Source: Dictyostelium discoideum (Eukaryota). Taken from it: a DNA stretch of 64,000 bases. A program made the translations under genes and the position numbers. Under the pieces are notes generated by a model. The model had not been told where the DNA came from. It saw only the letters and a program-made list of their open reading frames with translations, and searched no databases. Each line of letters starts with the position of its first letter. The first letter of the stretch is position 1. The stretch is from positions 5,056,001 to 5,120,000 of the forward strand of contig CM000151.3 of the NCBI GenBank assembly GCA_000004695.1, written 5' to 3'. Below are positions 1 to 64,000 of the stretch, one piece after another.

Positions 1-10
1 TTTTCTCATA

Positions 11-44
<34 letters not shown>

Positions 45-194
45 AAATGTATAAATAATAATTAAAAAAATAAATAAAAAGACAAAACACTTTTTTTAGG
101 AATAAATAAAATTTTAAATATTTTCGAATACATTATTATTATTATTATTGGGTGTTTTTAATTTATTTTTATTTTTTATTTTTAATTTTTAATT

Positions 195-2343
195 TTATTT
201 TGATTGTGTTGATTCAAATAATTTTATAATTTTCTTTTCTAAACCAGTTATGGAAGAAGGATTATTAATTGAACATTCTGAATAACCTAATAAATTTTTG
301 TTTCTTAATAAATTATCAATTTCAGTTTTATCAACTGGAGTATTATTTGTGGCAGTTGTTGATTCATTAGTTGTTGTTGTTGTTGTTGTTGATTCATTTG
401 TACTAGCTGATGCAGTGGTTGTATTTTTAATATCAGATTGTAAACCTAATAAATAGATTGGAGTATTTGTGAATTGTTTTTGAAGTTTATCAATTTTATC
501 AGTTAAAACATTAAAAGAGTCGACATTTCCAATTGAGAAAGTTGCAATGAATAATGAATTGAAAGGTATACTATAAAGAGTATCCAAACGATAATCATTG
601 AAATATAATCTAGTTTCATCTTTTAAAGTTTTCAAAATTAATGTCTTTTGGAATGATTTGAAACCAATATGTTGATTACCAATAACTAAACCCAATACAG
701 GTATCTTGTAAGTTGACTTCTTGCCAGATGCCTTATAACGACTTCCAAACATTGGTTTTGTAAAACTTTCAGTCTTTGGTTGATCATCATCAATAAAATT
801 ACACCAATCTTCATTCTTATCAAAATTTGAATTTAAAACACCATAATGTTTTGGTAATTTAATTGGAGCATCTTTAGTGGTAGTGGTGGTGGTAGTAGTG
901 GTAGTGGTGGTGGTAGTAGTTGAAGAACTACCTTCACCCTCTGGTGTATTGATTTTATTAGGATCTTCTTCATTTTCTGGTTTTTTGTCATCCAATGCTG
1001 GTGTGGTGGTAACTTCAAAATTTGGTTTATCTAAATCATTAAAAATTGAATCTAAACCTTCAGCATTACCTCTTTCTTTTGCTTCCTTTTTATATTGTTC
1101 ATATTTTGCAGAAGAGGCTTCTCTCATACAAATTGCTAAAAACATTTCAGTGATTAATTCAAAACGTGAGAAAAGTATACAAAGTCCACTAGTTCTTTCA
1201 GAGATAGTTTGATAAAAGTAACGATACTTTTCATGAATTGCAACGATACCATAGATTTTGACACCCAACGCTTCGAGATCGTCACATTCTCTAACCCAAT
1301 TTAAATGATGATTACTATAGTATGGTGGATGTGGAGGACTGTCTCCAATCATGACCAAAGCTTTACTCGTATGAGATGACCATGATAGGAATTTGGCTTT
1401 ATGTAATGCAAATTCGTAGCATTCAGGCTCGTCACCACCAGATGTTGCCTTTACACCATTGATAAAGTTTACAATTTTATCAACATCAGTTGTTAAATCT
1501 AAAATATACAATGGACGCTCCTCACAGAAATCCCCCATTGCCATAATACCAATTCTAATCAATGGAATCTCTTTCATTAATTTAGTAACGGTTTCCATAA
1601 GTTTCTTTCTAACTTCAACAATAACTGCATTCATACTTGTTGTAGTATCAAAACAAAATACAATCTCAACATCATTTGAAATTGAATTACCAATGAAATG
1701 TGATAAAATCTCTTCCTTATTAATAATTGGTATAACATTTTGACTGCCATTCTCTTCACCTGAGCCACCACTACCACCACCACCACCACTTGAACTTGAT
1801 TTCTTTTCCAATATTAATGTTTCCATTCTTTTTACAACGCTATGAACTAATTCTTTATCTGTAAATGTTTTACCACTTTGTGATAATATTAATGGTTGTG
1901 AATAAATATCTGGTTGATTTGCTGCTAAAACTGAACAAATATGACTTTTTTTTTAAAAAAAAGGTAAATTAATATGTATTATTTTTATTTTTTTTTTTTT
2001 ATTTTATTTTTTTTTTTTATTTTTTTTTTTTTATTTACCTTTTTAATTCTAAAATTGTTAAACCAGATTTATTTGGAATTGTAACTTTTAAGACAACTGT
2101 ACCATATTCTACATCAAATGTTAATTCTTTAATTGTTTGTAAATGAATTGTACCTTCTTTTTTAATACCATGTGATCCAATTGTTGCTTGAACATCCATT
2201 GGTTCACCTGCAAATACAAGATTGAATTGATACTCTGACATTGAAGTTCTTTCACATACTTTTTTAATTAATACTTCAACTTTATCTGCTGGATTAACAT
2301 CCAATGAGAATGTAACTGTTGATGTTTTTACTAATATAATCAT
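195..2343 (-). CDS. Ubiquitin-like domain + von Willebrand factor A (vWA) domain protein; 2 exons, approx complement(join(195..1944,2039..2343)), ~684 aa
   Basis: The 102-aa ORF at 2035..2343 has a ubiquitin fold (MIILVKTSTVTFSLDV...GTIHL). It ends at an AG|GTAAAT donor. A T-rich ..AG acceptor at ~1945 puts it in frame (split codon AG+T=Ser) with the 543-aa ORF. That ORF carries a vWA/MIDAS-like core (VFCFDTTTSM..., GDSPPH). A stop lies immediately upstream of the acceptor in the downstream frame. Confidence 0.65.
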
Positions 2344-2864
2344 TTTGATGTTTTTTTTTTTTTTTTTTTTTTTTTAATGAAATAAATTATACAAATACAA
2401 ATACAAATAAAATTTAAAATACAAATAAATGATAAAAAAAAAAAAAAACTGTTTATGAAGTGAAAAAAAAAATAAAAATGATAAAAAAAAAAAAAAAAAA
2501 TCCATAAAAAAAAAAAAAAAAAAACCAATTTTTAGATATTTTTTGAAATCAGTTATTTGAAATCAATTCAATGAAAAAGTTAAAAAAAGAAAAAATAAAA
2601 ATTATTAATAGAAAATACTTTTCATTTTTTTTTTATATACTGAAAAAATAAATAATAATAAAAAAATACAGAAATAAAAATGAAGTTGAGAAATTAATTT
2701 TATTTTTATATTAAAAAGGTTATTTTAATTTATTATTATTAATTATTATTATTATTATTTTATATGTGAATTCAAAATTTTTTACTTTTCACACTAAAAA
2801 GTTTATAGTTTTTTTTTTTTTTTTTTTAAGATTTTATTTATTTAAATTTTATTTATTTATTTAT

Positions 2865-3482
2865 TTAAGTTTTAATATTGGCTTTTTCAATATTTGATAA
2901 AATAAATTGTTTATCTATTCCTTTTTTACCGCTATACCCAATAACCTTACCATTTGAAGAAATAATACGGTGACAGGGAACTAGCAAAAGGAAAATATTT
3001 AATCGGCAGCTAGTCGCAATTGCACGAGCATATTTCTTATCAAGTCCTAATTGAGTAGCAACTGATGAATAAGATAAAGTTGAACCATATGGTATGGTTC
3101 TAAGATGAGTCCAAACTTTTCTTTGAAATTCAGTACCCAATTCTAAATTTATAGGAGTTTTAAATTCTTGTAGTTTTCCATTAAAATACTGATCTAATTC
3201 TTGATTAATTTGTAAAATAATTTTATTATTTGTTTTATTTTTACATTCTTCATCTAAATTTTTACTTTCGTATAATCTTATACCATGTAATGATTTATCA
3301 TCTGCTGTTATCTTTAATGCTCCAATTGGTGATTTTAAAATAAAAGAATTAATTATTTTTATTTCTTCTTCTTTTTCTTCTTTTTCTTCTTTTTCAATTT
3401 TTAATTTTTTATTATTATCATCATCATCATCATCATTATTATTATTATTATTTTCAATTGATTTTCTTATTTTATTATTCAT
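2865..3482 (-). CDS. Methylated-DNA--protein-cysteine methyltransferase (O6-methylguanine-DNA methyltransferase, MGMT/Ogt family), single exon, 205 aa
   Basis: The active-site PCHR motif is present (LLLVPCHRIISSNG). The helix-turn-helix region reads YGSTLSYSSVATQLG. The N-terminal poly-N/D/KEE low-complexity stretch is typical of Dictyostelium. The ATG at 3482 was confirmed on the reverse strand. Confidence 0.85.
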   Translation of the reverse strand: MNNKIRKSIENNNNNNDDDDDDNNKKLKIEKEEKEEKEEEIKIINSFILKSPIGALKITADDKSLHGIRLYESKNLDEECKNKTNNKIILQINQELDQYFNGKLQEFKTPINLELGTEFQRKVWTHLRTIPYGSTLSYSSVATQLGLDKKYARAIATSCRLNIFLLLVPCHRIISSNGKVIGYSGKKGIDKQFILSNIEKANIKT

Positions 3483-4013
3483 TTTTAATTTATTTTATTT
3501 TATTTTATTTTTTTTTTTGGTTGTGTGTTAAAAAATTCATTTTGTAAAAAGGTGAGAAAAAAAAAAAAAAGTAAAAAAAAAAAAAAAAAAAAAAAATAAA
3601 AGACAAAATATTATTTAATACTTAGAAATCCATGGTTGGAACTGACCGTTGGAAAAATCAAAAAAAAAAAAAAAATAAAATTAAAAAAAAAAAAATTAAA
3701 AATAATTTAATTTAAAAAAAAAAAACGTGATTCGCTTGATTTTTTGAATCATTGTTTTTTTCTTTTTTTTTTTTTTTTTTATTTTTTTTTATTTTTTTTT
3801 CCCTAAAGATATTTTCTATTTTTATTTCTATTTTCTATCTTTTTTTTTTTTTTTAAATTTTTCTCTTTCAAAAAAAAAGGTAAAAAAAATTTTAGTAATA
3901 CTACTTGTATGTAGTAATAAAATTTTAAAAATTTCCAAGTAAAAAAAAAAAAAAAAAAATAAGAATTTAAAAATAGAAATTTTAAAAAAAGGGGTATTTT
4001 TAAATTGAAAAAA

Positions 4014-6269
4014 ATGATACCAACACAAACACCCCCAAGACAACAAATGATGAATCATAATCATCAACCACAACAAATACAACAACCACAACAAATACAA
4101 CCACATCAACCACAACAACAACAACCACATCAATTTAGACCATTGGATGAAAATGCAGAAATTCCATTTTTACAAATTGTAACACCAAATCAAATGATTA
4201 AATTACCACCAATGTTTCAAGAACAATATAAACAATTATTAAATAGATGGTCAAATCAATGTATTAAAAAATCTGGATTATTATATACTCAAGCAGTACC
4301 ATATAATCAAGTTTTGGTATTATTAGAAATTGCTAAAAATGGTGATATTCAAGAATATAGAGATTTCATTCAAGTAATTATTGAGTCAAATCAAAATAAA
4401 GATGGTGATGAAAATGAAGAATCAATTCAACAACAACAACAACAACAACAATTAACATTAAAATCAATAATAAATTTAATAGATTTAGAAGGTAATACAT
4501 CAATTCATTATGCAATTATGAGAAAGAATAAAGCAATGGTTAGTTATTTAATTGATTGTGGTGCAAATTTAGATATTCAAAATTTAGAGGAAGGTCATAC
4601 ACCATTACATTGGGCATGTATTAAAGCAGATTCATCATTTGTGTTACAATTGGTTGAAAATGGTGCAGATATTCATTTGACTGATAAGAGGGGTTACAAT
4701 GCATTACTTCATGCTGCACAATATAATGAAGTGAATTCAGTGCGTTATTTAATTGAGAAAGGATTGGACCCAGTGCAATGCAAAGACATTCAATTACATA
4801 CTGCAGTGCATTGGACCTCGTTTCAAGGTCATGCAAATATGGCACGTTATTTCATAAGTTTAGGCGTTGACCCAAATGCACAAGACATTCAAGGCAGAAC
4901 GGCATTCCATTGGGGTTGTATCAAAGGTCACAAACAAGTGGTCAGCATGTTATGTTCATTCGAAGGTCAAGATAGTATAGATAAAACCATTCGTGATAAT
5001 GATGGTAAGACAGCCTACCAATTGGCAGAATCAAAGGAACATTATGAAATCATCGATTATTTAGACACAAAGCTTAAAGATGATAAATTATTTGGCGGCA
5101 ATGAGAGACTCTATCATAGATTTTGGACAGTGATGGGTGTGTTGACAGTATTGGTGCCAACCTGGATTCTATGCTATGTGCCAGTGATATTTGGGTTACC
5201 ATTGTTGGCTGTCGGTGGCTACTTTTTAAAGAATTATTTACACTTAAATTATTGGGTACCAGAGAGAAACAATTGGTTATTACCCTCGATTTTATATTCT
5301 TCAGTATCTATTTGGTATTTGATTTATTTACTTAGAATTGCACCATTGGTAATGGCAATTAACATTTTCCCAAATTTAATAATTAATGCAACCTCGTGGT
5401 ACTTTTTCTACTTTTTCATTCGTTTAACAAAGGAAGATCCAGGCACAATTTCTAAACATATCTCTAAAGAGAAATCAAATGAAAACTTTATGAATGCTCT
5501 CTCAAGTGGTCGTCAAATCCCTTTGATTTGTCCAACCTGTTTAATTAATCGTCCAATTCGTTCAAAACATTGTCCATCTTGTAAAGGTTGTTTTGCACGT
5601 TTTGATCATCATTGTGTTTGGATTAATAAATGTATTGGTATCAATAACCAAGCTTTATTCATCACTGTACTCTTCTCATATGTTATCTTGGTAATTTCTG
5701 GTTTCATTGTAACTTGGGATTACTTTAAATCTGATTCAAATGCTCCAATACTATCTGAAAGTTATATTCAATCATTTTTATTCTACTATACCAATTACCC
5801 CTTTATTTTATTATTCTCAATCTATGGTATTGGTATGGCTATTTGGATTGGTAAATTAGCAATCTCACAAGTTTTAACAATTTTATTCAATAAAACTACT
5901 TATGAACAAATTCAACAAATTAGAGAATTTGAAAGTAGACAAGGTCATGGTCATAGTCACGGTGGTGATCAACAATGTAATCATAGTCATGGTAGTGGTG
6001 GTGGTGATCATGGTCATAGCCATGGTGGTAGTTCTGGTAGTGGTAGTGGTAGTGGTAGTGGTGATCATGGTCATAGTCATGGTGGTCAACCTTCACTTCC
6101 ATCTTCAAGTGGTGGAAGTAAAAAAGATTCTGATAAATCATTCCATAATCAACAAACTAATTTTGATATGTATCATCGTGGTGTTGTAAATAATGTTAAA
6201 GAATTTTTATTCGATTCTCAAAAATTCTATTTCCAAACTGAAAATATTTATGCTGATTCAAGAGTTTAG
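4014..6269 (+). CDS. Ankyrin-repeat DHHC-type palmitoyltransferase (AKR1/ZDHHC17-like), single exon
   Basis: There are about 6 ankyrin repeats ([27 protein letters not shown] ..., [11 protein letters not shown]..., [15 protein letters not shown]). These are followed by TM helices and a DHHC-CRD ([37 protein letters not shown]). The C-terminus has a His/Gly/Ser repeat. The ORF-track start at 4005 is TTG; the first ATG is at 4014. Confidence 0.85.
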
Positions 6270-6454
6270 AAAATAATATTTTCTTTTTTTAAATTTTTAA
6301 TAAATTAAATAATATTAAAAAAATATAATTTTAACTTAATAATTACAATTTTATTTTATTAAAAAAAAGATTATTAAATTTATTTCTTTTTACTAAAAAA
6401 AAAATTAATTTTTTTTTTTTTTTTTACTATTTTCATTTATTTACTAAATTTAAT

Positions 6455-7879
6455 TTATTCCCATAATGGTGGTTGTTGTAATTTCTTTAAAGCAGTATTG
6501 ACCCAAGCAGAAATGGTTTGATATCTAGTGCAAAATAATACATTTCCAGAGACAGATTGTTGAGAGTTTGGTTGTTTTTTGATGATAGCACAAAGTTCAC
6601 CACAGTGTAAGTTAAAGATGAGACCTCCTTTACAAACACCCGGATCACCTGACAATGAAATTTCTAATGTATCATCATTGAAATGGGATATATGACCATA
6701 GTAGAGTGATGGTTCTGGTGGTACAACTGTTGAAAAGTTTTTATGATCACTTGGTGATACCATTGGTAAACGAGTGTATGGAAATGAACAACATATAACA
6801 TCTTTTAATAATTCATATCCCTTGGTTGCTATTGGATAGGTTTCAACGGTGAATTTATCTTGTAAATCTTTGATTTGCAATAAGGCACAATCAGTATTTG
6901 ATTCTTCTGTTGATGAAACATCTAAAATCGTTGATTTAAACCATTGACCATCAAATCCAACTTCAATCAATGTCGATCCACCCTCCTTTATACCATTCAT
7001 TAAATGTGATGATGTAAGTATTAAATCTCTACCAACTCTTAAACCACTACCAAAAACAAGGTCATGTTTTATCATATATTTCTTTTTTAAAATTCTAATA
7101 ATTGCAACTCTATTTACAATATCTTTTTTTAATTCTAAAATTTTAAAAAAAATATTAGTAAGTTAACAAAATTAATTTTGAAATTATATTTTTCTAAACT
7201 TACTTTGTTTTGATAAAATTTCAACTTTTTCTTTTAAATCATCATATAATAATGAAGCGAATGCTCTATCATGTTTACTTTCTCCTGCATATGATTTAAA
7301 TGTATCTTTTGATTTTGAAATTTCTAATAATGAGACACCATTTCTATTTTCAAAATCAGATGTATCTGAATCTTTATCATTTTGAGTACCAATTGATTTT
7401 TTACATTGAATCCATTGTTTAGTATTTTCAGTTGACCAATCAATTATTGGTATTCTTTGAAATTCATGTTCTTGAAATTCTTGTTGTTGTTGTTTAGATT
7501 CATTTTCATTACTTTTACTCGAAGATGATTGATTTTGTTCATCATTTTCATCTTTGTCAAGATTATCTTGTTCATCTTGATCACCTTCTGGTTTATCATG
7601 ATGGTTTTGGTTAATTTCAACAACTGATGAATGTTCTTCACTTTTCTTTACTTCACTCTTTTCTTCACTCCTTTCAGATTTGTGTCTATCTTCACTCTTT
7701 TCATGTTGTTCTGGAGATTTATTATGATTGTCTTTGTTTCTATGTTCTTCTTTATTATTATTATCATTGTTTTTATTAAGATCATCTTTTAATAATTTAT
7801 CTTTTTTAATTTCATTTTCATCGTTTTTTGAATGGTGATGATGTTGATGATGATGATGTTGATCTTGTCCTGTATCCAT
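6455..7879 (-). CDS. SAM-domain protein with C-terminal trypsin-like (chymotrypsin-fold) domain; 2 exons approx complement(join(6455..7134,7204..7879))
   Basis: Exon 1 is acidic and His-rich and carries a SAM-like segment (IPIIDWSTENTKQWIQ...LLEISKSKDTFKSYAG). It ends CAA A|GTAAGT. The acceptor TTTTAG|AA at ~7135 restores the frame into the 206-aa ORF. That ORF has a His-box-like LTSSHL, DCALLQI and a GDPGVCKGG motif in the position of GDSGGP. The catalytic Ser appears replaced by Pro. Confidence 0.55.
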
Positions 7880-8676
7880 TGTAAAATAATTATTTAATAA
7901 AATTATAAACTTTATAATTTTTTAAATACAATAATAATTTATAAATTTTTATAATAATTTTTTTTTTTTATAATTTTTTTTTTTTTTATAATATTCATAT
8001 TTGGTAATTTATGTTTTTTTTTTATTATTCTCTAAATGGTAATTTTTTTCTTCAGATTTGATTTTTATTATTTTTATTTTTATTTTTTTTTTATTGAATA
8101 TAAAAAGTTTTTTTTTTTTTTAATAAACCCGTTTTACTTTTTTATTTTTCAAAAATCCTTTTTTAAAACTAATCCCATAAAAAATAATTGAGAATTTATT
8201 TGGTATGAATAGGCCAATTTTTTTTTTTTTTTTTTTTTTTATTTTATTGACCACCTCAAATAAAAAAAAAAAAACAATTATCCTAACATTTTCTTATTTA
8301 ATCTGATCTGGTTCATTTGGTTCATTTGGTTTATCAGGTTTTATAGGATCAGGCTTTAAAGGCTAAGGTTTATCAGGAGACTTTGTTGCAATGCATCTGG
8401 AATTTTAAAAATAGAGGTCCAAATCAAATGATAGGAAGGAAAAAACAAAAAAAAAAAAAAAAAAAAAAAAAAAAGAAAAATTATTAGATACAGAGCAGAT
8501 AGGTAATTGTAAAACAAATTTTTTTTTTTTTTTTAATTTTTAAAAAATATTATAATTTATTTTTAATATTGTTTTTAAAAAATTATTTTAAAAACAACAT
8601 TTGTTTGGTTTTTTTGATACAGCTACAATCGCTAGAGGTTCAATTTCTTTCACATCTGGTTTCTTCTTTACAATTT

Positions 8677-9150
8677 TTAATTACAAAATGCAATATCTAT
8701 AGTTGAAGGATTTGTTGCTGTTGTTTCATAATAATCACAATCTATATCATTGGCGAACTCTTGAACTTGATTTTCTTTGACTTTTTTATTTTTTAAATCA
8801 CAATAATAAAAAAATCAATTTTATTACCTACAGTTGATACTACTTGTGTATGTAACTCTTTTATTTCTGAAAATGAATCATTGTTTGTGACATCATAAAC
8901 CAAAATTACACCATCAACTCTTAAATATTGTTTTACAAAATCATTAAAATATCTCTTTTGCCCTGGAGGATCATAAACTTTAACTTTAATATCTTTTCCT
9001 GCTAAATTAATTTCACGTGAAACAAAAGTCGGTACTAATAGTGGATACTGGTTGAGTCATCCCTTCTCCTTTAGTATGACAAGCAAATACTGTACATTCA
9101 CCAACAAAAGTATCTCCTAACAGTAAAAGTTTAATTTCTAGTATATTTCT
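8677..9150 (-). pseudogene. Decayed Rab/Ras-superfamily small GTPase pseudogene
   Basis: The reverse-strand translation gives Rab-like blocks: KLLLLGDTFVGECTVFACH, TDFCF, VKVYDPPGQKRYF, VILVYDVTNNDSFSEIKEL, GNKIDF and YCDLKNKKVKENQVQEFAN...ETTATNPSTIDIAF. The P-loop lysine is lost (GKS -> GEC). DTAGQE has become DPPGQK. At least two frameshifts interrupt it, one in a T7 run. There is no in-frame ATG. Confidence 0.45.
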
Positions 9151-9611
9151 TGAGATACTTTATAATTTGTTAATTATTGATGTGAAGCCTCCAATTTACA
9201 AAAAAAAAAATAAAAAATAAAAAATAAAAAATAAAAATAAAAATAGAAAAATAAAAACCAAAGCAAAAAGAAATATTTATTTTTTTGATTTTTTTTGAAA
9301 TTGTATATTTTATTTATTTATTTTGAAATTTGTATCATTTGTTTATTTATTTTTTTATTTATTTTTTTTTATTTTTTTTTATTTTTTATATTTTTTTATT
9401 TTTTTTTGAAATTTGTTTATCATTTTTTTATTATTATTTTTTTTTTTTTTATTTTTTTGAAATGATAACAAAAATAGAAAATTAAAAAAATAAAAATTTA
9501 TTTTTTCACACACCCCAATCCATTTTTCTTAAATATTTTCAATAATAGAAATAAGTTCTTAATTAAAAAAAAAAAAAAAAAAAAAAAAGGAAAATACTAT
9601 AGTATTAAAAA

Positions 9612-11482
9612 ATGAATTATTATTTTAATTTAGAATGTCCACATCATATGGAACAAATTTGTTATTTCTTTTGCTATACATGTAGAACTCAGTATTGTGG
9701 TCATTGTAGTTTTTCCGATAAACATCTAAAGAGTAAAGGACACAAAGTTGCTGATATAAAAGAAGAAGTAGAGAATTATTTTTTATTTTCAGGATACATT
9801 TTAGAAAATAGTAAAAAAATGAAATCAGATATAGAATCAATTCATAATGAAATTAAAAATTCAAATGATCTTATAAGAAAAGAATTATCAGAATTACAAG
9901 AAGAAGTAATAATGAAAATTAATGAAATTTTCAAAAAAAAGTATCAACAAATAAATGAATGTGATAAATCAAATGAAGATATTTTAAAAACATTTTTTGA
10001 AGAAATTGATAAGATTATTTCAAAACTAACTCAATTGAGACAAATGGGAATTAGAACAAATGAACAAGAGATAATTTCACAATTTGGAAATTATTATGAA
10101 GTATTTTCAAAAGAAAATAATTTATTAAAAAATCCTCATTTTTCAAAATGTGAAATTACAAAATTAAATGAAATTGAAATTTTAAATAATCCAATTTCAA
10201 TTGAAATTAAAAATTTTGAATATAAGGAAGAATGTATGTATTTATAAAATTTTAAAAAGTAATGATTTTAATAATAATAATTATAATAATTTATTAACCA
10301 AATTAAAAAAAAAAAAAAGTTTTAATGAAAAAACAATATTTATTATGTAATGAAGAAATTAAAAATGATACTGATATGGTTTTATTAGCAAAGAATGTTG
10401 ATACTTTAAATTTAAAAATCCCACCAGAAACAAAGTCAATTGCATATTTTGATGATAAAATACCATTTAATGGTGAACCAATAAAAAGTACAAAAATCGG
10501 AACTTTAAACTTTTTTTCAAATGCACCATCAATTTCGAAAGATACTATACCAAAAAATAATATTCATACACTTTATTTTTCATTTGGATATAATAAATTA
10601 ATTGAACCTGGTGTTATTCCAGAGAATATTAAGATTATTCATTTTGGTAATATAGAAAATAAGGTTTTAGTAGAAGGTTCAATTCCAAATACTGTAGAAA
10701 CAATTCATTTTCATGGTGAATTTAAATTAAAATTAGAGAAAAACATTATACCAAATAATGTTAAAACACTTCACTTTTATGATGTAAAGAATATTTTAAA
10801 AAAAGGTTCAATTCCAGAATTCGTAAACTCTGTTAATTTACATGACGGTTTTGAAAATGATTTTGATGATTTCCTTTCAAAAGGTTGTTCAATACTTTCA
10901 GTTCATAACATTACATCCCCATTACCAATAATGCATGAAGGAAAGGTTGATACCATCTTTTTCAATGATGGATATGATCACAAGATTGAAAAGAACCATA
11001 TTCCAAAAGGAGTAAAAACAATCCACTTTCATAATATTAATAAGCCATTAATTAAAGGTTCAATTCCAAAATCTGTTGAAACTATTATTTTAGAAAAAGG
11101 ATTTAACCAACCACTACCACCTTTTATAATTCCAAATAACGTAATTCGTATGGAGATTGGCGCAATTCAATCAAAATTAGAAAAAGGATCCTTACCAGAA
11201 TCAGTAGAAAACTTACAATTTAAAAAGGGATTCAACCAAATTATAACTAAAGATTTATTATTAAATAATAATAAATTGATTTCAGTTGAATTTAGTGATA
11301 TATTAAAAAGAATAGATTTAGATTCACTTCCTCCATCATTAAAAGAATTAAAGTTTGTTTCTAATTTTTCACACCCAAAAGATATAAAATATGTAACAGT
11401 ACCCCCAAAATTTGTTAAAGAATTTATAAACTCTGGTGTCCGTCCTGAAGTTATCAATCAATCTTTTTTTAATACATTGTAA
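9612..11482 (+). CDS. B-box zinc finger + FNIP-repeat protein; 2 exons join(9612..10233,10320..11482), ~595 aa
   Basis: Exon 1 has a B-box-like Cys/His cluster (CPHHMEQICYFFCYTCRTQYCGHC) followed by a coiled coil. It ends GAA T|GTATGT. An 86-bp AT-rich intron ends ..AAAAG. The split codon T+TT gives Phe and runs in frame into the 385-aa ORF. That ORF is built of FNIP repeats (GSIPxxVxTIHF, FNQPL). Confidence 0.75.
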
Positions 11483-11880
11483 TAATAATTTTTGAATTAA
11501 AAAAAAAAAAATAATAAATTAATAAACATAATATTCATTTTATTTTATTTATTTATTTATTTTTTTACAAAAAAGATATGATTGTGTTGAAATTTAAGAT
11601 ATTTTTACCTTTTTTTTTTTTTTGAATCATCCTTGAAATCTAAAAAAAAAAAAAAAATATCTTTAATTTTTTAATGATTAAAATCATTCTAGAAATCTAA
11701 GACTGATGGCTGGTAAATTTTCCCAAAAAAACTAAAAAAAAATTAAAAATAAAAAATAAAAAAAAAATAAAATTAGGTATTTTGGTTTTTTGATTGAAGC
11801 AAATTGAAAACAATTTGGGTCGAAAAACGTTTATTTTTTTTTTATTTTCATTTTAATAATTTCTTTTTTTTTAAAACAAA

Positions 11881-12256
11881 ATCAAATAAATAGTCTTTAA
11901 AAAATGTCACTGATATTAGATATAAATAAAAATCCAATTATTGATAATGAAAACAATCAAGAATCAACAAGAATATTATTTAAAAAAGTTTGGGATAATG
12001 TAGTGATAATTCAAGTAATAATAGAAAACATAAAGATATCTTGGAAGAATTAAAAGATAGTATATTCTGTGCTATAAAAAATAAAATAGAATAAGTTGTT
12101 TAAAACTTTTATTGAAATTAGATCAAGATAATAAATCTTTCTTTTCTGATGATTTGTTAATATTTTATTACAAACAAATAAATACAAATTATTCAATAAA
12201 TCAAGAAATTTCAAATATTTTAAAAATTAATTTTAATATTAATAAAAGAGGAAGAG

Positions 12257-12291
<35 letters not shown>

Positions 12292-12340
12292 AATAGAAGA
12301 AGAAGAAAAAGAAGAAAAAGAAAAAGAAAAAAAAGATGAC
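11881..12340 (+). pseudogene. Possible decayed gene fragment (FNIP/B-box-family-like N-terminus) followed by a purine (GAA/GAG)n tract
   Basis: The reading MSLILDINKNPIIDNENNQESTRILFKKVWDNVVIIQ... is broken by stops. The following 75-aa ORF (RGRGRRRR...) is only the translation of a (GAAGAG)n repeat. Confidence 0.2.
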
Positions 12341-12592
12341 GAAGATGATGATGTGAATTATGTAGAAGATATATTACTACTAATTCAGATTCTTTTTCTT
12401 TAAATAAATTAATATTAAATTTCTTTTTTTTTTAAACAAAATACACATAATTTAAAATTAACAATTATCTCAATTTATTTATTTTTAAAAAGAGTAGATA
12501 AAAAAAACTAAAAAAAAGTGTATAGATAATACTAGTTAATTTATAAAAAAAAAAAAAAAGCTATTTATTTATTTATTTATTTATTTAAAATT

Positions 12593-14735
<2,143 letters not shown>

Positions 14736-14971
14736 TTAATAGTTTTTGTTTTTATTTATTTATAAATTGAAAAAAAAAAATTAAATGAAAATAGAAAAAA
14801 AAAAAAAAAATTTTTTAAAAGTTTTTTTTTTTTTTTTTTATTTTTTTTTTATTTTTTTTTTCTTTTTGAAAAAGCAATCAATCTATCAAAATAAAATAAA
14901 AAAAAAAAAATAAAAAAATCATTGCTAATAAAAAAAACTTTGGATAATATAAAATAAAATAAAATTAAATA

Positions 14972-15685
14972 ATGGTATTCAGATTTTTAGGTAATAATAA
15001 TAATAATAATAATGAATTACCAGATCAACAATTAATCAATGAAATTGGTTATCTTTCAAATTTTTCAAATGAACAATTAGAACAACTTTTAGATATTATA
15101 TTTGAATTTATGATTATTCAAAAATCTGAACAATTATTAAACCAAATTCAAGAATTTAGCAATGAACATTCAATCAATGAAAATACATTAAAGAATATAA
15201 TTAGAGGATGTATCATTTTCTTTAAATCATCAGCAAAGAATAATTTAACAATTGATCATCTTAGAGAGGACTGTATTCAATTCAAATTGGATGAAGAACA
15301 ATCTAAATTGGTATCAACGAAATATAAACAACATTATATTGAAATCTCTAGATCATTAGTTGGTAACTCTTTAACAATTAATCAAGTTTTAGATATGCAA
15401 TGGAGATTCGGTGTAACAACAAGTTCTTCTGAATTCACAAAATCAAATACAACAGGTTCAACATTTTTACAATTAAAATTAGTTTTAGATAAAGGAAATA
15501 ATATAAAAGAAGATGTTCATATGGGTAAATAATAAAAATAATAATAATAAAAAAAAAAAAAAAAAAAACCAAATAAAGAAACTAATTTATTTAATTTTAT
15601 ATATATAGAATTAACTTTACCTCAATTTTATGAATTTTTAAAAGAAATGCAAAGTGCAAAAGCAAGTTTAGAATATTTTAATTAA
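14972..15685 (+). CDS. COMM-domain protein (COMMD family); 2 exons join(14972..15524,15609..15685)
   Basis: The C-terminus has a COMM-domain pattern (INQVLDMQWRFGVTTSSSE...FLQLKLVLDKG). The ORF ends at ATG G|GTAAAT. The acceptor ATATATAG gives ...EDVHM-E-LTLPQFYEFLKEMQSAKASLEYFN*. This is a typical COMM C-terminal helix. Confidence 0.7.
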
Positions 15686-16045
15686 TTATTTATAATAAAA
15701 AAAAAAATAAAAAAAAATAATAAAAAAGGAAAGGTTGTAGAATAATAAAATAAAAAAAAAAAAAAAAAAGATTATTTTAATATTAAAATATTTTATATAC
15801 AATTTTATTTTTTGAGAAAGAGAATTAATTACATAAAAAAAAAAATATATAAATATTATTATTGTTATCATTATTATTATTATTTATTATTTTTGTTGTT
15901 GATATTTGAAACAATTGTACAATTGATTATATATTAAATGGTAGTTGAGCGTATTTGGGAAAAAAAAAAAAGAAATTTTAATATTTTTTATATAAAATTA
16001 AAATTTGGAAAATGATTTTTAAAACTATTTCAAGTTTAATTAATA

Positions 16046-16404
16046 TTATTTTAAATGATGATGGTTATGACTATTATTATTATTATTATTATTATTAATA
16101 TTAATTTCATTATCAGTTTCTTTTAATAATTGTAAAACTTGGTCACAATGTTCACATAAATTATTTGAAAGTCTTTCTAAGTATAATTTATAAGTATCTG
16201 TACTAACTAAATCTTTAATTTCAAAAGGTGAAATTAAAACTTGACAATCTTGATCTGGACAAATTATACTCTCCAATGTATCATTTTCAATATTTAATGT
16301 AACATAAGCTGATAAACATTCTTGACAAAAATTATGATTACAATTAAAAATATTTATAAAACTTTAAAAAAAAAAAAAAAAAAATTAATTAATAAATTGT
16401 AAAT

Positions 16405-16460
<56 letters not shown>

Positions 16461-16777
16461 CTTACTCAACATTATAATGATCAGAACTACATAATGTACA
16501 AACTTTAATATTATAAATATGTGGTGAAACTTCATTTTCTATATCCCAAGAGACCAAGTATGAAATTGGATCTTGACCTTGAACATCATTTATATACATT
16601 GGTGGCAATGTTAAACTATAATGAGTACTTATAATTGATTCTTCATAATATAATGGTAATTGTTGAATTATTTTACCACTTTTAGATAAAGATGATGATG
16701 ATGATGATTTTATTTGTTGACGTTGATTTTGTAGTTGTTGTTTTTGTTGTTGTTGTTGTTGTTGTTGTTTAAAACCT

Positions 16778-16809
<32 letters not shown>

Positions 16810-17957
16810 TTTATCATTTACTTCAACAACACCATTATTATCTTGATTATCTTCATTCACTTGATTACCTTGATTATCTTCATTTTCATTATTTTCATTA
16901 TTATCACCATCATTATCATTATCATCATTTTGATGATCATTTTCAAATTGTTTGGTTATAATTGTTGTAGTTGTACGTATTGAATATAAATTTAAGAAAA
17001 ATAAAGATTCTTCTTTTAACCAATTTGCCCAGATTGAAATGATTGGTAAGTTGATATTAGTATTCCAAAGTGTAATTAATTGATTTGATAATGTACACAA
17101 ACAATTTTCACTTAACCAATCACATTCTAATTTGAAAAATTCTAAACTTGAAAGGAGTGGATAATCATCATTATATTTAAAAGTTAAAAAAATTGGTGGT
17201 AATTTTGAAACAGTGCAATAATCTTCAAAATTTTCATTCTCTAATAATTTTGTTGTAAAAGAACTTAATCCAATTCTATCTGCTGGCAAATCGAATGATA
17301 AACATAACTTTTGTTGTTTTTTTTTTAAAAAAGAAAAAAAAAAAAAAAAGTTGATTTGTTTTGTATTGAGTCGAAGGGTGATTTTGTAGTTTTGTGGTTT
17401 CGGATGTTTAAAAAAAAAATAAAAAAAAAAAAAAAATAAAAAAAAATTGTAGTTTGTTGTGTTTGATTGATTGCGTGAGTGGGTGAGTGGTAAAAAAAAA
17501 AAAAGTATGAGTTTTATATTTTTATTTTTAGAATCTAACCACACTTTCCAATTTTTTTTTTTTTTTTTTTTTTTTTTTGTAAAATGATTGATTCGAATTG
17601 AATTTAAAATTAATTAATTTAAAAAAAAAAAATAAAAAGATAAAATATATATTTTTATTTACATACCCTATAACATCTATCAGTGTTTTTTATTATGAGA
17701 AAATTATTTCTATATAATTGTTTTAAAGTATAAATTTCATTTTGTTGTAATGTTTTAATTAAATCGCTTATAATTTTATCTTGAAGTAAAGAATTTTTTC
17801 TACTTCTTGTTTTTATTTCCCCTGGTGATTCATGTTGTAATGGTTGTTGATCATCATAAAATTGTTGATTATTATAATATAATTGTTCATTTATTTGTTT
17901 TTGATTTATTTGAGTATGATTATGATTGTGTTTACCTTTTGATTTATAATGTTCCAT
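16046..17957 (-). CDS. RWD-domain + RING-type zinc finger protein; 3 exons approx complement(join(16046..16361,16466..17307,17667..17957))
   Basis: Exon 1 (MEHYKSKG...QQNEIYTLKQLY...DRCYR) ends AGG|GTATGT. A ~359-bp intron holding a long poly-T/A tract ends CAACAAAAG. Exon 2 (LCLSFDLPADRIG...YPLLSSLEFFKLECDWLSE...) has an RWD/UBC-like fold followed by an acidic poly-N/Q region. The second junction GA|GTAAGT...TTTTAAAG joins ...KVCTLCSSDHYNV-D-FINIFNCNHNFCQECLSAY...CPDQDC...CEHCDQ. This is a RING/IBR-like Cys cluster. Confidence 0.6.
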
Positions 17958-17977
17958 TTTTTTTTTTTTAATAATTT

Positions 17978-18012
<35 letters not shown>

Positions 18013-18262
18013 ATTAATATTAAAAAATAAATAGATAAATAAATAACTAAATTATAAAAAAAAAATTATTTAAAAATTTTAAATAAATATGAATATATAG
18101 TAAAATTGTATAATTATAAAAATAATAAAAAATTAAAATGAATTATAATGTGCTTAAGTAATAAAAAATATTTTGATTTTTTTTTTTTTTTTTTTTTTTT
18201 TTTATTACAAAAATAAAAAAATAAAAAAAAAAATAATAATAACAATAAAAAAATTAAGTTGG

Positions 18263-18302
<40 letters not shown>

Positions 18303-19374
18303 CATAAAAATTCACATCTTGAGGTGTTTTGCAGAGAGATATAAAAAGATTTTTCAATTTTTTTTTTTTTTTTTTAATCTTTTTTATTTTCAGAGGAGGG
18401 GGTCTTAATATTTTTTTTTTTTCTTTTTTTTTTTTTTTTTCTTTTTTTTTGATTGACAGATTAACATCAATTGAAAGAAAGTACTTTACTATAATTTTTT
18501 TTAATTTATTTTTTTTTTTTTTTTTTTTATTTTTTATTTTCTAAAGAATCCGTTTAATTGAAAAAAATAAAAAAAAAGAAAAATAAAAAAATAAAAAAAT
18601 AAAAAAAATGACCATACACACGTGTGATAGATATCTTTTTTACCTTTTTTGTTTTGTGATACCATAATTAATTTGCCCAAACCGGTTTGGATTTTAAAGT
18701 TAAAAAAAAAAAAAAAAAAAATGAATATAAATTTTTTTAGTAGTGAAAATCAAAAACATATTGGTTGGAAATTTGGATGGAATATGTTTTTTTATTTCTA
18801 ACCATATCGTTTTTGTTTTAATTATTTTACAATAATTATAATCAGAGATTAATTTTTTGTGTTGGATTGAGTGTGTACGAAATATTCTAATATTTGTGAG
18901 TGTTTATATAAAATTCTCAATTTAATCACTAATATATACAAATTTAACAGAGTGTTTCTTTGAGTGGGTGGTTTAATTATTGGATGTGGGTTTTAACAAA
19001 AAACATTTTGGAAAATTTAGGAAAATAAAAAATTTAAATCACAATATATATATTTTTTTTTTTTTTTTTTTTTTTTTAATAATTAAAAGAATTAAGTTCA
19101 TCAATTTTTTAAAAATTCAAATTATAAGAAACCATTTTATTAGGCCACGGTTTTGAGATCTCATACCATTAAAAACAAGGTTATAATTTCCAAAAAAAAA
19201 AAAAAAAAAAAAAAAAATAAAAAAAAAAAAAAAAAATAAAAAACAATTTTTTTTATGTTTCAATTAATTGAAAATCGAATTAAGAGTGTACTGAAAAAAA
19301 AAAAGATTGTAAACATAATTAATAATATTTAAAAGAAAAATAAAATAAAAATGTTTTATTAGAAAATTAATAAT

Positions 19375-19417
<43 letters not shown>

Positions 19418-19840
19418 TGGAATTTGGCTGGAATTAAATCGCCATTTTACTTTTTTGTTATTTGTTAAATCGTAATCGATTTAAAAAGTTGATTGATTTT
19501 TTAAAATCAATTTGATTTAATGTAAAGAGTGTGGGAGATTTATGAGTGGTTAAATAAAAAAAAAAAAAAAAAATTGTTTACAATTTATATTATTTTTTTT
19601 TTTTTTTTAATAATTAAAAACAATAAAAAAATAATAATAATAAAATATTACTTTACAATATTATTATTTTTTAATTATTAAAAACAATAAAATAAAATTA
19701 AAGATAAAAAGAATTAATAAATGTAAAAAAAATAAAATAAAATAAAAAAAATAAAAAATAATTTTGAAAATGAGAGATAGAAACACTTTATTTGATCAAA
19801 AATGATTTTAGAATTGAGAAATTAAAATCAAAAAAATATT

Positions 19841-19987
19841 TTATGGGGTAATTCTATCTTTTGTACGTTGGTAAACACAAACATTACGAATATGTTCTTC
19901 TTTGAGCATCCAAGTAAGGAAACGTTCAACACCTGTTTTTTAAAAATAGAAAATTGAAAATAAAAATATTAATAAAAAAACAATGAA

Positions 19988-20046
<59 letters not shown>

Positions 20047-22052
20047 TAAAATATATATTTACCTAAACCATAACCACCATGTTGAGTAGTACCATATTTA
20101 CGTTGATCAGTGAACCAATAATATTCATCAGTATCAAGACCAGCTTTTTTATAAGCTGCAACCAATTCATTGAAATCTGAAATTCTCATAGAACCACCAA
20201 CGATTTCACCAACACCTGGCATTAAGAGATCAAGAGATTCAGTGAGAGTTCTATCTTCTGGACATCTAGCCATGTAGAAAGCTTTCATTTCAGCAGGGAA
20301 TCTACAGAGGAAGATTGGTTCACCGATTTGATCATTCATTCTTCTTTCTTGAGCCTCTGGAATATCATCACCAAATTCGAAATCGACTTCAGTACCATCT
20401 TCAAGTTTCTTTTGGATACCATTCTTTTTACAATATTCGATAGCATCGGAATAGTTCATTCTCATGAATGGTCTCTTTGGTACTTTAAAGTCTGGATTGA
20501 CAGAGAGGATCAATTCTGGGTCCATTTTGAAGAGTTTTTCACAAACATCGACAACCAAGAATTCGATACGATCTTGAAGTTCCTCGTAGGTGATGAATGG
20601 ACATTCAGCTTCCAAATGTAAAAACTCGGTTAAATGACGACGAGTACGAGCCTTTTCAGCACGATAACTTTGAGTGATGGTGAAATTGTCACCGAGTACT
20701 GGTAACATAGTTTCGAGGTATAATTGTGATGATTGAGTGAGATAGGCTGGTTTACCAAAGTAGTCGACGGTGAAGAGTTCAGAACCACCTTCACAGTAGG
20801 TGTTTACGAGGGTTGGTGGAGTGACTTCCATATAATGATTTTCGAAAAAGTGTTGACGGAATGCAAACAAACATAATGAACGAATCTTCATGATGGATGA
20901 GGCACGAGTACCTCTCATCATGATATGACGTTGGTCGAATAAATGATCGACGTTTGATTCTTGATTGATAACACCCTCTAAATCGGCATTACTTGGTCCT
21001 AATAATTCCCAGTAGTCTGCTTGGAGCTCGACGCCACCTGGACACTTCTTATCGGCTGGTGGAATCACCAAGGTACCAACAATCTTTACAGTGGCTTCAC
21101 GTAATAATTTATCAATGATTGATGGATGAACCAAGTCACCTGATAAAACACATTGAAGGAAACCAGTACCATCACGTAACTCTAAAAATACAATCTTCTT
21201 TTGATTTCTAACATGATGTGCCCATGCATGAACTTCAACACGTTGATTGGCAAATTTTGGTGAACATTCTCTAATCTTTAATCTCTTTGGTGTTGGTAAG
21301 CTTGCATCTTGTTTCAATGTAATTGCTGCTAATTGCTCTTCAATCTTTTTAACTGGTGCAGTGGTTGTTGCTGCTACTTTCTTTTCTTTAGCTTCAACAA
21401 CTTTTGGTCCTAATGTTGTCTCTAATTTTTTATCTAACATTATTTTAACTTCTTTTAAATCTGCCCATTTTAATGATTCTTTTAATGGATTTAATAAATC
21501 ACCAATTGGTATATGCCATCTTTTATTTAAAAATAATCCAATCAAAATAAAAATAAAAAATAAAAATAAAAAATATTGATGTGGTGTGTTAATAATTTTG
21601 TTTTTTTTTTTTTTTTAAAAAAAAATTTTTAATTTATACTTTTTTTCAGAAATTTCAGTAGCTTTTTTAGTGAATAAATCATCAATAGCTTTTTGAATTT
21701 GTTCTGGTGTGATGACAACACCAACACCACAAAAATCGTTAAATGTATCTTGATTGAATTCTTTGTTATCTTTTAAGTATTGAGTTGCAGCTTGGAATTG
21801 AATGGTGGTTTTAATTTTTTCTTCACCAATTGCTTTTGAAACGTTTGAACGAATTGGTGAGTTTACTTGTTGACAAGTTGCTAAACTATATAAAAGGTTA
21901 CCAATTGATTTATCACAACCTTTTGAAACGGATGCTTCTTCAATAATGGTTTTTAATAATGCAGTAAGATCTTTATTTTTTAAAGTATCTTTTGCTCTCT
22001 TTTCATCTAATCCAATTGAAAGGAATAATTTTTGATCTTCTTCTGTTGACAT
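19841..22052 (-). CDS. asnS1: Asparagine--tRNA ligase (cytoplasmic AsnRS, class IIb) with N-terminal GlnRS-N (YqeY/GatB-like) appended domain; 3 exons approx complement(join(19841..19932,20063..21519,21640..22052)), ~653 aa
   Basis: The catalytic core matches eukaryotic NARS1: LRDGTGFLQCVL, TQSSQLYLE, QSYRAEKARTRRHLTEFLHLEAECPF, RMNYSDAIEYCKK, CRFPAEMKAFYM, GGSMRI, GGYGLG. The last exon is joined via GTAAAT...AACAG to give GGYGLG-VERFLTWML...VYQR. Exon 1 (MSTEEDQKLFLSIGLDEKRAKDTLKN...CGVGVVITPEQIQKAIDDLF) and the start of exon 2 (LKWADLKEVKIMLDKKLETTLGPK) align with the GlnRS N-terminal domain. The first junction is AA|GTATAA...AAATAAAAG (a weak donor). Confidence 0.85.
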
Positions 22053-22944
22053 TTCTTTTAATGTATATATAAAAGTATTTATATTAAAAAAAAATAAAAA
22101 AATAAAAATAAAAAAAGAAAAAAAAAAATTTTTTTTTTGAGATATCGGCTGAAAAAAAAAAAATAAAAAAAAAAATAAAAAAAAAAAAAATAAAAAAATG
22201 AAAAAAAAAAAAATGAAAAAAAAATTAATTATTTTTTGATTTTTTTCCCAATTTCCAAATTCAAACATTGTTATTACCAAAATAGAAAAAAAAAATAAGG
22301 ATTTAAATTTTTTTTACTAAAAAAAAAAAAAATTTACAATAATTTTATCAAAAAATAAAAAAATTAAATAAATAAATAAATAAAATTAAAAAAAATTAAA
22401 ATTATATATTAAAAAGAATCTTCATTTTTTTTATTCATTTTATCTTTCTTTTTTTTTTTTAATTCTTTTTTATTTTTACAAAAACTTAATTATTAATTTT
22501 TAATATTAGTTCATATTATAAAAATGCAGAGATCTAAATTCACAAAATAAAATAAAATTAAAAAAAAATTCATATATCCATGCTTTTTTTAATAAAAAAA
22601 AAATAAAAAAAAAATTCAAAAAAAAAATGGTTACTTTAATTTTTTTTTTTTTTTTTTCTATATTTTATGATTTTATTTTTGAGTTTTCTATTTATACTAA
22701 ACTCATATTAAAAATAAATAAATTAAAAAATTGTTAAAAAAAAAGAAAATTGAAAAGAAAAAAAAAATGAAAAAAAGTGGTCCATTTCCAAAAAATAAGG
22801 ATTGTGGATACACAAAAAAAAACTTTTTATCAAAAAATGGATAAAAGTAAAACACTAAAATAAAGGAAAAGTTAAAGAATGAAAAAAAAAAAAAAAAAAA
22901 ATTTTTTTACTCTACACATTACATTTTTATTTATTAATATAAAT

Positions 22945-24368
22945 TTATTTTAAAGATAAAACTTTATTTTTAACTAAATCATATTGTTTAAAACGTTTAA
23001 TAGCATAATCTATGTAATCAAAATCGATTGAAGAAGAGAAATGTTGAATTATACCCCAAAATCCCCACATTAAATGAGAACCTAATGTTAAGTGATTTGA
23101 TTCGATATAAAGATTATGAATTTCTTCTTTACTTGGTTCATATAATAATTCATCATTTTCAATATCCATATTTTCATCGTTGATACTATTTTGAATTTGT
23201 TGTTGTTGTTGTTTTTGTTTTTGTTTTTGTTGAATATTTTTACAATTATTAATTGAAATTAAATAATTTTTAATAAATCTTTTTTGAATTTCAATTGATG
23301 GATATTTTGTATAGTCTAAATCTAAACCAGAGAATTCACAAAAGAAATTACCAATATCATAACCTCTAAAATTGTAACCAGAATATTCGAAATCAATAAA
23401 TTTAACTTGACCCTTCTCTTTATTGTAAATCATATTTCTTGGTATTAAATCGTTATGACAAAAGTTGATATACTCTTCACCACTATAATGTTCTTCAATG
23501 AAGGACATTAAAGACATTGCTTCCTCTTTATAACGGTTTAAATTAATCTTTGAGATCATTGAACCCTTTGATTCCTTTGATGTTAATGTCATTGCATTAT
23601 TTATCCATGAATTTAAATTTTTAAATAATGATGTTGAAGATGTTTGTGTATTCATATTTCTTGGTGATAATGTTGAATTTTCTAATGATGGAGAAGTTGA
23701 TGGAGAAGTTGATGATGTTGATGTTGATGTTGATGTTGATGTTGATATTGTTGTTGATTCTTTAATAGACGAATCAGATGATGAAGATAATAATAATTGT
23801 GAATTTGAATTAATATCTAATTTAAGTGAATGCCATCTACCAGTTTCTTTTGCAATTAATGAGAGTATATTATTTTGATATAAATCCTCTAATTGTAATT
23901 GATCACCTTCAACATAACCATAGATACATCCATTTTCAAATGTACCATAAAATTTTGGACCAACTCCATTCTTACTTAATAAATATTGAATGTTTGCCTC
24001 AGTTTTTCTATCTATAAATTGTTCTGATCCTTTACCATATAATCTTATAATAACACTCTTATTACTACCTTGTCCTGTAATAAATGATGATTTAAATAAT
24101 GTATTTGTTACTCCACCGACCATTGGTTTAAATTCTATCTCTTCTTTTAAGTTATTATCAACCAATTCTTTTAAAATTTGACTATAAAAAAAAAAAAAAA
24201 AATTAATAAGTTAGTAAAAGAATTTTTAAAAAAAAAAAATTATTTTATAAATAATATTTACACCAAATTTAAATAATTTTCATTATTTTCAATATTTTCA
24301 TCTTCAAATTCAATATTTGTAGTAACATGTGATGGACCTGGATAAATAATATCTTCAAACTCGTTCAT
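22945..24368 (-). CDS. Choline/ethanolamine kinase family protein; 2 exons approx complement(join(22945..24181,24262..24368))
   Basis: Brenner motif FCHNDLIPRNMIY is present. The choline-kinase motif IDFEYSGYNFRGYDIGNFFCEF is present. The ATP-binding N-lobe reads VGGVTNTLFK. Exon 1 (MNEFEDIIYPGPSHV...NYLNL) ends GT|GTAAAT. The acceptor TTTTATAG gives V-QILKELVDNNLKEE... Confidence 0.8.
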
Positions 24369-24749
24369 TTTTTTTTATTTTTTTAATATTGTTGGATTAA
24401 TAGGTTGTGTTTTTAAAATTATTATTATTATTATTTTAAATTAATTTAAATATTTTCTAATTTTTTTTTTGTTTTTTTTTTTTTTTTTTTTTTTTTTTTG
24501 TTTCTTTTCTTCTTTTAAATAAATAATTGATTTGGTATTCTTGTTGGTTTGGCTATTGCTTTTTCTTTTAATTGGATTAATAGTTTTTTAGTTTTTTTAT
24601 TTTTTTATTTTAAAGGAAAGCTTGTTTTTTTAAATAAAAATTAAGGAAATTTTTTTTTTTTTTTTTTTTTTAAATATTTATAAAAATACAAAATGGTATA
24701 AATATATTATTTGATTAAATGAGTTGCCAATTAAATGAAAAAAATTTAT

Positions 24750-24799
<50 letters not shown>

Positions 24800-25462
24800 C
24801 TAAAAAAAAATTTGAAAATTAAAGTAGCAAATGTATGTGAGTGTGATATATATGAGTCAATGAAAGAAAAGTGGAAGCAAATAACCAATCCAACACAACT
24901 GATATTTGTTTAATTATCCCATGTAAATTAATGGTTCGTCACTTTTAAATTTGATCTAAAAAAACAAAAAAAAATATCTGAAACGTATTTTTTAATTATT
25001 TTTTATTATTTTTATTTTTATTATTTTTATTATTTTTTTTTTTTTTTTTTTTTTTTTTGTGGTTGCGGTTCTTTGTGTAATTGATAATTATTTGTGTGTG
25101 TTTGTGTGTATTTATCTGATCTAAAAAAACCAATGAAAAAAAAAAAAAAAAAAATTTATAATAATAAAAAAAAAATTATAAAAACTAAAAAAAAAAAACA
25201 AATTTAAAAAAAAAAAAAAAAAAAAATAAAAATAAAAATAATAAAAAATAAAAATAAAAATACGACGAATTTTCGTACAATTGTTGACAGGTTGTCTAAA
25301 AATATAATATATAATATTTTTTTTTTTTAAAATTTTTTTTTTATTTTTTTATTTTTTTATTTTTTTTATTTTTTGTTTTTTCCTTTTTTAGGAAATAAAA
25401 ATTTTTTATTTCCTATTTTCATTTTTTTTTTATTTTTTGTTTCTTATTTTTTTACTAAAATT

Positions 25463-25710
25463 CTAAAATACTAAAACACCTGCACTCCCCACCCTAATTG
25501 AATCATCACCAGCACTTTTATCTAAATTATATTCATCTTGATCATCATCACGATCATCATCACTAATTATTGATTGTTTTTTAAATACACTTAATAAATT
25601 ATTTTTACTTTCATCAAAACCACTATCATCAGCACCATAATCATCAGCACCACCACCATAACTGTTTCGTATATTAATAATACTCGAATTAATACTTTCA
25701 TTTCTATTTA

Positions 25711-25774
<64 letters not shown>

Positions 25775-25882
25775 GTTATTATTATCATCATCAGTTTGTG
25801 AAATTATTGATGTTGAAACTATAATTTTACTAAATGAATTTTCAGATGACGAATGTGAAATCGAATTTGATATTATATCACC

Positions 25883-25923
<41 letters not shown>

Positions 25924-27066
25924 CAATTGAATGTGGAGGTAATTCAATTGACCCATTATTTATATCGTATTGTTGTTTTTCATATTTATATAATGCATCT
26001 TTTTTATTCTCTCTATATTTTGATACCATGACAGCACCAACACCAAATAAAATTACAAAACCACCTACAATATTTAATGGAGTTAATATTTCACTTAAGA
26101 AAATGTAAGCCAACACTCCAGTCAATAGTGGTTCCACTGTGAGATACACAGATACAGTGGTAGAATCACTTTTTGCAACAGCCCAACTTGATGCAAAAAA
26201 TGCATATGCAGTTGCAAATATCGCACAATATATAACAGATAACCAACCAAATAATGAAATTTGAGCAACTTGTGAACTAATTTCACTTTTTGCAATAAGC
26301 AATGCAATTGCTATCACTGGTGGTGTACCAATTGTAAATGACCATGCCATACATTTTGATGCACTCATACCACCATCATCAATCAATGGTTTTTGTGATA
26401 ATAAAAATATAGCATATGCCAATGTGTTTCCTAAAAAACATAAATTACCAAATAAAATATTATTCCTATTTGAATCATTTGATTTCAAATGTGTGAAATC
26501 TACCATCAACACTGCACCAATCACTGCAATTGCAACACCTATACTATAATAATAAAAATAATAAAAAAATTAATAAATTATTTTTTATTTTTTTATCAAA
26601 ACACACACACACACACACGGACATACAATTTTAATTTTGTTTTTCTTTCAAATTTTAATAATACAGCAAGGATTGCACTGAATACTGGGGTTAGGGGTTG
26701 AACGATTGCAGCATTAGTGGCACCACTGAGATAGAGACCGTAGAGGAATAATGATTGATTTATAGTTACTGAAAATATTCCAGATATTGATAATAATATA
26801 AATTCTTTTTTTGTTGGTAATTTAAATACTGTGTCTGGTGATAATATTATTGCCATTAACCAAAGTAATGGTGTTGCAATAACTAATCTAAACATTAAAA
26901 ATACGAATGGTGGTATATTATCCATTGCTAATTTTGCAACTATATAAAATACTGAAAATACTAAACATACTGATAATAATACTAAATGAACTTTTAAATC
27001 TTCAAATGTAATTCCTTTTATAGTTTTTTTTATTCTTGTTTTTAATGAGAAATCCATTTTAACCAT
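25463..27066 (-). CDS. EamA-domain drug/metabolite transporter (DMT superfamily, WAT1/nodulin-MtN21-like); 2 exons approx complement(join(25463..26543,26627..27066))
   Basis: Two EamA halves with about 10 TM helices. Exon 1 (MVKMDFSLK...LAVLLKFERKTKLK) ends TT|GTATGT. The 83-bp intron contains (GT)n. The acceptor TATAG gives F-IGVAIAVIGAVLMVDF.... The cytoplasmic tail is poly-N/D-rich. Confidence 0.75.
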
Positions 27067-27229
27067 TTTTTTTTTAAAAATATATAAATATATATATATA
27101 TATATATAAATATATATAAATATATATAAATAAATATATAAATAATAAAAAATTAAATTACTATAAAAATAATAATATTTTAATTTAGTTAAAAAAAATA
27201 GAATTATTTTTATTTAATTTTTTTAATTT

Positions 27230-27265
<36 letters not shown>

Positions 27266-27681
27266 AAAAAAAAAAGTGGAATTAAATCTGCAGCACAGAT
27301 CACAAAATAAAATAAAAAAAAAAAAAAAATAATAAAATAAAACTAAAAAAAGTTAAATTTAAGAATAATTATGTGATGAAAAAAAAAAAAAAAAATCGAG
27401 AATTATTTTTAAAATTTTAAAAAAATCTTTTTTTGATTTGTTTGTACTGGCACATAACCAGGTGATTTGTTTATTTTTTTTTTTTTTTTTTAATTTTTTT
27501 TATTTTTTTTTATTTTTTTTTTTCACAATTTTTGGTGTGTATTAAAAAAGTAAAAAAGTGATTGTGGGGCCTAATTTATTATTTAATATTTTTAACAGGA
27601 ATTACAAGTTTTATTTAACAAAAGTTCAAATTATTATTTGGTTTTTTAAAGAAAAAATATATCCAGAAATCCTTTAACCCA

Positions 27682-27713
<32 letters not shown>

Positions 27714-28017
27714 GATTAATTTAATTTCTGACAATTCACAATTAAATATTAATTTGACAATGAAATAAATAAAAATAAAAAAATAAAAAAAATAAAATAA
27801 ATAAAAATTATAATTTTTACCCAATGGTATCACCGACACATCAAAGTTCGTTTTTTTTCTTTGATTTCTTTTTTTTTTAATTTTTTTTTTTTTAATTTTT
27901 TTTTTTTCCCAACACATGTATTTTTTTTTATTTTTTTTATTTTCAAAATTTAAAATAGAATTAAAAAAAAAAAAAAAAAAAAAAGTTGAATATATATAAA
28001 TAATAAAATTTTAAAAT

Positions 28018-28256
28018 ATGAGTAGTGAAAATAACCTACCAAAACCACCAGGTTTCAAAGTTATTTTTAATCATATTTTATTATTATTATTAATATTATT
28101 TATAGTATTATTTGTATTAACATCAATTACATTAATTTCAAGATTATCAAAATCTAGAAAAAATAAACAATCTAAAAAATTATCGTATAGAACTAGAGCT
28201 GAAGTTTATTTAACAGTATCTGGTATTATACAATGGATTGTAAAAATCTTTATATT

Positions 28257-28299
<43 letters not shown>

Positions 28300-31200
28300 T
28301 AAATATTTTATTTTAATTTTATTTATTTATTCTAAATATAGAATATTTTTATTTATTTTTTATTTCTATTTTTATTAAAATATTTTTTTTTTTGTTTTTT
28401 TTTTTTTTATATAATAGGAAGCAATTCAAACTTTATTATCAGTTATATCAGTTATAGTATTTATATATGGTACATATAGTAAAGGATCACCACCATTAGC
28501 ATATTCATGGGTAGAAATTTCTTTAACAATTTTCTTTACAATTCATTGGATGTTAGATTACTTTATTAGTAAAGATAGATTAAAATATTTATTTTCATTC
28601 TTTTCAATAGTTGATTTAGTAACAGTTTTACCAATTTATATTGATATTTCAACTGGTCAATTCTTTAATGAATTAGGTACTTTTCAATTTTTACGTGTAT
28701 TACGTACTGTTAGAATTTTAAGAGCAAATAGAGTATTACATTATTTTAATGGTAAATAATTATAATAATTATAATAATAATAATTTATAATAATTTATAA
28801 TAATTTATAATAAAATTTTAACATATATATATATATTAATTTTTATTTTATTTTTTATTTTTAGATATAACACAATATTTATTTAGAGTTGTAATTGCAA
28901 TTTTTACATTTATTATGATATTTGCAGCATTTTATATGAATATTGATGTATCACCAATAACGGGTAAAACATTAGAATTTCATGAAACAATTTATTTTTT
29001 CGTTGTTACATTAACAACTGATGGTTATGGTGATATTCATCCAACAAATGCAGTTGGTCAATTAACAATAACATTAGCGGTAGTTGTTGGTGCTGTATTA
29101 ATTCCATATCAAGTTTCAAGATTATTAGAAACTTTTTCATCATATTCTCGTAAGTATAATAAATTAATATATTTTTAATTTGTTATATATACACACTATA
29201 TAATTATATAATTAGTATTAATATTAATATATTTATTTTTACAATTGAAAAATATAAGCATATAAAAGAGATTTATCAAAAAGTAATTTACATGGTCATG
29301 TTATATTATGTGGTGATATAAATTTTACATCATTATTAGAATTTTTAACAGAATTTTATTTAGAGAAATATGGACAATTGAAAAAGACAATTGTAATTTT
29401 ATCAACAAATCCACCATCTGATCAATTGAAGATGTTATTGTTACATCCATTCTATAAGAATAGGATATCCTATTTGGAGGGATCCCCAATGCTTGAGAAT
29501 GATTTAAAGAGGGCCCGTTATATTCATTCGTCGTCATGTTTTATTTTCAGACCGTTGTTTTGGGAGGACGGTGATTCGACGGCGATTTTAACGGCTTTGG
29601 CAATGAAGAATTTGAAGCCTAAAGGATCGAAAATTTTCGTCCAATTATTACATCATGAGAATAAGTATAAAATTTCTGCACGTATAAAATACATTATGTG
29701 TATTGAGGATTTCCGTAACGGTATTCTAGTTCAAAGTACCCTCTGTCCTGGTTTCGGTACTTTAGTTTGTAACTTATTCACATCACGTCAACCTGACATT
29801 GGTGATGAAGATAAATGGATAGGTGAATATTGTAATGGTAGTGTTAATTCAATTTATAAAATTCCTGTCCCCTTAGCATTTGTTGGTGAAACTTTTCTTC
29901 ATGTAACTTCTGTTATGTATTCTGGTGCAAAAGCTTTAGTTTTAGGTTACATTGATGATTTAAATCAAAATCAAAATCAAAATCAAACACCAAATAATAC
30001 TACGACCAATGGTAGTAGTGGAGGTATAAGCAGTAATGGTGGTAGTAATCCAAATGTTAGAAATAGTACAAATAGTACAAACAACAATAATAATAGAAGA
30101 CAAAAAAAGAATAAATTTATAATTCATCCACCATTTTCAACAATTATAACATCAACAATGAGTTTAATTATTATTGCTCATAGTCCATCAGCACCAACTT
30201 TTAAACCAAATGTACCATCAATTATTAGAAAAGAGATGGATGATGATGAGTTACCAAAAACTTCATTTTTTCAAAATATATATAACAAATTATTTGTACC
30301 AGAAGAGATGAGACATTTTACAGATTTAAATGATTCACAAGATATTTTCTTTAATGAAGATTTAAAATCATTTTTTACTTCAACTTTTACAAATAATAAT
30401 AATACAAATATTGAAATGGATACATTTTCATCACCACAATCAACATCATCATCAACAACAACAACAACATTACCAAATCAAATTTTAATTTCTGATATTA
30501 ATAATAATAATAATATTGAAAATGATAATCAACCATTAATGGGTGTTGAAAATATACCAATTATTGTAACAACAGCAGCAGCATCAACATCAACAACTTC
30601 ACCAAATGGTACTAATGGTGCAACAAATACATCATCATTATTGGATCCAAATAATTATAATAATAATAATAATAATAGTGAAGAAGATAAAGTTTCACCA
30701 TTAGTTGCATTATGTAATGAAGAATTTGATTCAAATTGGAATGAAGTTATTGCAACAGTAATTGAATCAATTGATTCAAAGAAAGCACATATGGAAGAGA
30801 TTGTTGAAGATTTAGAACCAGTTTTAGAAGCAATTGAAAGAAATAGAAATCTTGATGAATATTCTGAAGATTCTAAAGAAGATAATAATTGGAAAGAACA
30901 TATTATCATTTGTGGTTCAATTAATAGAATTGATTTATTTATTAGAGGTTTAAGACAAAGATATATTTCTGATAATTTAAATCATTTTTATCATTTAAAA
31001 CAACATCAACATCATCAACAACAACAACAACAAAATAATCATCACCATGGTGGTGGTAATAATCATAATAGTCAAACTAATTTAAGTGAACATTCAGATT
31101 ATTCAGCACCAACAATTGTAATTTTACATCCAGAGGAACCAGATATGTCAGAATGGGATGATATTGATGATGTTTTTTATGTTCATGGCTCACCATTAGA

Positions 31201-31825
31201 AAGAAAAGATTTAGATTTAGTAAAGATTCATTTAGCTAGTAAAATTATAATTTTATCAGATCCTTATAAAGAACATCATAGTTCAAATTTAACTGATAAA
31301 ACATCTGTTCAATTGGATGCTCAAACTATTATGGCATATTTAGAGATTAGTGAAGTATTTCAAAATCATCCAAATCCTTCAAATTTCGTCACTGTTGAAT
31401 TGGTACATGAACCAAATATTAGATTCATTTCAAAGAATATTAAATCCTCAAAAATTGGTAGTAAAGTAACTGGTGGTTCTAGTAGCTCTAGAAAAGAGGG
31501 TGAGGATATTGATAAACCAAATTACTATATCACTAGTGAATTTGCCTCTGGAAAAGTCCTGACTTTGACAACGCTAGATTCATTACTATGTCAAGCTAAC
31601 CATCAAGAGTATCTCTTGGATGTCGCAAATGAATTGGTATTGGGTGTAAATGGTATTAGAAAATATTATAGAAAATTAATTAGAAATATTTCAGATTCTG
31701 ATTCTGATGATTCCGATACTGCTGCAAATAAAAATAATAATGATTATGACTATGATGATACTGATAGTAGTGATGATGAAAAATCATCATTACCAAATGT
31801 TTCAAATAGTAATAGTAGTATTAAT

Positions 31826-31910
<85 letters not shown>

Positions 31911-32290
31911 GTAATAATGGTTCAAATGCTTTATTATCACCTTCTCGTAGTTTTGGATATAAAGGTTTCAATTCAAGATTATCTCAATCAGGAATTTGGA
32001 ATCACCATCATCACCACCATCATCACCATCATCACCACCATCATGGTGGTAATCATATTAATCCAAATCAATGCCTTTTAAATCAAATTAAAGTTCCATC
32101 TCAATTTCATGGTCATCTTTATTCAGAATTATTCGAAACTCTCATACATAAAAATATTTTACCACTTGGTTTATATAGGTGTAAAGAAATTACTGGTGCT
32201 CCAAATTCTTACGTTTTCACTTGTCCTCCAGTTGATACAATTTTACATGAAAAAGATTTAGTTTATATTTTATATAGACAATCAAATTAA
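28018..32290 (+). CDS. Slo/BK-like potassium channel (6TM voltage-sensor + K+ pore + RCK domains); 4 exons approx join(28018..28239,28418..28751,28865..29149,29259..32290), ~1290 aa
   Basis: S1 is in exon 1. S2-S4 are in exon 2 (S3 FISKDRLKYLFSFFSIVDLVTVLPIYI; S4 FLRVLRTVRILRANRVL). S5, pore and S6 are in exon 3, with the selectivity filter TLTTDGYGD. RCK1 begins in exon 4 (LHGHVILCGDINFTSLLEFL...TIVILSTNPP...ILTALAMKN). A long C-terminus follows with poly-N, poly-H and Ser/Asp runs. Junctions are ATT|GTAAAA, G|GTAAAT and C|GTAAGT, with T-rich AG acceptors. Confidence 0.8.
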
Positions 32291-32294
32291 TAGG

Positions 32295-32341
<47 letters not shown>

Positions 32342-32350
32342 TTAATATTA

Positions 32351-32417
32351 ACACACTTACACACACATCACAAAAACCACAAGCACAATAGTGATGTGTG
32401 TGTGTGTGTGTGTGTGT
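32351..32417. repeat. (CA)n ... (TG)n inverted repeat forming a potential hairpin (12-bp stem CACACACATCAC/GTGATGTGTGTG, 19-nt loop), 60 bp 3' of the K+ channel stop
   Basis: The arm acacacttacacacacatcac, a 19-nt loop aaaaaccacaagcacaata, then the arm gtgatgtgtgtgtgtgtgtgtgtgt. Confidence 0.6.
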
Positions 32418-33105
32418 TAAATTATTAATTTATTTATTTTTAAATACCAATCAATTATTATTATCATTATTATTATTATTTAATAAAAATTATAATTCTC
32501 CCAATATCTCACGAGTATTTCAATCGAAACAATCAAAATTGTTGTCGTGTTTTTTTTTTTTTTTTTTTACATACTCAACTAACACAATCACAAAAAAAAT
32601 TTATTTAATATTTATTTTTTATTCATCTTTGCTTATCGAAAATAAACCATAAAAAAAAAAAAAAAAGAAAAAAAAAAAAAATTAAAATACAAATTAAAAA
32701 GTTTTATTTATTAAGTTCATATTTCCATAATATTAAAAATAGTTGTCAAAAAAAAAAGTTTTGATCAATGGAAAAATTATTTTAACCCTTTTTTCTATTC
32801 AGTTTTTTTGTTTTTTAAAAAATTAACAGCCAATTTAAAAATAGTAGTACTAAATCATTAATGAAAAAAAAAAAAAATTAAAAACACATCATGGTACAGT
32901 ACAAATTCACACTAAATTATATAAACACATTAAAAAAAAAATAATAATAATAAAATACTAAAAATATAATATTTCCAAATCCAACATTTTTTTATTTTTT
33001 TTTAATTTTTTTTTTTTTTTTCTGATGGTATGCAGTATTTGTATAAAATAATTAAAACACACTAAACACTCCAACACTCACCACACATCAAATTTCTATT
33101 TTATT

Positions 33106-33146
<41 letters not shown>

Positions 33147-33740
33147 TTTATTTTCTTTTTTTTTTTTTTTTTTTTTTTTTATTTATTTATTTTTTGGTTA
33201 TTCATTTTTTTTTTTTTTTAATTTTTTCTTTTATTAATTTTTTTTTATTTATTCAAAAATAAACATAAATAATTATCAACATCAAATTCATACAAAAAAA
33301 AAAAAATAAAATAAAAAAATAATATTTAAATAGTTAGTATATAAAAATAAAAATAAAAATAAAAATAAAAAAAAAAATAAAAAAATAAAAATAATTTTTA
33401 CCAATTGCAAAAAAAAAAAAAAAAAAAAAAATTTTCGATTGATCAAATCAAAACATTTTGACTAACACAAAAAAGGTAAGTGTGCTTTTGCTCACTAATA
33501 AGTGAATGGCAAAAACAATTGTTACCTTTTTTTTTTTTATTTTTTTATTTTTTTTTATTTTTTTTTTTTTCCAACTCCAAAATCATTTTGGTGGCAAAAC
33601 CCTCATTTTAAATGAAAATATTATAAAAAAAAAAAAAAAAAGCCCGTTGAAAAATAAAAATAAAAAAAAAAAAAAATTAAAAAAAAAAAAAATAAAAATA
33701 AAAAATTAATGTTTTTTTTTTTATTTTTTTTATTTATATC

Positions 33741-33771
<31 letters not shown>

Positions 33772-33987
33772 CCAAAATTTTTTTTTCAAGATATAAAATT
33801 ACAGACATTTAGCAATAAATATAAAAGTACCAGTACATTTACTTACAACCCTATTTAATAGTAGGGATAGTTAATAATATAAATATAAATAACAACAATA
33901 AGAACAATAAAAAAAAAAAAAAAGTAATCAAAAATAAAATTTAATATAAAAACACATACACACATATAAAAATTAAATAAATCAAAA

Positions 33988-34826
33988 ATGGGTTGTTTTA
34001 ATTCAAAAGAAGCTGGAGCAGGTAGACCAAAAACTACTACTCAACAACAACAACAAGCAACACCAGAACCAACTGTTACTACAGCTGAAGTTAGAGCAGA
34101 TGAAAAAATTTCAATGGATCGTATGTATATTTGTATATATTTTTAAAAAAAAAAAAATAATCACATTATATCTCATATGACATCAAATTATGTTATCATT
34201 TTATATATATATATATATTTTTTTTTATTTTTTTTTATTTTTAGTTTTTTTTTTTTTTTTATTTTTATTTTCATAAAACAATATTCAAAAAAAAAAAATA
34301 AAAAAAAAAATAAAATTTTATTTTTTTGAATCTTTTTTTATTTTTGTTATATCTTTTTTTTATATTTTAATATCTCTTTTTTTTTTTTTTATTATTATTT
34401 TTATTATTTTTTTTATTTTTATTTTTAAAAAAACTAATTTACTAATTAATTTTTTTATTTTTTTTAAATAAAAAAAAAAACTTAAACAGAGGATATTTCA
34501 CAAGGTAATGTTGAAGATTTCTATGTAGTTGGTAAAGAATTAGGTAGAGGTGCATTCTCTGTTGTACGTGAAGGTACTAGAAAGACAACAAGTGATAAAG
34601 TTGCACTCAAATATATTGAAAAGAAATTTGTTAAAAAGAAGCATATTGAACAATTAAGAAGAGAAATTGATATCATGAAAAAAGTTAAACATGAAAATGT
34701 TTTATCATTAAAAGAAATCTTTGAAAGTGATTCACATCTTACTCTTGTTATGGAATTGTATGTATTTAATATAAAAAAAAAAAAAAAAAAAAAAAAAAGA
34801 TAAAGAAGAATTATTAATTTACTAAA

Positions 34827-34857
<31 letters not shown>

Positions 34858-35525
34858 AATAATAATATAAAAAAAGGGTAACTGGTGGTGAATTATTTTA
34901 TAAAATTGTTGAAAGAGGTTCATTTACAGAAAAAGGTGCACGTAATGTTGTAAGACAAGTATGTGCTGGTGTTGAATATCTCCATTCACAAGGTATTGCT
35001 CATAGAGATTTGAAACCAGAGAATTTATTATGTAATGGTGAAGGTGAAGATATGACAATCAAAATTGCAGATTTTGGTCTTAGTAAAATATTTGGAACTG
35101 GTGAAGCATTGGAAACAAGTTGTGGTACACCAGATTATGTTGCACCAGAAGTTTTAACTGGTGGTTCATATGATAATGCAGTCGATATGTGGTCAATTGG
35201 TGTCATTACCTATATTTTATTATGTGGTTTCCCACCATTCTATGCTTCATCTCAAAACTTATTATTTGAAAAAATTTTAACCGCTGATTATGATTTCCCA
35301 GAACCAGAATGGACTCATGTCTCTGAACATGCCAAAGCTTTCATTAGAAACTTAATTGTCAAAGATCCAGATCAACGTCATACTGCCAAACAATGTCTTG
35401 ATGACCTTTGGCTCTCTGGTAGTGATCAATCAATTGGTTCTGCTGCTGATCTCCACTCTCATTTCGCTGAAAAGATGAAGAAATATAATGACCAAAGAAG
35501 AGGTGGTCAATCTTCAAATAATTAA
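33988..35525 (+). CDS. CaMK-family Ser/Thr protein kinase (MLCK-like) with N-terminal myristoylation motif; 3 exons approx join(33988..34120,34490..34757,34876..35525), ~349 aa
   Basis: The N-terminus MGCFNSK is an N-myristoylation consensus (MGxxxS). Kinase subdomains are present: LGRGAFSVV, ALKYIEKK, HENVL, LVMELVTGGELF (split by a GTATGT intron), HRDLKPENLL, DFGLS, GTPDYVAPE, DMWSIGVITYILLCGFPPF. Closely resembles Dictyostelium MLCK-A type kinases. Confidence 0.8.
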
Positions 35526-35815
35526 ATTTAATAATAATAATAATAAAAAAAAAAAAAAAAATCAAAAAAAAAAAAGTAATAATAATAAAAAAAAAAAAAA
35601 AAAAATCTAAAAATAAATTAATGTAAACAATAGTAACATCAAAATAAATGGTTAAAATAATAATAAAATAAATAATCAAAAAAAAAAAAAAAAATAAAAT
35701 AAAATAAAAAATAAAAAAAATAATTTTTAAAAAAAAAAAAAACAAACAAATAATATATTTCTCTTTTTTTTTTTTTTTTTTTTTTTAAAAACATTTTTTT
35801 AATTTATTTTTTAAT

Positions 35816-36710
35816 TTATAATTGATCAGAAGTTGCTTTAATTATTTGTTTCTTTTTATTATCAGAATTAAAAATAACTTCAGCATTTCTCACTTGCCAT
35901 TTATCATCAGAAGCATAAAGATTGAATAAAATACTAGCATTACCTTTTGGACCTTTAATTGGAATGATGACATCAGAGGTTGATTCACCATAGATTAATG
36001 GAAAGATTCTGTTTTTATATGGTACTAATAATGGAAGGTATTGATTTGGAATCATTGAGATTTGTTGTGCAATTGAGTGTTGACTAAGTTCTTCATAGAT
36101 TGCATCCATAATACCAAGTTGTAAATGCTTCTTTTCTCTCTCTGATAATTTCTCTAAATCAATTGGTTGGTTACCATTACCAATACCAATCTTTTGTAAA
36201 AACCATTGATTATCATGGAATGTTGGTGCTTTGAAATCAATTGGTGCAATCTTTAAATTGAAATCTCTTTTCAATTCGATAATTGGTGATTTTGAATCTG
36301 ATGGTGGACTTTCAAATGAAACTGGTCCGCCCAATGTTGATACAACTCTTGGATCATTGGTTACCACTTGAAATACTGGATATAATATATCATTCCATGA
36401 GTCGGCAACAATGGTTTCTGTAGTTGCGTTTTGTCCCTTATAATATGCTAATCCTGTATTGGTTACGTCATATCCTAATTTTGAAATAATTGTAAATGCT
36501 AAAATTTTACCAAGAAGACTTGATCTCTTTTTTTGACTATCTGCTGCTATAACTTGTTCTTTTGAAATTGAAAATGATGAATAATTTCTAACTAAAAATA
36601 AATAAAAAAAATAAAAAATAAATATAAAATTAAAAAATAAAATTTTAATAATTATAAAAAAAAAACATACAAAATTTATTATTAAAAATTCTTTTAAATG
36701 ATTGATTCAT
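35816..36710 (-). CDS. Conserved hypothetical protein with N-terminal region resembling a mitochondrial presequence; 2 exons approx complement(join(35816..36591,36671..36710))
   Basis: Exon 1 (MNQSFKRIFNNKF) ends T|GTATGT. A 79-bp intron ends TTTTTAG. Exon 2 then reads F-RNYSSFSISKEQ... in frame with the 183-aa ORF. The N-terminus is basic and Ser-rich with no acidic residues, which is presequence-like. I could not assign a family. Confidence 0.5.
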
Positions 36711-36784
36711 TTTTTTTTTTTTTTTTTTTGTTGGAATGAAAATGCAAAAATGAAAATATTAATTTTTTTTTTTATTGTCAAGTG

Positions 36785-36818
<34 letters not shown>

Positions 36819-36893
36819 AATAAAAAATGTTTTTTTTTGTATTTTTTGAAATTGTCCAAACAATCATTTTGTGTTTGATAAATATAGAAAACC

Positions 36894-37508
36894 ATGATTT
36901 TTGATTCACTCATATCATTGATTCCAATATCAATGATTATGGTTGGTTGTTGTAGTAATGTTATTTCTTTAGAATTAATTATGAAGTATATATCAATAAT
37001 AAATAAATAAATAATCATTCTCTCCAATTTTATTTTATATTACACTAGTTATTAATTTTAATTTAATTTTTATTTTTACTTTTTTTTTTTTTTTTTCAGG
37101 CAATCACAATCACATGCTATATTAGTGACATTTTTTCAATTTGCAACGGTTGCATTTATATCATTTTTTGTTAATATAAGATGGAAACAAGTATTTAGTA
37201 TTTTTTGGATACCAATTGGATTAAGAGAGAGAAAGATACCTTTGAAAACTTATTTCTTAATGGTTTCAATTTTTTTCATTTTATCAGTTTTAAATAATAA
37301 AGCATTAGATTGTGATATACCAATACCATTTCATATGATTTTTAGATCAAGTTCTTTATTATCAACAATTGTAATTGGTTCAATCTTTTATAGAAAATCT
37401 TATTCAAAACAACAAATTCTAAGTTTAATCATGGTTACTTTAGGTATAATTTTTGCAACTTTTAGTTCAATGCCTGATAGTGTAAGGAGATAAAAATAAA
37501 TAAAATAA

Positions 37509-37595
<87 letters not shown>

Positions 37596-38339
37596 TGAAC
37601 TAATAATTTTATTATTTATAGAAAAAAGAAATTTCACTTGGACATGAACCAAATTTATTAAGATTTTCAATTGGTATGCTTATGCTAATTGCAGCAATGT
37701 TTTTATCATCAATTTTAGGTTTAATTCAAGAACATACTTATAAATTGTATGGAAAGGATCGTCATTATGAAACAATATTTTATTCTGTAAGTTTTTTTTT
37801 TTTTTTTTTTTTTTTCTCCAAAATAATTTAAATAATAATAATAATAATAAAAATAAAATAGAATAATAATATATTAAGTTTAATATATATATCTAATATT
37901 ATTTATTATTTTAAAAAAATAGCATTTATTTTCATTACCGTTTTTTTTATTATTTAAAGATGATATTTTACACCATATACAATTAAATAATGATTCTGCA
38001 TTAATGGCATTACCATTTGGATTTGGATCATTTCCAACATTATGGGTATATTTAATTGTAAATGTTTTAACTCAATATGTATGCATTCAAGGTGTATTTA
38101 TTTTAACTGGTAAAACAAGTACCTTAACTTGTACACTAGTAATCAGTATAAGAAAGTTTTTAAGTATCATCATCTCTGTAATTTATTTCAATAACCATTT
38201 CACATCTTTATTATTCACTGGTACAATTTTGGTATTTTTAGGTACTTTTATGTATTCAACAAGTGGTAAAGTTATTGAAAAACCTTTACCACCAACTAAA
38301 CAAGTAAAAGAAATAGAAAAAGAAAAAAAATTAAATTAA
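36894..38339 (+). CDS. Nucleotide-sugar transporter, SLC35B4 (UDP-xylose/UDP-GlcNAc transporter, Yea4)-like; 4 exons approx join(36894..36985,37100..37481,37622..37786,37923..38339)
   Basis: Exon 1 reads MIFDSLISLIPISMIMVGCCSNVISLELIMK (the SLC35B4 signature GCCSNV). The remaining exons contain IPFHMIFRSSS, EHTYKLYGKDRHYETIFYS and ALPFGFGSFPTLW...GTILVFLGTFMY. Junctions are AA|GTATAT, AGT|GTAAGG and TCT|GTAAGT, with CAG/TAG acceptors. The third intron carries a long (TAA)n. Confidence 0.8.
37511..37594. repeat. (TAA)n microsatellite inside intron 2 of the SLC35B4-like gene
   Basis: Perfect trinucleotide repeat lying between the donor GTAAGG and the acceptor TTTATAG. Confidence 0.8.
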
Positions 38340-38506
38340 AATAATAATAATAATAATAATTAAATAATTAATAATCAAAATCAAGTTTTTTTTTTTTTTT
38401 TTTTCTTTATTTAATTTTTTTTTTCTTTATTTAATTTTTTTATTATTTTATTTATCCAAATATAAAAAATAAAAACATATTACATTACAAACAATAATAA
38501 AAGATT

Positions 38507-38570
<64 letters not shown>

Positions 38571-38578
38571 TTATAAAC

Positions 38579-39340
38579 TTAAAGAGATGATAATAATAAA
38601 CCAAAAATAATTAAAGCAATTGAGGCAAAAACTTTTGAAGAATGATTTGGGTCTTCATCTTCTGAAATTGGAGTACTGGTTTGAGATGGGGTTGGTGAAG
38701 ATGGTTTTGGTTGACTTTTTAATTTTGGAACAAATTTATAATAGATACCATCTGCAATATTACCGTCAAGATCACGACCTGGAACACATTGAGTACTATT
38801 TTTGTAAACATTTGGAATGGCATAACAGTTACCAATGAAACAAGTTGGTTCACTACAAATATAGCTTAGCATAGAATTTTCATCACAAGTTGAATAAGTC
38901 CAAGCCTCAGTGTCATTGACTTTAATTGGGCTACAAGTTCCTTTAAGAATGGAAGTGATAATATAATTCTCTTCACAACCTCCATTGAAAATCACTTCAT
39001 TACAAGAATCCATTGGAAGATCATTAATTGCATCTTGGTAAGTTAAATAATTGTAGGAAACCTTGATTTGGTTATCTTCATCACAGACATGAAGTGGTTC
39101 AGCATAAACGTTGGTCTTGGCATTTGAACATTTTGAGTCCATTTTTTCATTTGCGAAATAATAGGAAACATTCATTCCAACCAATTCTTGTCTGAAAACT
39201 AAATTACAATGTGAATGAAGAACAGTTTTATTTACACCTCCAGTACATCCTGGGGAATTATAAACATTGGTTTTAACTACCAAATCTGATTTTACAATTA
39301 TTAAATTTATTAATAATATAAATGTTAATAAAATTTTCAT
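38579..39340 (-). CDS. Secreted cysteine-rich protein with probable GPI-anchor signal (signal peptide + C-terminal hydrophobic tail)
   Basis: The N-terminus MKILLTFILLINLIIVKS is a signal-peptide-like sequence. About 16 Cys lie in the mature part, with N-glycosylation sequons (NVSY, NDTE, NSTQ). A Ser/Pro/Thr linker (PKPSSPTPSQTSTP) precedes the C-terminal tail SSKVFASIALIIFGLLLSSL. Confidence 0.6.
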   Translation of the reverse strand: MKILLTFILLINLIIVKSDLVVKTNVYNSPGCTGGVNKTVLHSHCNLVFRQELVGMNVSYYFANEKMDSKCSNAKTNVYAEPLHVCDEDNQIKVSYNYLTYQDAINDLPMDSCNEVIFNGGCEENYIITSILKGTCSPIKVNDTEAWTYSTCDENSMLSYICSEPTCFIGNCYAIPNVYKNSTQCVPGRDLDGNIADGIYYKFVPKLKSQPKPSSPTPSQTSTPISEDEDPNHSSKVFASIALIIFGLLLSSL

Positions 39341-39369
39341 TTTTTTTTTTTTTAATTATTTATTTGTTC

Positions 39370-39413
<44 letters not shown>

Positions 39414-39606
39414 ATTTTTTTTAAATTGAATTTTATATATAGATTAAGTAATAAAATTATGATATATTTTTAATTATTTTAGAAAATAAATAAATAACAA
39501 ATAATTTTAATGAATAAAATTAAATAAATAATGGAAAAAAAAAAAAATTTATTATTAAAAAAAAAAAAAATAAAAAAAAAAAAAAAAAAAAAAAAAAGGA
39601 TGTGTG

Positions 39607-39637
<31 letters not shown>

Positions 39638-40146
39638 TATCTAATATAATTTAAATTTTATGTAATTTTTTTAATTTTTTTTTTATTTTTTTTTTTTTTT
39701 CTGTGTTAATAATTATTATAATAAATTTTTTACGCATTACCTATAGTGCCTCTTGCATTGTTTGTACAATATTTTTTTCTTAAAATGTAACAAAAATATA
39801 ACCAAATATAATTATTATTATCATTAATAACAATATTTTTATCCCATCAATATTGTGTTTTTTTTTATCTGTTGAAGAACCACCAAAAAAAAAAATAAAA
39901 AAAAAATAAAAAATAAAAAAAAAAATAATAAAAAATAAATGTTAATATTTTGTTTTGGGGGTAATATTAATGATTAAAAATAGAATATTTCAGAGGATAA
40001 TAAAATAATATATAATAAAAAAAATTAATTTTTTTTTTCCAATCGATAAATGGATCACTATCTCTTAGGTTGAATATTTCACAAAGATTTTAATAAAATT
40101 AAAAAAAAAAAAAAAAAAAAAAGAAAAAAAAAACAATATTGTCAAA

Positions 40147-40316
40147 GTGTGTGGGTTAAAACACACAAACACAAATTCAAACACACACAGTATTAACACT
40201 TTATTCACAAAATTACTATTTTAAACTAGTATCAACTATTTTTATATCATATAAAAAGAAAATAAAATTAAAAAAACCTACAAAAAGAAAAAAAGAAAAG
40301 TGTGGGTGGGTGTGTT
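40147..40316. promoter_or_regulatory. G-box / CA-rich-element-like motifs (GTGTGTGGGTT, CACACAAACAC, AGTGTGGGTGGGTGTGTT) about 0.8-1 kb upstream of the secreted Cys-rich gene
   Basis: G/T-rich and C/A-rich islands stand out in otherwise about 10 % GC intergenic DNA. They resemble Dictyostelium GBF-binding G-boxes/CAEs. Similar motifs occur at 17471-17490 and 18961-18994. Confidence 0.3.
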
Positions 40317-40697
40317 AATTTTTGTATTCTACTATCAAATGATTATTTATTTTTTTTTTTTCTATTTTTAATTTAATTAAAAAAAAAATACAATACCGAT
40401 AATAAAAAAAGACAGTTGAATCTCAGTAAATATTAAGATTAAATAGAAATAAAATTATATCCAAAATATATAAATAAACTGACCAATCAATATTGGTTTT
40501 TTAATTTTAATTTTCTTGAACAAAAAAAATAAAAAAAATAAAATAAAATAAAACTGGAAAATTAATTATTTTTAAAGTTTTTCTTTTTTTAATTTAACAA
40601 TTTAATTAAATTATACATTTCGAATTTTATTTATTTACTATTATTACTACTACTATTTTATAAATATAAATGGGGTTTTTTTTTCTTTTTTTTTTTT

Positions 40698-43600
40698 TTA
40701 AGGCTTTAATAAATTAGTTGACTCGCCATTAGTTTCGTCATCTTCTTCGTCATCACTACTTTCATCTTCATCAAAATCGTCACTATCATCATAATAATTA
40801 TTATTTAATTCTTCAAAATTTGTTTTTGATTCTTCTTCTAAAATTTTTTCAATTTCTTTTACATTATTATTATTATTTTCATTATTTTCATTATTTTCAT
40901 TATTATTTTCAATATTATTTTCATTATTATTATTAATTTTTGATTTTTTTACAATTTTATCAGTTCTTGATTGTTTTTTATCTTTTTTTGAAAAAATTCC
41001 ACTATCTCTTGAGAAATCATCATCATTATAGATATGATCTTGATTATAGAGGAAATAAGAGTTTGAACCAAAGAGAGTAGTATTTGAATTCTTTCTACCT
41101 TTTTTACCTCTTGAAATGATGTAAAGGTAATGTTGAAGTGAATCAATGATTTGATAACGATAGTTTGAATAGAGGATATAGACAGCATGTAAAAAGAAGA
41201 TAATTGAACTTGAGATTACAATCCATTGTTCAATCGATTGATAGACTGTATTATCGAGATAAACACAACAAATAAAAAGAAGTGATAATGAAGTGAGCTC
41301 TAATCTATTATCAGAGATACGTTTAAATGGTTGATATTTAAGTTGAAGTAATACAGATACTAAACTGACCACTACCAATAGGAAAGATCTTGCTGCCGAT
41401 GTTGGATCCATAGTTGACATTAAAATGATTAACAATCTACGAAGTAATAAAATTACATCCCAAAAGTAAAATGAACTCTTATACTTTAATATAAATACAC
41501 CATAGGTACGTTGAGTGTGTGGGTCATCCAATGATTTACGATTTAAGAATAATAAAATCATAAGAATCAATGGGAAACCAATAATAACAATCAATAGACA
41601 ATAACTGACCATCAATGCTTTATGATATTGGTCAGTATAACAACTAACACCATTATTGGCAATTAACACATAAGCGGATACCCCAACATTTTCACAAAAG
41701 AATAATTCAAATGTTGCTTTACCAATTGGTGTATAAATATTAAGCATTAACTTTATAAATGCACCCAATTGTTGACTAAGGAATGTTTGATTACTTGGTA
41801 TAGCGGTTGCATTATCAATTAGAGTAACTTGTGAACTTAAACTACCAGAGATTGAGGTTTCGATTGATTTACCAAGTATTGAATGTTTTCCACCATCTGC
41901 AATTGTTGAATAACCATCACGAGATAAATCACCATCATTTGTAGTTGTATTAGTAGAATCAAAAGAATCATCATCATCATTTTCTAATAATGGTTGTTGT
42001 TGTTGTTGTTGTTTTCTTAATAAAGATTTTCTTTCTAAACTTTTTTGTAATGATGAATTATTGATTGTACCAGGATCTGATGTAACTATAATTGAAGAAT
42101 AATTTGAAATTGATTTACTTTTTTCAATATCTTCTTGTTCTTTAATGATTTTATTCTTTAATTTTTGAATTAATTTATATCTATAGACTATATAGAAAAA
42201 AACCGTTGAAATAAGTAATACAACAATTAACCATGGAGCTGAAAGTAAGGTGAAATAATGTTGTTGATAATAATCGAATGGACCAGGACAAATACCAAAA
42301 ATACTTGATGAGCCACCTGGTTGAAATTCAAGATTTAGTAAAGCCAAGAAATTGAATTTAACACCAGTTGAAAGTACCATAAGAGTTTGTGCGAAATAAA
42401 TGATAACTGTCATAAGACCAGATTCTGAATCAGAACTTTGTACCAATACGATCATACCAATAGATACTGCAACGATGGCAATGAATAGAATGGGCGATGT
42501 TTTATCACATCTTTTACAACCTTCACCCCAATCATAATAACCAGGATCACATTGAGCACATAATGGACCAAAACTATATGGGGCACACATATCAGATGTA
42601 TTACTACCAATACAATTTACATTTGGACATTCATATAAAACATAGGGTTTATCAGTTTGATTGACATCATACCACCAACCTTCGAATTGATTCACTTTAG
42701 CACCACCTGGACAATAGGCATGAATTGATGGACATTGAACACAGGTTTCACCATTGTAACCATAGGAACCAGTACGACATTCAGTACATTCAATCTTTGT
42801 AGTGGATGGAATTTGACCAGGACTGCATTTCAATACATTACTTACAGTTTGATTCACTGGTAAATTTGGGTTATTACTAAGGAATTCAACATCAACTGTT
42901 GTATTGATCGGACCATAGAGAGTTGTATTTGAAAAAATGGCAATACCATTATAGGTTGAGGTGGAATCAATTGTATTACCAGAAATTTGAAGGAAAATTT
43001 TCACTTCAAAACCAGATACGATTTGACCTTCTTCATCTTTGATATAGATTCTACCAGAGTATGTATCTTGACCTGATCTGAAACTTGAGGGGAAAGGATC
43101 CTCTACATCGATAAGAGCAGCATCGGTTGCAGTATTATTTCCATAGGAAGCAGTATTACCAGAGAAAATGGCATTATTCTTTATGGTTGGACCTGGTGTA
43201 CTACTATAGAAAATAACACCACCACCTCCACTTGCAGAATTATTCTGATAGATACCTCCATCTATGGTAATTAAATTACCAGCGATAGTGGTTGAGATCA
43301 CACCACCTTGTTTAGCGAAATTTCCAATGGCTGTACAATTATCCAATACCACTGAGGAGAATGTAAATATACAACCACCTAAAATACCTGGTGAACGATT
43401 ATTTTGAAAGAGAACATTTTTAAAAGTTGATGTACTACCTTCATATTGTGTAAGAATAGAATTTGTAGAGGTATTTGAAAAATTATCAATAAATTTGGAA
43501 TTGATAACGGTTAAATTCGATTGACTAAGTAAATTTATAATTGTATCTGTATTTGATGAGAAAACACTATTTTCAATTAAAACATTTGAAAGTGGACTAA

Positions 43601-45896
43601 TCATAAGGAATTGAGTGATTGAATTTTCAATTAATGAACCAACAATATGAATCTTTGAGAAAGAAGAATAGAAAAATCCATTTAGATTTGAAAATATTGA
43701 ATCTATAATCTCAACTTGACAATCTTGGAATACATGACTTCCAATGGAAATGTCATCAAATAGTGTCGAGGAAATACTAATTACAGTTTGAGTTGCATAG
43801 AATGAACCTTTAGAATTGGTGATATTTGAATCGAATAATTTAAAACTACCAAAGAATAAATAGATGGTATAATCATTACTTGTATTATAAATGGATGATT
43901 GTGATAATACTAAATCACTATCGGATGAAGAAATTAATGAATTTGTTATACCAATATTTCTTATGATAGTGTTGAAAATATTCACTTTTGATAATTCCAT
44001 AGCGAAAATTGCTGCACCAATATTACCATTTGAATCTTCAATAACTACATTTTGAATGGTAACACTTGAACCTTGACTAATATAAATATTACCACCTGGT
44101 CCACTTTTTAAATTATTTCCTTGGAAATTGGTATTGGAAATATTTGAAGTACTACTGATAATACATAATGCACCATTATTAATACCACCGATATCGCAAT
44201 TGTTAATGGTAGATGATTGTGTACGAGAAAGCATAATTGAGCATAAACTTGCCCCTTCAATTGGTTCAATACCTTGAATATTACTATCTTGCATATTAAA
44301 ATCACTAGTTTCATCCACTAATATATTATATAGATTCTCTGTCATTGTACAATTTACCAATGAAATGGTTGGTGAACCACCAAAACCCAACATTGATATT
44401 GCTGGTCCAAAACTTGCAACTTTAGAACATGAACAATTTTGTACCAAAGTATTCTCTAAAATTAATGCTGCATTACCTCTTGCTGAAATACTACCCCTAT
44501 TTTGACTATCTGCATTACTTGTAAATATACAATTTGAAAAACTTGCAACAACATTTCCCTCTATAAATAATGCTGCTCCACCTGGTGAATTATCTGATGA
44601 ATATGCATATCCAACTGTAATACCTTTAACATTTATATTAATACTTTTTGAATCTGGTGATGATGAACTATCACTACCACTTTCACTACCACTACTACTA
44701 CTACTACTACTACTATCACCACCACTACTACCACCACTACCACTAATTGATGAAGTTATTAAATTTGAAGAGATATCAAAGTAAGATTCCATTTGTCTAA
44801 ATCTTCCTCTTCTTGATGGTGATGTTAAAAATAAATCTTGTGGTTGATTTGAATAAGAAATTTTAAATAAATTTAATTGATATTCACCGGATAGAATACA
44901 TTTAGTTGGATCACCACTTTGTGAAATAATATTGATTGAACGTGAAATTGGTAAGTATGAAGCCAAATTACAATAAGTACCATCTGCTAAATAAATGGTT
45001 CCATTAAAATCCACTGAATTTAATGCTTGTTGAATTGTTGAGAATGGTGCAACTGAAGTACCATTACCATATTTATCGGAACCTTTTGCAACATCAACAT
45101 AAACTTCTTCTGGCATTGTAGCTGCTGGTTTTCTAATGATTACAGAACCAATTCTAAAACCACTTTGTGATGTACCACCACCACCACCACCACCACCTCC
45201 ATTATTAGTGTATGATGTTGTAAATGCGATATTCACTGTTGATGGTAAAAATGATTCCAACGGAACACGTTCAAGATCACCTAATAATAAATTACCATTG
45301 TAGGATGCAACGGGTCTATTATCGACATAAACATTCAATACTGGATTAATATTAGTTTCAAATTGACTACTAAGGAAATATTCTAAATAATATTGTTCAT
45401 TTGGTAGAATTGGTGGTAAACTAACTGTTTGCCATAATGTACTGGTTTGAGTATTTGGATCACTTTCGTTATATAAAAATTGAGCATAATAATAACCTGC
45501 TAATGAATAGGCTGATGAGCCACACATATCATCTGTACAAAAACTAACTGAACTAGTTGCTTTCCATGGTGATGTTGCACTAATATTTGGATGTGAACTT
45601 GCAATTACTGAAAATCCCCAATCACCAACAATTGGTTCTTCCATTTCTAAATTTAATTTTTTAATTTTTTTAACATTAATAAATAAAATTAAAAATTAAA
45701 AATTAAAAATAGAAAATTAAAAATAGAAAATTAAAAAATAAAAAATAAAAAATAAAAAATAAAAAATAAAAAATTAAAAATTACCTGAACAAGTATATTG
45801 TGGTTGTTGTGAAAAAACAACATTTTCATTTAGTAATAATACAATTAACAAAAACAATGTTGTTATAAATTTTGGGTTTAAATTTCTTAAAATCAT
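40698..45896 (-). CDS. Very large membrane protein: signal peptide, right-handed beta-helix (pectin-lyase/PMP-repeat-like) ectodomain, growth-factor-receptor-type Cys-rich module, ~9 TM helices, acidic poly-N tail; 2 exons approx complement(join(40698..45646,45785..45896)), ~1686 aa
   Basis: Exon 1 (MILRNLNPKFITTLFLLIVLLLNENVVFSQQPQYTCS) ends G|GTAATT. The 138-bp intron ends AAATTTAG. The split codon gives E-MEEPIVGDW... in frame with the 1648-aa ORF. The ectodomain repeats are rich in N, G and S (NCTAIGNFAKQGGVIST..., IYQNNSASGGGGVIF). The Cys-rich module reads CSPGQIPSTTKIECTECRTGSYGYNGETCVQCPS...CAQCDPGYYDWGEGCKRCD. Multiple hydrophobic helices follow. Confidence 0.7.
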
Positions 45897-46095
45897 TTTT
45901 TTTTTTTTATTTTTTGATTTTTATTTTTTATTTTTTGTATATCCGGGAAAAAAAAAAAAAAAAAAATTAAAAATAATAAAAAAAATTAAATAATTATTTT
46001 ATTATTTTAAATATTGTAGTTTTTAAAACTACTAGAGATAGTTTTTTGGTCAACCTATTGTTTTAAATAGATATGTTTTAAAGTATTGTTTAATT

Positions 46096-46137
<42 letters not shown>

Positions 46138-46225
46138 GGTTGAGTTTTTCGCAATCAGAAAAAAAAAAAAATAAAATAAAAATAAAAAAAATAAAAATAA
46201 AAATAAAATGCTTATTAAATTTTCG

Positions 46226-46241
46226 AGTGAATACATTCACT
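46226..46241. promoter_or_regulatory. Inverted repeat AGTGAAT-AC-ATTCACT in the divergent promoter between the large membrane-protein gene and the STAT gene
   Basis: 7-bp perfect arms with a 2-nt spacer, sitting in a GC-containing island inside a poly-A region. Confidence 0.25.
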
Positions 46242-46248
46242 TGGTCTC

Positions 46249-46296
<48 letters not shown>

Positions 46297-46750
46297 ACTA
46301 AATTTTAAAATTTTGGCAAATAATTATTTTAAAAATTGATGATTCTTATTTAAATCTAATAAATAAAATCATTGAAAAAGGGTTAACAAAAATAGAAATG
46401 AAATAAAAACAAAGGGTCACTATATTGAAACCGACCAAAAATGTGTTAATTCCAAGAAAATTCAATGTTATTTTAAAAAATTTTATTCAATTTTTTTTTT
46501 TTTTATTTTTAATTTTTTTTTTTTTTTTTTATTTTTTTTATTTTTTTTTTGAAAATATTTTCATTCAAAAATAACTCTTTTATATTTTTATTTATTAAAA
46601 TATACACACATACATATATAAACGGTTAAACAAATAATTTTATTTGTATTTTATTTGTAATATAAATTTTTATTTAATTTTTAATTTTATTTTTTTAAAT
46701 AGTAGTAGTAGCAAAAACAATAATAATAATAATAATAATAAAATAACAAA

Positions 46751-46826
46751 ATGTCTCAAAGGGAATGGACAACAGCATCTACAAGCGATTTAATGTCGAA
46801 TTTATTAAACAATCATAATTCAAATA

Positions 46827-46875
<49 letters not shown>

Positions 46876-46886
46876 TAACAATAATG

Positions 46887-46943
<57 letters not shown>

Positions 46944-48003
46944 GCAATAACCAACCATTATTAAGAAATGCAAGTACAAATATCTTTTTTGGTGACGACT
47001 GGACTAAACAGAATACAGTTGGTTTATTATTAGACCCGTTAAATAGAGGTACAAGTTTTTCAAATTTATTAAAATCACCAACAATATTAGGTGATACACA
47101 ACAATCACAACAACCACAATCTCAACACACCATGCAACAATTATTTGCAAATGACCCAACATATCAACAACATCAACAAGAACAAGAACAACAACATCAA
47201 ATGATGGGAAATACAACATCACCAAAATCATTTAACCCATATGTTGGTTTATCACAACCAATGATTGTAACTAATACTGGTAATTTTAATACAACAACAA
47301 CTACTACAACTACATCAAATAATAATAATAATAATAACAATAACAATAACAATAGTAATAATAACAACAATAATAATAGTATGAATATTAATGCAAATAC
47401 ATATGAAGATGGTGAAGATGAACCAAAAACACCACCAACACCATCAAATGAACCAATTAATTGGGATATGCCAAATTATAGACAAAATACAGCATCATTC
47501 CATGCAGATATTAATATTAACAACACTACAAATTCACACCCAACTACATTATCATCGATGATGAAGAATGAAATACCAACATATAGCGGTCAAGTATCAA
47601 ATGAATATGAACAACCAACTAAATTCCAAAGAATTTCAACCTACAACGAAGAATCATTAAATGATAGACTTAGAGGCGATAACACAGGTAGCATTAATTT
47701 CTTACAAGCTGAAACATCTAAACTCAGATCACGTCAATCCTCACAAGATGATCTCGAAAGAAATAGATCATTCCAAATGACTCATTACGACACTGGTTGT
47801 GTACCAATCAGTACAGATTATTATAATAGTCTATTAACACGTTACAATAATAGACCCGAATTCTTTGAGCGTGCAAAAGAAAATCAAATTCAAGTTATCA
47901 ATAATAATAATGTTCAATTAGCTATTGATCTTCAAAATATTTATACTTCAATGAAAAAAGATATTGATGAAGAAAATAATGAATTAAAAAATTTATTAAC
48001 GTA

Positions 48004-48036
<33 letters not shown>

Positions 48037-49276
48037 AAATTAAATATTCAAATATTTATTATTATTATTTTTTATTTTTTTTATTTTTAGAATAAGAATT
48101 TTAGAACCATATGATTTAAGAAAGATTAGAGAATGTTTAGAAGGATTAAAATCACATCTTAGAATTGTTGATGTATTATATAATGAATTAAAATATGTTT
48201 TGAATAGAAAGAAACCAGAATGTTGTGCAGCATTGATTATAACACAACAACCCTATTCTCAAGTTATTTTTAGAGGAGGAAAAGGTATGGGAGAAATATT
48301 TAAGGTTCAAATGATATTTGGTGTACTTCAACCCGACAATATCTCACCAGTTTATGCAACCATAAACAAGAGTGAGAGCAATCCAAATTCAACAACCAAA
48401 AAGGAAAAACCAACTACTACACCAACATTAGAGAATGCAGAGGCAAGTTTAAACACTCAAACTTGGGAAGCCGAATTTAAGAATATCAAAGTGAACGTAT
48501 CAACTCGTATGACACCATCGAGTTTGAAATTTGTTGCAACCTACAAAGAGAAAACATCTGGTAAAACCGTTGAAAAGGATGTCGAAAGTGTGCCAGGTAG
48601 TCCGATCATTGTTATCACCAATGAGTCACAATGGGCAGAAGCAGCAGGTAAACTTTTAATAGCGGATGCATTTGCACATCGTGATGAAATCACATGGGAA
48701 ATGTTTGCAAATGTACTTCATAGTCACATTTTAACAGCAACTCATCAAACTTCAGAGATTAAAAGAAAACTTCATTCTTGGGAATTTGAATATATTCAAA
48801 AGAATTATTTCGATGGTAAGGTTACAGTTAGCAAATCAGAGTGTAAAACATTTTGGGATCGTTTTGGTCCAATCCTTCAAACTATTCATTTCAAAAGACA
48901 TATTGAACCATTATGGTATAGCGGTTTAATCTATGGTTTAATCACAAAGAGCGAATGTAATAGTTATTTAACAACACTCCCCGAGGGTTCTTTCCTCATT
49001 CGTTTTAGTGATAGTGTACCAGGTGCATTTGCTGTTGCTTATGTAACAAACGATGAAAGTGACCGTGTTAAACATTATCTAGTCAAACCTGATGATATTG
49101 GTGCAAATAAAACTTTACCAGACTTTCTTCGTGAACGTCATCAATTTAAAACACTTTATCAAGTTGATCCTTCAAAGAGATCTTTACATCCAAAATCAAA
49201 AGATGCAGAGTTAGAACCTTATTATTCAAAAAGACTTAAACAACAACAAACTAACCCTGGTTATGTTTCTTTATAA
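46751..49276 (+). CDS. STAT-family transcription factor (Dictyostelium dst-type STAT; DNA-binding + SH2 domains); 2 exons approx join(46751..48000,48091..49276), ~811 aa
   Basis: The SH2 domain is clear (WYSGLIYGLITKSECNSYLTTLPEGSFLIRFSDSVPGAFAVAYV...VKHYLV). The STAT DNA-binding and linker region lies upstream (CAALIITQQPYSQVIFRGG..., LLIADAFAHRDEITWEMFANVL). The N-terminal half is poly-N/Q-rich. The intron runs AC|GTATGT to TTTTTAG and gives T-IRILEPYDLRKIRE.... The C-terminus has candidate Tyr sites (EPYYSKR...GYVSL). Confidence 0.8.
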
Positions 49277-49557
49277 AAATAAAATAAAATAAAATAAATA
49301 AATAATTTTTTTTAAATAAATAAAAAATTATAATTATCAATAGAAAATTAATCTATCAAGTTTTAACAACAAATACTTCATTAATTTTAAGATATTTGTC
49401 TCTATCCATCATTCATAATATAAACACACACTTTTAATTGTTTATTTTTAAAAGTGAAAATATTTCAAGTCCCACACAAAAAATTTTCATTTTTCATTTT
49501 TCATTTTTCATTTTTTTTTTTTTTTTCTTTCAAATAAAAAAAAAAAAGTTTAATTAA

Positions 49558-50884
49558 ATGTCAGAAATAGATACAAATGATATAAAAAAAGAGATGGATA
49601 ATAAAAATTATAGGGATCCTACAGATAATAAGGAATTATTAAAATGGACTAAAAAAAAAAGAAAAAGATCAAATGATTCAATGCATATTAATAATTTTTA
49701 CAGATATAATCCACCAAATTTTAAATTATTAGCAAGTAAATACCCAACCTTTGATAAATAGTATGATAAGTTTTTCAAATAGTCATTTTATAAAACCAAT
49801 TAGATCATCGCTCTTATTGTTAATTCATTTTTAATAATAATAATTATAATACTAATAAAAAAAATAAAAAAAGTATAATAAATAAAACGGAAAAAATTTA
49901 TAATATAGATTGGAAGGATTCAAATGCAACTAAAGAATTAACAAGAGTATTACTTGATCATGATTTTGGTTTAAGAATTGAATTACCTGATAATTATCTT
50001 TGCCCAACTTTAACTTTAAGAATTAATTATTTATATTGGATTTCTGATCAATTAAAAAATTTAAAAATAATATTAAATGATAATGATAATGATAATAAAA
50101 TAATAAAAGGAATTGATATGTATGTATTTAATAAAATAGTAATAACATAACATTTTTATTTTATTTTATTTTATTTTATTTTATTTTATTTTATTTTATT
50201 TTATTTTATTTTAACTAATATAAATAAAAAAGAGGTACTGGTACTTCATGTATATTTCCACTATTAGGTGCAAAGTTATTTAATAATTGGTCATTCATTG
50301 GAATTGATATAGATGATAAAGTATTAGAATATGCTCAAAATAATATTACTATAAATTCTCTAAATTCAAAAATAACATTATTTAAAAATGAAAAGAATAG
50401 TGATATATTATTAAAATTATTAAATTATAAAGAGGGGAGTAATACTTTTAATTCTAGTAATGATGATCATCAAGATAATCATGATGATGATGATGATGAT
50501 GAGGAATACTTTGCAGATTTTTGTTTATGTAATCCACCATTTTTTAAAGATTTAAATGAAAATAATAATAATAAAAATAATAATCCAAAATCAAATTGTA
50601 CAGGATCAGTAAATGAAATGGTTACAGATGGCGGGGAATTTGAATTTGTAAAAAGAATAATTAAAGAATCATTTCAATTGAAATGTAAAATTCGATTTTA
50701 TACAACAATGATTGGTAGAAAAGTTAACCTAAATCCATTAATCAATATATTAATTAAACAATATTATTTACCAAAAAATCAAATACAAACTACTGAATTA
50801 GTTCAAGGTAATACATCAAGATGGGTATTATCTTGGTACTTTTTAAATAAATCTACAAATTTAGAAACTAAAGAAAATAATAAT

Positions 50885-50921
<37 letters not shown>

Positions 50922-51005
50922 TTAATAATAATAATCAATTTTTAACAAGAATGGAGAGAAGAAAATTATATAGAGAGGGGATAACATTGAATTTGGATAG
51001 TGATG

Positions 51006-51092
<87 letters not shown>

Positions 51093-51298
51093 TTGTAGAA
51101 ATTATAAAATTAATATTAGATAATAATGATATAATTTATAAAACAGATGAAAATAATATAAAATATGAATGCAAATATTTATTAAATAATGTTATAGTTG
51201 GTTCATCAATTAAATTGGATAGAGATATTGAATTTTTATTTACAATTTTTATAGATTTAACTACAAGATTGATATTGTTTAAACCAATTGACCCCAAA

Positions 51299-51393
<95 letters not shown>

Positions 51394-51490
51394 TAATAAT
51401 AATAGTTGTGATGGAGAAATTATTAATTCAAATTTATTTTTTATTTTAAAATTTTTGGAAAATATTAAAAATGAAATTAAATTAAAATAA
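49558..51490 (+). CDS. METTL16-like RNA N6-adenosine methyltransferase; 3 exons approx join(49558..49760,49874..50119,50233..51490)
   Basis: Aligns with METTL16: NFKLLASKYPTFDK, then (junction TA|GTATGA...AAAAAAG) YIINKTEKIYNIDWKDSNATKELTRVLLDHDFGLRIELP. Then (AT|GTATGT...AAAAAAG) IGTGTSCIFPLLGA, FCLCNPPFF (the NPPF catalytic motif), MVTDGGEFEFVKRIIKES and RWVLSWYF. There are large poly-N inserts. Confidence 0.8.
50155..50213. repeat. (TTTTA)n pentanucleotide microsatellite in intron 2 of the METTL16-like gene
   Basis: About 11 tandem TTTTA units. Confidence 0.8.
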
Positions 51491-51774
51491 ACAAATAAAT
51501 ATATAAATTATTTTTTTTTATAAATTACCTTTTTTATTATCATTTTTTTATTTTTTTCTTTATTTCTTTGGTTAAAATGTAAATAATAATAGAAAAATAA
51601 ATAATTATAATTATAACTATCACTATAATTTTGGACTTTTTTTTTTTTATTTTTTAGATTTTTTTTTTTTTTATTTTTTTTTTTTATTTTTTTTTTTTTT
51701 CTACCCACACCACAGATACACAATTATTCATAATTTTAAAGGAAAAATTAATTAATTGAAGATCTCTCAATAAA

Positions 51775-52935
51775 ATGGATAGACGTGATTATAGTAAGGA
51801 AAAATACAAATATGGAGATAATGATAAAGATAGGCGTTTTTCAAATGATAAAATAAGACATAATTTCGACGAATTTACGATGCCCTCGAATGATCGTAGA
51901 GATAGAGATAAAGACATAGATAGGTACAGAGATCGATATAGAGATAGAGATAGATATAGAGATAGAGATAGAGATAGAGATAGAGATAGAGATAGAGAAA
52001 GAGAAAGAGAAAGAGAAAGAGAAAGAGAAAGATCACGGTCACCAAATAGGAATTATAGTAGAAATAACAATAGTAGTAGTTATAATAGTAATAATAGTAG
52101 CAGTAGCTTTGATGACGGGTATAAATATAGAGATATGGATAGGGAAAGAGATAAATACAGAGAAAATAAAAGATTTGATAGTTCAAGAAATAATGAAGAT
52201 CATAGGTCATCGATTAGGCCGCTATCTTATGATGGATATGATGATGATGATTATGGACGTTCAAAGAGGAATAAAACTGAACAATATTTAAAAGAAATGG
52301 TAGCTTCAAATGGTAATCAAAAGAGAGAAAGATTAGAGGATAGTATACCTGATTTACCAGAGAATAGAGAGGCAAGAGAATTCTTAAGAAATGCTCCAAC
52401 TAAAGGTTTACATCAACCATTAGGAAAAGAAGTTAAAGTTATGCAATGTTGGAAATGTAAATTCTATGGTCATAGAGCAATAGAATGTACTCAAACTAAT
52501 CCAATTGCTGAATATGAAAAATTAAAAAGAGAAGATCCAATGATTCAATATAATGATCATGATGATTTTGGTTTTAATAATAATAAAAACAATAATATAA
52601 ATAATAATAATAATAATAATAATAATAATTTTATTCATAAAGATAGAATTAATAAAATAAATAATACTAATGATGAGAATAATGATAATAATAATAAAAT
52701 GAATAAAAGACAAAAAAAATTAAAACAGCTTCAAGAATTATTAGCAAGAGCAGAGGAAAATGAGAGAAAAAGGAAAGAGAAGAAAAGAAAAAGAAAAGAA
52801 AAGAAAAAAATCAAAGCCAGTAAAAAATCTCATCATCGTCATAGTAGCGATAGTGATAGTAGTGGTGGTGGTAGTAGTGATAGTGATAGTGATCTCAGCA
52901 AAGACGAGAGTTATTCAAGTAATGAAAGTGAATAA
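51775..52935 (+). CDS. RD/RE/RS-dipeptide-repeat protein with CCHC zinc knuckle (putative RNA-binding, SREK1IP1/ZCCHC10-like)
   Basis: Contains the repeats (RD)n(RE)n RSRSP, then a CCHC knuckle (CWKCKFYGHRAIEC), a basic K/R/E-rich coiled region and an SDSDSS tail. Single exon. Confidence 0.65.
   Translation: MDRRDYSKEKYKYGDNDKDRRFSNDKIRHNFDEFTMPSNDRRDRDKDIDRYRDRYRDRDRYRDRDRDRDRDRDRERERERERERERSRSPNRNYSRNNNSSSYNSNNSSSSFDDGYKYRDMDRERDKYRENKRFDSSRNNEDHRSSIRPLSYDGYDDDDYGRSKRNKTEQYLKEMVASNGNQKRERLEDSIPDLPENREAREFLRNAPTKGLHQPLGKEVKVMQCWKCKFYGHRAIECTQTNPIAEYEKLKREDPMIQYNDHDDFGFNNNKNNNINNNNNNNNNNFIHKDRINKINNTNDENNDNNNKMNKRQKKLKQLQELLARAEENERKRKEKKRKRKEKKKIKASKKSHHRHSSDSDSSGGGSSDSDSDLSKDESYSSNESE
51941..52032 (+). 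repeat. Coding (GATAGA/GAGAGA/GAAAGA)n hexanucleotide repeat encoding RDRDRD...RERERE
   Basis: Purine-strand tandem repeat inside CDS 51775..52935. Confidence 0.8.
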
Positions 52936-52982
<47 letters not shown>

Positions 52983-53271
52983 CCTTTGACCAAAAAAAAA
53001 AAAAGTGAAAGCGAAAGTAAAAGTAAGAGTAAGATTTTAATTAATTGTTTTTTAATTTTTATTATTATTTTTTAATTTTTAATTTTTTTTTTTTTTGTAA
53101 TGGTTATATATTGGCCCTTTGCCTGGTATATTTTATTTTTTTTATTTTTTTATTTTTTTTTATATTTTTATATTTTTTATATTTTTGCATATTAAAAAAG
53201 TAAAATATAATAATTTTTTAAAATTTTTCCATGCTACTCACAGCATAATATCATGTTAATTTTTGTGATAT

Positions 53272-53285
53272 TATTGACGTCAATA
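53272..53285. promoter_or_regulatory. Perfect 14-bp palindrome TATTGACGTCAATA containing a CRE-type bZIP site (TGACGTCA), intergenic, about 1.2 kb upstream of the PKS start
   Basis: Exact palindrome, flanked by direct GATATT repeats. Confidence 0.3.
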
Positions 53286-53511
53286 AAATTGATATTTTCA
53301 GATTCGCTTGATTAAAAATAAAAAAAATAAAAATAAAAAAAATAAAAATATTGGGATTTTTTTTTATGTTTCCCAACAGTTTTTTAAAAATTTTAAAGAC
53401 ACCACACCTTTTCCCAATAGAATTTTTGATTTTTTCCAAAAAAACAAAAAAAAAAAAAAAAAAAAAAACCAGTCATAACCCCTATTGTATGAATATTTGT
53501 GCTAGAATATG

Positions 53512-53550
<39 letters not shown>

Positions 53551-53824
53551 AAAACAAAAATAATTAATAAATAATTTGGTGAAGGGATTTTTGATAGGAA
53601 TTCGGTAGTTTCCAAAATGTTTTATCAAAAAAAAAATAAAATAAAATAAAAAAAAATTAATTAATTTCATTGGTTAGTAGTTTCTTCATTATTATTTTTT
53701 TTTTTTTTTTTTTTTTTTAATTGTTGGTAAAAAATTGATTCCCCAAAAAAAAAAAAAATTAAAAATAAAAAGTGTTAGGGAAATCTGTTTGTTTTATTTA
53801 GTTTAATAGTATGTATACAATGGG

Positions 53825-53884
<60 letters not shown>

Positions 53885-54510
53885 ATTTTATTTTATATTT
53901 TTTTTTTATTTTTTTTTTTTATTATTTTTTTTTTTATAAAAATTATATAACAACATATGTACTAGTTGTAAATTAAATTATTTGTTTAAAAATTAATTAA
54001 TTATTTATTTATTTATTTATTTATTAAAAGTTGTTTTTTTTATTTGTTCTTTTTATTTATTTTACATTTTCATTGCAAAAAATTCAAATCAAAACTTTTT
54101 TTTTTTTATAAGGTAAATAATTTTTTAAACAGTGTCAACTATTATTATTTTTTTTTCCACTTGTTCACTAAAATCTCCAAAAAAAAAAAAAAAAAAAAAA
54201 CACAAAGAGTAATTAAATCTCCAACTTACGTACGAAACATCAAAATCTTTTTTTTCATTTGTTCAAAATATTATTAAATAAAAAAAGAATAAAAAAATAA
54301 AAATTTTACTAAATTTCATTCAATATTTAAATTAGTAAATTTTTTTTCCAACTTCTGTTTTTTTTTCAAAAAAAAAAAAAAATTAAATTAATTATTTCCC
54401 AAACCTAATCTTTTTTTTTTTTTTTTCTATAATTTAAAACCAGACAAACTTTCTAAAAAAAAAAAATCCTTATTTAATAATAATAATAATTATAATAATA
54501 CTATTTCAAA

Positions 54511-54912
54511 ATGACATTTAATAATATTAAAGACGAAAATAACGATGATATTGCCATCATTGGTATGGGTTTCCGTTTTCCAGGTGGTGGTAATAATCCA
54601 GATCAATTTTGGAATCAATTATCAAATAAAATGGATGGTATTTCAAAGATTTCTCAAGAAAAATGGTCAAGATCTTTTTATGAACAAAAATATATAAATA
54701 ACGAATATGGTGGTGTCTTAAAAGATGAAGAATGGAAAAATTTTGATCCATTATTTTTTGGTATTTCACCAAAAGAAGCACCAACCATTGATCCACAACA
54801 ACGTCTTTTAATGACAACACTTTGGGAAGGTAAATAATAATAATAATTATAATTATAATAATAGTAGTATTTTTTTTTGTTAAAATTAAAAAGTTATTAA
54901 TATATATACATA

Positions 54913-54970
<58 letters not shown>

Positions 54971-57900
54971 AGCATTTGAAGATGCAAATATTAAACCATC
55001 AACATTACGTGGATCAGATACAGCAGTATTTATTGGTATGATGAATCTTGATTATCAAAGATGTCAATTCAGAGATATATCATATATTAATCCGTATACA
55101 GTTACTGGTAGTGCAGGATCATTTGTATCAAATCGTTTAAGTTTTAGTTTTGATTTACGTGGTCCATCAATGACACTTGATACAGCATGTTCATCATCAT
55201 TGAATGCAGTTTATCTTGGTTGTCAAGCTATTGCAACTGGTGATAGTAAGATGGCAATTGTTGGTGGTGTCAATGGTATTTTCGATCCAAGTATTTCAAT
55301 GACATTCTCTGGATTAAATATGTTGGGACACAAAGGTCAATGTAGATCATTCGATGCTGGTGCTGATGGTTACATCCGTAGTGAAGGTGGTGGTGTTTGT
55401 ATCCTAAAGAAATATTCAGATGCAATTAAAGATGGTGACCGTATTTATTGTGTTATCAAAGGTGGTAGTTCAAATGTTGATGGATACAATGCAAAGACCA
55501 ATATCACTCAACCATCAATGAAGGCTCAAGGTGAAAACATTGAAATTGCTTTAAAGAAATCTGGTGTAAATCCATCAGATATCTATTATATAGAAGCTCA
55601 TGGTACTGGTACACCAGTTGGTGATCCGATTGAAATTGAAGCAATATCAAGAATATTCAAAGATAATCATACACCCGATGCTCCATTGTACATTGGTTCA
55701 GTTAAAAGCAACATTGGTCATCTTGAAAGTGCTGCCGGTATTGCATCATTAATCAAAGTTGCACTCTCTTTAAAAAATCGTTCATTGGTTCCAAATATTC
55801 ATTTTGAAAAACCAAATCCATTAATCAAATTCGAAGATTGGAATATTCGTGTAGTCACTGATGAAATCCAGTTCCCAACCAATAAATTAATTAATATGGG
55901 TATTAATTGTTTTGGTCTATCTGGTTCAAATTGTCATATGATTCTAAGTGAAGCACCAATTAATTATGATGAATTATTGAAAACAACAAATAATAACTCT
56001 ACATCCTCTTCTTCAAATGATGATAAAAAAGAATATTTAATACCATTTTCAGCAAACTGTAATATTTCATTAGATAAATATATAGAGAAATTAATTTCAA
56101 ACCAATCTATTTATAAAGATACAATATTATTTAAAGATTTTGTAAAACATCAAACAATTTCAAAATCAAATTTAATAAAGAGAAAAGTTATAACCGCTTC
56201 CGATTGGGATGACTTTTTAAATAAAAGAAATGAAACTACATCAACTTCATCATTGACTTCAACAATTTCAGCACCAGCTTCATCAACTCCAGTCATTTAT
56301 GTTTTCACCGGTCAAGGCCCACAATGGAGAGATATGGGTAAAGCATTATATGAAACTGAATCAGTATTTAAAGATGCCATTGATCATTGTGATAAATTAC
56401 TTGCTAATTATTTTGGATATTCAATACTCCAAAAGTTACGTTCATTAGAAAGTGATGATTCACCAGAAATTCATCATCCAATTTTAGCACAACCAAGTAT
56501 TTTCTTAATTCAAGTTGGTTTAGTCGCACTTTATAAATCATTTGGTATTTCACCATCAATTGTAGTTGGTCATAGTTTTGGTGAAGTTTCATCCGCTTTA
56601 TTCTCTGGTGTCATCAGTTTAGAAACTGCTGTTAAAATCGTTTACTATAGAGGCTTAGCTCAAAATTTAACAATGGGAACTGGTAGATTATTATCAATTG
56701 GTATCGGTGCTGATGCTTATCTTGAAAAATGTGCTTTATTATATCCAGAAATTGAAATAGCTTGTTATAATGATCCAAATTCAATTGTTATTACTGGTTC
56801 TGAACAAGATTTGTTAGGTGCTAAATCAACACTATCAGCTGAAGGTGTTTTTTGTGCTTTCTTAGGTACACCATGTTCTTTCCACTCATCAAAACAAGAA
56901 ATGATTAAAGAAAAGATATTCAAAGATTTATCAGATTTACCAGAATCAAATGTACCATGTGTACCATTCTTTTCAACAATTACTGGTTCACAATTATCTC
57001 ATAAAGGTTTCTACAATGTTCAATACATTTATGATAATTTACGTATGCCTGTTGAATTCACCAAAGCCATTTCAAACATTTTCAATTTCATTGAAGAAAA
57101 TGAATCATACAAGAATGCAATCTTTTTAGAGATTGGTCCTCATCCAACTTTAGGTTTTTATATTCCAAAATGTAAACCATCAAATTCAACAATAACTTCA
57201 AAACCAATTATAGTATCACCATTACATAAAAAGAAAGAAGAATTAACACAATTTAAATTAGCAATTTCAACTCTATATTGTAATGGTGTTGAAATTGATT
57301 TTGCAAGTGGTCAACAATTATTACCAACTTCTTCTTCATCCGGAGGTGGCGATATATCATCATTTAAAGAGTCGACAAATAAATTACCAAGATACCAATG
57401 GGATTTTGAAGAATATTGGGATGAACCAAACCAAAGTAAAATGGTAAAACGTGGTCCATCAAATAATTTATTAGGTCATGATCAATTTGCAGGTAATACT
57501 TTAATGGAATTATTTATTGATATTAATAAATCTGCTCATCAATATCTAAAAGGTCATAAAATTAAAGGTAAATATCTTTTCCCAGGTTCTGGTTATATTG
57601 ATAATATTCTTCGTCAATTCAATGGTCAAGATATTACCATTTTCAATTTAGAATTTTCAAATCCATTCTTTTTGAAAGATGGTGTTCAACATCATTTACA
57701 AACTTCAATTACACCAACTACCAAGGGTGAATTTAAAGTTGAATTCTTTATAAAGGATAATAGAAACTCAACTAAATGGACTAAAACTTCAAATGGTCGT
57801 ATTGGATTATTCAAACATAATCCAAAGAATAATAAATTGGATATTGAAAAACTTAAAAGTCAATGTTCATTTACCACCCTTACAAAGTCTGAAGTTTACA

Positions 57901-60900
57901 ATAAGCTATTGTTATTAAGTTTACCATATGGTCCAACTTTCCAAAGAGTTGAATCATGTTCAATTGGTGATGGATGTTCATTCTTTAAACTTTCAATGTC
58001 ACCTTGTTCAGAGTTTGACAAAGATTTCTTAAATCCTTCAATTATTGATTGTGCATTCCATGGTTTATTAGTACTCAGTGAAGGTCCACAAGAGATTGTT
58101 TTCGATCGTTTACAAGATATGAAATTCTATTCTTCAAATGTACCTTCAACAAGACCTCAATTCATTTATGCCTTTGCTAAATTCGATAAAATTGTAGGAA
58201 ATTCAACTCATGGTTCTCTAGATATCATGTTAGAAGATGGTACATTATTAATTTCAATTAAAAATGTTAAATGTACATCATTAATACGTTTAAAGAAACA
58301 ATCAATTAAATATCCTTCACAAAATGTTTATTCACACCATTGGCAATCAAAAGATTCACCATTAACTTTAATTGAAAATCAATTAATTGAAGAGAAATCA
58401 TCAGAATCTAAAATTAATTTTGAAAAATTATTAAATGATAAATTATTTAATGATTATTTAATTAGATTATTAAACCAATCAATTAAATCTGAATTTATAG
58501 AATTCGATTATAAAACTTCAACAGTAGATACTTTAGAAATTGATTCAAATAATACAAAACTATTAGAAAAGATTCAATCAATTTTAAAAACAATTGATTC
58601 ATTAGATCAATCAATTGATTTAGCTAGTTTAAAACAAGTAATTATTGAAAAATCATCATCATTTAAAAAAGAAATTAATTTAATTGAAAAATCAATCAAA
58701 CGTATTGTTTCATTATTAAAAGGTGGTGAAAGTGAACATTTTTCACCAAGTAATCCAAGTTCACCAAATGACACACCAAGATATAATTCAAACAATTGTT
58801 CTTCAAAGAGTAATAATACCTCTAGTGGTGCTGATGATGATACTAACAATGAAGAAACAATTAATCAATTAAATAATGAACCATTTAATTTCTCAAATTC
58901 TCAATTCATTTCAAATCAAAATCAATTAATTTCAAAAACAATTGTAAATTCATTTGATAGATTAATTAATTCGATTGAAATTGGCGAAAAGAAATTAATT
59001 AAAATAATTGATTTATCAAGTATCTATCAAAATAATCAACTTTCAAAATTATTATTATTACAATTAAATCAATTACTAATTAATTTATCAAATAATAATA
59101 ATATTGAAATTGAATATACAATTCCATCAAATACCAAAAATATTGATTCAATTAAAGAAGAAACTAAATCGATTTCAAATTTATTAAATATTAAATATCG
59201 TAGTTTTGATTTACAAGATGATTTAGAAAGTAATGGTTATTTAAATTCAAATTATGATTTAATTATAACTTCTTTATTATTAGTTTCAACAAACTCAATT
59301 GATTCAAATGAAGTTTTATCAAAACTTTATAAATTATTATTACCAAAAGGTCAATTAATTTTAATGGAACCACCAAAGGATGTATTATCATTCAATCTTT
59401 TATTTGCAAATGATTTCAAACAATCATTAGAAATTAAAAGTGAACAAGAAATTAAATCATTAATTAGATATTGTGGTTTCACTAAAATTGAAACAAATAA
59501 TATTACCCAAGATGATGAAGAAGAACAACAACAACCACCATCAATTTTAATAGTTCAAACTGAAAAGAGAGATATTGAATCAATGTCATTGACTTTCTCA
59601 TCAGATCCAGAATCATTAAATTCTTCATATAGTAATTGTATATTCATAGTTTCAAAAGAACAAAAAGAAAATCCAACTTCATATATTCAAGAATATTTTG
59701 ATATTACTGAAGTATTCTGTGATAACACTACAATTATTGAAGCTGGTGATAGTGAATTATTAACAAAGACAATTGAATCAGGTATTGGTAAAAATGATAT
59801 TATTTTCTTTTTAGTTTCACTTGAAGAATTAACAATTGAAAATTATAAACAAGTTACAATGCAATATACATTAGTTAATCAAATACTTTTAAGAAATAAT
59901 CTTTCAACTAGATTTGCTTTATTAACTTACGATTCTCAAAATGGTGGTAAAAATTATTTAGGATCATCATTAATTGGTACTTTTAGATACTTTTTAGAAT
60001 TTCCATCATTGAATACCTTTTCAATTGATGTCGATAAAGATTCAATTGATAATCTTACATTATTCTTACGTTTAGTTGATCTATCTACAATTGGTGATAG
60101 AGAAACTATTGTTAGAAATAATAAAATTTTTGTTCAAAAGATTTTCAAAGAGCCAAAATTGTTATCACCATCAAATAATTACGAAAAGGATACAAATAAT
60201 TTATATTTGAATACAAATAGTAATTTAGATTTTTCATTCCAATGCAAAGAGAAATTACCACATGGTTCCGTCGAAATTAAAGTTATGTCAACTGGTATCA
60301 ACTATAAAGATAATCTTTTCTATAGAGGTTTATTACCACAAGAAATCTTTACAAAAGGTGATATTTATTCTCCACCATTCGGTTTAGAATGTGCTGGTTA
60401 TATTACACGTGTTGCACCAAGTGGCGTTACTCGTTTCAAAGTTGGTGATCAAGTTGTTGGTTTTGCAAGCCATTCTTTAAGTTCACTAGCTATTACTCAT
60501 CAAGATAAAATTGTATTAAAACCTGAAAATATTTCATTCAATGAAGCTGCTGCCGTTTGTGTAGTTTATGCAACAAGTTATTATTCAATTTTCCATATTG
60601 GTGCATTTATGGCCGATAAAGAATCAATCCTAGTTCATTCTGCAACTGGTGGTGTTGGTTTAGCAACTTTAAATCTTTTAAAATGGAAGAGAAATCAATT
60701 GAAAAAACATGGCAACTCTGAAATTAGTAATGATGCTTCAATTTATGCTACAGTGGGTTCTAAAGAAAAAGTCGATTATTTACAAGAGAAATATGGTGAT
60801 TTAATAACTGCAATTTACAATAGTAGAGATACTGAATATTGCGATGAAATTAAACAACAATCAGCACAAGGAGGTGTAGATTTAATTTTAAATACACTCT

Positions 60901-62465
60901 CTGGTGATTATTTATCTGCAAATTTCCGTTCACTTTCCCAAGTTGGTAGAATTATGGATTTATCAGTCACTCAATTGGTTGAAAATGATTCATTAGATTT
61001 TTCAAACTTTAAGTATCATGTTACTTACAGTACAATCGATTTAGAAAGAGCTACAACATATAATTCAAAAATCGTTAGAGATATCCTCACAGAAGTATTT
61101 GATGCAATTTCTGATGGTAGTCTTGAAAATATTCCAGTTAAAGTTTTCCCAGCAACTCAAGTTAAAACTGCGATTGAATATATTAATGAACGTGTTCATA
61201 TTGGTAAAATTGTAGTTGATTTTGAAAACTTTGAACAAGATATTCTTAAACCAGCTTTACAAGAGAAAGAAAATCCAATTCAATTGAATAAAGTTAAAAA
61301 ATTGGAACATACTTGTGATACTTTAAATAATACAATTTTAATCACTGGTCAAACTGGTATTGCTGTTCATATTTTAAAATGGATTATTTCTGGTTCTGTT
61401 TTAAATTCAAATAAATCACAACAACAAGTAACAGATTTCATAATTTTATCAAGATCATCATTAAAATGGGAACTTGAAAATTTAATTAATCAAACTAAAC
61501 ATAAATATGGTGATAGATTTAGATTCCATTATAAATCTGTAAATATTGCAGATTTAAATTCAACTCGTACTGCAATTGATCAAGTTTATTCAAGTTGTAA
61601 AAATGTTTCACCAATTAAATCAGTATTACATTTTGCAACAGTTTATGAATACATTTTACCAGAAGATATCACTCAAACCGTAATTGATAATACTCATAAT
61701 CCAAAAGCAGTCGGTGCAATTAATTTACATAATCTTTCAATTGAAAAAGATTGGAAATTAGAAAACTTTATTCTCTTTTCATCAATTGGTGCTATCATTG
61801 GTGGTTCAAAACAATGTGCATATAGTAGTGCTAATTTAGTATTGGATTCATTATCAAACTATAGAAAGAGTATTGGTCTTGCTTCAACTTCAATTAATTG
61901 GGGTGGTTTGGATGCTGGTGGTGTTGCCGCCACTGATAAATCAGTCGCAAGTTTCTTAGAGGGTCAAGGTATTTTATTGGTTTCTTTATCAAAGATTTTA
62001 GGTTGTCTTGATTCAGTTTTCCAACCATCTAATTCCCATTTATCAAACTTTATGCTTTCAAGTTTCAATATTGATAATCTTTTATCTTCTGCACCTCAAA
62101 TGAAGAGAAAAATGGGTCACCACCTAACAAATTATAAAACTTCATCTGCTAGCTCTGATGATTCATTGGGTGATTCTAGTTCTACTCAAGCAAAAGTCAT
62201 TTCTACAATCTCTGAATTATTATCAATTCATCCATCAAAATTAAATTTAGATACAAGATTAAAAGACTATGGTATTGATTCTTTATTAACAGTACAATTA
62301 AAGAATTGGATAGATAAAGAATTTACAAAGAATTTATTCACTCATTTACAATTATCATCAAGTAGTATTAATAGTATCATTCAGAGAATTAGTTCAAAAT
62401 CAACTTCAACATCTACTCCCAATCCAACTAACACCACAAAACAAACCGCAACAACAAAAACATAA
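54511..62465 (+). CDS. Type I iterative polyketide synthase (KS-AT-DH-[degenerate C-MT]-ER-KR-ACP); 2 exons approx join(54511..54829,54973..62465), ~2600 aa
   Basis: KS: [14 protein letters not shown], intron G|GTAAAT...[48 protein letters not shown]: GHSFGE. DH: HxxxGxxxxP-type region ([20 protein letters not shown]). A methyltransferase-like remnant reads [14 protein letters not shown]: [14 protein letters not shown]: [15 protein letters not shown]: [12 protein letters not shown]. The gene ends after the ACP. Confidence 0.9.
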
Positions 62466-62779
62466 GTAGTTCAAACAACTCCAACTACATTTGACACTTC
62501 TATGTTTATTCCATATTTAAAAAATTAAAAAAAAAAAATTAATAAAAAAAATTAAAAATATCTTTTAATATTAATACTTAAAAATTCTTGAACTATATTT
62601 ATTAAAAAAAAAAATTACCTTTAACCAATTTAAAAAAAAAACAAAAAAATAATAATAGTGTACAAATAAAAGAAATAATTAAAAAAAAAACAAAAAAAAT
62701 AATATTAATATTAAAGAAATGGAAAAAAAAAAAAAAAAGTGTTTAGCAAAGTTTTTTTTTTTTTTTTTTATTTGGCAAT

Positions 62780-63400
62780 GATTTTACCGAATAACGATAC
62801 GATGTTGAGTGGTAACATTATTACCAAGTTTTTCGAGATAGGTTTGGTTGTTTTTCTAAAATTTATTTAACATCTGATGTAAAACCTGCTTGTTTTTCAA
62901 CTGCTGCTTTAACAATTGCTGATACCTCTTTATCTTTGTTTTAATACTAATAAATATTCCTCTTTTTTTTTTATTGTTTAAAATAATGGTTAGTTTTTAT
63001 TAAAAAAAATTTAAAAATTTAAAACTTACTTTGATGTGTTTTAACTTGGCATGCTAATGAATAAATTTCAATACCATTGGTATTTTTCAAGAGATTATCT
63101 ATTATGATTTGAGCCAATCCATAGAATTAACTTGTTTAACCAAGAATTTTTTACCATTCTGGTACTTTTTTCAATGGTGCCATAACTTCTGGTTTATTTT
63201 GATGAACAAGGTATGCATTAACATGTGCTATTCAAGTGGCAATGTATGGTTTATTTTGATAAACTTGATCTTCCTTCTTAAAAATTTAATATTGTTAATT
63301 CTTATTAATATCATTGTGGAAATCCATTTGATCTTCAAGATATTTACTATGTTGACTAGAGATGGATTTTGAGAAAGATCACGGTCACCAAATAGGAATT
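62780..63400. other. Degenerate, non-coding mosaic region with internal short direct repeats and a 30-nt exact copy of coding sequence from 52025..52054
   Basis: There is no long ORF with a recognisable fold. Minus-strand fragments (...GIEIYSLACQVKTHQ|GTAAGT; KEVSAIVKAAVEKQAGFTSDVK*) lack a start codon. The motif ggtttattttgat(g/a)aac is repeated. The 3' end (63371..63400) is identical to part of the RD-repeat gene. Confidence 0.3.
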
Positions 63401-63567
63401 AAAATTTTAATTTTCTGGTCGTTTGTTGTGTTTTTAATTTGTTTTTGATTTTTTTTTTTTTTTAATTTTTTTTTTTTTTTTTTTTTTTTTTTGACACTTT
63501 GGTGTTTTTGATTTTTTTTTGATTTTTTTTTTTATATTTTATTTAATTTTAAATTTTTTGAAACACA

Positions 63568-64000
63568 ATGAACAAATTTTGGGAAACTGGTAGAAAGATT
63601 GTTGCAGTAGGAAGAAATTATGCACAACATGCTAAAGAATTAGGAAATGAAATTCCATCAGAACCATTCTTTTTTTTAAAACCAACTTCAAGTTATTTAC
63701 TTCAAGGAACTGGTCCAATTGAAATCCCATTAGAATCATCAGATATTCACCATGAAGTTGAATTAGGTATTGTCATTGGTAAAAAAGGTAGAGATATTGA
63801 TTTAAAATCTGCAATGGATTATGTTAGTGGTTATACATTAGCTTTAGATATGACTTCAAGAGATCAACAATCAATTGCCAAAGCTAAAGTAAGTTTTTTT
63901 TTTTTTTTTTTTTTCAAATAAAAAAAAAACTTAAAATTATCTATACTAATTTTCATTATTATTATTATTATTATTATTGACTAATAATAATAAAGTCATT
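63568..64000 (+). CDS. Fumarylacetoacetate hydrolase (FAH) domain protein, FAHD1/FAHD2-like (acylpyruvase/oxaloacetate decarboxylase family); first exon 63568..63888, continues past window end
   Basis: The sequence MNKFWETGRKIVAVGRNYAQHAKELGNEIPSEPFFFLKPTSS...HHEVELGIVIGKKGRDI matches the FAHD1 N-terminal region. The exon ends AAA|GTAAGT. Confidence 0.7.

Follow-up and report, generated by a model that had tools for sequence, protein, structure and literature searches.

Eukaryotic glutaminyl-tRNA synthetases (GlnRS), such as yeast Gln4 (PDB 3tl4/4h3s) and human QARS1 (4ye6), are class I enzymes that carry an N-terminal domain (NTD). In Gln4(1-187) a bundle of seven helices is followed by a GVGIGIT linker and a bundle of four helices (PMC3333875). 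Mutations in its GVG and Trp residues lower the binding of tRNA-Gln 4-12 fold (Grant et al., PMC3333875), the G112P substitution increases the Km for tRNA by a factor of 10, and deletion of the whole NTD impairs both growth and tRNA complementarity (PMC3333875). A GlnRS-type NTD has also been described on a second synthetase, the asparaginyl-tRNA synthetase (AsnRS) of kinetoplastids (Gowri et al. 2012, PMC3532385; Parrot et al. 2021, PMC8319005), the published cases being those of L. major (LmjF.34.2340), L. tarentolae (LtaP34.2190) and Trypanosoma spp. (PMC3532385, PMC8319005). Parrot et al. reported in addition that the GlnRS of trypanosomatids lacks the NTD, and treated the arrangement as trypanosomatid-specific (PMC8319005).

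Here we analysed a 64-kb window of the Dictyostelium discoideum genome (the window being the whole stretch of DNA examined, to which all positions refer) that contains the annotated gene of the cytosolic AsnRS (asnS). The best explanation of this locus as a whole, which we hold to be very probably right, is that of a cytosolic AsnRS with a complete GlnRS-type NTD, an old appendage likely to act in cis as a tRNA-binding arm. The gene occupies 22052..19841 on the minus strand, and its three exons form a coding sequence of 1962 nt translated into 653 aa:

22052..21640, minus strand: exon 1, with the start codon, residues 1-137 and two bases of codon 138, encoding, for the GlnRS-type NTD, the seven-helix lobe, the hinge (G109-V110-G111) and the initial helices of the tail lobe
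21639..21520, minus strand: intron 1, 120 nt, phase 2, GTATAA...AAAAG
21519..20063, minus strand: exon 2, which completes the tail lobe of the NTD (W156 included; the lobe ends at about residue 175) and continues with the basic linker 176-225 (pI 9.7), the OB fold that binds the anticodon (232-311) and the greater part of the class IIb catalytic domain
20062..19933, minus strand: intron 2, 130 nt, GTAAAT...ACAG, with an (ATT)n microsatellite
19932..19841, minus strand: exon 3, with the C-terminal 30 residues (end of motif 3, VERFLTWML...) and the TAA stop

Base composition is consistent with this three-exon model: exonic sequence has a GC content of 35-42%, introns and flanks are at about 10%, and upstream of 22052 the value falls to about 10%. 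Much of intron 2 is occupied by some 18 ATT/TTA trinucleotide repeats (19988-20042, minus strand). The first splice junction falls at residue 138, within the NTD, and is crossed without a gap by both the human GlnRS and the Pfam alignments. Unspliced read-through from exon 1 meets a stop after 8 codons, and among all GT..AG pairs of the neighbourhood 21640/21519 is the only one that keeps an open frame while sparing the conserved tail lobe; the other open-frame pairs begin inside the GVGV codons and remove at least 80 residues. Once spliced, the product matches the asparagine-tRNA ligase of D. discoideum AX4 (EAL69912.1 / XP_643772.1 / UniRef100_Q554D9) at 653/653 residues, and 2-8 residues set it apart from the proteins predicted in assemblies of D. 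citrinum, of D. cf. discoideum and in further ones of D. discoideum. The orthologue of D. purpureum, 72% identical, has an intron of 132 nt (GTAATA...AATAG) at the identical position and phase, between ...SEKK and WHIPIG..., in a gene model (1501-3901 of the fetched locus) with about five introns, as estimated from ungapped tblastn pieces, compared with two in D. discoideum. As judged from the sequence, the gene model presented here is the reference one and the 21640/21519 splice is right. That splice had been proposed in the initial annotation, and in-frame domain continuity, identity to XP_643772.1 and the D. purpureum intron at the same site all speak for it; the four peptide blocks quoted there, IGNLLYSLA among them, lie within the translation.

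Residues 226-653 correspond to a typical eukaryotic cytosolic AsnRS (human NARS1, 8tc8, E 5.5e-168). Pfam recovered the OB fold PF01336 at 232-311 (E 3.5e-12, 46.5 bits vs a cutoff of 27) and the class II D/K/N core PF00152 at 330-647 (E 1.8e-69), and the class II motifs 1, 2 and 3 can be read from the sequence (...EVTPPTL..., ...SYRAEKARTRRHLTEF... and ...GGYGLGVERF..., respectively). The best PDB matches of this part were human NARS1, Brugia AsnRS and Entamoeba AsnRS, while the NCBIfam equivalog TIGR00457 (asnS) scored 385 bits against a cutoff of 342.6 and the AspRS and LysRS models stayed below theirs. By these sequence comparisons the core is assigned to the NARS1-type class IIb AsnRS, of the Asn rather than the Asp or Lys family, in line with what had been claimed initially. 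Animal AsnRS (human NARS1, 8tc8/5xix) shares an orthologous linker, OB fold and catalytic core with the Dictyostelium enzyme, with 70-78% of the query aligned at about 52-57% identity, whereas its own appendage belongs to an unrelated Pfam family (PF20917/UNE-N) that is missing here. Since the alignment with human NARS1 starts at human residue 78, paired with approximately residue 180 of the Dictyostelium protein, the GlnRS-type NTD sits where human residues 1-77 (UNE-N) do, and the basic linker is common to both.

Residues 4-158 match PF04558 (tRNA_synt_1c_R1) with E 2.8e-50 and 170.9 bits (cutoff 28.6), passing the gathering threshold and covering model positions 1-161 of 162; this match is far beyond chance. 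The title of the family is 'Glutaminyl-tRNA synthetase, non-specific RNA binding region part 1'. When the N-terminal 211 aa were compared with PDB sequences by phmmer, residues 6-188 of this region retrieved human GlnRS (4ye6, E 4e-25), and the yeast Gln4 NTD (3tl4) was matched with E 6.6e-16. Against the same N-terminal region, Pfam returned no match at E <= 1 for PF20917, the N-domain of animal AsnRS, for PF04557 (R2) or for PF02637 (GatB_Yqey). The description of this N-terminus as GlnRS-type is thus borne out for the R1 region, and so is its distinctness from the N-extension of animal AsnRS, but the R2 region and the YqeY family, which had been named along with it, went unmatched. In place of the R2 region of GlnRS, the Dictyostelium AsnRS has the basic linker that aligns with human NARS1 from residue 78 onward. 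A similarity search with the NTD alone returned nothing, and one started from an alignment of 7 NTD sequences gave only short fragments of plant GlnRS, probably because the word index was swamped by the Lys/Ala-rich linker. Within the 64-kb window, tblastn detected neither a second copy of the NTD nor a GlnRS gene, and no tRNA genes were found.

A model of the NTD was obtained with AlphaFold (AF2) from a 20-row alignment of GlnRS NTD fragments and no templates, so that the model leans toward the GlnRS fold; a run on the single sequence was uninformative (pLDDT 49.8). The alignment-based model (pLDDT 85.6, pTM 0.72) comprises seven helices in residues 3-108 and a further four in 116-174, with 109-115 as a short linker between them, the same layout as that reported for yeast Gln4(1-187) (PMC3333875). 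Foldseek searches against the PDB placed human GlnRS (4ye6, TM 0.73) and the Gln4 NTD (3tl4, TM 0.68) first, followed by GatB chains (3ip4_B, probability 1.0, E 0.045; 3h0l_B; 3kfu_I). Compared with the helical/tail domains of GatB and with stand-alone YqeY (3ip4_B, 3kfu_I, 1ng6, 8xje), the model showed 8-19% identity, with just 74-83 residues superposed. Going by the model, the likeness to YqeY/GatB would be a resemblance at the level of the fold at most; in sequence, PF02637 gave no match at E <= 1. Taken by sequence and predicted structure, the N-terminal ~175 residues can be firmly regarded as a bona fide GlnRS-type NTD.

The distribution of the architecture was explored through an exhaustive phmmer search with the NTD against 1.84 billion cluster representatives, which gave 458 matches at E <= 1e-3; among the best 150 of these 458, 57 had a GlnRS core, 5 an AsnRS core, and the others were fragments. 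About 60 proteins with precomputed PF04558+PF01336+PF00152, transcriptome ORFs and kinetoplastid genes among them, were listed in a profile search that used full-length sequences. They comprised all sampled dictyostelids (Dictyostelium spp., Heterostelium, Acytostelium, Tieghemostelium, Cavenderia and Synstelium), other Amoebozoa (the protosporangiids Ceratiomyxa and Clastostelium, Phalansterium of the Variosea, and Vermistella and Stygamoeba of the Discosea) and Euglenozoa (Diplonema papillatum, the 'Hpha' transcriptome, Papus of the Prokinetoplastina, and several Trypanosoma and Leishmania). For AsnRS of animals and of the red alga Galdieria, PF20917 was listed instead of PF04558. The domain is not universal in Amoebozoa, as the Entamoeba histolytica AsnRS chain 3m4p (identified as such in PMC3532385) has 456 aa and leaves no room for it. 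An AsnRS with the NTD that is attributed to the glaucophyte Gloeochaete wittrockiana (MMETSP) groups with amoebozoan sequences, and its transcript shares a 90% cluster with a transcriptome ORF and a JGI metagenome protein; it may be a contaminant, or else mark a third lineage that has this domain arrangement. An 1100-aa metagenome protein in which the NTD (72-255) is joined to a TonB-dependent/SusC-like outer-membrane region was set aside as a probable assembly or gene-calling chimera.

The kinetoplastid enzymes share with that of Dictyostelium the domain order PF04558, PF01336, PF00152, a NARS1-type core and an NTD with the GVG hinge and the Trp. They differ in their length (672-895 aa), in extra N-terminal extensions and in a 17-aa insertion in the core, and their NTD is 26-31% identical to that of Dictyostelium. 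Moreover, whereas kinetoplastid GlnRS lacks the NTD (PMC8319005), the D. discoideum GlnRS (P14325) has one (PMC3333875), so that in Dictyostelium both amide synthetases carry the module, in one case on a class I and in the other on a class II enzyme. Our literature searches for a Dictyostelium or other amoebozoan case of AsnRS with a GlnRS-type NTD found no description, and they brought up no experiment on an AsnRS-borne NTD. The label 'trypanosomatid-specific' is too narrow for an architecture that is also found across Amoebozoa and in diplonemids. The initial annotation was accurate in what it observed and for the most part in how it read it. The novelty that it implied does not hold, in that the protein was already annotated (Q554D9) with a precomputed PF04558 and the architecture had been published for kinetoplastids (PMC3532385, PMC8319005). 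Its alternative wording of a 'domain swap' is misleading, given that the NTD is old and conserved across Amoebozoa and that the D. discoideum GlnRS retains its own (PMC3333875).

Identity to D. discoideum among dictyostelids ranges from 55 to 87% in the NTD and from 69 to 94% in the core, and in Euglenozoa from 26 to 31% and from 48 to 50%, respectively. The NTD evolves faster than the core, yet it is clearly maintained, as a constrained rather than a decaying domain. Substitutions between closely related Dictyostelium strains and species cluster in the NTD and the linker (in D. citrinum, seven of the eight differences fall in residues 38-191), so that the appendage outpaces the core even at short range. 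Across the sampled lineages of Amoebozoa, the NTD is an old conserved appendage located at the position of PF20917 in animals.

Two explanations would deprive the fusion of this age or of its existence. The GTATAA donor of intron 1 differs from the canonical GTAAGT, and exon 1 might accordingly be read as a separate small gene, or as a pseudogenised GlnRS fragment, outside the AsnRS mRNA. We give this reading practically no credence: the PF04558 domain runs in frame through the junction of exons 1 and 2, a product of exon 1 alone would have a truncated tail lobe, exon 2 offers no in-frame ATG before residue 165, the position and phase of the intron are kept in D. purpureum, the spliced product is the reference protein, and the same fusion is seen in contiguous transcriptome ORFs of Phalansterium, Ceratiomyxa, Clastostelium and Vermistella. 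It is also highly improbable that the domain was shuffled recently within Dictyostelium by copying from the organism's own GlnRS gene. The presence of an NTD in P14325 (PMC3333875) would provide a donor, but the architecture occurs in every sampled dictyostelid genus as well as in Ceratiomyxa, Clastostelium, Phalansterium, Vermistella and Stygamoeba, the identity of the NTD declines in step with that of the core, and the identity of this NTD to the GlnRS NTDs found does not exceed about 41%.

The role of an ancient NTD fused to AsnRS is a separate matter, on which an alignment of 61 AsnRS-borne and 55 GlnRS-borne NTDs is informative. Only seven columns (G14, Q85, A89, G109, V110, G111 and W156) are conserved at >=80% in both sets, and four of them, G109, V110, G111 and W156, are 87-100% conserved across the 61 AsnRS-borne domains. 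Through the human GlnRS alignment, these four map to G112-V113-G114 and W160 of Gln4, W160 being the Trp packed against the hinge. The conservation of the very hinge GVG and Trp that Gln4 needs favours a role in tRNA binding, and a cis-acting tRNA-binding module is the most likely function of the NTD on this analysis. No column separated the 61 AsnRS-borne from the 55 GlnRS-borne NTDs at >=70%, which gives no sign of adaptation to tRNA-Asn and would fit a tRNA contact of a generic kind, not one specific for Asn. Taken whole, the NTD is near neutral (pI ~6), the linker 176-225 being basic (pI 9.7), so that any positive RNA-binding face of the domain would have to be local. That the NTD is not markedly basic could equally suit a module used mainly for protein-protein interaction, for example for docking AsnRS to a multi-synthetase complex or another partner, and the human GlnRS NTD does stabilise the association of other components of the multisynthetase complex (work cited in PMC8319005). 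We nevertheless consider such a principal role unlikely, as the AsnRS of T. brucei, which has the NTD, was reported absent from the cytosolic multi-synthetase complex (PMC8319005), weakening the docking explanation, and as conservation in the NTD is highest at precisely the hinge GVG and Trp on which Gln4 depends to bind tRNA.

Under the favoured tRNA-binding role, a class IIb AsnRS composed of an OB fold and a catalytic core with motifs 1-3 would carry the GlnRS-type NTD in place of PF20917/UNE-N, tethered to the core by the basic linker. The NTD would work in cis as a tRNA-binding arm of low specificity, the closure of its hinge possibly clamping the body of the tRNA and lowering the Km for tRNA-Asn, as experiments showed for the homologous domain of yeast Gln4, while the basic linker would contribute as in other eukaryotic class IIb enzymes.

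The number of times that AsnRS captured the domain was addressed with neighbour-joining (NJ) trees (200 bootstraps) of 88 and then 116 NTDs. They recovered a near-pure group of amoebozoan AsnRS NTDs (33/34) and a pure euglenozoan group (19-20 sequences), with bootstrap values below 5% at the deep nodes and no bipartition between AsnRS-borne and GlnRS-borne domains. In BLAST comparisons, the amoebozoan AsnRS NTDs scored on average 76 bits against GlnRS NTDs and 56 bits against euglenozoan AsnRS NTDs; since the GlnRS set was preselected for likeness to the Dictyostelium NTD and Euglenozoa are fast-evolving, these scores are no guide to one versus two captures. The AsnRS core of D. discoideum is 52-57% identical to those of animals and 48-50% to those of Euglenozoa, and this lack of any special affinity between the amoebozoan and euglenozoan cores does not point to whole-gene transfer between the two groups. 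The presence of the NTD in both Amoebozoa and Euglenozoa is the reason for proposing, as a scenario that we find improbable, that AsnRS acquired it only once and very early, close to the root of the eukaryotes or at it, instead of as two lineage-specific oddities; the NJ trees and BLAST scores speak neither for nor against it. AsnRS and GlnRS, the amide-specific synthetases that displaced the GatCAB transamidation route, would then have inherited the same GatB-like tRNA sensor, able to recognise something that tRNA-Asn and tRNA-Gln have in common, and on AsnRS PF20917 would later have taken its place in several lineages, animals and red algae included.

These results leave the genome annotation unchanged, the gene and its domains being already on record. 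Their value for the evolution of aminoacyl-tRNA synthetases is modest, and lies in an architecture that extends more widely than kinetoplastids and that in Dictyostelium coexists with an NTD-bearing GlnRS. Dictyostelium constitutes a genetically tractable, non-parasitic system for studying the role of a GatB-like module on a class II enzyme, and for asking whether the NTD senses something common to tRNA-Asn and tRNA-Gln. The domain is also a source of misnaming in public databases: a 750-aa AsnRS of Trypanosoma melophagium with PF04558+PF01336+PF00152 is named 'Glutaminyl-tRNA synthetase' in NCBI/UniRef, a name evidently taken from its N-terminal domain.

The neighbouring ORFs of the AsnRS gene in the window correspond to unrelated housekeeping genes:

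14972-15532, plus strand: COMM-domain protein
16462-17544, minus strand: RWD-domain protein with long poly-N/poly-Q tracts
22945-24165, minus strand: choline/ethanolamine kinase (PF01633, E 4e-92)
25463-27066, minus strand: two-exon EamA-type transporter

A transporter gene (EamA/UAA/TPT matches) likewise lies upstream of AsnRS in D. purpureum, which hints at partial synteny between the two species at this locus.

Follow-up and report, generated by a model that had tools for sequence, protein, structure and literature searches.

The window analysed here, a stretch of 64,000 nucleotides of Dictyostelium discoideum DNA, carries on its minus strand a gene which, as read from the sequence, has its start ATG at 45896 and its stop TAA at 40698-40700, with one intron between two exons (Table 1). 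The spliced product of 1686 aa is an exact match to the D. discoideum AX4 protein XP_643780.1 (EAL69813.1, UniProt Q86I19), therefore the intron and all coordinates had been placed correctly, and the clean intron directly after the signal peptide that had been described in the original prediction is confirmed. The gene itself is real, ordinary and annotated before, with "transmembrane protein" as its only database annotation. We found no literature on the function, localisation or expression of Q86I19, mentions of which are limited to PMC9815656 and its preprint; this Toxoplasma paper already lists it as a structural homologue of the CRMPs.

Table 1. Features of the Q86I19 gene, with positions in the window and the basis of each assignment
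Feature	Positions	Strand	Length, basis or remark
Exon 1	45785-45896	-	112 nt; sequence reading
Signal peptide with the start codon, aa 1-29, within exon 1	45810..45896	-	sequence reading; hydropathy peak aa 9-30; XP_643780.1 match
Single intron, GT..AG, AT-rich, carries a 7/14-nt tandem repeat	45647-45784	-	138 nt
Exon 2	40698-45646	-	4949 nt; stop codon included
N-terminal beta-sandwich, CBM-like / galactose-binding-like, aa ~68-213, holds a poly-G run	45120..45557	-	AF2; Foldseek vs PDB
Right-handed parallel beta-helix, aa ~253-868	43155..45002	-	Pfam PF13229, AF2 strand ladder, Foldseek, motif counts
Poly-S/G low-complexity insertion within the beta-helix region, aa 304-369	44652..44849	-	pLDDT <50; unaligned in orthologues; TRF 3/6-nt repeat
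Membrane-proximal beta-sandwich, aa ~876-975	42834..43133	-	AF2; weak Pfam MG4 match aa 899-974; conserved in Ostreobium relative
Cys-rich module, 13 Cys, aa 978-1084, ephrin-receptor / TNFR-ELAPOR-like	42507..42827	-	conservation, Pfam in relatives, PDB profile search
TM1-TM3, aa 1089-1190; near-invariant Q1124 in TM2, C1157 in outside loop	42189..42494	-	AF2 helices, conservation, topology count
Cytosolic TM3-TM4 loop, aa 1191-1322	41793..42188	-	low pLDDT; near-absent in Synstelium orthologue
TM4-TM9, aa 1323-1535	41154..41792	-	AF2, conservation, BLASTP to TgCRMPA
Cytosolic C-terminal tail, aa 1536-1686	40701..41153	-	AF2 and composition

Structure prediction together with Pfam gives the order of the protein as signal peptide, CBM-like beta-sandwich, beta-helix, second beta-sandwich, Cys-rich module, three TM helices, disordered loop, six TM helices and tail; two AF2 models with pLDDT of 81-82 were used, one of aa 39-1085 (81.4) and the other of aa 975-1570 (82.2, pTM 0.76). 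The anatomy of signal peptide, beta-helix, Cys-rich module, 3 + 6 TM helices and low-complexity loop and tail had been read correctly in the original prediction: the signal peptide appears as the N-terminal hydrophobic peak, and the TM blocks of three and about six correspond to nine helices (3 + 6) in the second model, of which simple hydropathy alone recovered 7/9. Q86I19 belongs to the CRMP-like family as a membrane glycoprotein that is oriented as in type I and passes the membrane nine times, and 21 N-glycosylation sequons were counted in its ectodomain.

In the first AF2 model aa 39-1085 are all-beta, with a long series of short strands at aa ~253-868 forming a ladder of pLDDT mostly >85, stacked as the three-strand rungs of a pectate-lyase-like right-handed parallel beta-helix, and the Beta_helix profile PF13229 scores 34.2 bits on Q86I19 against a cut-off of 25.9. 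A search for beta-helix profiles and a structure prediction of the ectodomain had been proposed as checks, and both came out in favour of a beta-helix rather than pure low complexity. Of the ~1000 aa of beta-helix-like repeats claimed at first, the beta-helix/PMP periodicity holds and the length comes down to ~615 aa, the remainder being the N-terminal CBM-like sandwich, the disordered poly-S/G insertion and the second beta-sandwich of the AF2 model. The tandem repeats that TRF detected at the DNA level are confined to low-complexity parts and the intron, therefore the beta-helix is a structural repeat of old age whose units have diverged, rather than plain low complexity. Its N-terminal cap bears the DUF1565-like motif VYVDVAKGSD..GT..PFSTIQQAL, with a weak DUF1565 match in Pfam, and PMP-type motifs GG[A/C/V][I/L/V] and FxxN occur along it (5 counted vs 0.29 expected), though Q86I19 has no Chlam_PMP match in Pfam. 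Chlamydial Pmp adhesins share the right-handed beta-helix with GGA(I/L/V)- and FxxN-type motifs; Chlam_PMP is matched in relatives of Q86I19, homologues in Allomyces are annotated "polymorphic outer membrane protein", and pertactin, another beta-helix adhesin, is among the ectodomain fold matches. However, Q86I19 lacks the autotransporter beta-barrel of the Pmp proteins and is anchored by a eukaryotic nine-TM alpha-helical core. The N-terminal sandwich matches CBM61 (2xom; E 3.6e-4, prob 1.0, TMt 0.70) in a Foldseek search of the PDB, with further matches to CBM32, CBM6 and MAM, and the helix itself matches beta-helix proteins active on polysaccharides, phage tailspikes and pertactin. This similarity of folds suggests that the ectodomain may bind glycans, and the carbohydrate-binding or adhesion sensor proposed in the original prediction is a reasonable reading of the models.

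Next to the membrane lies the Cys-rich module, whose Cys show a conservation of 76-100% over 117 homologues, and of 89-100% in the unit directly before TM1. It had been called a furin/GFR-type module; the Cys-rich module is there, with 13 Cys, and its type appears closest to ephrin-receptor, ELAPOR and DUF7630 modules. In 42 relatives the dominant Pfam matches are DUF7630 (23/42), TNFR_ELAPOR1_6th (16/42) and Ephrin_rec_like (13/42), and Furin-like_2 is matched weakly in just 1/42 (E 0.045). The last unit of the module corresponds to the DUF7630 of the CRMPs, which is found at 8.7e-18 in the TgCRMPA core and at 9.8e-7 in the Tieghemostelium orthologue, the match of Q86I19 itself being below the Pfam threshold (E 3.3). 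In the PDB profile search the Cys-rich stalk profile matches the mastigoneme protein Mst1 at E 2e-5, ELAPOR1 at E 4e-5 and, weakly, the Cys-rich domains of Eph receptors, all with Cys-rich repeats of the GCC2_GCC3, TNFR-like kind; these proteins differ from Q86I19 in being secreted or single-pass, and the similarity is confined to the disulfide-ladder module.

The nine-TM core has a predicted N-out/C-in topology, with 17 K+R inside vs 4 outside and all loop Cys outside by in silico count, in agreement with the topology determined by experiment for TgCRMPa (PMC9670195). Within TM4-TM9 an outside beta-hairpin stands between C1355 and C1373, the motifs YG.F.LKYK..FYFWD....LRR (cytosolic) and QPF.....N.LE are found, and P1396, Y1426, W1433, R1440, P1477, N1484 and E1487 are conserved. 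The TM3-TM4 loop of 132 aa has a K-rich start followed by a disordered poly-Q/acidic/S-rich part (pLDDT <50 at ~aa 1225-1319 in AF2), and the tail first continues TM9 as a helix, then has a basic patch and after it N-rich and D/E-rich low complexity, with 21% N and 28% D+E; a poly-Q/acidic loop and an acidic poly-N tail had been described in the original prediction. In the Synstelium orthologue TM3 and TM4 are joined by ~12 aa, and it has neither the poly-Q/acidic loop nor the poly-S stretch, the latter being missing in several orthologues; the two are lineage-specific insertions. The TM fold of Q86I19 has no counterpart among solved structures, and on this ground the core was rejected as a GPCR or a classical TRP channel, the six-TM voltage-sensor-like plus pore fold of the latter not being seen in Q86I19. 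To our knowledge, no structure exists for the nine-TM core of the CRMPs.

Comparison with the CRMPs places this core in a family. A profile of the module built from 42 sequences aligns with the TgCRMPA core over 346 columns (hhalign 99.7%, E 1.4e-26) and with the TgCRMPB core (hhalign 98.1%, E 1.1e-13), a Babesia protein with DUF7630/DUF7631 is matched at E 1.5e-43, and BLASTP of Q86I19 alone against TgCRMPA gives E 6e-14 over the TM4-TM9 block. The hhalign alignment with TgCRMPA begins within the Cys-rich unit before TM1. From these alignments the core of Q86I19 is homologous to that of Toxoplasma CRMPA/CRMPB; the links of Q86I19 to DUF7630 and to PF06011, the "TRP-like" family of fungal Flc/Pkd2 proteins, are made through profiles and intermediate sequences, the query itself lying below the Pfam thresholds. 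Q86I19 further shares with TgCRMPA/B, PfCRMP1-4 and the Tetrahymena CRMPs, in silico, a signal peptide, an outside ectodomain that is large and modular and looks adhesive, a juxtamembrane Cys-rich EGF-like unit (DUF7630) before TM1, the nine-TM core in N-out/C-in orientation and a cytosolic C-terminal tail, and for the CRMP domain drawings in Fig 1B of PMC9815656 the legend also names a parallel beta-helix repeat. The differences are that CRMP ectodomains have MAR, Kringle, lectin and EGF arrays whereas Q86I19 has CBM-like and PMP beta-helix domains, and that the core identity is only ~20-23%.

Orthologues of Q86I19 occur in D. citrinum, Tieghemostelium, Synstelium, Heterostelium and Cavenderia, and D. 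discoideum has a paralogue, DDB_G0284913. An exhaustive HMMER search with the Cys-rich plus nine-TM module found 4250 cluster representatives across eukaryotes at E<=1e-3, and in Pfam the ectodomains attached to the module in relatives include Beta_helix, Chlam_PMP, LRR, ANF_receptor, EGF and Notch LNR. The nine-TM core is joined to many different, interchangeable ectodomains across eukaryotes, and Q86I19 belongs, as a member not yet characterised, to a receptor-like family that is known but poorly understood. The original prediction had regarded the protein as "not a standard receptor class", which has to be corrected: its core is the CRMP core of Apicomplexa and ciliates and belongs to a very large pan-eukaryotic family. 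Thousands of proteins from protists, algae and early fungi share the combination of DUF7630 and nine-TM core with the CRMPs and Q86I19.

We regard it as fairly probable that Q86I19 works in a CRMP-like manner, its ectodomain binding a glycan or surface and its nine-TM core relaying this to the cytosol for a triggered, local output; the likely role, as we infer it, is that of a surface contact or glycan sensor. For this the protein is assumed to be at the surface and not in endomembranes, though S. pombe Pkd2 is located in the ER as well. Traits of the CRMP family are a heterodimer of two paralogues and a complex with partners containing TSP domains; MIC15 and TSP1 are partner proteins of CRMPs. 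The ligand might be on bacterial prey, in the cellulose/sheath matrix or on another cell, and the core would transmit either the binding or a force that binding exerts. Such a relay could work by letting Ca2+ or other ions pass the core, which has been reported for S. pombe Pkd2, or by a change of conformation that signals to partners. CRMPs are required for rhoptry discharge and for mucocyst exocytosis in Tetrahymena (PMC9670195, PMC9815656), and by this analogy the output would be triggered locally, regulated exocytosis being one example. In apicomplexan parasites the CRMPs serve to set off secretion when the host is touched. We know of no rhoptry- or mucocyst-type extrusomes in Dictyostelium, therefore the exocytosis analogy may not transfer.

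The first alternative places the emphasis on the ion flux: the nine-TM core would be a Ca2+-permeable channel of the Pkd2/Flc (PF06011) type, gated by force or ligand, with the rigid beta-helix as its extracellular tether, which would make the protein a tethered mechanosensor rather than a receptor signalling via partner proteins. We hold this possible, if on balance unlikely. PF06011 is matched at E<=0.1 in 11/42 family members, of which P0006 (49.8 bits) and P0040 (34.2 bits) exceed the cut-off of 28.5 bits over a region aligning to TM4-TM9 of Q86I19, and by way of such intermediate sequences the core of Q86I19 is, as far as the profiles tell, related to this fungal "TRP-like" family. In Pkd2 a signal peptide and an extracellular domain precede nine TM helices and a disordered tail (bioRxiv 10.1101/2022.08.11.503631), the same layout as in Q86I19, and the overall arrangement with an extracellular beta-rich domain is shared by the PF06011 proteins Pkd2, Trp663 and Trp1322 of S. 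pombe and Flc of S. cerevisiae and Cryptococcus. The Ca2+ permeability of S. pombe Pkd2 is reported to be activated by membrane stretch (PMC9727806). The near-invariant polar residues in or beside the membrane (Q1124, R1440, N1484, E1487) also speak for a channel. However, Q86I19 has no PF06011 match in Pfam even at E<=10, and the ML-like TRP_N domain (PF14558) was not found in it by Pfam, the CBM-like and beta-helix domains standing there instead. Conversely, the Flc/Pkd2 proteins have neither a giant ectodomain nor a Cys-rich stalk of the DUF7630 type, and the channel activity of the PF06011 fold is so far without a structural explanation.

The ectodomain could otherwise be a membrane-anchored polysaccharide hydrolase or lyase, for matrix remodelling or digestion of prey walls, with the TM block serving as anchor or in polysaccharide handling. 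The best Foldseek matches of the ectodomain are GH87 alpha-1,3-glucanases (E 5e-7 to 1.5e-6), together with a PL6 alginate lyase and phage tailspike depolymerases, and a CBM followed by a beta-helix is a typical architecture of carbohydrate-active enzymes. But the global TM-scores are low (0.11-0.25) and the identity is 7-12%, therefore these matches reflect the generic beta-helix fold. In addition, no catalytic motif was identified in the ectodomain, the PMP-type motifs are typical of adhesins (PMC2997323), and relatives fuse the TM core to non-enzymatic binding domains (LRR, ANF receptor, EGF), which argues that the ectodomain position is a slot for ligand binding; an enzyme is improbable. 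A divergent adhesion-GPCR-like receptor, an idea raised in the CRMP literature (PMC9670195) with PANTHER suggesting it for TgCRMPa and PfCRMP1, would suit a protein that carries a large adhesive ectodomain ahead of its multi-pass core and has weak NCD3G (family-3 GPCR Cys-rich) matches in 7/42 relatives, but these sit in the Cys-rich stalk outside the membrane part, the helices number nine rather than seven, there is no 7TM match in Pfam and the best GPCR/rhodopsin matches are at noise level, so that this already disfavoured reading is highly improbable.

With the CRMP-like contact or glycan sensor as the preferred reading, a broader proposal may be put forward, which we consider speculative and rather unlikely as it stands: DUF7630 and the nine-TM core would be one ancient eukaryotic signalling module, related to Flc/Pkd2 and acting as a ligand- or force-gated Ca2+ conduit onto which many ectodomains have been plugged, and Q86I19 would be a glycan-tethered mechanosensitive channel. 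If this were true, the CRMP mechanism of apicomplexan invasion could be tested in a tractable amoeba. A clear CRMP homologue is present in Dictyostelium, a haploid organism in which knockouts and imaging are easy; the nine-TM core is pan-eukaryotic and not specific to Apicomplexa, and it overlaps the Pkd2/Flc family with its reported Ca2+ permeability; together these make a concrete hypothesis, testable in a cheap model. For the biology of Dictyostelium itself, the gene is of interest as a candidate for a sensor or adhesin at the surface that recognises glycans of prey or matrix.

A long minus-strand ORF, joined in frame to a short first exon, encodes a spliced protein of 1686 aa, which an exact-sequence look-up found to be identical to XP_643780.1 / EAL69813.1 / UniProt Q86I19, a "transmembrane protein" of D. 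discoideum AX4 on a contig of 8.48 Mb. Since the product is identical to a public annotated protein, the coordinates, strand and intron of the original prediction are correct; public annotation already carries the same gene model, and the locus is real and correctly delimited. An artefactual ORF is ruled out by this exact match together with collinear orthologues across Dictyostelia. The region is AT-rich, with a GC content of 0.26-0.35 inside the ORF against 0.12-0.18 in its surroundings.

Coordinates of the gene, structural elements and conserved residues of Q86I19
Feature	Position	Strand	Remark	Basis
Long ORF, single	40698-45644	minus		
Exon 1, 112 nt	ATG at 45896	minus	encodes MILRNLNPKFITTLFLLIVLLLNENVVFS...; 3' end at GT	sequence reading
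Intron, 138 nt	45647-45784	minus	AT-rich; ends in AG; in-frame join	sequence reading
N-terminal beta-sandwich	aa ~68-213			predicted model
Long ladder of short strands (beta-helix)	aa ~253-868			predicted model
Second beta-sandwich	aa ~876-975			predicted model
Small disulfide-rich region	ectodomain end			predicted model, aa 39-1085
TM1	aa 1089-1108			predicted model
TM2	aa 1115-1129			predicted model
TM3	aa 1163-1190		runs on as cytosolic helix	predicted model
TM4	aa 1323-1351			predicted model
TM5	aa 1376-1405			predicted model
TM6	aa 1433-1448			predicted model
TM7	aa 1455-1475			predicted model
TM8	aa 1481-1501			predicted model
TM9	aa 1507-1535		runs on as cytosolic helix	predicted model
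Q1124	TM2		98% conserved	117 modules
C1157			97% conserved	117 modules
C1355			95% conserved	117 modules
C1373			95% conserved	117 modules
P1396			92% conserved	117 modules
Y1426			86% conserved	117 modules
W1433			78% conserved	117 modules
R1440	TM6		85% conserved	117 modules
P1477			98% conserved	117 modules
N1484			90% conserved	117 modules
E1487			85% conserved	117 modules

The neighbouring gene, transcribed divergently (46751-49276, plus strand), resembles a Dictyostelium STAT gene. It probably joins as exons two ORFs, of which the first (46751-48043) is N/Q-rich and the second (48200-49276) has STATa Ig-like, EF-hand-fold and SH2 domains. The intervening segment (45900-46300) has an extreme AT content and contains poly-T/poly-A runs of 30-45 nt; the poly-K and poly-F entries of the mechanical ORF list there are meaningless. 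About 8 kb from the Q86I19 gene, a 970-aa ORF (29378-32290, plus) with BK_channel_a and Slo-like RCK domains is a calcium-activated (Slo/BK-like) potassium channel gene. Also on the plus strand, the ORF at 50618-51490 matches the C-terminal part of the RNA methyltransferase family Methyltransf_10 (METTL16-like), and the product of a 2475-aa ORF (55038-62465) is a highly reducing type I polyketide synthase with KS, AT, DH, ER, KR and ACP domains; this ORF probably lacks an upstream exon, because the KS match begins at profile position 140.

In Q86I19, a signal peptide (aa 9-30, by hydropathy) is followed by an ectodomain for which a model of aa 39-1085 was built on an alignment of 24 amoebozoan, fungal and unassigned relatives (mean pLDDT 81.4, pTM 0.70); pLDDT falls below 50 in two segments, a poly-G run and a poly-S/G stretch at aa 304-369. 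The beta-helix held up both in this model, where its strand ladder is formed, and in the profile search, where Pfam Beta_helix PF13229 scores above threshold (34.2 bits, aa 679-863); at about 615 residues, however, it is shorter than the roughly 1000 first proposed. Two PMP-type motifs are enriched in it: GG[AGCV][ILVA], with 5 occurrences where 0.29 are expected, and FxxN, with 7 where 3.6 are. DNA tandem repeats are confined to the poly-S region, the N/E-rich tail and the intron, so the beta-helix is a diverged structural repeat and not low complexity. By Foldseek against PDB, the N-terminal sandwich resembles carbohydrate-binding modules, with CBM61 (2xom) at probability 1.0 and TM 0.70 on target, and further matches to CBM32, CBM6 and MAM. 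The beta-helix matches GH87 alpha-1,3-glucanases and PL6 alginate lyase as well as phage tailspikes and pertactin, and an enzymatic role for it is possible but less likely. Weak Pfam matches are to a TNFR_ELAPOR1-type Cys unit and an MG4-like sandwich (E 0.064), the latter taken only as a pointer to the fold of the second beta-sandwich. The ectodomain, which carries 21 N-glycosylation sequons, has a lectin-like and adhesin-like fold in the model. Q86I19 is not a bacterial-type Pmp autotransporter, as it lacks a beta-barrel.

For the C-terminal module, i.e. the Cys-rich stalk and membrane core (aa 975-1570), the model based on a 42-sequence alignment (mean pLDDT 82.2, pTM 0.76) has small beta-hairpins in the stalk and then nine TM helices, which bears out the "3 TM, loop, about 6 TM" read from the sequence as 3 + 6. 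With the N-terminus outside, K+R count 17 in the inside loops against 4 outside, and all three loop cysteines (C1157, C1355, C1373) are outside, the last two flanking a beta-hairpin. The predicted N-out/C-in topology agrees with the experimental one of TgCRMPa, a Toxoplasma cysteine repeat modular protein (CRMP) (PMC9670195). The TM3-TM4 loop of 132 aa is disordered for the most part. Its counterpart in the Synstelium orthologue is a link of about 12 residues, and the poly-S stretch is skipped by orthologues, so both are lineage-specific insertions; low-complexity insertions are common in D. discoideum. Thirteen stalk cysteines are conserved at 76-100% across 117 modules. The TM region matched nothing in a PDB sequence search, and the PDB profile search matched only the Cys-rich stalk (mastigoneme Mst1, ELAPOR1, Eph receptors); Q86I19 is therefore neither a 7TM GPCR nor a classical six-TM TRP channel, and a GPCR mechanism is disfavoured. 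Pfam also matched CitMHS (citrate transporter) in one of 42 members, at E 4e-4 and 20 bits where the cut-off is 31.9; this was put down to TM composition and rejected.

To find relatives, an exhaustive phmmer search with aa 975-1570 was run against 1.84 billion cluster representatives, which gave 4250 matches at E<=1e-3; 466 of these reach E<=1e-10, and 21 reach E<=1e-30. The word-indexed search with the whole protein, which scored no more than the 8000 candidates with the most shared words, gave 6 matches, and we suspect that low-complexity words dominated its candidate pool; with the module alignment it gave 3. Among 154 sequences (from the 150 phmmer matches listed and the 6 whole-protein ones), 118 carry the whole module, typically as 430-500 aa at the C-terminal end. 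Named dictyostelid members are from Tieghemostelium, Heterostelium, Acytostelium, Polysphondylium, Cavenderia, Synstelium and D. purpureum, and DDB_G0284913 is the D. discoideum paralogue. Other named members occur in Blastocladiomycota (Sorochytrium, and Allomyces with the annotation "polymorphic outer membrane protein"), the ciliate Muranothrix, the malawimonad Gefionella, Rigifila, the green alga Ostreobium and Babesia. In 33 full-length members scanned with Pfam, the ectodomains joined to the module vary and include Beta_helix, Chlam_PMP, LRR, ANF_receptor/periplasmic-binding, EGF/teneurin-EGF, Notch LNR and Ephrin_rec_like, demonstrating that ectodomains are exchanged modularly on a constant core. 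Three beta-helix/CRMP-like paralogues of Heterostelium album (PPL_08771, EFA78115, PPL_08769) may form a local tandem cluster, as their accessions are near-consecutive and lie on one 2.26-Mb contig. The UniProt/NCBI names of two of them ("Pol", "PIN domain-containing protein") are misleading and may go back to fused gene models.

A Babesia protein named "GCC2 and GCC3 domain containing protein" was matched by the module profile (E 1.5e-43), and its DUF7630, DUF7631 and Ephrin_rec_like content pointed to CRMPs. With the TM-core sequences from S2 Table of PMC9815656, hhalign aligned the module to TgCRMPA at 99.7% probability (E 1.4e-26, 346 columns, last Cys unit to TM8) and to TgCRMPB at 98.1% (E 1.1e-13). 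The Dictyostelium sequence by itself matched TgCRMPA in BLASTP at E 6e-14, and DUF7630 falls on the TgCRMPA core (8.7e-18) exactly at the juxtamembrane Cys unit. These alignments establish that the Q86I19 core is homologous to CRMPs. Literature mention of Q86I19 was limited to PMC9815656 and its preprint, where the AFDB models of Q86I19 and the apicomplexan PfCRMP2 are said to be alike in nine TM domains and different in the extracellular parts. CRMPs are termed apicomplexan-specific there; contrary to this claim, the phmmer search shows a pan-eukaryotic core. Literature searches on DUF7630/PF24633 and on a Dictyostelium beta-helix/PMP protein gave nothing relevant, and PbH1 in a dictyostelid GPCR survey is only an abbreviation-list entry.

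The core is also linked to PF06011, the Pfam 'TRP' family. The Ostreobium relative passes PF06011 (49.8 bits against a cut-off of 28.5) with residues aligning to TM5-TM9, and one relative, P0040, combines Chlam_PMP, DUF7631, DUF7630 and PF06011 (34.2 bits); 11 of the 42 module sequences match at E<=0.1. The relation of Q86I19 to PF06011 is indirect, because Pfam gives no PF06011 match in Q86I19 itself; a word-indexed search with a TM4-TM9-only alignment, aimed at fungal PF06011 proteins, gave no matches. As the CRMP-stalk domains DUF7630/DUF7631 and PF06011 co-occur in single proteins, Pfam appears to treat one superfamily of nine-TM cores as two parts, of which the fungal one is annotated as a family and the protist one is un-modelled. 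Among the members of PF06011 are Pkd2 of S. pombe and the Pkd2 paralogues Trp663 and Trp1322. The fungal Flc proteins make up this family (PMC9600462); for the three S. pombe proteins a signal peptide, an extracellular beta-rich domain, nine TM and a disordered tail are predicted (bioRxiv 10.1101/2022.08.11.503631), and the calcium permeability of Pkd2 is reportedly activated by membrane stretching (PMC9727806).

The models show the architecture and topology of Q86I19. A core that stays the same while the binding domains vary follows the pattern of a receptor family. The ectodomain would bind a glycan-bearing surface and the nine-TM core would relay binding to the cytosol. The core, in which Q1124, R1440, N1484 and E1487 are near-invariant, may itself conduct ions. 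Functional data for the family come from other organisms only: in yeast, Pkd2 and Flc have Ca2+- and turgor-related phenotypes. For Toxoplasma CRMPs, rhoptry discharge and invasion are blocked, and for those of Tetrahymena stimulated mucocyst release is defective (PMC9670195, PMC9815656). By analogy, these data point to a response of secretion or of the membrane that is triggered by contact and probably linked to Ca2+. As a genome feature Q86I19 is unsurprising; it belongs to a known but poorly understood family and is itself uncharacterised. As a model for the CRMP core it is tractable, and together with its relatives it hints at a CRMP-PF06011 superfamily.

Follow-up and report, generated by a model that had tools for sequence, protein, structure and literature searches.

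A 31-nt exact repeat near Dictyostelium discoideum pks16 as a probable scar of the tandem duplication that gave pks16 and pks17

The window, by which we mean the whole 64-kb stretch of DNA that was analysed, belongs to Dictyostelium discoideum chromosome 2, and its polyketide synthase (PKS) is the AX4 gene pks16 (DDB_G0275069). This FAS-type PKS gene occupies 54511..62465 on the plus strand and encodes 2603 aa; exon 1 begins at 54511, exon 2 follows after a single 132-nt intron in L001, one of two AX4-type loci used for comparison (the other being L007), and a long ORF (55038-62465) lies within exon 2. The PKS ORF of the window is identical to the C-terminal 2475 aa of AX4 Pks16 (P0186). Pks16 and Pks17 have been described as paralogues that are 96% identical (PMC12828403) and have roles as putative fatty acid synthases (PMC12828403, PMC12625978), and the 96.4% identity that we obtained between the window's Pks16 and Pks17 matches the published value. 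In these two protein-centred papers we found no description of the duplication unit, of a junction scar or of a strain-specific inversion. Upstream of pks16, across the RP9-PKS intergenic region (53089..54510, plus strand), is an RP9 (retinitis pigmentosa 9/PAP-1)-like gene (51775..52935, plus strand), whose 386-aa product contains an RD/RE microsatellite and a CCHC knuckle. Downstream of pks16 its 3' flank (62466..62688, plus strand) is followed by a degenerate, exon-like stretch and then by the first exon of a gene with a fumarylacetoacetate hydrolase domain (FAHD; 63568..63891, plus strand; Pfam FAA_hydrolase, E = 2e-26).

The sequence GAGAAAGATCACGGTCACCAAATAGGAATT is found exactly at 52025-52054 and again at 63371-63400, on the plus strand in both cases, and these are its only two occurrences in the window; no further matches with up to 3 mismatches were recovered in the window, nor any in 100 shuffles. 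The first-pass annotation had reported this as a 30-nt exact duplication, and on re-reading the match proved real and free of mismatches, but its length is 31 nt rather than 30, given that it grows by one base rightward and by none leftward (52025-52055 = 63371-63401). The borders of the repeat are sharp, with the flanks of the two copies being about 30% identical, which is random at this composition. An unfiltered repeat search of the window was dominated by A/T-rich low-complexity families, and a k-mer script with a complexity filter was used instead; in this search the 31-mer was the sole exact repeat of at least 20 nt in the 64-kb window that was not of low complexity. Because only about 1e-14 chance occurrences are expected from base composition, and because the borders are sharp, a chance match is ruled out, in line with what had been supposed from the sequence. 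The 31-mer has a G+C content of 39%, above that of its surroundings, and its two copies are separated by 11,346 nt, a spacing that fits the length of the duplication unit of about 11.5 kb described below.

The first copy of the 31-mer (52025..52055, plus strand) lies in frame within the ORF 51775-52935, where it encodes ..RERSRSPNRNY... Matches to the product of this ORF are dominated by named RP9 proteins, with BLASTP giving 59% identity to the Polypterus RP9 over residues 186-256 (76 residues; E = 6e-25), and it retains the conserved central region of the family with its CCHC knuckle (...PLGKEVKVMQCW.CK.YGHR...); the only Pfam match of the protein is a weak one to zf-CCHC, under the curated cut-off. 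An identical RP9-like protein is annotated in GCA_054883475.1. The protein search returned animal RP9s, with no dictyostelid orthologue among the matches listed, and the dictyostelid RP9 orthologues were taken from PKS-anchored loci. The RP9 gene of the D. discoideum strain ACTFIW (L008 7662) carries the identical 31-mer, and its core, TCACCAAATAGGAATTA, is conserved in the RP9 orthologues of D. citrinum (L003 7379) and D. firmibasis (L004 7562). On account of this distribution the copy in the RP9 gene is the source, preserving the ancestral sequence, which agrees with the earlier reading of the coding copy as the original.

The second copy (63371..63401, plus strand) lies, as first noted, at the right edge of the exon-like stretch, downstream of the PKS, which stops at 62465, and upstream of FAHD, which starts at 63568. 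Translation of this degenerate region alone gave no Pfam, PDB or homologue match in a word-indexed protein search. However, an intact parent for the 'orphan exons' that had been noticed here is present next to the PKS genes of related genomes, downstream of pks17 in L007 and in three other D. discoideum loci (L002, L005 and L006), and downstream of the single PKS in L003 and L004. This parent codes for an NAA15-like auxiliary subunit of NatA, with precomputed Pfam annotation NatA_aux_su (PF12569). Two minus-strand peptides that the first-pass annotation had singled out match the product of the NAA15-like gene adjoining pks17 in 13 of 14 and 20 of 22 residues, and the pseudogene peptides are 82-93% identical to the L007 parent. 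The segment 62771..63358 on the minus strand is accordingly a pseudogene, copied at the DNA level from the last exons and one intron at the 3' end of the NAA15-like (TPR) gene and since decayed, with stop codons and two internal deletions. At the nucleotide level it differs from the parent in the same genome by 36 mismatches in 571 nt (6.3%) and stays identical over stretches of 47 and 56 nt. A retrocopy, too, would leave behind exon fragments full of stop codons from a gene expressed elsewhere; a processed pseudogene was nevertheless rejected, because the GTAAGT...AG intron is kept at the parental position, the flanking non-coding DNA is co-duplicated and there is no poly(A)-defined end. A GST-like identity, entertained from a look at the peptides, was likewise set aside, as synteny points to the NAA15-like parent.

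We compared this arrangement with the orthologous loci of strain ACTFIW (L002/L008), strain ACTFIR (L005) and a third strain of the D. discoideum complex (L006), from three independently assembled genomes that hold the scar (GCA_054859355.1, GCA_054859385.1 and GCA_054859205.1), and with the loci of D. citrinum (L003) and D. firmibasis (L004) as outgroups. In ACTFIW and ACTFIR the spacer between the two PKS genes has the order pks16 3' flank, NAA15 pseudogene, 31-mer homologue, a copy of 53089-54610 (in the blocks 53089-53383, 53526-53667 and 54130-54610) and pks17, as expected of the second unit of a tandem duplication; the L006 spacer shows the same order with bigger deletions. The intergenic copies in L002 and L005 match the window (53089/53158-53383, 53526-53667 and 54130-54610) at 75-86%, and in the AX4-type genome positions 8747-8835 and 9650 onward of L007 match the same RP9-PKS intergenic intervals; pks17 is thus preceded by a second, diverged copy of this DNA. 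The 3' flank of pks16 was co-duplicated with the gene, since window 54130-62688 aligns continuously with L007 9650-18132 at 95.4%. Hence colinearity is seen on both sides of the short repeat: on the left pks16 and the NAA15 pseudogene match pks17 and NAA15, and on the right, in L002 and L005, the copy of 53089-54610 is followed by pks17. Orthologues of the 31-mer occupy the same position with 4 mismatches in L005, 5 in L002/L008 and, in L006, about 5 together with a 1-nt indel. D. citrinum and D. firmibasis, by contrast, have one PKS and no scar, and hold the 31-mer core only inside RP9. Across all these loci the 31-mer is present in one or two copies per locus, always in RP9 and the scar. This comparison shows that the duplication is common to the D. 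discoideum complex and absent in D. citrinum and D. firmibasis.

Taken together, the second copy of the 31-mer is very probably a passive scar, left when a tandem segmental duplication gave rise to pks16 and pks17. The ancestral order would have been RP9(+) - PKS(+) - (GST) - NAA15(-), and about 11.5 kb, reaching from inside RP9 (about 51873) to just within the NAA15-like intron (about 63349-63360), would have been duplicated head to tail in the D. discoideum lineage once D. citrinum and D. firmibasis had branched off. The first unit would then have ended in the truncated NAA15 3' fragment on the minus strand (62771-63358), and the second would have opened with a promoterless fragment of RP9 (about 51873-52055). 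This fragment would later have suffered a collapse of its RD/RE microsatellite and the loss of about 1 kb (52056 to about 53090), leaving an RP9 remnant of about 50-60 nt, within which the AX4-type genome retains 31 nt without a difference from RP9. Thus the 'small segmental copy' proposed in the first-pass annotation holds in so far as the copying was segmental; the 31-mer is, however, the core of an RP9 fragment within a tandem unit of about 11.5 kb and not an isolated 30-nt transfer. The pattern resembles known tandem duplications with boundary pseudogenes in having two head-to-tail units (in the non-AX4 strains), a first unit closed by a 3' piece of the downstream gene, a second unit that opens with a 5'-truncated fragment of the upstream gene, retained introns, single-copy outgroups and a repeat spacing equal to the unit length. 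It differs in that most of the upstream-gene fragment is gone, with only 31 nt identical, and in that the second unit of the AX4-type genome was later inverted.

The orientation of the two genes in the AX4-type contig is indeed the opposite of a tandem array: pks16 and pks17 lie on opposite strands of one contig (L001 forward, L007 reversed), whereas the three other strains have them head to tail. This orientation is explained by a later inversion. The window matches L002 and L005 through 63411, and homology with the non-inverted strains stops at 63411|63412, within a 16-nt palindrome, AATTAAAATTTTAATT (63397..63412). What followed in the ancestral sequence (L002 8592 onward) now stands upstream of pks17, from L007 8716 on; L007 shares its contig with L001 but is read from the other strand, and about 5.4 kb separate the two loci in the AX4-type genome. 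Judged from these alignments, 63411|63412 is probably the left breakpoint of the AX4-type inversion, and the comparison identifies the inverted second unit as a derived trait of the reference-type (AX4-like) genome. In the AX4 lineage this inversion, very roughly 24 kb in size, would have flipped the rest of the second unit, namely the intergenic copy, pks17, NAA15 and neighbouring genes, and would have joined the FAHD side to the relic, with the breakpoint 10 nt past the relic end. No FAHD sequence was found in the inter-PKS spacers or the 10-kb downstream flanks of L002, L005 and L006, and FAHD would accordingly lie outside the duplication and have been put beside the scar by the inversion. 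It is because the second unit is inverted in the AX4-type genome that the scar resembles an isolated short repeat within the window.

The junction itself, together with the RP9 fragment's decayed 5' portion (ATTTACTATGT..TGACTAGAGATGGATTTT), was delineated at 63349..63370 on the plus strand through alignments of four strains and RP9, and its RD/RE microsatellite has collapsed. Aligned against RP9 51873-51909, the junction segments of L002, L005 and L006 score 29.5, 24.5 and 37, respectively, where shuffled sequences reach at most 25; the junction of the window itself, at 17.5, is non-significant alone owing to an 11-nt deletion. The RP9 segment 51873..51909 (ATTTACGATGCCCTCGAATGATCGTAGAGATAGAGAT, plus strand) is therefore taken as the probable left end of the duplicated unit. 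To the left of its 31-mer homologue L006 has GATCGTAGAGATAGAGA directly followed by GAAAGATCA, and this retention, along with the alignment of three strains' junctions to 51873-51909, indicates that the RP9 fragment was once longer and contiguous. The crossover, as read from the sequences, shows imperfect microhomology between ATTCAAGATG of NAA15 and ATTTACGATG of RP9. Of the duplicated RP9 fragment only the 31-mer at 63371..63401 has stayed intact, and the stretch between it and the intergenic copy is of low complexity and not alignable to RP9; for this reason a duplication followed by a 1-kb deletion is indistinguishable at this spot from a one-step complex junction.

A one-step origin by template switching (of the FoSTeS/MMBIR type) would place the true left end of the unit at about 53090 and turn the 50-60 nt of RP9 into templated insertions from about 1 kb upstream. 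It could account for the absence of 52056 to about 53090 in all four strains, none of which shows an intermediate with a longer RP9 piece, for the presence of the RP9 material in two blocks (about 51873-51909 and 52025-52055) with the microsatellite between them, and for the imperfect microhomology at the crossover between NAA15 and RP9. Templated insertions, known from FoSTeS/MMBIR and polymerase-theta end joining, likewise place a short copy of nearby DNA at a breakpoint with imperfect microhomology. However, the copied material here is colinear with a longer source interval, and the gap between its blocks corresponds exactly to the contraction-prone RD/RE microsatellite, which in L006 has shortened cleanly (GATCGTAGAGATAGA-GAAAGATCA); these features fit better with what is left of a contiguous fragment. 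Furthermore, in L006 the match to RP9 continues past the right end of the 31-mer for a few bases (GGAATTATAATAAT), as it should in a formerly longer fragment, and losses of 90-300 nt are frequent in other parts of the same duplicated non-coding DNA. The RP9 piece can thus be accounted for without template switching at the junction, a route that we regard as unlikely, with the order of duplication and then deletion being the one that we infer.

The exactness of the 31 nt is in itself unsurprising, because the adjacent pseudogene is only 6.3% diverged and contains the two long exact runs given above. At the pseudogene rate the chance of finding 31 nt unchanged is (1-0.063)^31, or about 0.13; at the faster decay seen in the other strains about 3.5 changes are expected and P(0) is about 0.03, so that on either rate the 31-mer is compatible with the other non-coding parts. 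The 31-mer should, if anything, decay faster, given that it is richer in G+C than its surroundings under AT-biased mutation. The AX4-type second copy is known from the window only, with L001 ending at window position 62983, and shows 0 changes in 31 positions as against 4, 5 and at least 5 in the three other strains, which would make it a mild anomaly.

This difference could reflect an old relic that was refreshed in the AX4 lineage by short-tract gene conversion from RP9, 11 kb away. Positions 12-13 of the 31-mer, which read TA in both L002 and L006 and CG in AX4 and RP9, would be in keeping with such a transfer, and gene conversion is active at the locus, where each strain's pks17 is nearest to its own pks16. 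Against it, the flanks of the relic (GGATTTT on the left and AAATTTTAA on the right) are pseudogene-specific and common to L002 and L005; hence the tract would have to be no longer than 31 nt and to have started in 31 nt of homology that was already mismatched. Moreover, positions 4 and 19 fit the simple tree (L006,(AX4,(L002,L005))) without conversion, the duplicated intergenic DNA nearest the relic has not been homogenised (73-90% identity), and the 31 nt could have survived unchanged by chance with a probability of 0.03-0.13. There is therefore no need for gene conversion of the 31-mer, and we give it very little credence, as we do the wider proposition that the relic was either re-copied from RP9 by very short-tract conversion or kept for an RNA antisense to the RP9-like mRNA.

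Were the antisense case true, the scar left by the duplication would have taken on a regulatory role: a minus-strand pseudogene RNA, as a proto-miRNA or siRNA source, would act on the mRNA of the RP9-like splicing-factor gene, and a putative transcript of this strand that covered 63371-63401 would pair with 31 nt of that mRNA without a mismatch. Yet neither strand of the relic folds better than shuffled sequences (minus strand, z = -0.37; plus strand, z = -0.22), an Rfam search with E-values up to 1 returned no match for it, and the 31-mer decays freely in the other strains, where 4-5 or more of its 31 positions have changed. Such a role is scarcely credible, and a relic without function is the better inference. 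The notion of an assembly chimera, or of an independent small insertion or repair patch without a larger event, for which one might cite the sharp borders, the lack of any relation between the flanks in the window and a position bordering degenerate sequence, has a negligible probability, and the chimera raised in the first-pass annotation is rejected, because three independent assemblies of other strains hold a slightly diverged homologue at the same, orthologous position and both neighbours of the relic are colinear with the second duplication unit.

On the preferred reading, that of a passive duplication scar, one ordinary event would account for both the exact repeat and the 'orphan exons', and the boundaries of the duplication (about 51873 and about 63349) and its junction would be fixed for the two FAS-type PKS genes of Dictyostelium. 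This is relevant when the functional split of pks16 and pks17 is dated or interpreted from their divergence. In every strain pks17 is nearer to its own pks16 than to its orthologues, which points to concerted evolution of the two genes.

The exact duplication reported in the first-pass annotation was recovered, with two + strand occurrences of the 30-mer in the window, starting at 52025 and 63371, and the identity running one base further to the right to give 31 nt (52025-52055 and 63371-63401). No near-matches to the 30-mer were detected elsewhere in the window, nor any in 100 shuffles, and about 1e-14 chance occurrences are expected from base composition (window G+C, 22.9%). The 31-mer is the sole exact repeat of at least 20 nt within the 64 kb that is not of low complexity, and its flanks share about 30% identity, the random level for this composition. 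Copy 1 lies in frame in an RP9-like ORF of 386 aa (51775-52935), where it reads ..RERSRSPNRNY... The encoded protein has a conserved core sharing 59% identity with vertebrate splicing-factor proteins of the RP9/PAP-1 type. Copy 2 lies between pks16 and the FAHD gene, which starts at 63568. Over the C-terminal 2475 residues of AX4 Pks16 (DDB_G0275069) the long PKS ORF matches without a difference, and exon 1 matches too, which places the window on D. discoideum chromosome 2. Window 41756-62983 was also compared with locus L001 of an independent assembly, GCA_054883475.1; the identity is 99.67%, with only 3 mismatches and 10 gaps over 21.2 kb. The RP9-like gene also carries an RD/RE-coding (AGAGAT/AGAGAA)n microsatellite (51900-52030) that varies between strains and species; the protein is 386, 381, 385 and 351 aa long in the window and its orthologues (L008 7442-8587, L003 7213-8370 and L004 7414-8469, respectively). 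Upstream neighbors (48200-49276 and 46751-48043) include a STAT-type SH2 protein, whose orthologues carry STATa_Ig, EF-hand_12 and SH2, and a poly-N/Q-rich ORF.

Copy 2 is the scar left when pks16 and pks17 arose by tandem duplication, and a deletion and a later inversion have made it look isolated; the feature is real and was correctly seen, and its explanation is ordinary. Between 62780 and 63400 the minus strand holds exon pieces broken by stops, with a canonical GTAAGT intron. Translations of this degenerate region gave no match in Pfam, PDB or the protein database, and the parent gene was found by synteny, through a PKS search followed by comparison of the loci of the closest PKS relatives. 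In every locus compared, window 62771-63358 aligns to the last exons and one intron of an NAA15-like gene, encoding a NatA auxiliary subunit. Compared with the parent of the same genome type (L007, the pks17 locus), the copy has 36 mismatches over 571 aligned nt and several deletions, and stretches of 47 and 56 nt survive unchanged. The peptides GIEIYSLACQVKTHQ and KEVSAIVKAAVEKQAGFTSDVK, earlier proposed as BLAST queries for parent genes, match this parent at 13 of 14 and 20 of 22 residues. Given the retained intron and the co-duplicated flanks, this pseudogene is a DNA-level copy, and a retrocopy is ruled out. Its internal deletions of about 109 and 89 nt (62937/62938 and 63158/63159) are both also present in the ACTFIW pseudogene and are therefore older than the separation of the strains; another deletion, of about 220 nt (62689-62770), took away the final coding bases of NAA15.

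The outgroups D. citrinum (L003) and D. firmibasis (L004) share the order STAT - X - RP9 - single PKS - GST - NAA15-like(-) - WD40(-) - KS-like(-), the order from STAT to PKS being that of the window. ACTFIW (L002/L008), ACTFIR (L005) and ACTFIY (L006) have two tandem PKS genes with 0.7-2.1 kb between them, and downstream of the pair the NAA15-like(-), WD40(-) and KS-like(-) genes recur. No counterpart of the outgroup GST gene (207 aa, GST_C; L003 18503-19213, L004 18311-18934) was called at this position in loci of the D. discoideum complex. The inter-PKS spacer of L002 and L005 begins with the 3' flank of pks16 (window 62466-62676) and continues through the NAA15 pseudogene as far as window 63411, with a diverged 31-mer at the copy 2 position (GTGTAAGATCATAGTCACGAAATAGGAATTA in L002, 5 changes; GAGTAAGATAAGGGTCACGAAATAGGAATTA in L005, 4 changes). 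Next come low-complexity DNA, 20-70 nt long, and RP9-PKS intergenic sequence in a second, diverged copy (window 53089/53158-53383, 53526-53667 and 54130-54610), after which pks17 follows. Judged from these alignments, the layout is that expected of the second unit of a tandem duplication, with its left end placed inside RP9. Tandem duplication units with a truncated neighbor-gene fragment at each end are textbook genome evolution, and the pks16/pks17 scar is a further instance, with neighbor-gene fragments at its unit ends.

More than these 31 nt derives from RP9, as junction segments left of the 31-mer in L002, L005 and L006 align to RP9 51873-51909 with scores of 29.5, 24.5 and 37, respectively, against a shuffle maximum of 25. 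The L006 junction, GATCGTAGAGATAGA-GAAAGATCATAGG..GGAATTATAATAAT, is RP9 sequence in which the 115-nt RD/RE microsatellite has collapsed, with a few more matching bases at the right; collapse of this tract in the duplicated RP9 fragment is complete. The crossover between NAA15 (..ATTCAAGATG..) and RP9 (..ATTTACGATG..) falls where the two share about 10 nt of imperfect microhomology. Since the ACTFIW RP9 gene has an identical 31-mer, and the core TCACCAAATAGGAATTA is kept in the D. citrinum and D. firmibasis RP9 orthologues, the gene copy is ancestral and copy 2 derived. The duplicated unit would have extended from about 51873 to about 63349, a length of about 11.5 kb that fits the spacing of 11,346 nt between the copies. 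The RP9 piece may instead have been made by template switching in one step, as no longer RP9 fragment was seen among the genomes compared; the L006 sequence, however, favors a once-contiguous fragment.

The two AX4-type units share 95.4% identity across 8.6 kb (window 54130-62688 versus L007 9650-18132), and at 6.3% substitution divergence the probability of 31 nt remaining unchanged is about 0.13. Given that the copy 2 homologues of other strains differ at 4-5 or more positions and that the 31-mer has a relatively high G+C content, a higher local rate is plausible, which lowers this probability to about 0.03. The perfect identity is thus a mild anomaly, and one inflated by ascertainment, the repeat having been noticed only through being exact. 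Re-copying of copy 2 from RP9 by short-tract gene conversion would restore identity by a process that clearly operates between pks16 and pks17, but we regard it as very improbable: the bases beside the 31-mer are pseudogene-specific and common to several strains, and the homology available for initiation is at most 31 nt. An assembly chimera, offered as an option in the first-pass annotation, is ruled out by orthologous copies in three independent assemblies, and a structured RNA is unsupported by folding of both strands or by Rfam.

Pks16, the vegetative FAS, and Pks17, of late development, are known paralogues, 96% identical (PMC12828403; PMC12625978); neither paper mentions the scar, the unit boundaries or the AX4-type inversion. 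We compared window 54511-62465 (pks16), L007 10001-17912 (pks17) and the pairs in L002/L008, L005 and L006. AX4 Pks17 is 96.4% identical to AX4 Pks16 and only 94.0-94.2% to the ACTFIW proteins, and ACTFIY Pks17 is 94.9% identical to its own Pks16 and at most 92.8% to other strains' proteins. Each strain's Pks17 is nearer its own Pks16 than any other strain's Pks16 or Pks17, though the duplication scar is shared, which suggests concerted evolution of the two FAS-type PKS genes through gene conversion.

Homology of the window to L002 and L005 ends at 63411|63412, 10 nt past the 31-mer, at the end of the 16-nt palindrome AATTAAAATTTTAATT (63397-63412), which marks the left inversion breakpoint. 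What follows in the ancestral arrangement (from L002 8592) lies upstream of pks17, from L007 8716, and contig JBTAPE010000033.1 carries L001 (pks16) forward and L007 (pks17) reversed. The opposite orientations on one contig and the displaced continuation show inversion of the block intergenic copy - pks17 - NAA15 - WD40 - KS-like - FAHD in the AX4-type genome. Its size, estimated from record coordinates, is roughly 24 kb; the left breakpoint falls at window 63411|63412, and the ancestral sequence resumes at about L007 8712-8716. The direct arrangement in ACTFIW, ACTFIR, ACTFIY, D. citrinum and D. firmibasis indicates that the inversion is derived, and it is because of this inversion that FAHD now lies beside the scar.

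What the first reader, a model, noticed from the sequence alone, without database searches (positions are those of the whole stretch)
54511..64000. Type I PKS immediately followed by a FAH-family (beta-diketone C-C hydrolase) gene with a junk/mosaic region between them
A roughly 2600-aa iterative PKS (KS-AT-DH-remnant MT-ER-KR-ACP, with no TE or type-III domain) lies about 1.1 kb upstream of a FAHD1-like gene on the same strand. FAH enzymes cleave 1,3-dicarbonyl/acylpyruvate substrates, which is exactly the chemistry of polyketide intermediates. The pairing could be a minimal two-gene biosynthetic unit (product release or trimming), or it could be coincidence. The methyltransferase-like segment ([12 protein letters not shown]) appears to lack a canonical SAM motif, suggesting an inactive C-MT.
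Basis: inference. Interest (0 to 1): 0.5.

Follow-up and report, generated by a model that had tools for sequence, protein, structure and literature searches.

The report
Fatty-acid synthase gene beside unrelated FAHD1
The two genes are the already known Dictyostelium fatty-acid synthase Pks16 and the housekeeping enzyme FAHD1, and they are neighbours only because a roughly 24-kb piece of chromosome is flipped in this laboratory-type strain, so they are not a biosynthetic pair.

Summary
A 2603-aa type I PKS (two exons, 54511-54829 and 54973-62465, +) ends 1102 bp upstream of a FAH-family gene (ATG at 63568, +, cut by the window end).

Both genes are known. The PKS matches D. discoideum AX4 Pks16 (DDB_G0275069) exactly. 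Pks16 is the presumed primary, essential, vegetative fatty-acid synthase, and its cryo-EM structure is PDB 9NJU. The second gene is the single-copy FAHD1 orthologue: 51% identical to human FAHD1, with all 10 catalytic-centre residues conserved.

The pairing is an accident of a rearrangement. In two other D. discoideum assemblies and in D. cf. discoideum, the two FAS-type PKS copies lie in tandem. In the two D. discoideum assemblies FAHD1 is about 14 kb from the nearest copy, on the opposite strand, next to a ~900-aa gene. D. citrinum, D. dimigraforme, D. purpureum, P. violaceum, T. lacteum and H. album also have no PKS upstream of FAHD1.

The AX4-type arrangement is a clean reciprocal inversion of about 24 kb. 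One junction lies at window 63405-63411.

The "junk" region is a scar of three parts:
- the pks16 3' flank;
- a decayed minus-strand copy of the last two exons of the NatA auxiliary-subunit gene, duplicated along with the PKS;
- a 31-nt fragment of the upstream gene.

The inactive-MT inference is correct and already published as MT0. Low interest.

The parts
54511..54829 (+). pks16 exon 1 (N-terminal part of the KS domain)
   Evidence: ATG at 54511 and GT donor at 54830. The spliced product matches Pks16/DDB_G0275069 exactly.
54830..54972 (+). pks16 intron (GT..AG, with a long poly-T tract)
   Evidence: Removing it restores the KS reading frame and gives the exact database protein.
54973..62465 (+). 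pks16 exon 2: rest of KS, then AT, DH, inactive MT (psiMT), ER, KR and ACP; the stop codon ends at 62465
   Evidence: Pfam domains. Motifs DTACSS 176, GHSFG 639, HxxxGxxxxP 968 and GIDSL 2540. Identical to the PDB 9NJU chain.
58413..59603 (+). Methyltransferase-like, inactive segment of Pks16 (about residues 1254-1650)
   Evidence: No Methyltransf_* Pfam hit, only Anamorsin_N. No GxGxG motif. Partial alignment to the CurJ C-MT, with Val at the position of the His of CurJ 'NVLHAT' (that this His is the catalytic one is from my memory of the CurJ literature). MT0 is among the domain labels of the Pks16 comparison figure in PMC12828403.
62466..62770 (+). pks16 3' flank, paralogous to the pks17 3' flank. 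A deletion here removed the last ~65 codons of the co-duplicated NatA copy.
   Evidence: Alignment A1. L001 vs L005 is 95.5% identical through about 220 bp past the stop codon.
62771..63345 (-). Pseudogene relic: a decayed copy of the last two exons and the intron of the NatA auxiliary-subunit gene
   Evidence: 79-93% identical to L005 18434-19224, the 3' end of the NatA_aux_su gene next to pks17. It has in-frame stops, frameshifts and deletions of about 80 and 89 nt. It is also present between the tandem PKS copies of the other D. discoideum assemblies.
63371..63401 (+). 31-nt exact copy of window 52025-52055, which lies inside the 386-aa ORF upstream of pks16. Probably the left edge of the old tandem duplication unit.
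63405..63411 (.). Inversion junction J1. Sequence from the PKSa-PKSb spacer is on the left and the native FAHD1 5' flank is on the right.
   Evidence: Homology to the tandem-arrangement PKSa-PKSb spacer ends at 63411. Homology to the FAHD1 upstream region of those assemblies starts at 63405.
63412..63567 (+). Native FAHD1 5' flank. Only about 160 bp of the original upstream region remains attached to the gene.
63568..63888 (+). fahd1 (DDB_G0275071) exon 1, residues 1-107
   Evidence: PF01557, E = 2e-26. The full 218-aa protein was rebuilt from L001 and is an exact match to EAL69816.1/XP_643785.1.
63889..63990 (+). fahd1 intron (GTAAGT...AG). Exon 2 begins at about 63991 and is cut by the window end.

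Best explanation
These are two unrelated, already characterised genes placed side by side by a recent chromosomal inversion.

[quoted passage not shown] The expected cycle is standard FAS chemistry and is inferred, not shown here. AT loads malonyl units onto ACP, KS condenses, and KR, DH and ER fully reduce each beta-keto group. The methyltransferase-like domain is a structural remnant. There is no built-in release domain, so off-loading must happen in trans or through AT, and the route is unknown.

(2) fahd1 encodes the conserved Mg-dependent FAHD1 enzyme, an oxaloacetate decarboxylase and acylpyruvase. It is mitochondrial in animals and is presumed to do the same job here.

(3) History, shown by comparison. 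An ancestral FAS-type PKS was tandemly duplicated together with about 1.3 kb or more of its 5' flank and the 3' end of the convergent NatA-auxiliary gene. That left a NatA pseudogene relic between the two copies. In the AX4-type genome, the ~24-kb segment from PKS copy B through NatA, WD40, KAS and a large gene to FAHD1 then inverted. Copy B became pks17, now in inverted orientation, and FAHD1 came to lie 1.1 kb downstream of pks16 on the same strand.

The 'junk' spacer is the sum of those two scars.
For: Identity:
- The protein matches Pks16/Q869W9 exactly and matches PDB 9NJU.
- The literature describes Pks16 as the presumed primary FAS. It is expressed in vegetative cells, it is reported as essential and CRISPR attempts gave no knock-out, and its structure is solved (PMC12828403; PMC12625978).
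- All catalytic motifs for a full reduction cycle are present, and there is no TE.

FAHD1:
- Exact match to XP_643785.1, which UniRef names 'Oxaloacetate decarboxylase, mitochondrial'.
- About 60% identical to plant, fungal and animal FAHD1.
- E = 1e-71 against human FAHD1 structure 6FOG.
- All ten residues of the human catalytic centre listed in PMC7056447 are conserved.

Rearrangement:
- AX4-type order: pks16(+) FAHD1(+) 1271aa(-) KAS(+) WD40(+) NatA(+) pks17(-) 921aa(-).
- Tandem order PKSa(+) PKSb(+) NatA(-) WD40(-) KAS(-) 1255aa(+) in GCA_054859355.1, with PKSa(+) PKSb(+) NatA(-) also in GCA_054859385.1 and in D. cf. discoideum. FAHD1 lies next to the ~900-aa gene in both of those D. discoideum assemblies.
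- The ~900-aa gene is also the upstream neighbour of FAHD1 in D. citrinum and D. dimigraforme.
- There is no PKS within 10 kb upstream of FAHD1 in D. purpureum, P. violaceum (5.4 kb available), T. lacteum or H. album.
- The two junctions J1 and J2 are reciprocal, as a simple inversion requires.
- The relic is homologous to the 3' exons of NatA.
Against: - I could not retrieve any expression or localisation data for D. discoideum fahd1. Searches found no paper, and no supplementary tables were held. Lack of co-regulation is therefore argued from synteny and chemistry, not measured.
- The comparison assemblies labelled D. discoideum are only about 91-96% identical to AX4 in this region. I cannot say whether the inversion arose in the laboratory lineage or is common among close relatives of NC4.
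- The enzyme that releases the Pks16 product is still unknown, so a trans-acting partner does exist somewhere.
Confidence: 0.9

Rival explanations
1. Minimal two-gene biosynthetic unit. FAHD1 would cleave or trim a 1,3-dicarbonyl polyketide intermediate, or release the product of the TE-less Pks16.
For: The genes are on the same strand with a 1.1-kb spacing. Pks16 has no release domain. FAH-family enzymes include beta-diketone hydrolases (abstract of PMC4534308).
Against: The adjacency is absent from nine other dictyostelid assemblies and was created by an inversion. In the tandem-arrangement D. discoideum assemblies the genes are about 14 kb apart on opposite strands. FAHD1 is a single-copy pan-eukaryotic orthologue, not a lineage-specific tailoring paralogue. 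Pks16 has intact KR, DH and ER domains and is regarded as a FAS, so it should produce saturated chains with no diketone. From general knowledge of the family, FAHD1 substrates are free 2,4-diketo acids and oxaloacetate chelated to Mg through the carboxylate, not ACP thioesters.
Confidence: 0.03
2. The new neighbourhood has a strain-specific regulatory side effect. Read-through or chromatin spill-over from the very highly expressed pks16 would alter fahd1 expression in AX4-type strains, which keep only about 160 bp of the native fahd1 upstream sequence.
For: Junction J1 lies about 160 bp upstream of the ATG. pks16 is reported to have the highest transcriptional activity of the pks genes, in vegetative cells (PMC12625978), and Pks16 was the most abundant protein in a cytosolic fraction (PMC12828403).
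Against: No expression data are available here. Dictyostelium promoters are often short. The intergenic region in D. citrinum is only about 445 bp. The FAHD1 coding sequence is unchanged.
Confidence: 0.1
3. The inverted arrangement, and therefore the adjacency, is an assembly artefact caused by the two 96%-identical PKS copies.
For: Repeats of 8.5 kb are a classic source of misassembly. The AX4 reference is a Sanger-era assembly.
Against: The same arrangement and the same junction sequence occur in a second assembly, on a 4.9-Mb contig (GCA_054883475.1). The breakpoints lie in unique sequence outside the region shared by the two PKS copies, and they are reciprocal. In the other strains the repeats are direct, so collapsing or swapping them could not produce an inversion.
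Confidence: 0.03

Closest known systems
D. discoideum Pks16 (DDB_G0275069, UniProt Q869W9, PDB 9NJU), the presumed primary fatty-acid synthase
   Same: 100% identical over 2603 aa. Same domain order and same inactive MT.
   Different: Nothing; it is this gene.
Animal-type FAS (pig FAS, PDB 2VZ9) and fungal highly reducing PKSs (LovB)
   Same: KS-AT-DH-(psi)MT-ER-KR-ACP order, homodimeric iterative architecture, and an MT-like fold inserted in the KR structural subdomain (PMC12828403).
   Different: There is no C-terminal thioesterase as in animal FAS, and no condensation domain as in LovB. The off-loading route is unknown. KS-AT is rigidly connected to DH, as in LovB and unlike pig FAS.
Human and mouse FAHD1 (PDB 6FOG, 6SBI), an oxaloacetate decarboxylase and acylpyruvase
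   Same: 51% identity end to end, E = 1e-71. All ten catalytic-centre residues are conserved: G24, R25, H30, E33, K47, E71, E73, D102, Q109 and K123 in human numbering.
   Different: The N-terminus is 9 residues shorter. Localisation and activity have not been tested in Dictyostelium.
Pks17 (DDB_G0275077), the inverted paralogue about 24 kb away
   Same: 95.5% identical DNA from about 380 bp upstream of the ATG to about 220 bp past the stop codon. It shares the 3' flank that contains the NatA sequence.
   Different: Pks17 is followed by the intact NatA-auxiliary gene, whereas pks16 is followed by the decayed relic. Pks17 is reported to operate only at late culmination (PMC12828403).

Membership tests
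Type I iterative FAS-like PKS (Pks16) | KS with an active-site Cys, and the KS N- and C-terminal domains | tested here: met
   PF00109 E = 1.7e-76 and PF02801 E = 1.1e-38. DTACSS at residue 176.
Type I iterative FAS-like PKS (Pks16) | AT (GHSxG), DH (HxxxGxxxxP), ER, KR and ACP (DSL) all present on one polypeptide | tested here: met
   Pfam hits. GHSFG at 639, [10 protein letters not shown] at 968 and GIDSL at 2540.
Type I iterative FAS-like PKS (Pks16) | Sequence identity with the named protein | tested here: met
   Exact match to Q869W9/XP_643784.1 and to PDB 9NJU.
Type I iterative FAS-like PKS (Pks16) | The product is a saturated fatty acid | not testable with these tools
   [quoted passage not shown] I found no in-vitro product analysis.
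Active PKS C-methyltransferase | SAM-binding motif I (E/D-x-G-x-G-x-G) | tested here: not met
   No GxGxG or GxGxxG motif anywhere in the protein. The motif position reads [13 protein letters not shown]. No Methyltransf_* Pfam hit.
Active PKS C-methyltransferase | Catalytic His of the His-Glu dyad (the His of CurJ 'NVLHAT') | tested here: not met
   The alignment to CurJ structure 5THY puts Val ('SLLLVST') at the His position; the Glu of 'LME' is kept. The assignment of the dyad residues is from my memory of the CurJ literature.
FAHD1 (oxaloacetate decarboxylase and acylpyruvase) | FAA_hydrolase fold in a single-domain protein of about 220 aa | tested here: met
   PF01557. 218 aa.
FAHD1 (oxaloacetate decarboxylase and acylpyruvase) | Catalytic centre G24, R25, H30, E33, K47, E71, E73, D102, Q109 and K123 (human numbering) | tested here: met
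   10 of 10 conserved. The residue list is from PMC7056447.
FAHD1 (oxaloacetate decarboxylase and acylpyruvase) | Mitochondrial localisation | tested here: inconclusive
   Only 9 residues precede the conserved core. The aligned orthologues have 0-9 residues before the core, so the length of the N-terminus does not discriminate. No Dictyostelium localisation data were retrievable.
Biosynthetic gene cluster (PKS plus tailoring or release enzyme) | Co-localisation conserved across related genomes | tested here: not met
   Adjacent only in the AX4-type assembly. Absent from two other D. discoideum assemblies, D. cf. discoideum, D. citrinum, D. dimigraforme, D. purpureum, P. violaceum, T. lacteum and H. 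album.
Biosynthetic gene cluster (PKS plus tailoring or release enzyme) | Co-expression of the member genes | not testable with these tools
   pks16 is reported as vegetative-specific and highly expressed. No fahd1 expression data were found.
Biosynthetic gene cluster (PKS plus tailoring or release enzyme) | The partner enzyme is a lineage-specific paralogue recruited to the pathway | tested here: not met
   The gene is the orthologue of FAHD1 in plants, fungi, animals and other Amoebozoa, at about 60% identity.

The most novel reading that the evidence does not exclude
The roughly 24-kb inversion is a previously unremarked structural difference between the AX4-type laboratory genome and the other sequenced D. 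discoideum-complex strains. It turned the two FAS genes from a tandem pair into an inverted pair. It also re-housed fahd1 behind the most active pks gene with only about 160 bp of its own upstream DNA. This could change fahd1 and/or pks17 regulation in the strain that almost all Dictyostelium laboratories use.
Probability: 0.12. Interest if true: 0.25.

Novelty: already known. Interest (0 to 1): 0.1.

Why it matters
It matters little for biosynthesis, because the PKS-FAH pairing should not be treated as a candidate gene cluster. Three minor points are useful.

- It is a clean example of gene adjacency in a reference genome being an accident of one strain's rearrangement history.
- pks16 and pks17 form an inverted pair in AX4 but a tandem pair in other strains. 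This is relevant to anyone designing knock-outs or interpreting recombination at this essential locus.
- The real open question stays open and is not answered by fahd1: how does the TE-less Pks16 release its fatty acid?

Tried and rejected
I worked around this with ids from the listing of cluster members.
- The first homology search, with only FAHD1 exon 1, returned short fragments and no dictyostelid. It was repeated with the full protein.
- An unfiltered blastn of the AT-rich spacer was swamped by low-complexity hits. It was repeated with dust filtering on the non-repetitive core.
- My first guess, from reading the minus-strand translation, was that the relic was an aldo-keto reductase or CfaA_B_C pseudogene. 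Homology to the NatA-auxiliary gene ruled that out.
- Literature searches for FAHD1 in Dictyostelium, DDB_G0275071 and DDB_G0275069 found nothing.
- No supplementary tables were held for the RNA-seq paper, the mitochondrial compendium or the spatial-proteomics paper. Expression and localisation could therefore not be checked.
- Length of the N-terminus was rejected as a test of mitochondrial targeting, because the whole family has short N-termini.
- No tRNA or Rfam family lies in the spacer.
Full report
**What is there.** The window has about 22% G+C, typical of Dictyostelium. A two-exon gene on the + strand occupies 54511-54829 and 54973-62465, with a GT..AG intron carrying a long T-run. It encodes a 2603-aa protein.

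Pfam gives these domains:

| Domain | Residues |
|---|---|
| KS | 12-385 |
| KS-extension | 387-500 |
| AT | 548-879 |
| DH | 957-1215 |
| MT-like (hits only Anamorsin_N) | 1517-1627 |
| ER | 1871-2188 |
| KR | 2227-2418 |
| ACP | 2508-2587 |

Only 16 residues follow the ACP, so there is no thioesterase, reductase or type III domain. The catalytic motifs are intact: DTACSS 176, GHSFG 639, HxxxGxxxxP 968 and GIDSL 2540.

The stop codon ends at 62465. A FAA_hydrolase gene starts at 63568 on the same strand, 1102 bp downstream. Its exon 1 runs to 63888 and its second exon is cut by the window end.

**Identity of the PKS.** The spliced protein matches D. discoideum AX4 DDB_G0275069, 'Probable polyketide synthase 16' (Q869W9), exactly. 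Pks17 falls in the same 90%-identity cluster. The PDB holds this very sequence as 9NJU.

Two 2025 papers describe Pks16 (PMC12828403; PMC12625978):
- it has the highest transcriptional activity of the pks genes and is expressed exclusively in vegetative cells;
- it is reported as essential, and CRISPR attempts gave no knock-out;
- it has been solved by cryo-EM at 3.9 Å.

Pks17 is 96% identical and is said to operate only at late culmination.

**The methyltransferase remnant.** The protein contains no GxGxG or GxGxxG motif anywhere. Where SAM motif I should be, the sequence reads [13 protein letters not shown]. No Methyltransf_* family is hit.

Against solved structures, only the C-terminal half of the segment aligns to an active C-MT (CurJ, 5THY, E = 0.002). 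There CurJ 'NVLHAT' corresponds to 'SLLLVST'. That is Val at what I recall, from the CurJ literature, to be the catalytic His.

The legend of the figure comparing Pks16 with other synthases lists MT0, inactive MT, among its domain labels.

**Identity of the FAH gene.** I recovered the whole gene from a second assembly of the same genotype (locus L001). It encodes 218 aa.
- It matches XP_643785.1/EAL69816.1 exactly; UniRef names it 'Oxaloacetate decarboxylase, mitochondrial'.
- It is about 60% identical to FAHD1 of plants, fungi and animals, and 63-97% identical to single orthologues in other dictyostelids.
- It aligns end to end with human FAHD1 (6FOG) at E = 1e-71 and 51% identity.
- All ten residues that PMC7056447 lists as the human catalytic centre are conserved.

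It is therefore the ordinary FAHD1 orthologue, not a recruited paralogue.

Aligned orthologues from amoebae, a plant and an animal have only 0-9 residues before the conserved core, and the abstracts listed describe human FAHD1 as mitochondrial.

**Is the pairing conserved?** It is not. I looked at the neighbourhood of FAHD1 or of the PKS in ten assemblies.

| Assembly | Arrangement |
|---|---|
| AX4-type (window and GCA_054883475.1) | 386aa(+) pks16(+) FAHD1(+) 1271aa(-) KAS-541(+) WD40(+) NatA-aux(+) pks17(-) 921aa(-) HSP20(-) |
| D. discoideum GCA_054859385.1 and GCA_054859355.1 | PKSa(+) PKSb(+) in tandem, followed by NatA(-); the second continues WD40(-) KAS(-) 1255aa(+). FAHD1 lies directly behind a 898-941-aa gene |
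| D. cf. discoideum | Same PKS tandem followed by NatA(-) |
| D. citrinum, D. dimigraforme | The ~920-aa gene lies directly upstream of FAHD1; the downstream block is the same |
| D. purpureum | TIG-domain gene upstream of FAHD1; no PKS within 10 kb |
| P. violaceum | COMM-domain gene upstream; no PKS in the 5.4 kb available |
| T. lacteum | CfaA_B_C gene upstream; no PKS within 10 kb |
| H. album | Peptidase_M50 gene upstream; no PKS within 10 kb |

In GCA_054859385.1, the record coordinates place FAHD1 about 14 kb from the nearest PKS, on the opposite strand.

**The rearrangement.** The AX4-type order equals the tandem order with the segment [PKSb ... FAHD1] inverted. The junctions show this directly.
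- The spacer between PKSa and PKSb in the tandem assemblies is homologous to the window up to 63411. It then continues into the pks17 5' flank.
- The spacer between the ~900-aa gene and FAHD1 in those assemblies matches the flank of the AX4 921-aa gene up to L005 8702. From about 175 bp before the FAHD1 ATG it matches window 63405 onward.
- Written out, the two AX4 junctions are reciprocal, as a simple inversion requires:
  - J1 is ...GGAATTAAAATTTTAA|TTTTCTGGTCG...
  - J2 is ...AAAACTGTTTTT|ATAATAATA...
- The breaks lie in T/A runs.
- From the record coordinates of L001 and L005, the inverted segment is about 24 kb.

Misassembly is unlikely. The breakpoints lie in unique sequence outside the region shared by the two PKS copies. 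The same junction is present in a second assembly on a 4.9-Mb contig.

The tandem state is ancestral, for two reasons. The tandem PKS order is shared by the other D. discoideum-complex assemblies. The adjacency of the ~900-aa gene and FAHD1 is also found in D. citrinum and D. dimigraforme.

**The 'junk/mosaic' spacer.** Its parts, in window coordinates, are:

| Window coordinates | Content |
|---|---|
| 62466-62770 | pks16 3' flank, paralogous to the pks17 3' flank |
| 62771-63345, minus strand | 79-93% identical copy of the last two exons and intron of the NatA auxiliary-subunit gene, whose intact copy sits convergently behind pks17 |
| 63371-63401 | Exact 31-nt copy of window 52025-52055, inside the 386-aa ORF upstream of pks16; probably the left edge of the original duplication unit |
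| 63405-63411 | Inversion junction J1 |
| 63412-63567 | Remaining native fahd1 upstream sequence |

The NatA copy has in-frame stops, frameshifts, deletions of about 80 and 89 nt, and has lost its last ~65 codons. The same relic lies between the tandem PKS copies of the other assemblies. It was therefore made when the PKS was tandemly duplicated together with its flanks. The spacer contains no tRNA and no Rfam family.

**How it most likely works.** Pks16 works as a homodimeric iterative fatty-acid synthase. Its KR, DH and ER domains fully reduce each beta-keto group, and the MT-like domain is only structural. The architecture is shown; the product is inferred from the literature. Release of the product needs an unidentified factor.

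FAHD1 presumably does its conserved job on oxaloacetate or acylpyruvates. This is inferred from orthology and from the intact active site.

A functional link is unlikely for four reasons:
- the adjacency is new and specific to this genome type;
- the ancestral arrangement places the genes apart and on opposite strands;
- a fully reducing synthase should leave no 1,3-dicarbonyl to cleave;
- FAH-fold enzymes act on free diketo-acids bound through a carboxylate to Mg, not on thioesters (general knowledge of the family).

**Limits.**
- I found no expression or localisation data for fahd1.
- The comparison assemblies labelled D. discoideum are only 91-96% identical to AX4 here, so the age of the inversion is open. 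It could have arisen in the laboratory lineage or be a natural polymorphism.

**Verdict.** The inactive-MT inference is right but already known. The two-gene-unit idea is not supported. Both genes are already known, and the only new detail is the inversion and the duplication scar. Interest is low.

Noticed in passing
window 63405-63411 (J1); L005 ~8702-8733 (J2): An inversion of about 24 kb distinguishes the AX4-type genome from two other D. discoideum assemblies and from D. cf. discoideum. It converts the pks16/pks17 pair from tandem to inverted. The junctions are clean, reciprocal and lie in T/A runs.
   Followed up: yes
window 63371-63401 and 52025-52055: An exact 31-nt repeat. A fragment of the 386-aa ORF (RD/RE-rich, with a CCHC zinc knuckle) sits at the end of the NatA relic. 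It probably marks the left edge of the old tandem duplication unit.
   Followed up: partly
L001 19042-27944; L008; L006; L003; L002: The gene block FAHD1 / large minus-strand gene / stand-alone ketosynthase / WD40 / NatA-aux is conserved across the D. discoideum complex and P. violaceum, and partly in D. purpureum. The ketosynthase is 541 aa with an N-terminal extension of about 85 aa, and is possibly the mitochondrial type II KAS.
   Followed up: partly
L004 10001-12497 (Tieghemostelium lacteum): FAHD1 is convergent with a citrate synthase gene that ends 129 bp downstream, and a glyoxalase-family gene follows. This is curious because both FAHD1 and citrate synthase use oxaloacetate, but it is seen in one species only.
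   Followed up: no
window 46751-49276 and 50618-51490: Upstream neighbours of pks16: a STAT-type gene (STATa_Ig, EF-hand_12 and SH2 domains) and the C-terminal exon of a Methyltransf_10 (RNA methyltransferase) gene.
   Followed up: no
L010-L013 versus L001/L005: The assemblies GCA_054859385.1 and GCA_054859355.1, both labelled D. discoideum, are only about 91-96% identical to AX4 across this region. That is divergent for members of one species. One D. cf. discoideum strain has a FAHD1 protein identical to that of AX4.
   Followed up: no
window 54511-62465 (Pks16 C-terminus, residues 2588-2603): Pks16 has no off-loading domain. Neither this locus nor the structure paper says how the fatty acid is released, so this remains a genuine open question.
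   Followed up: no
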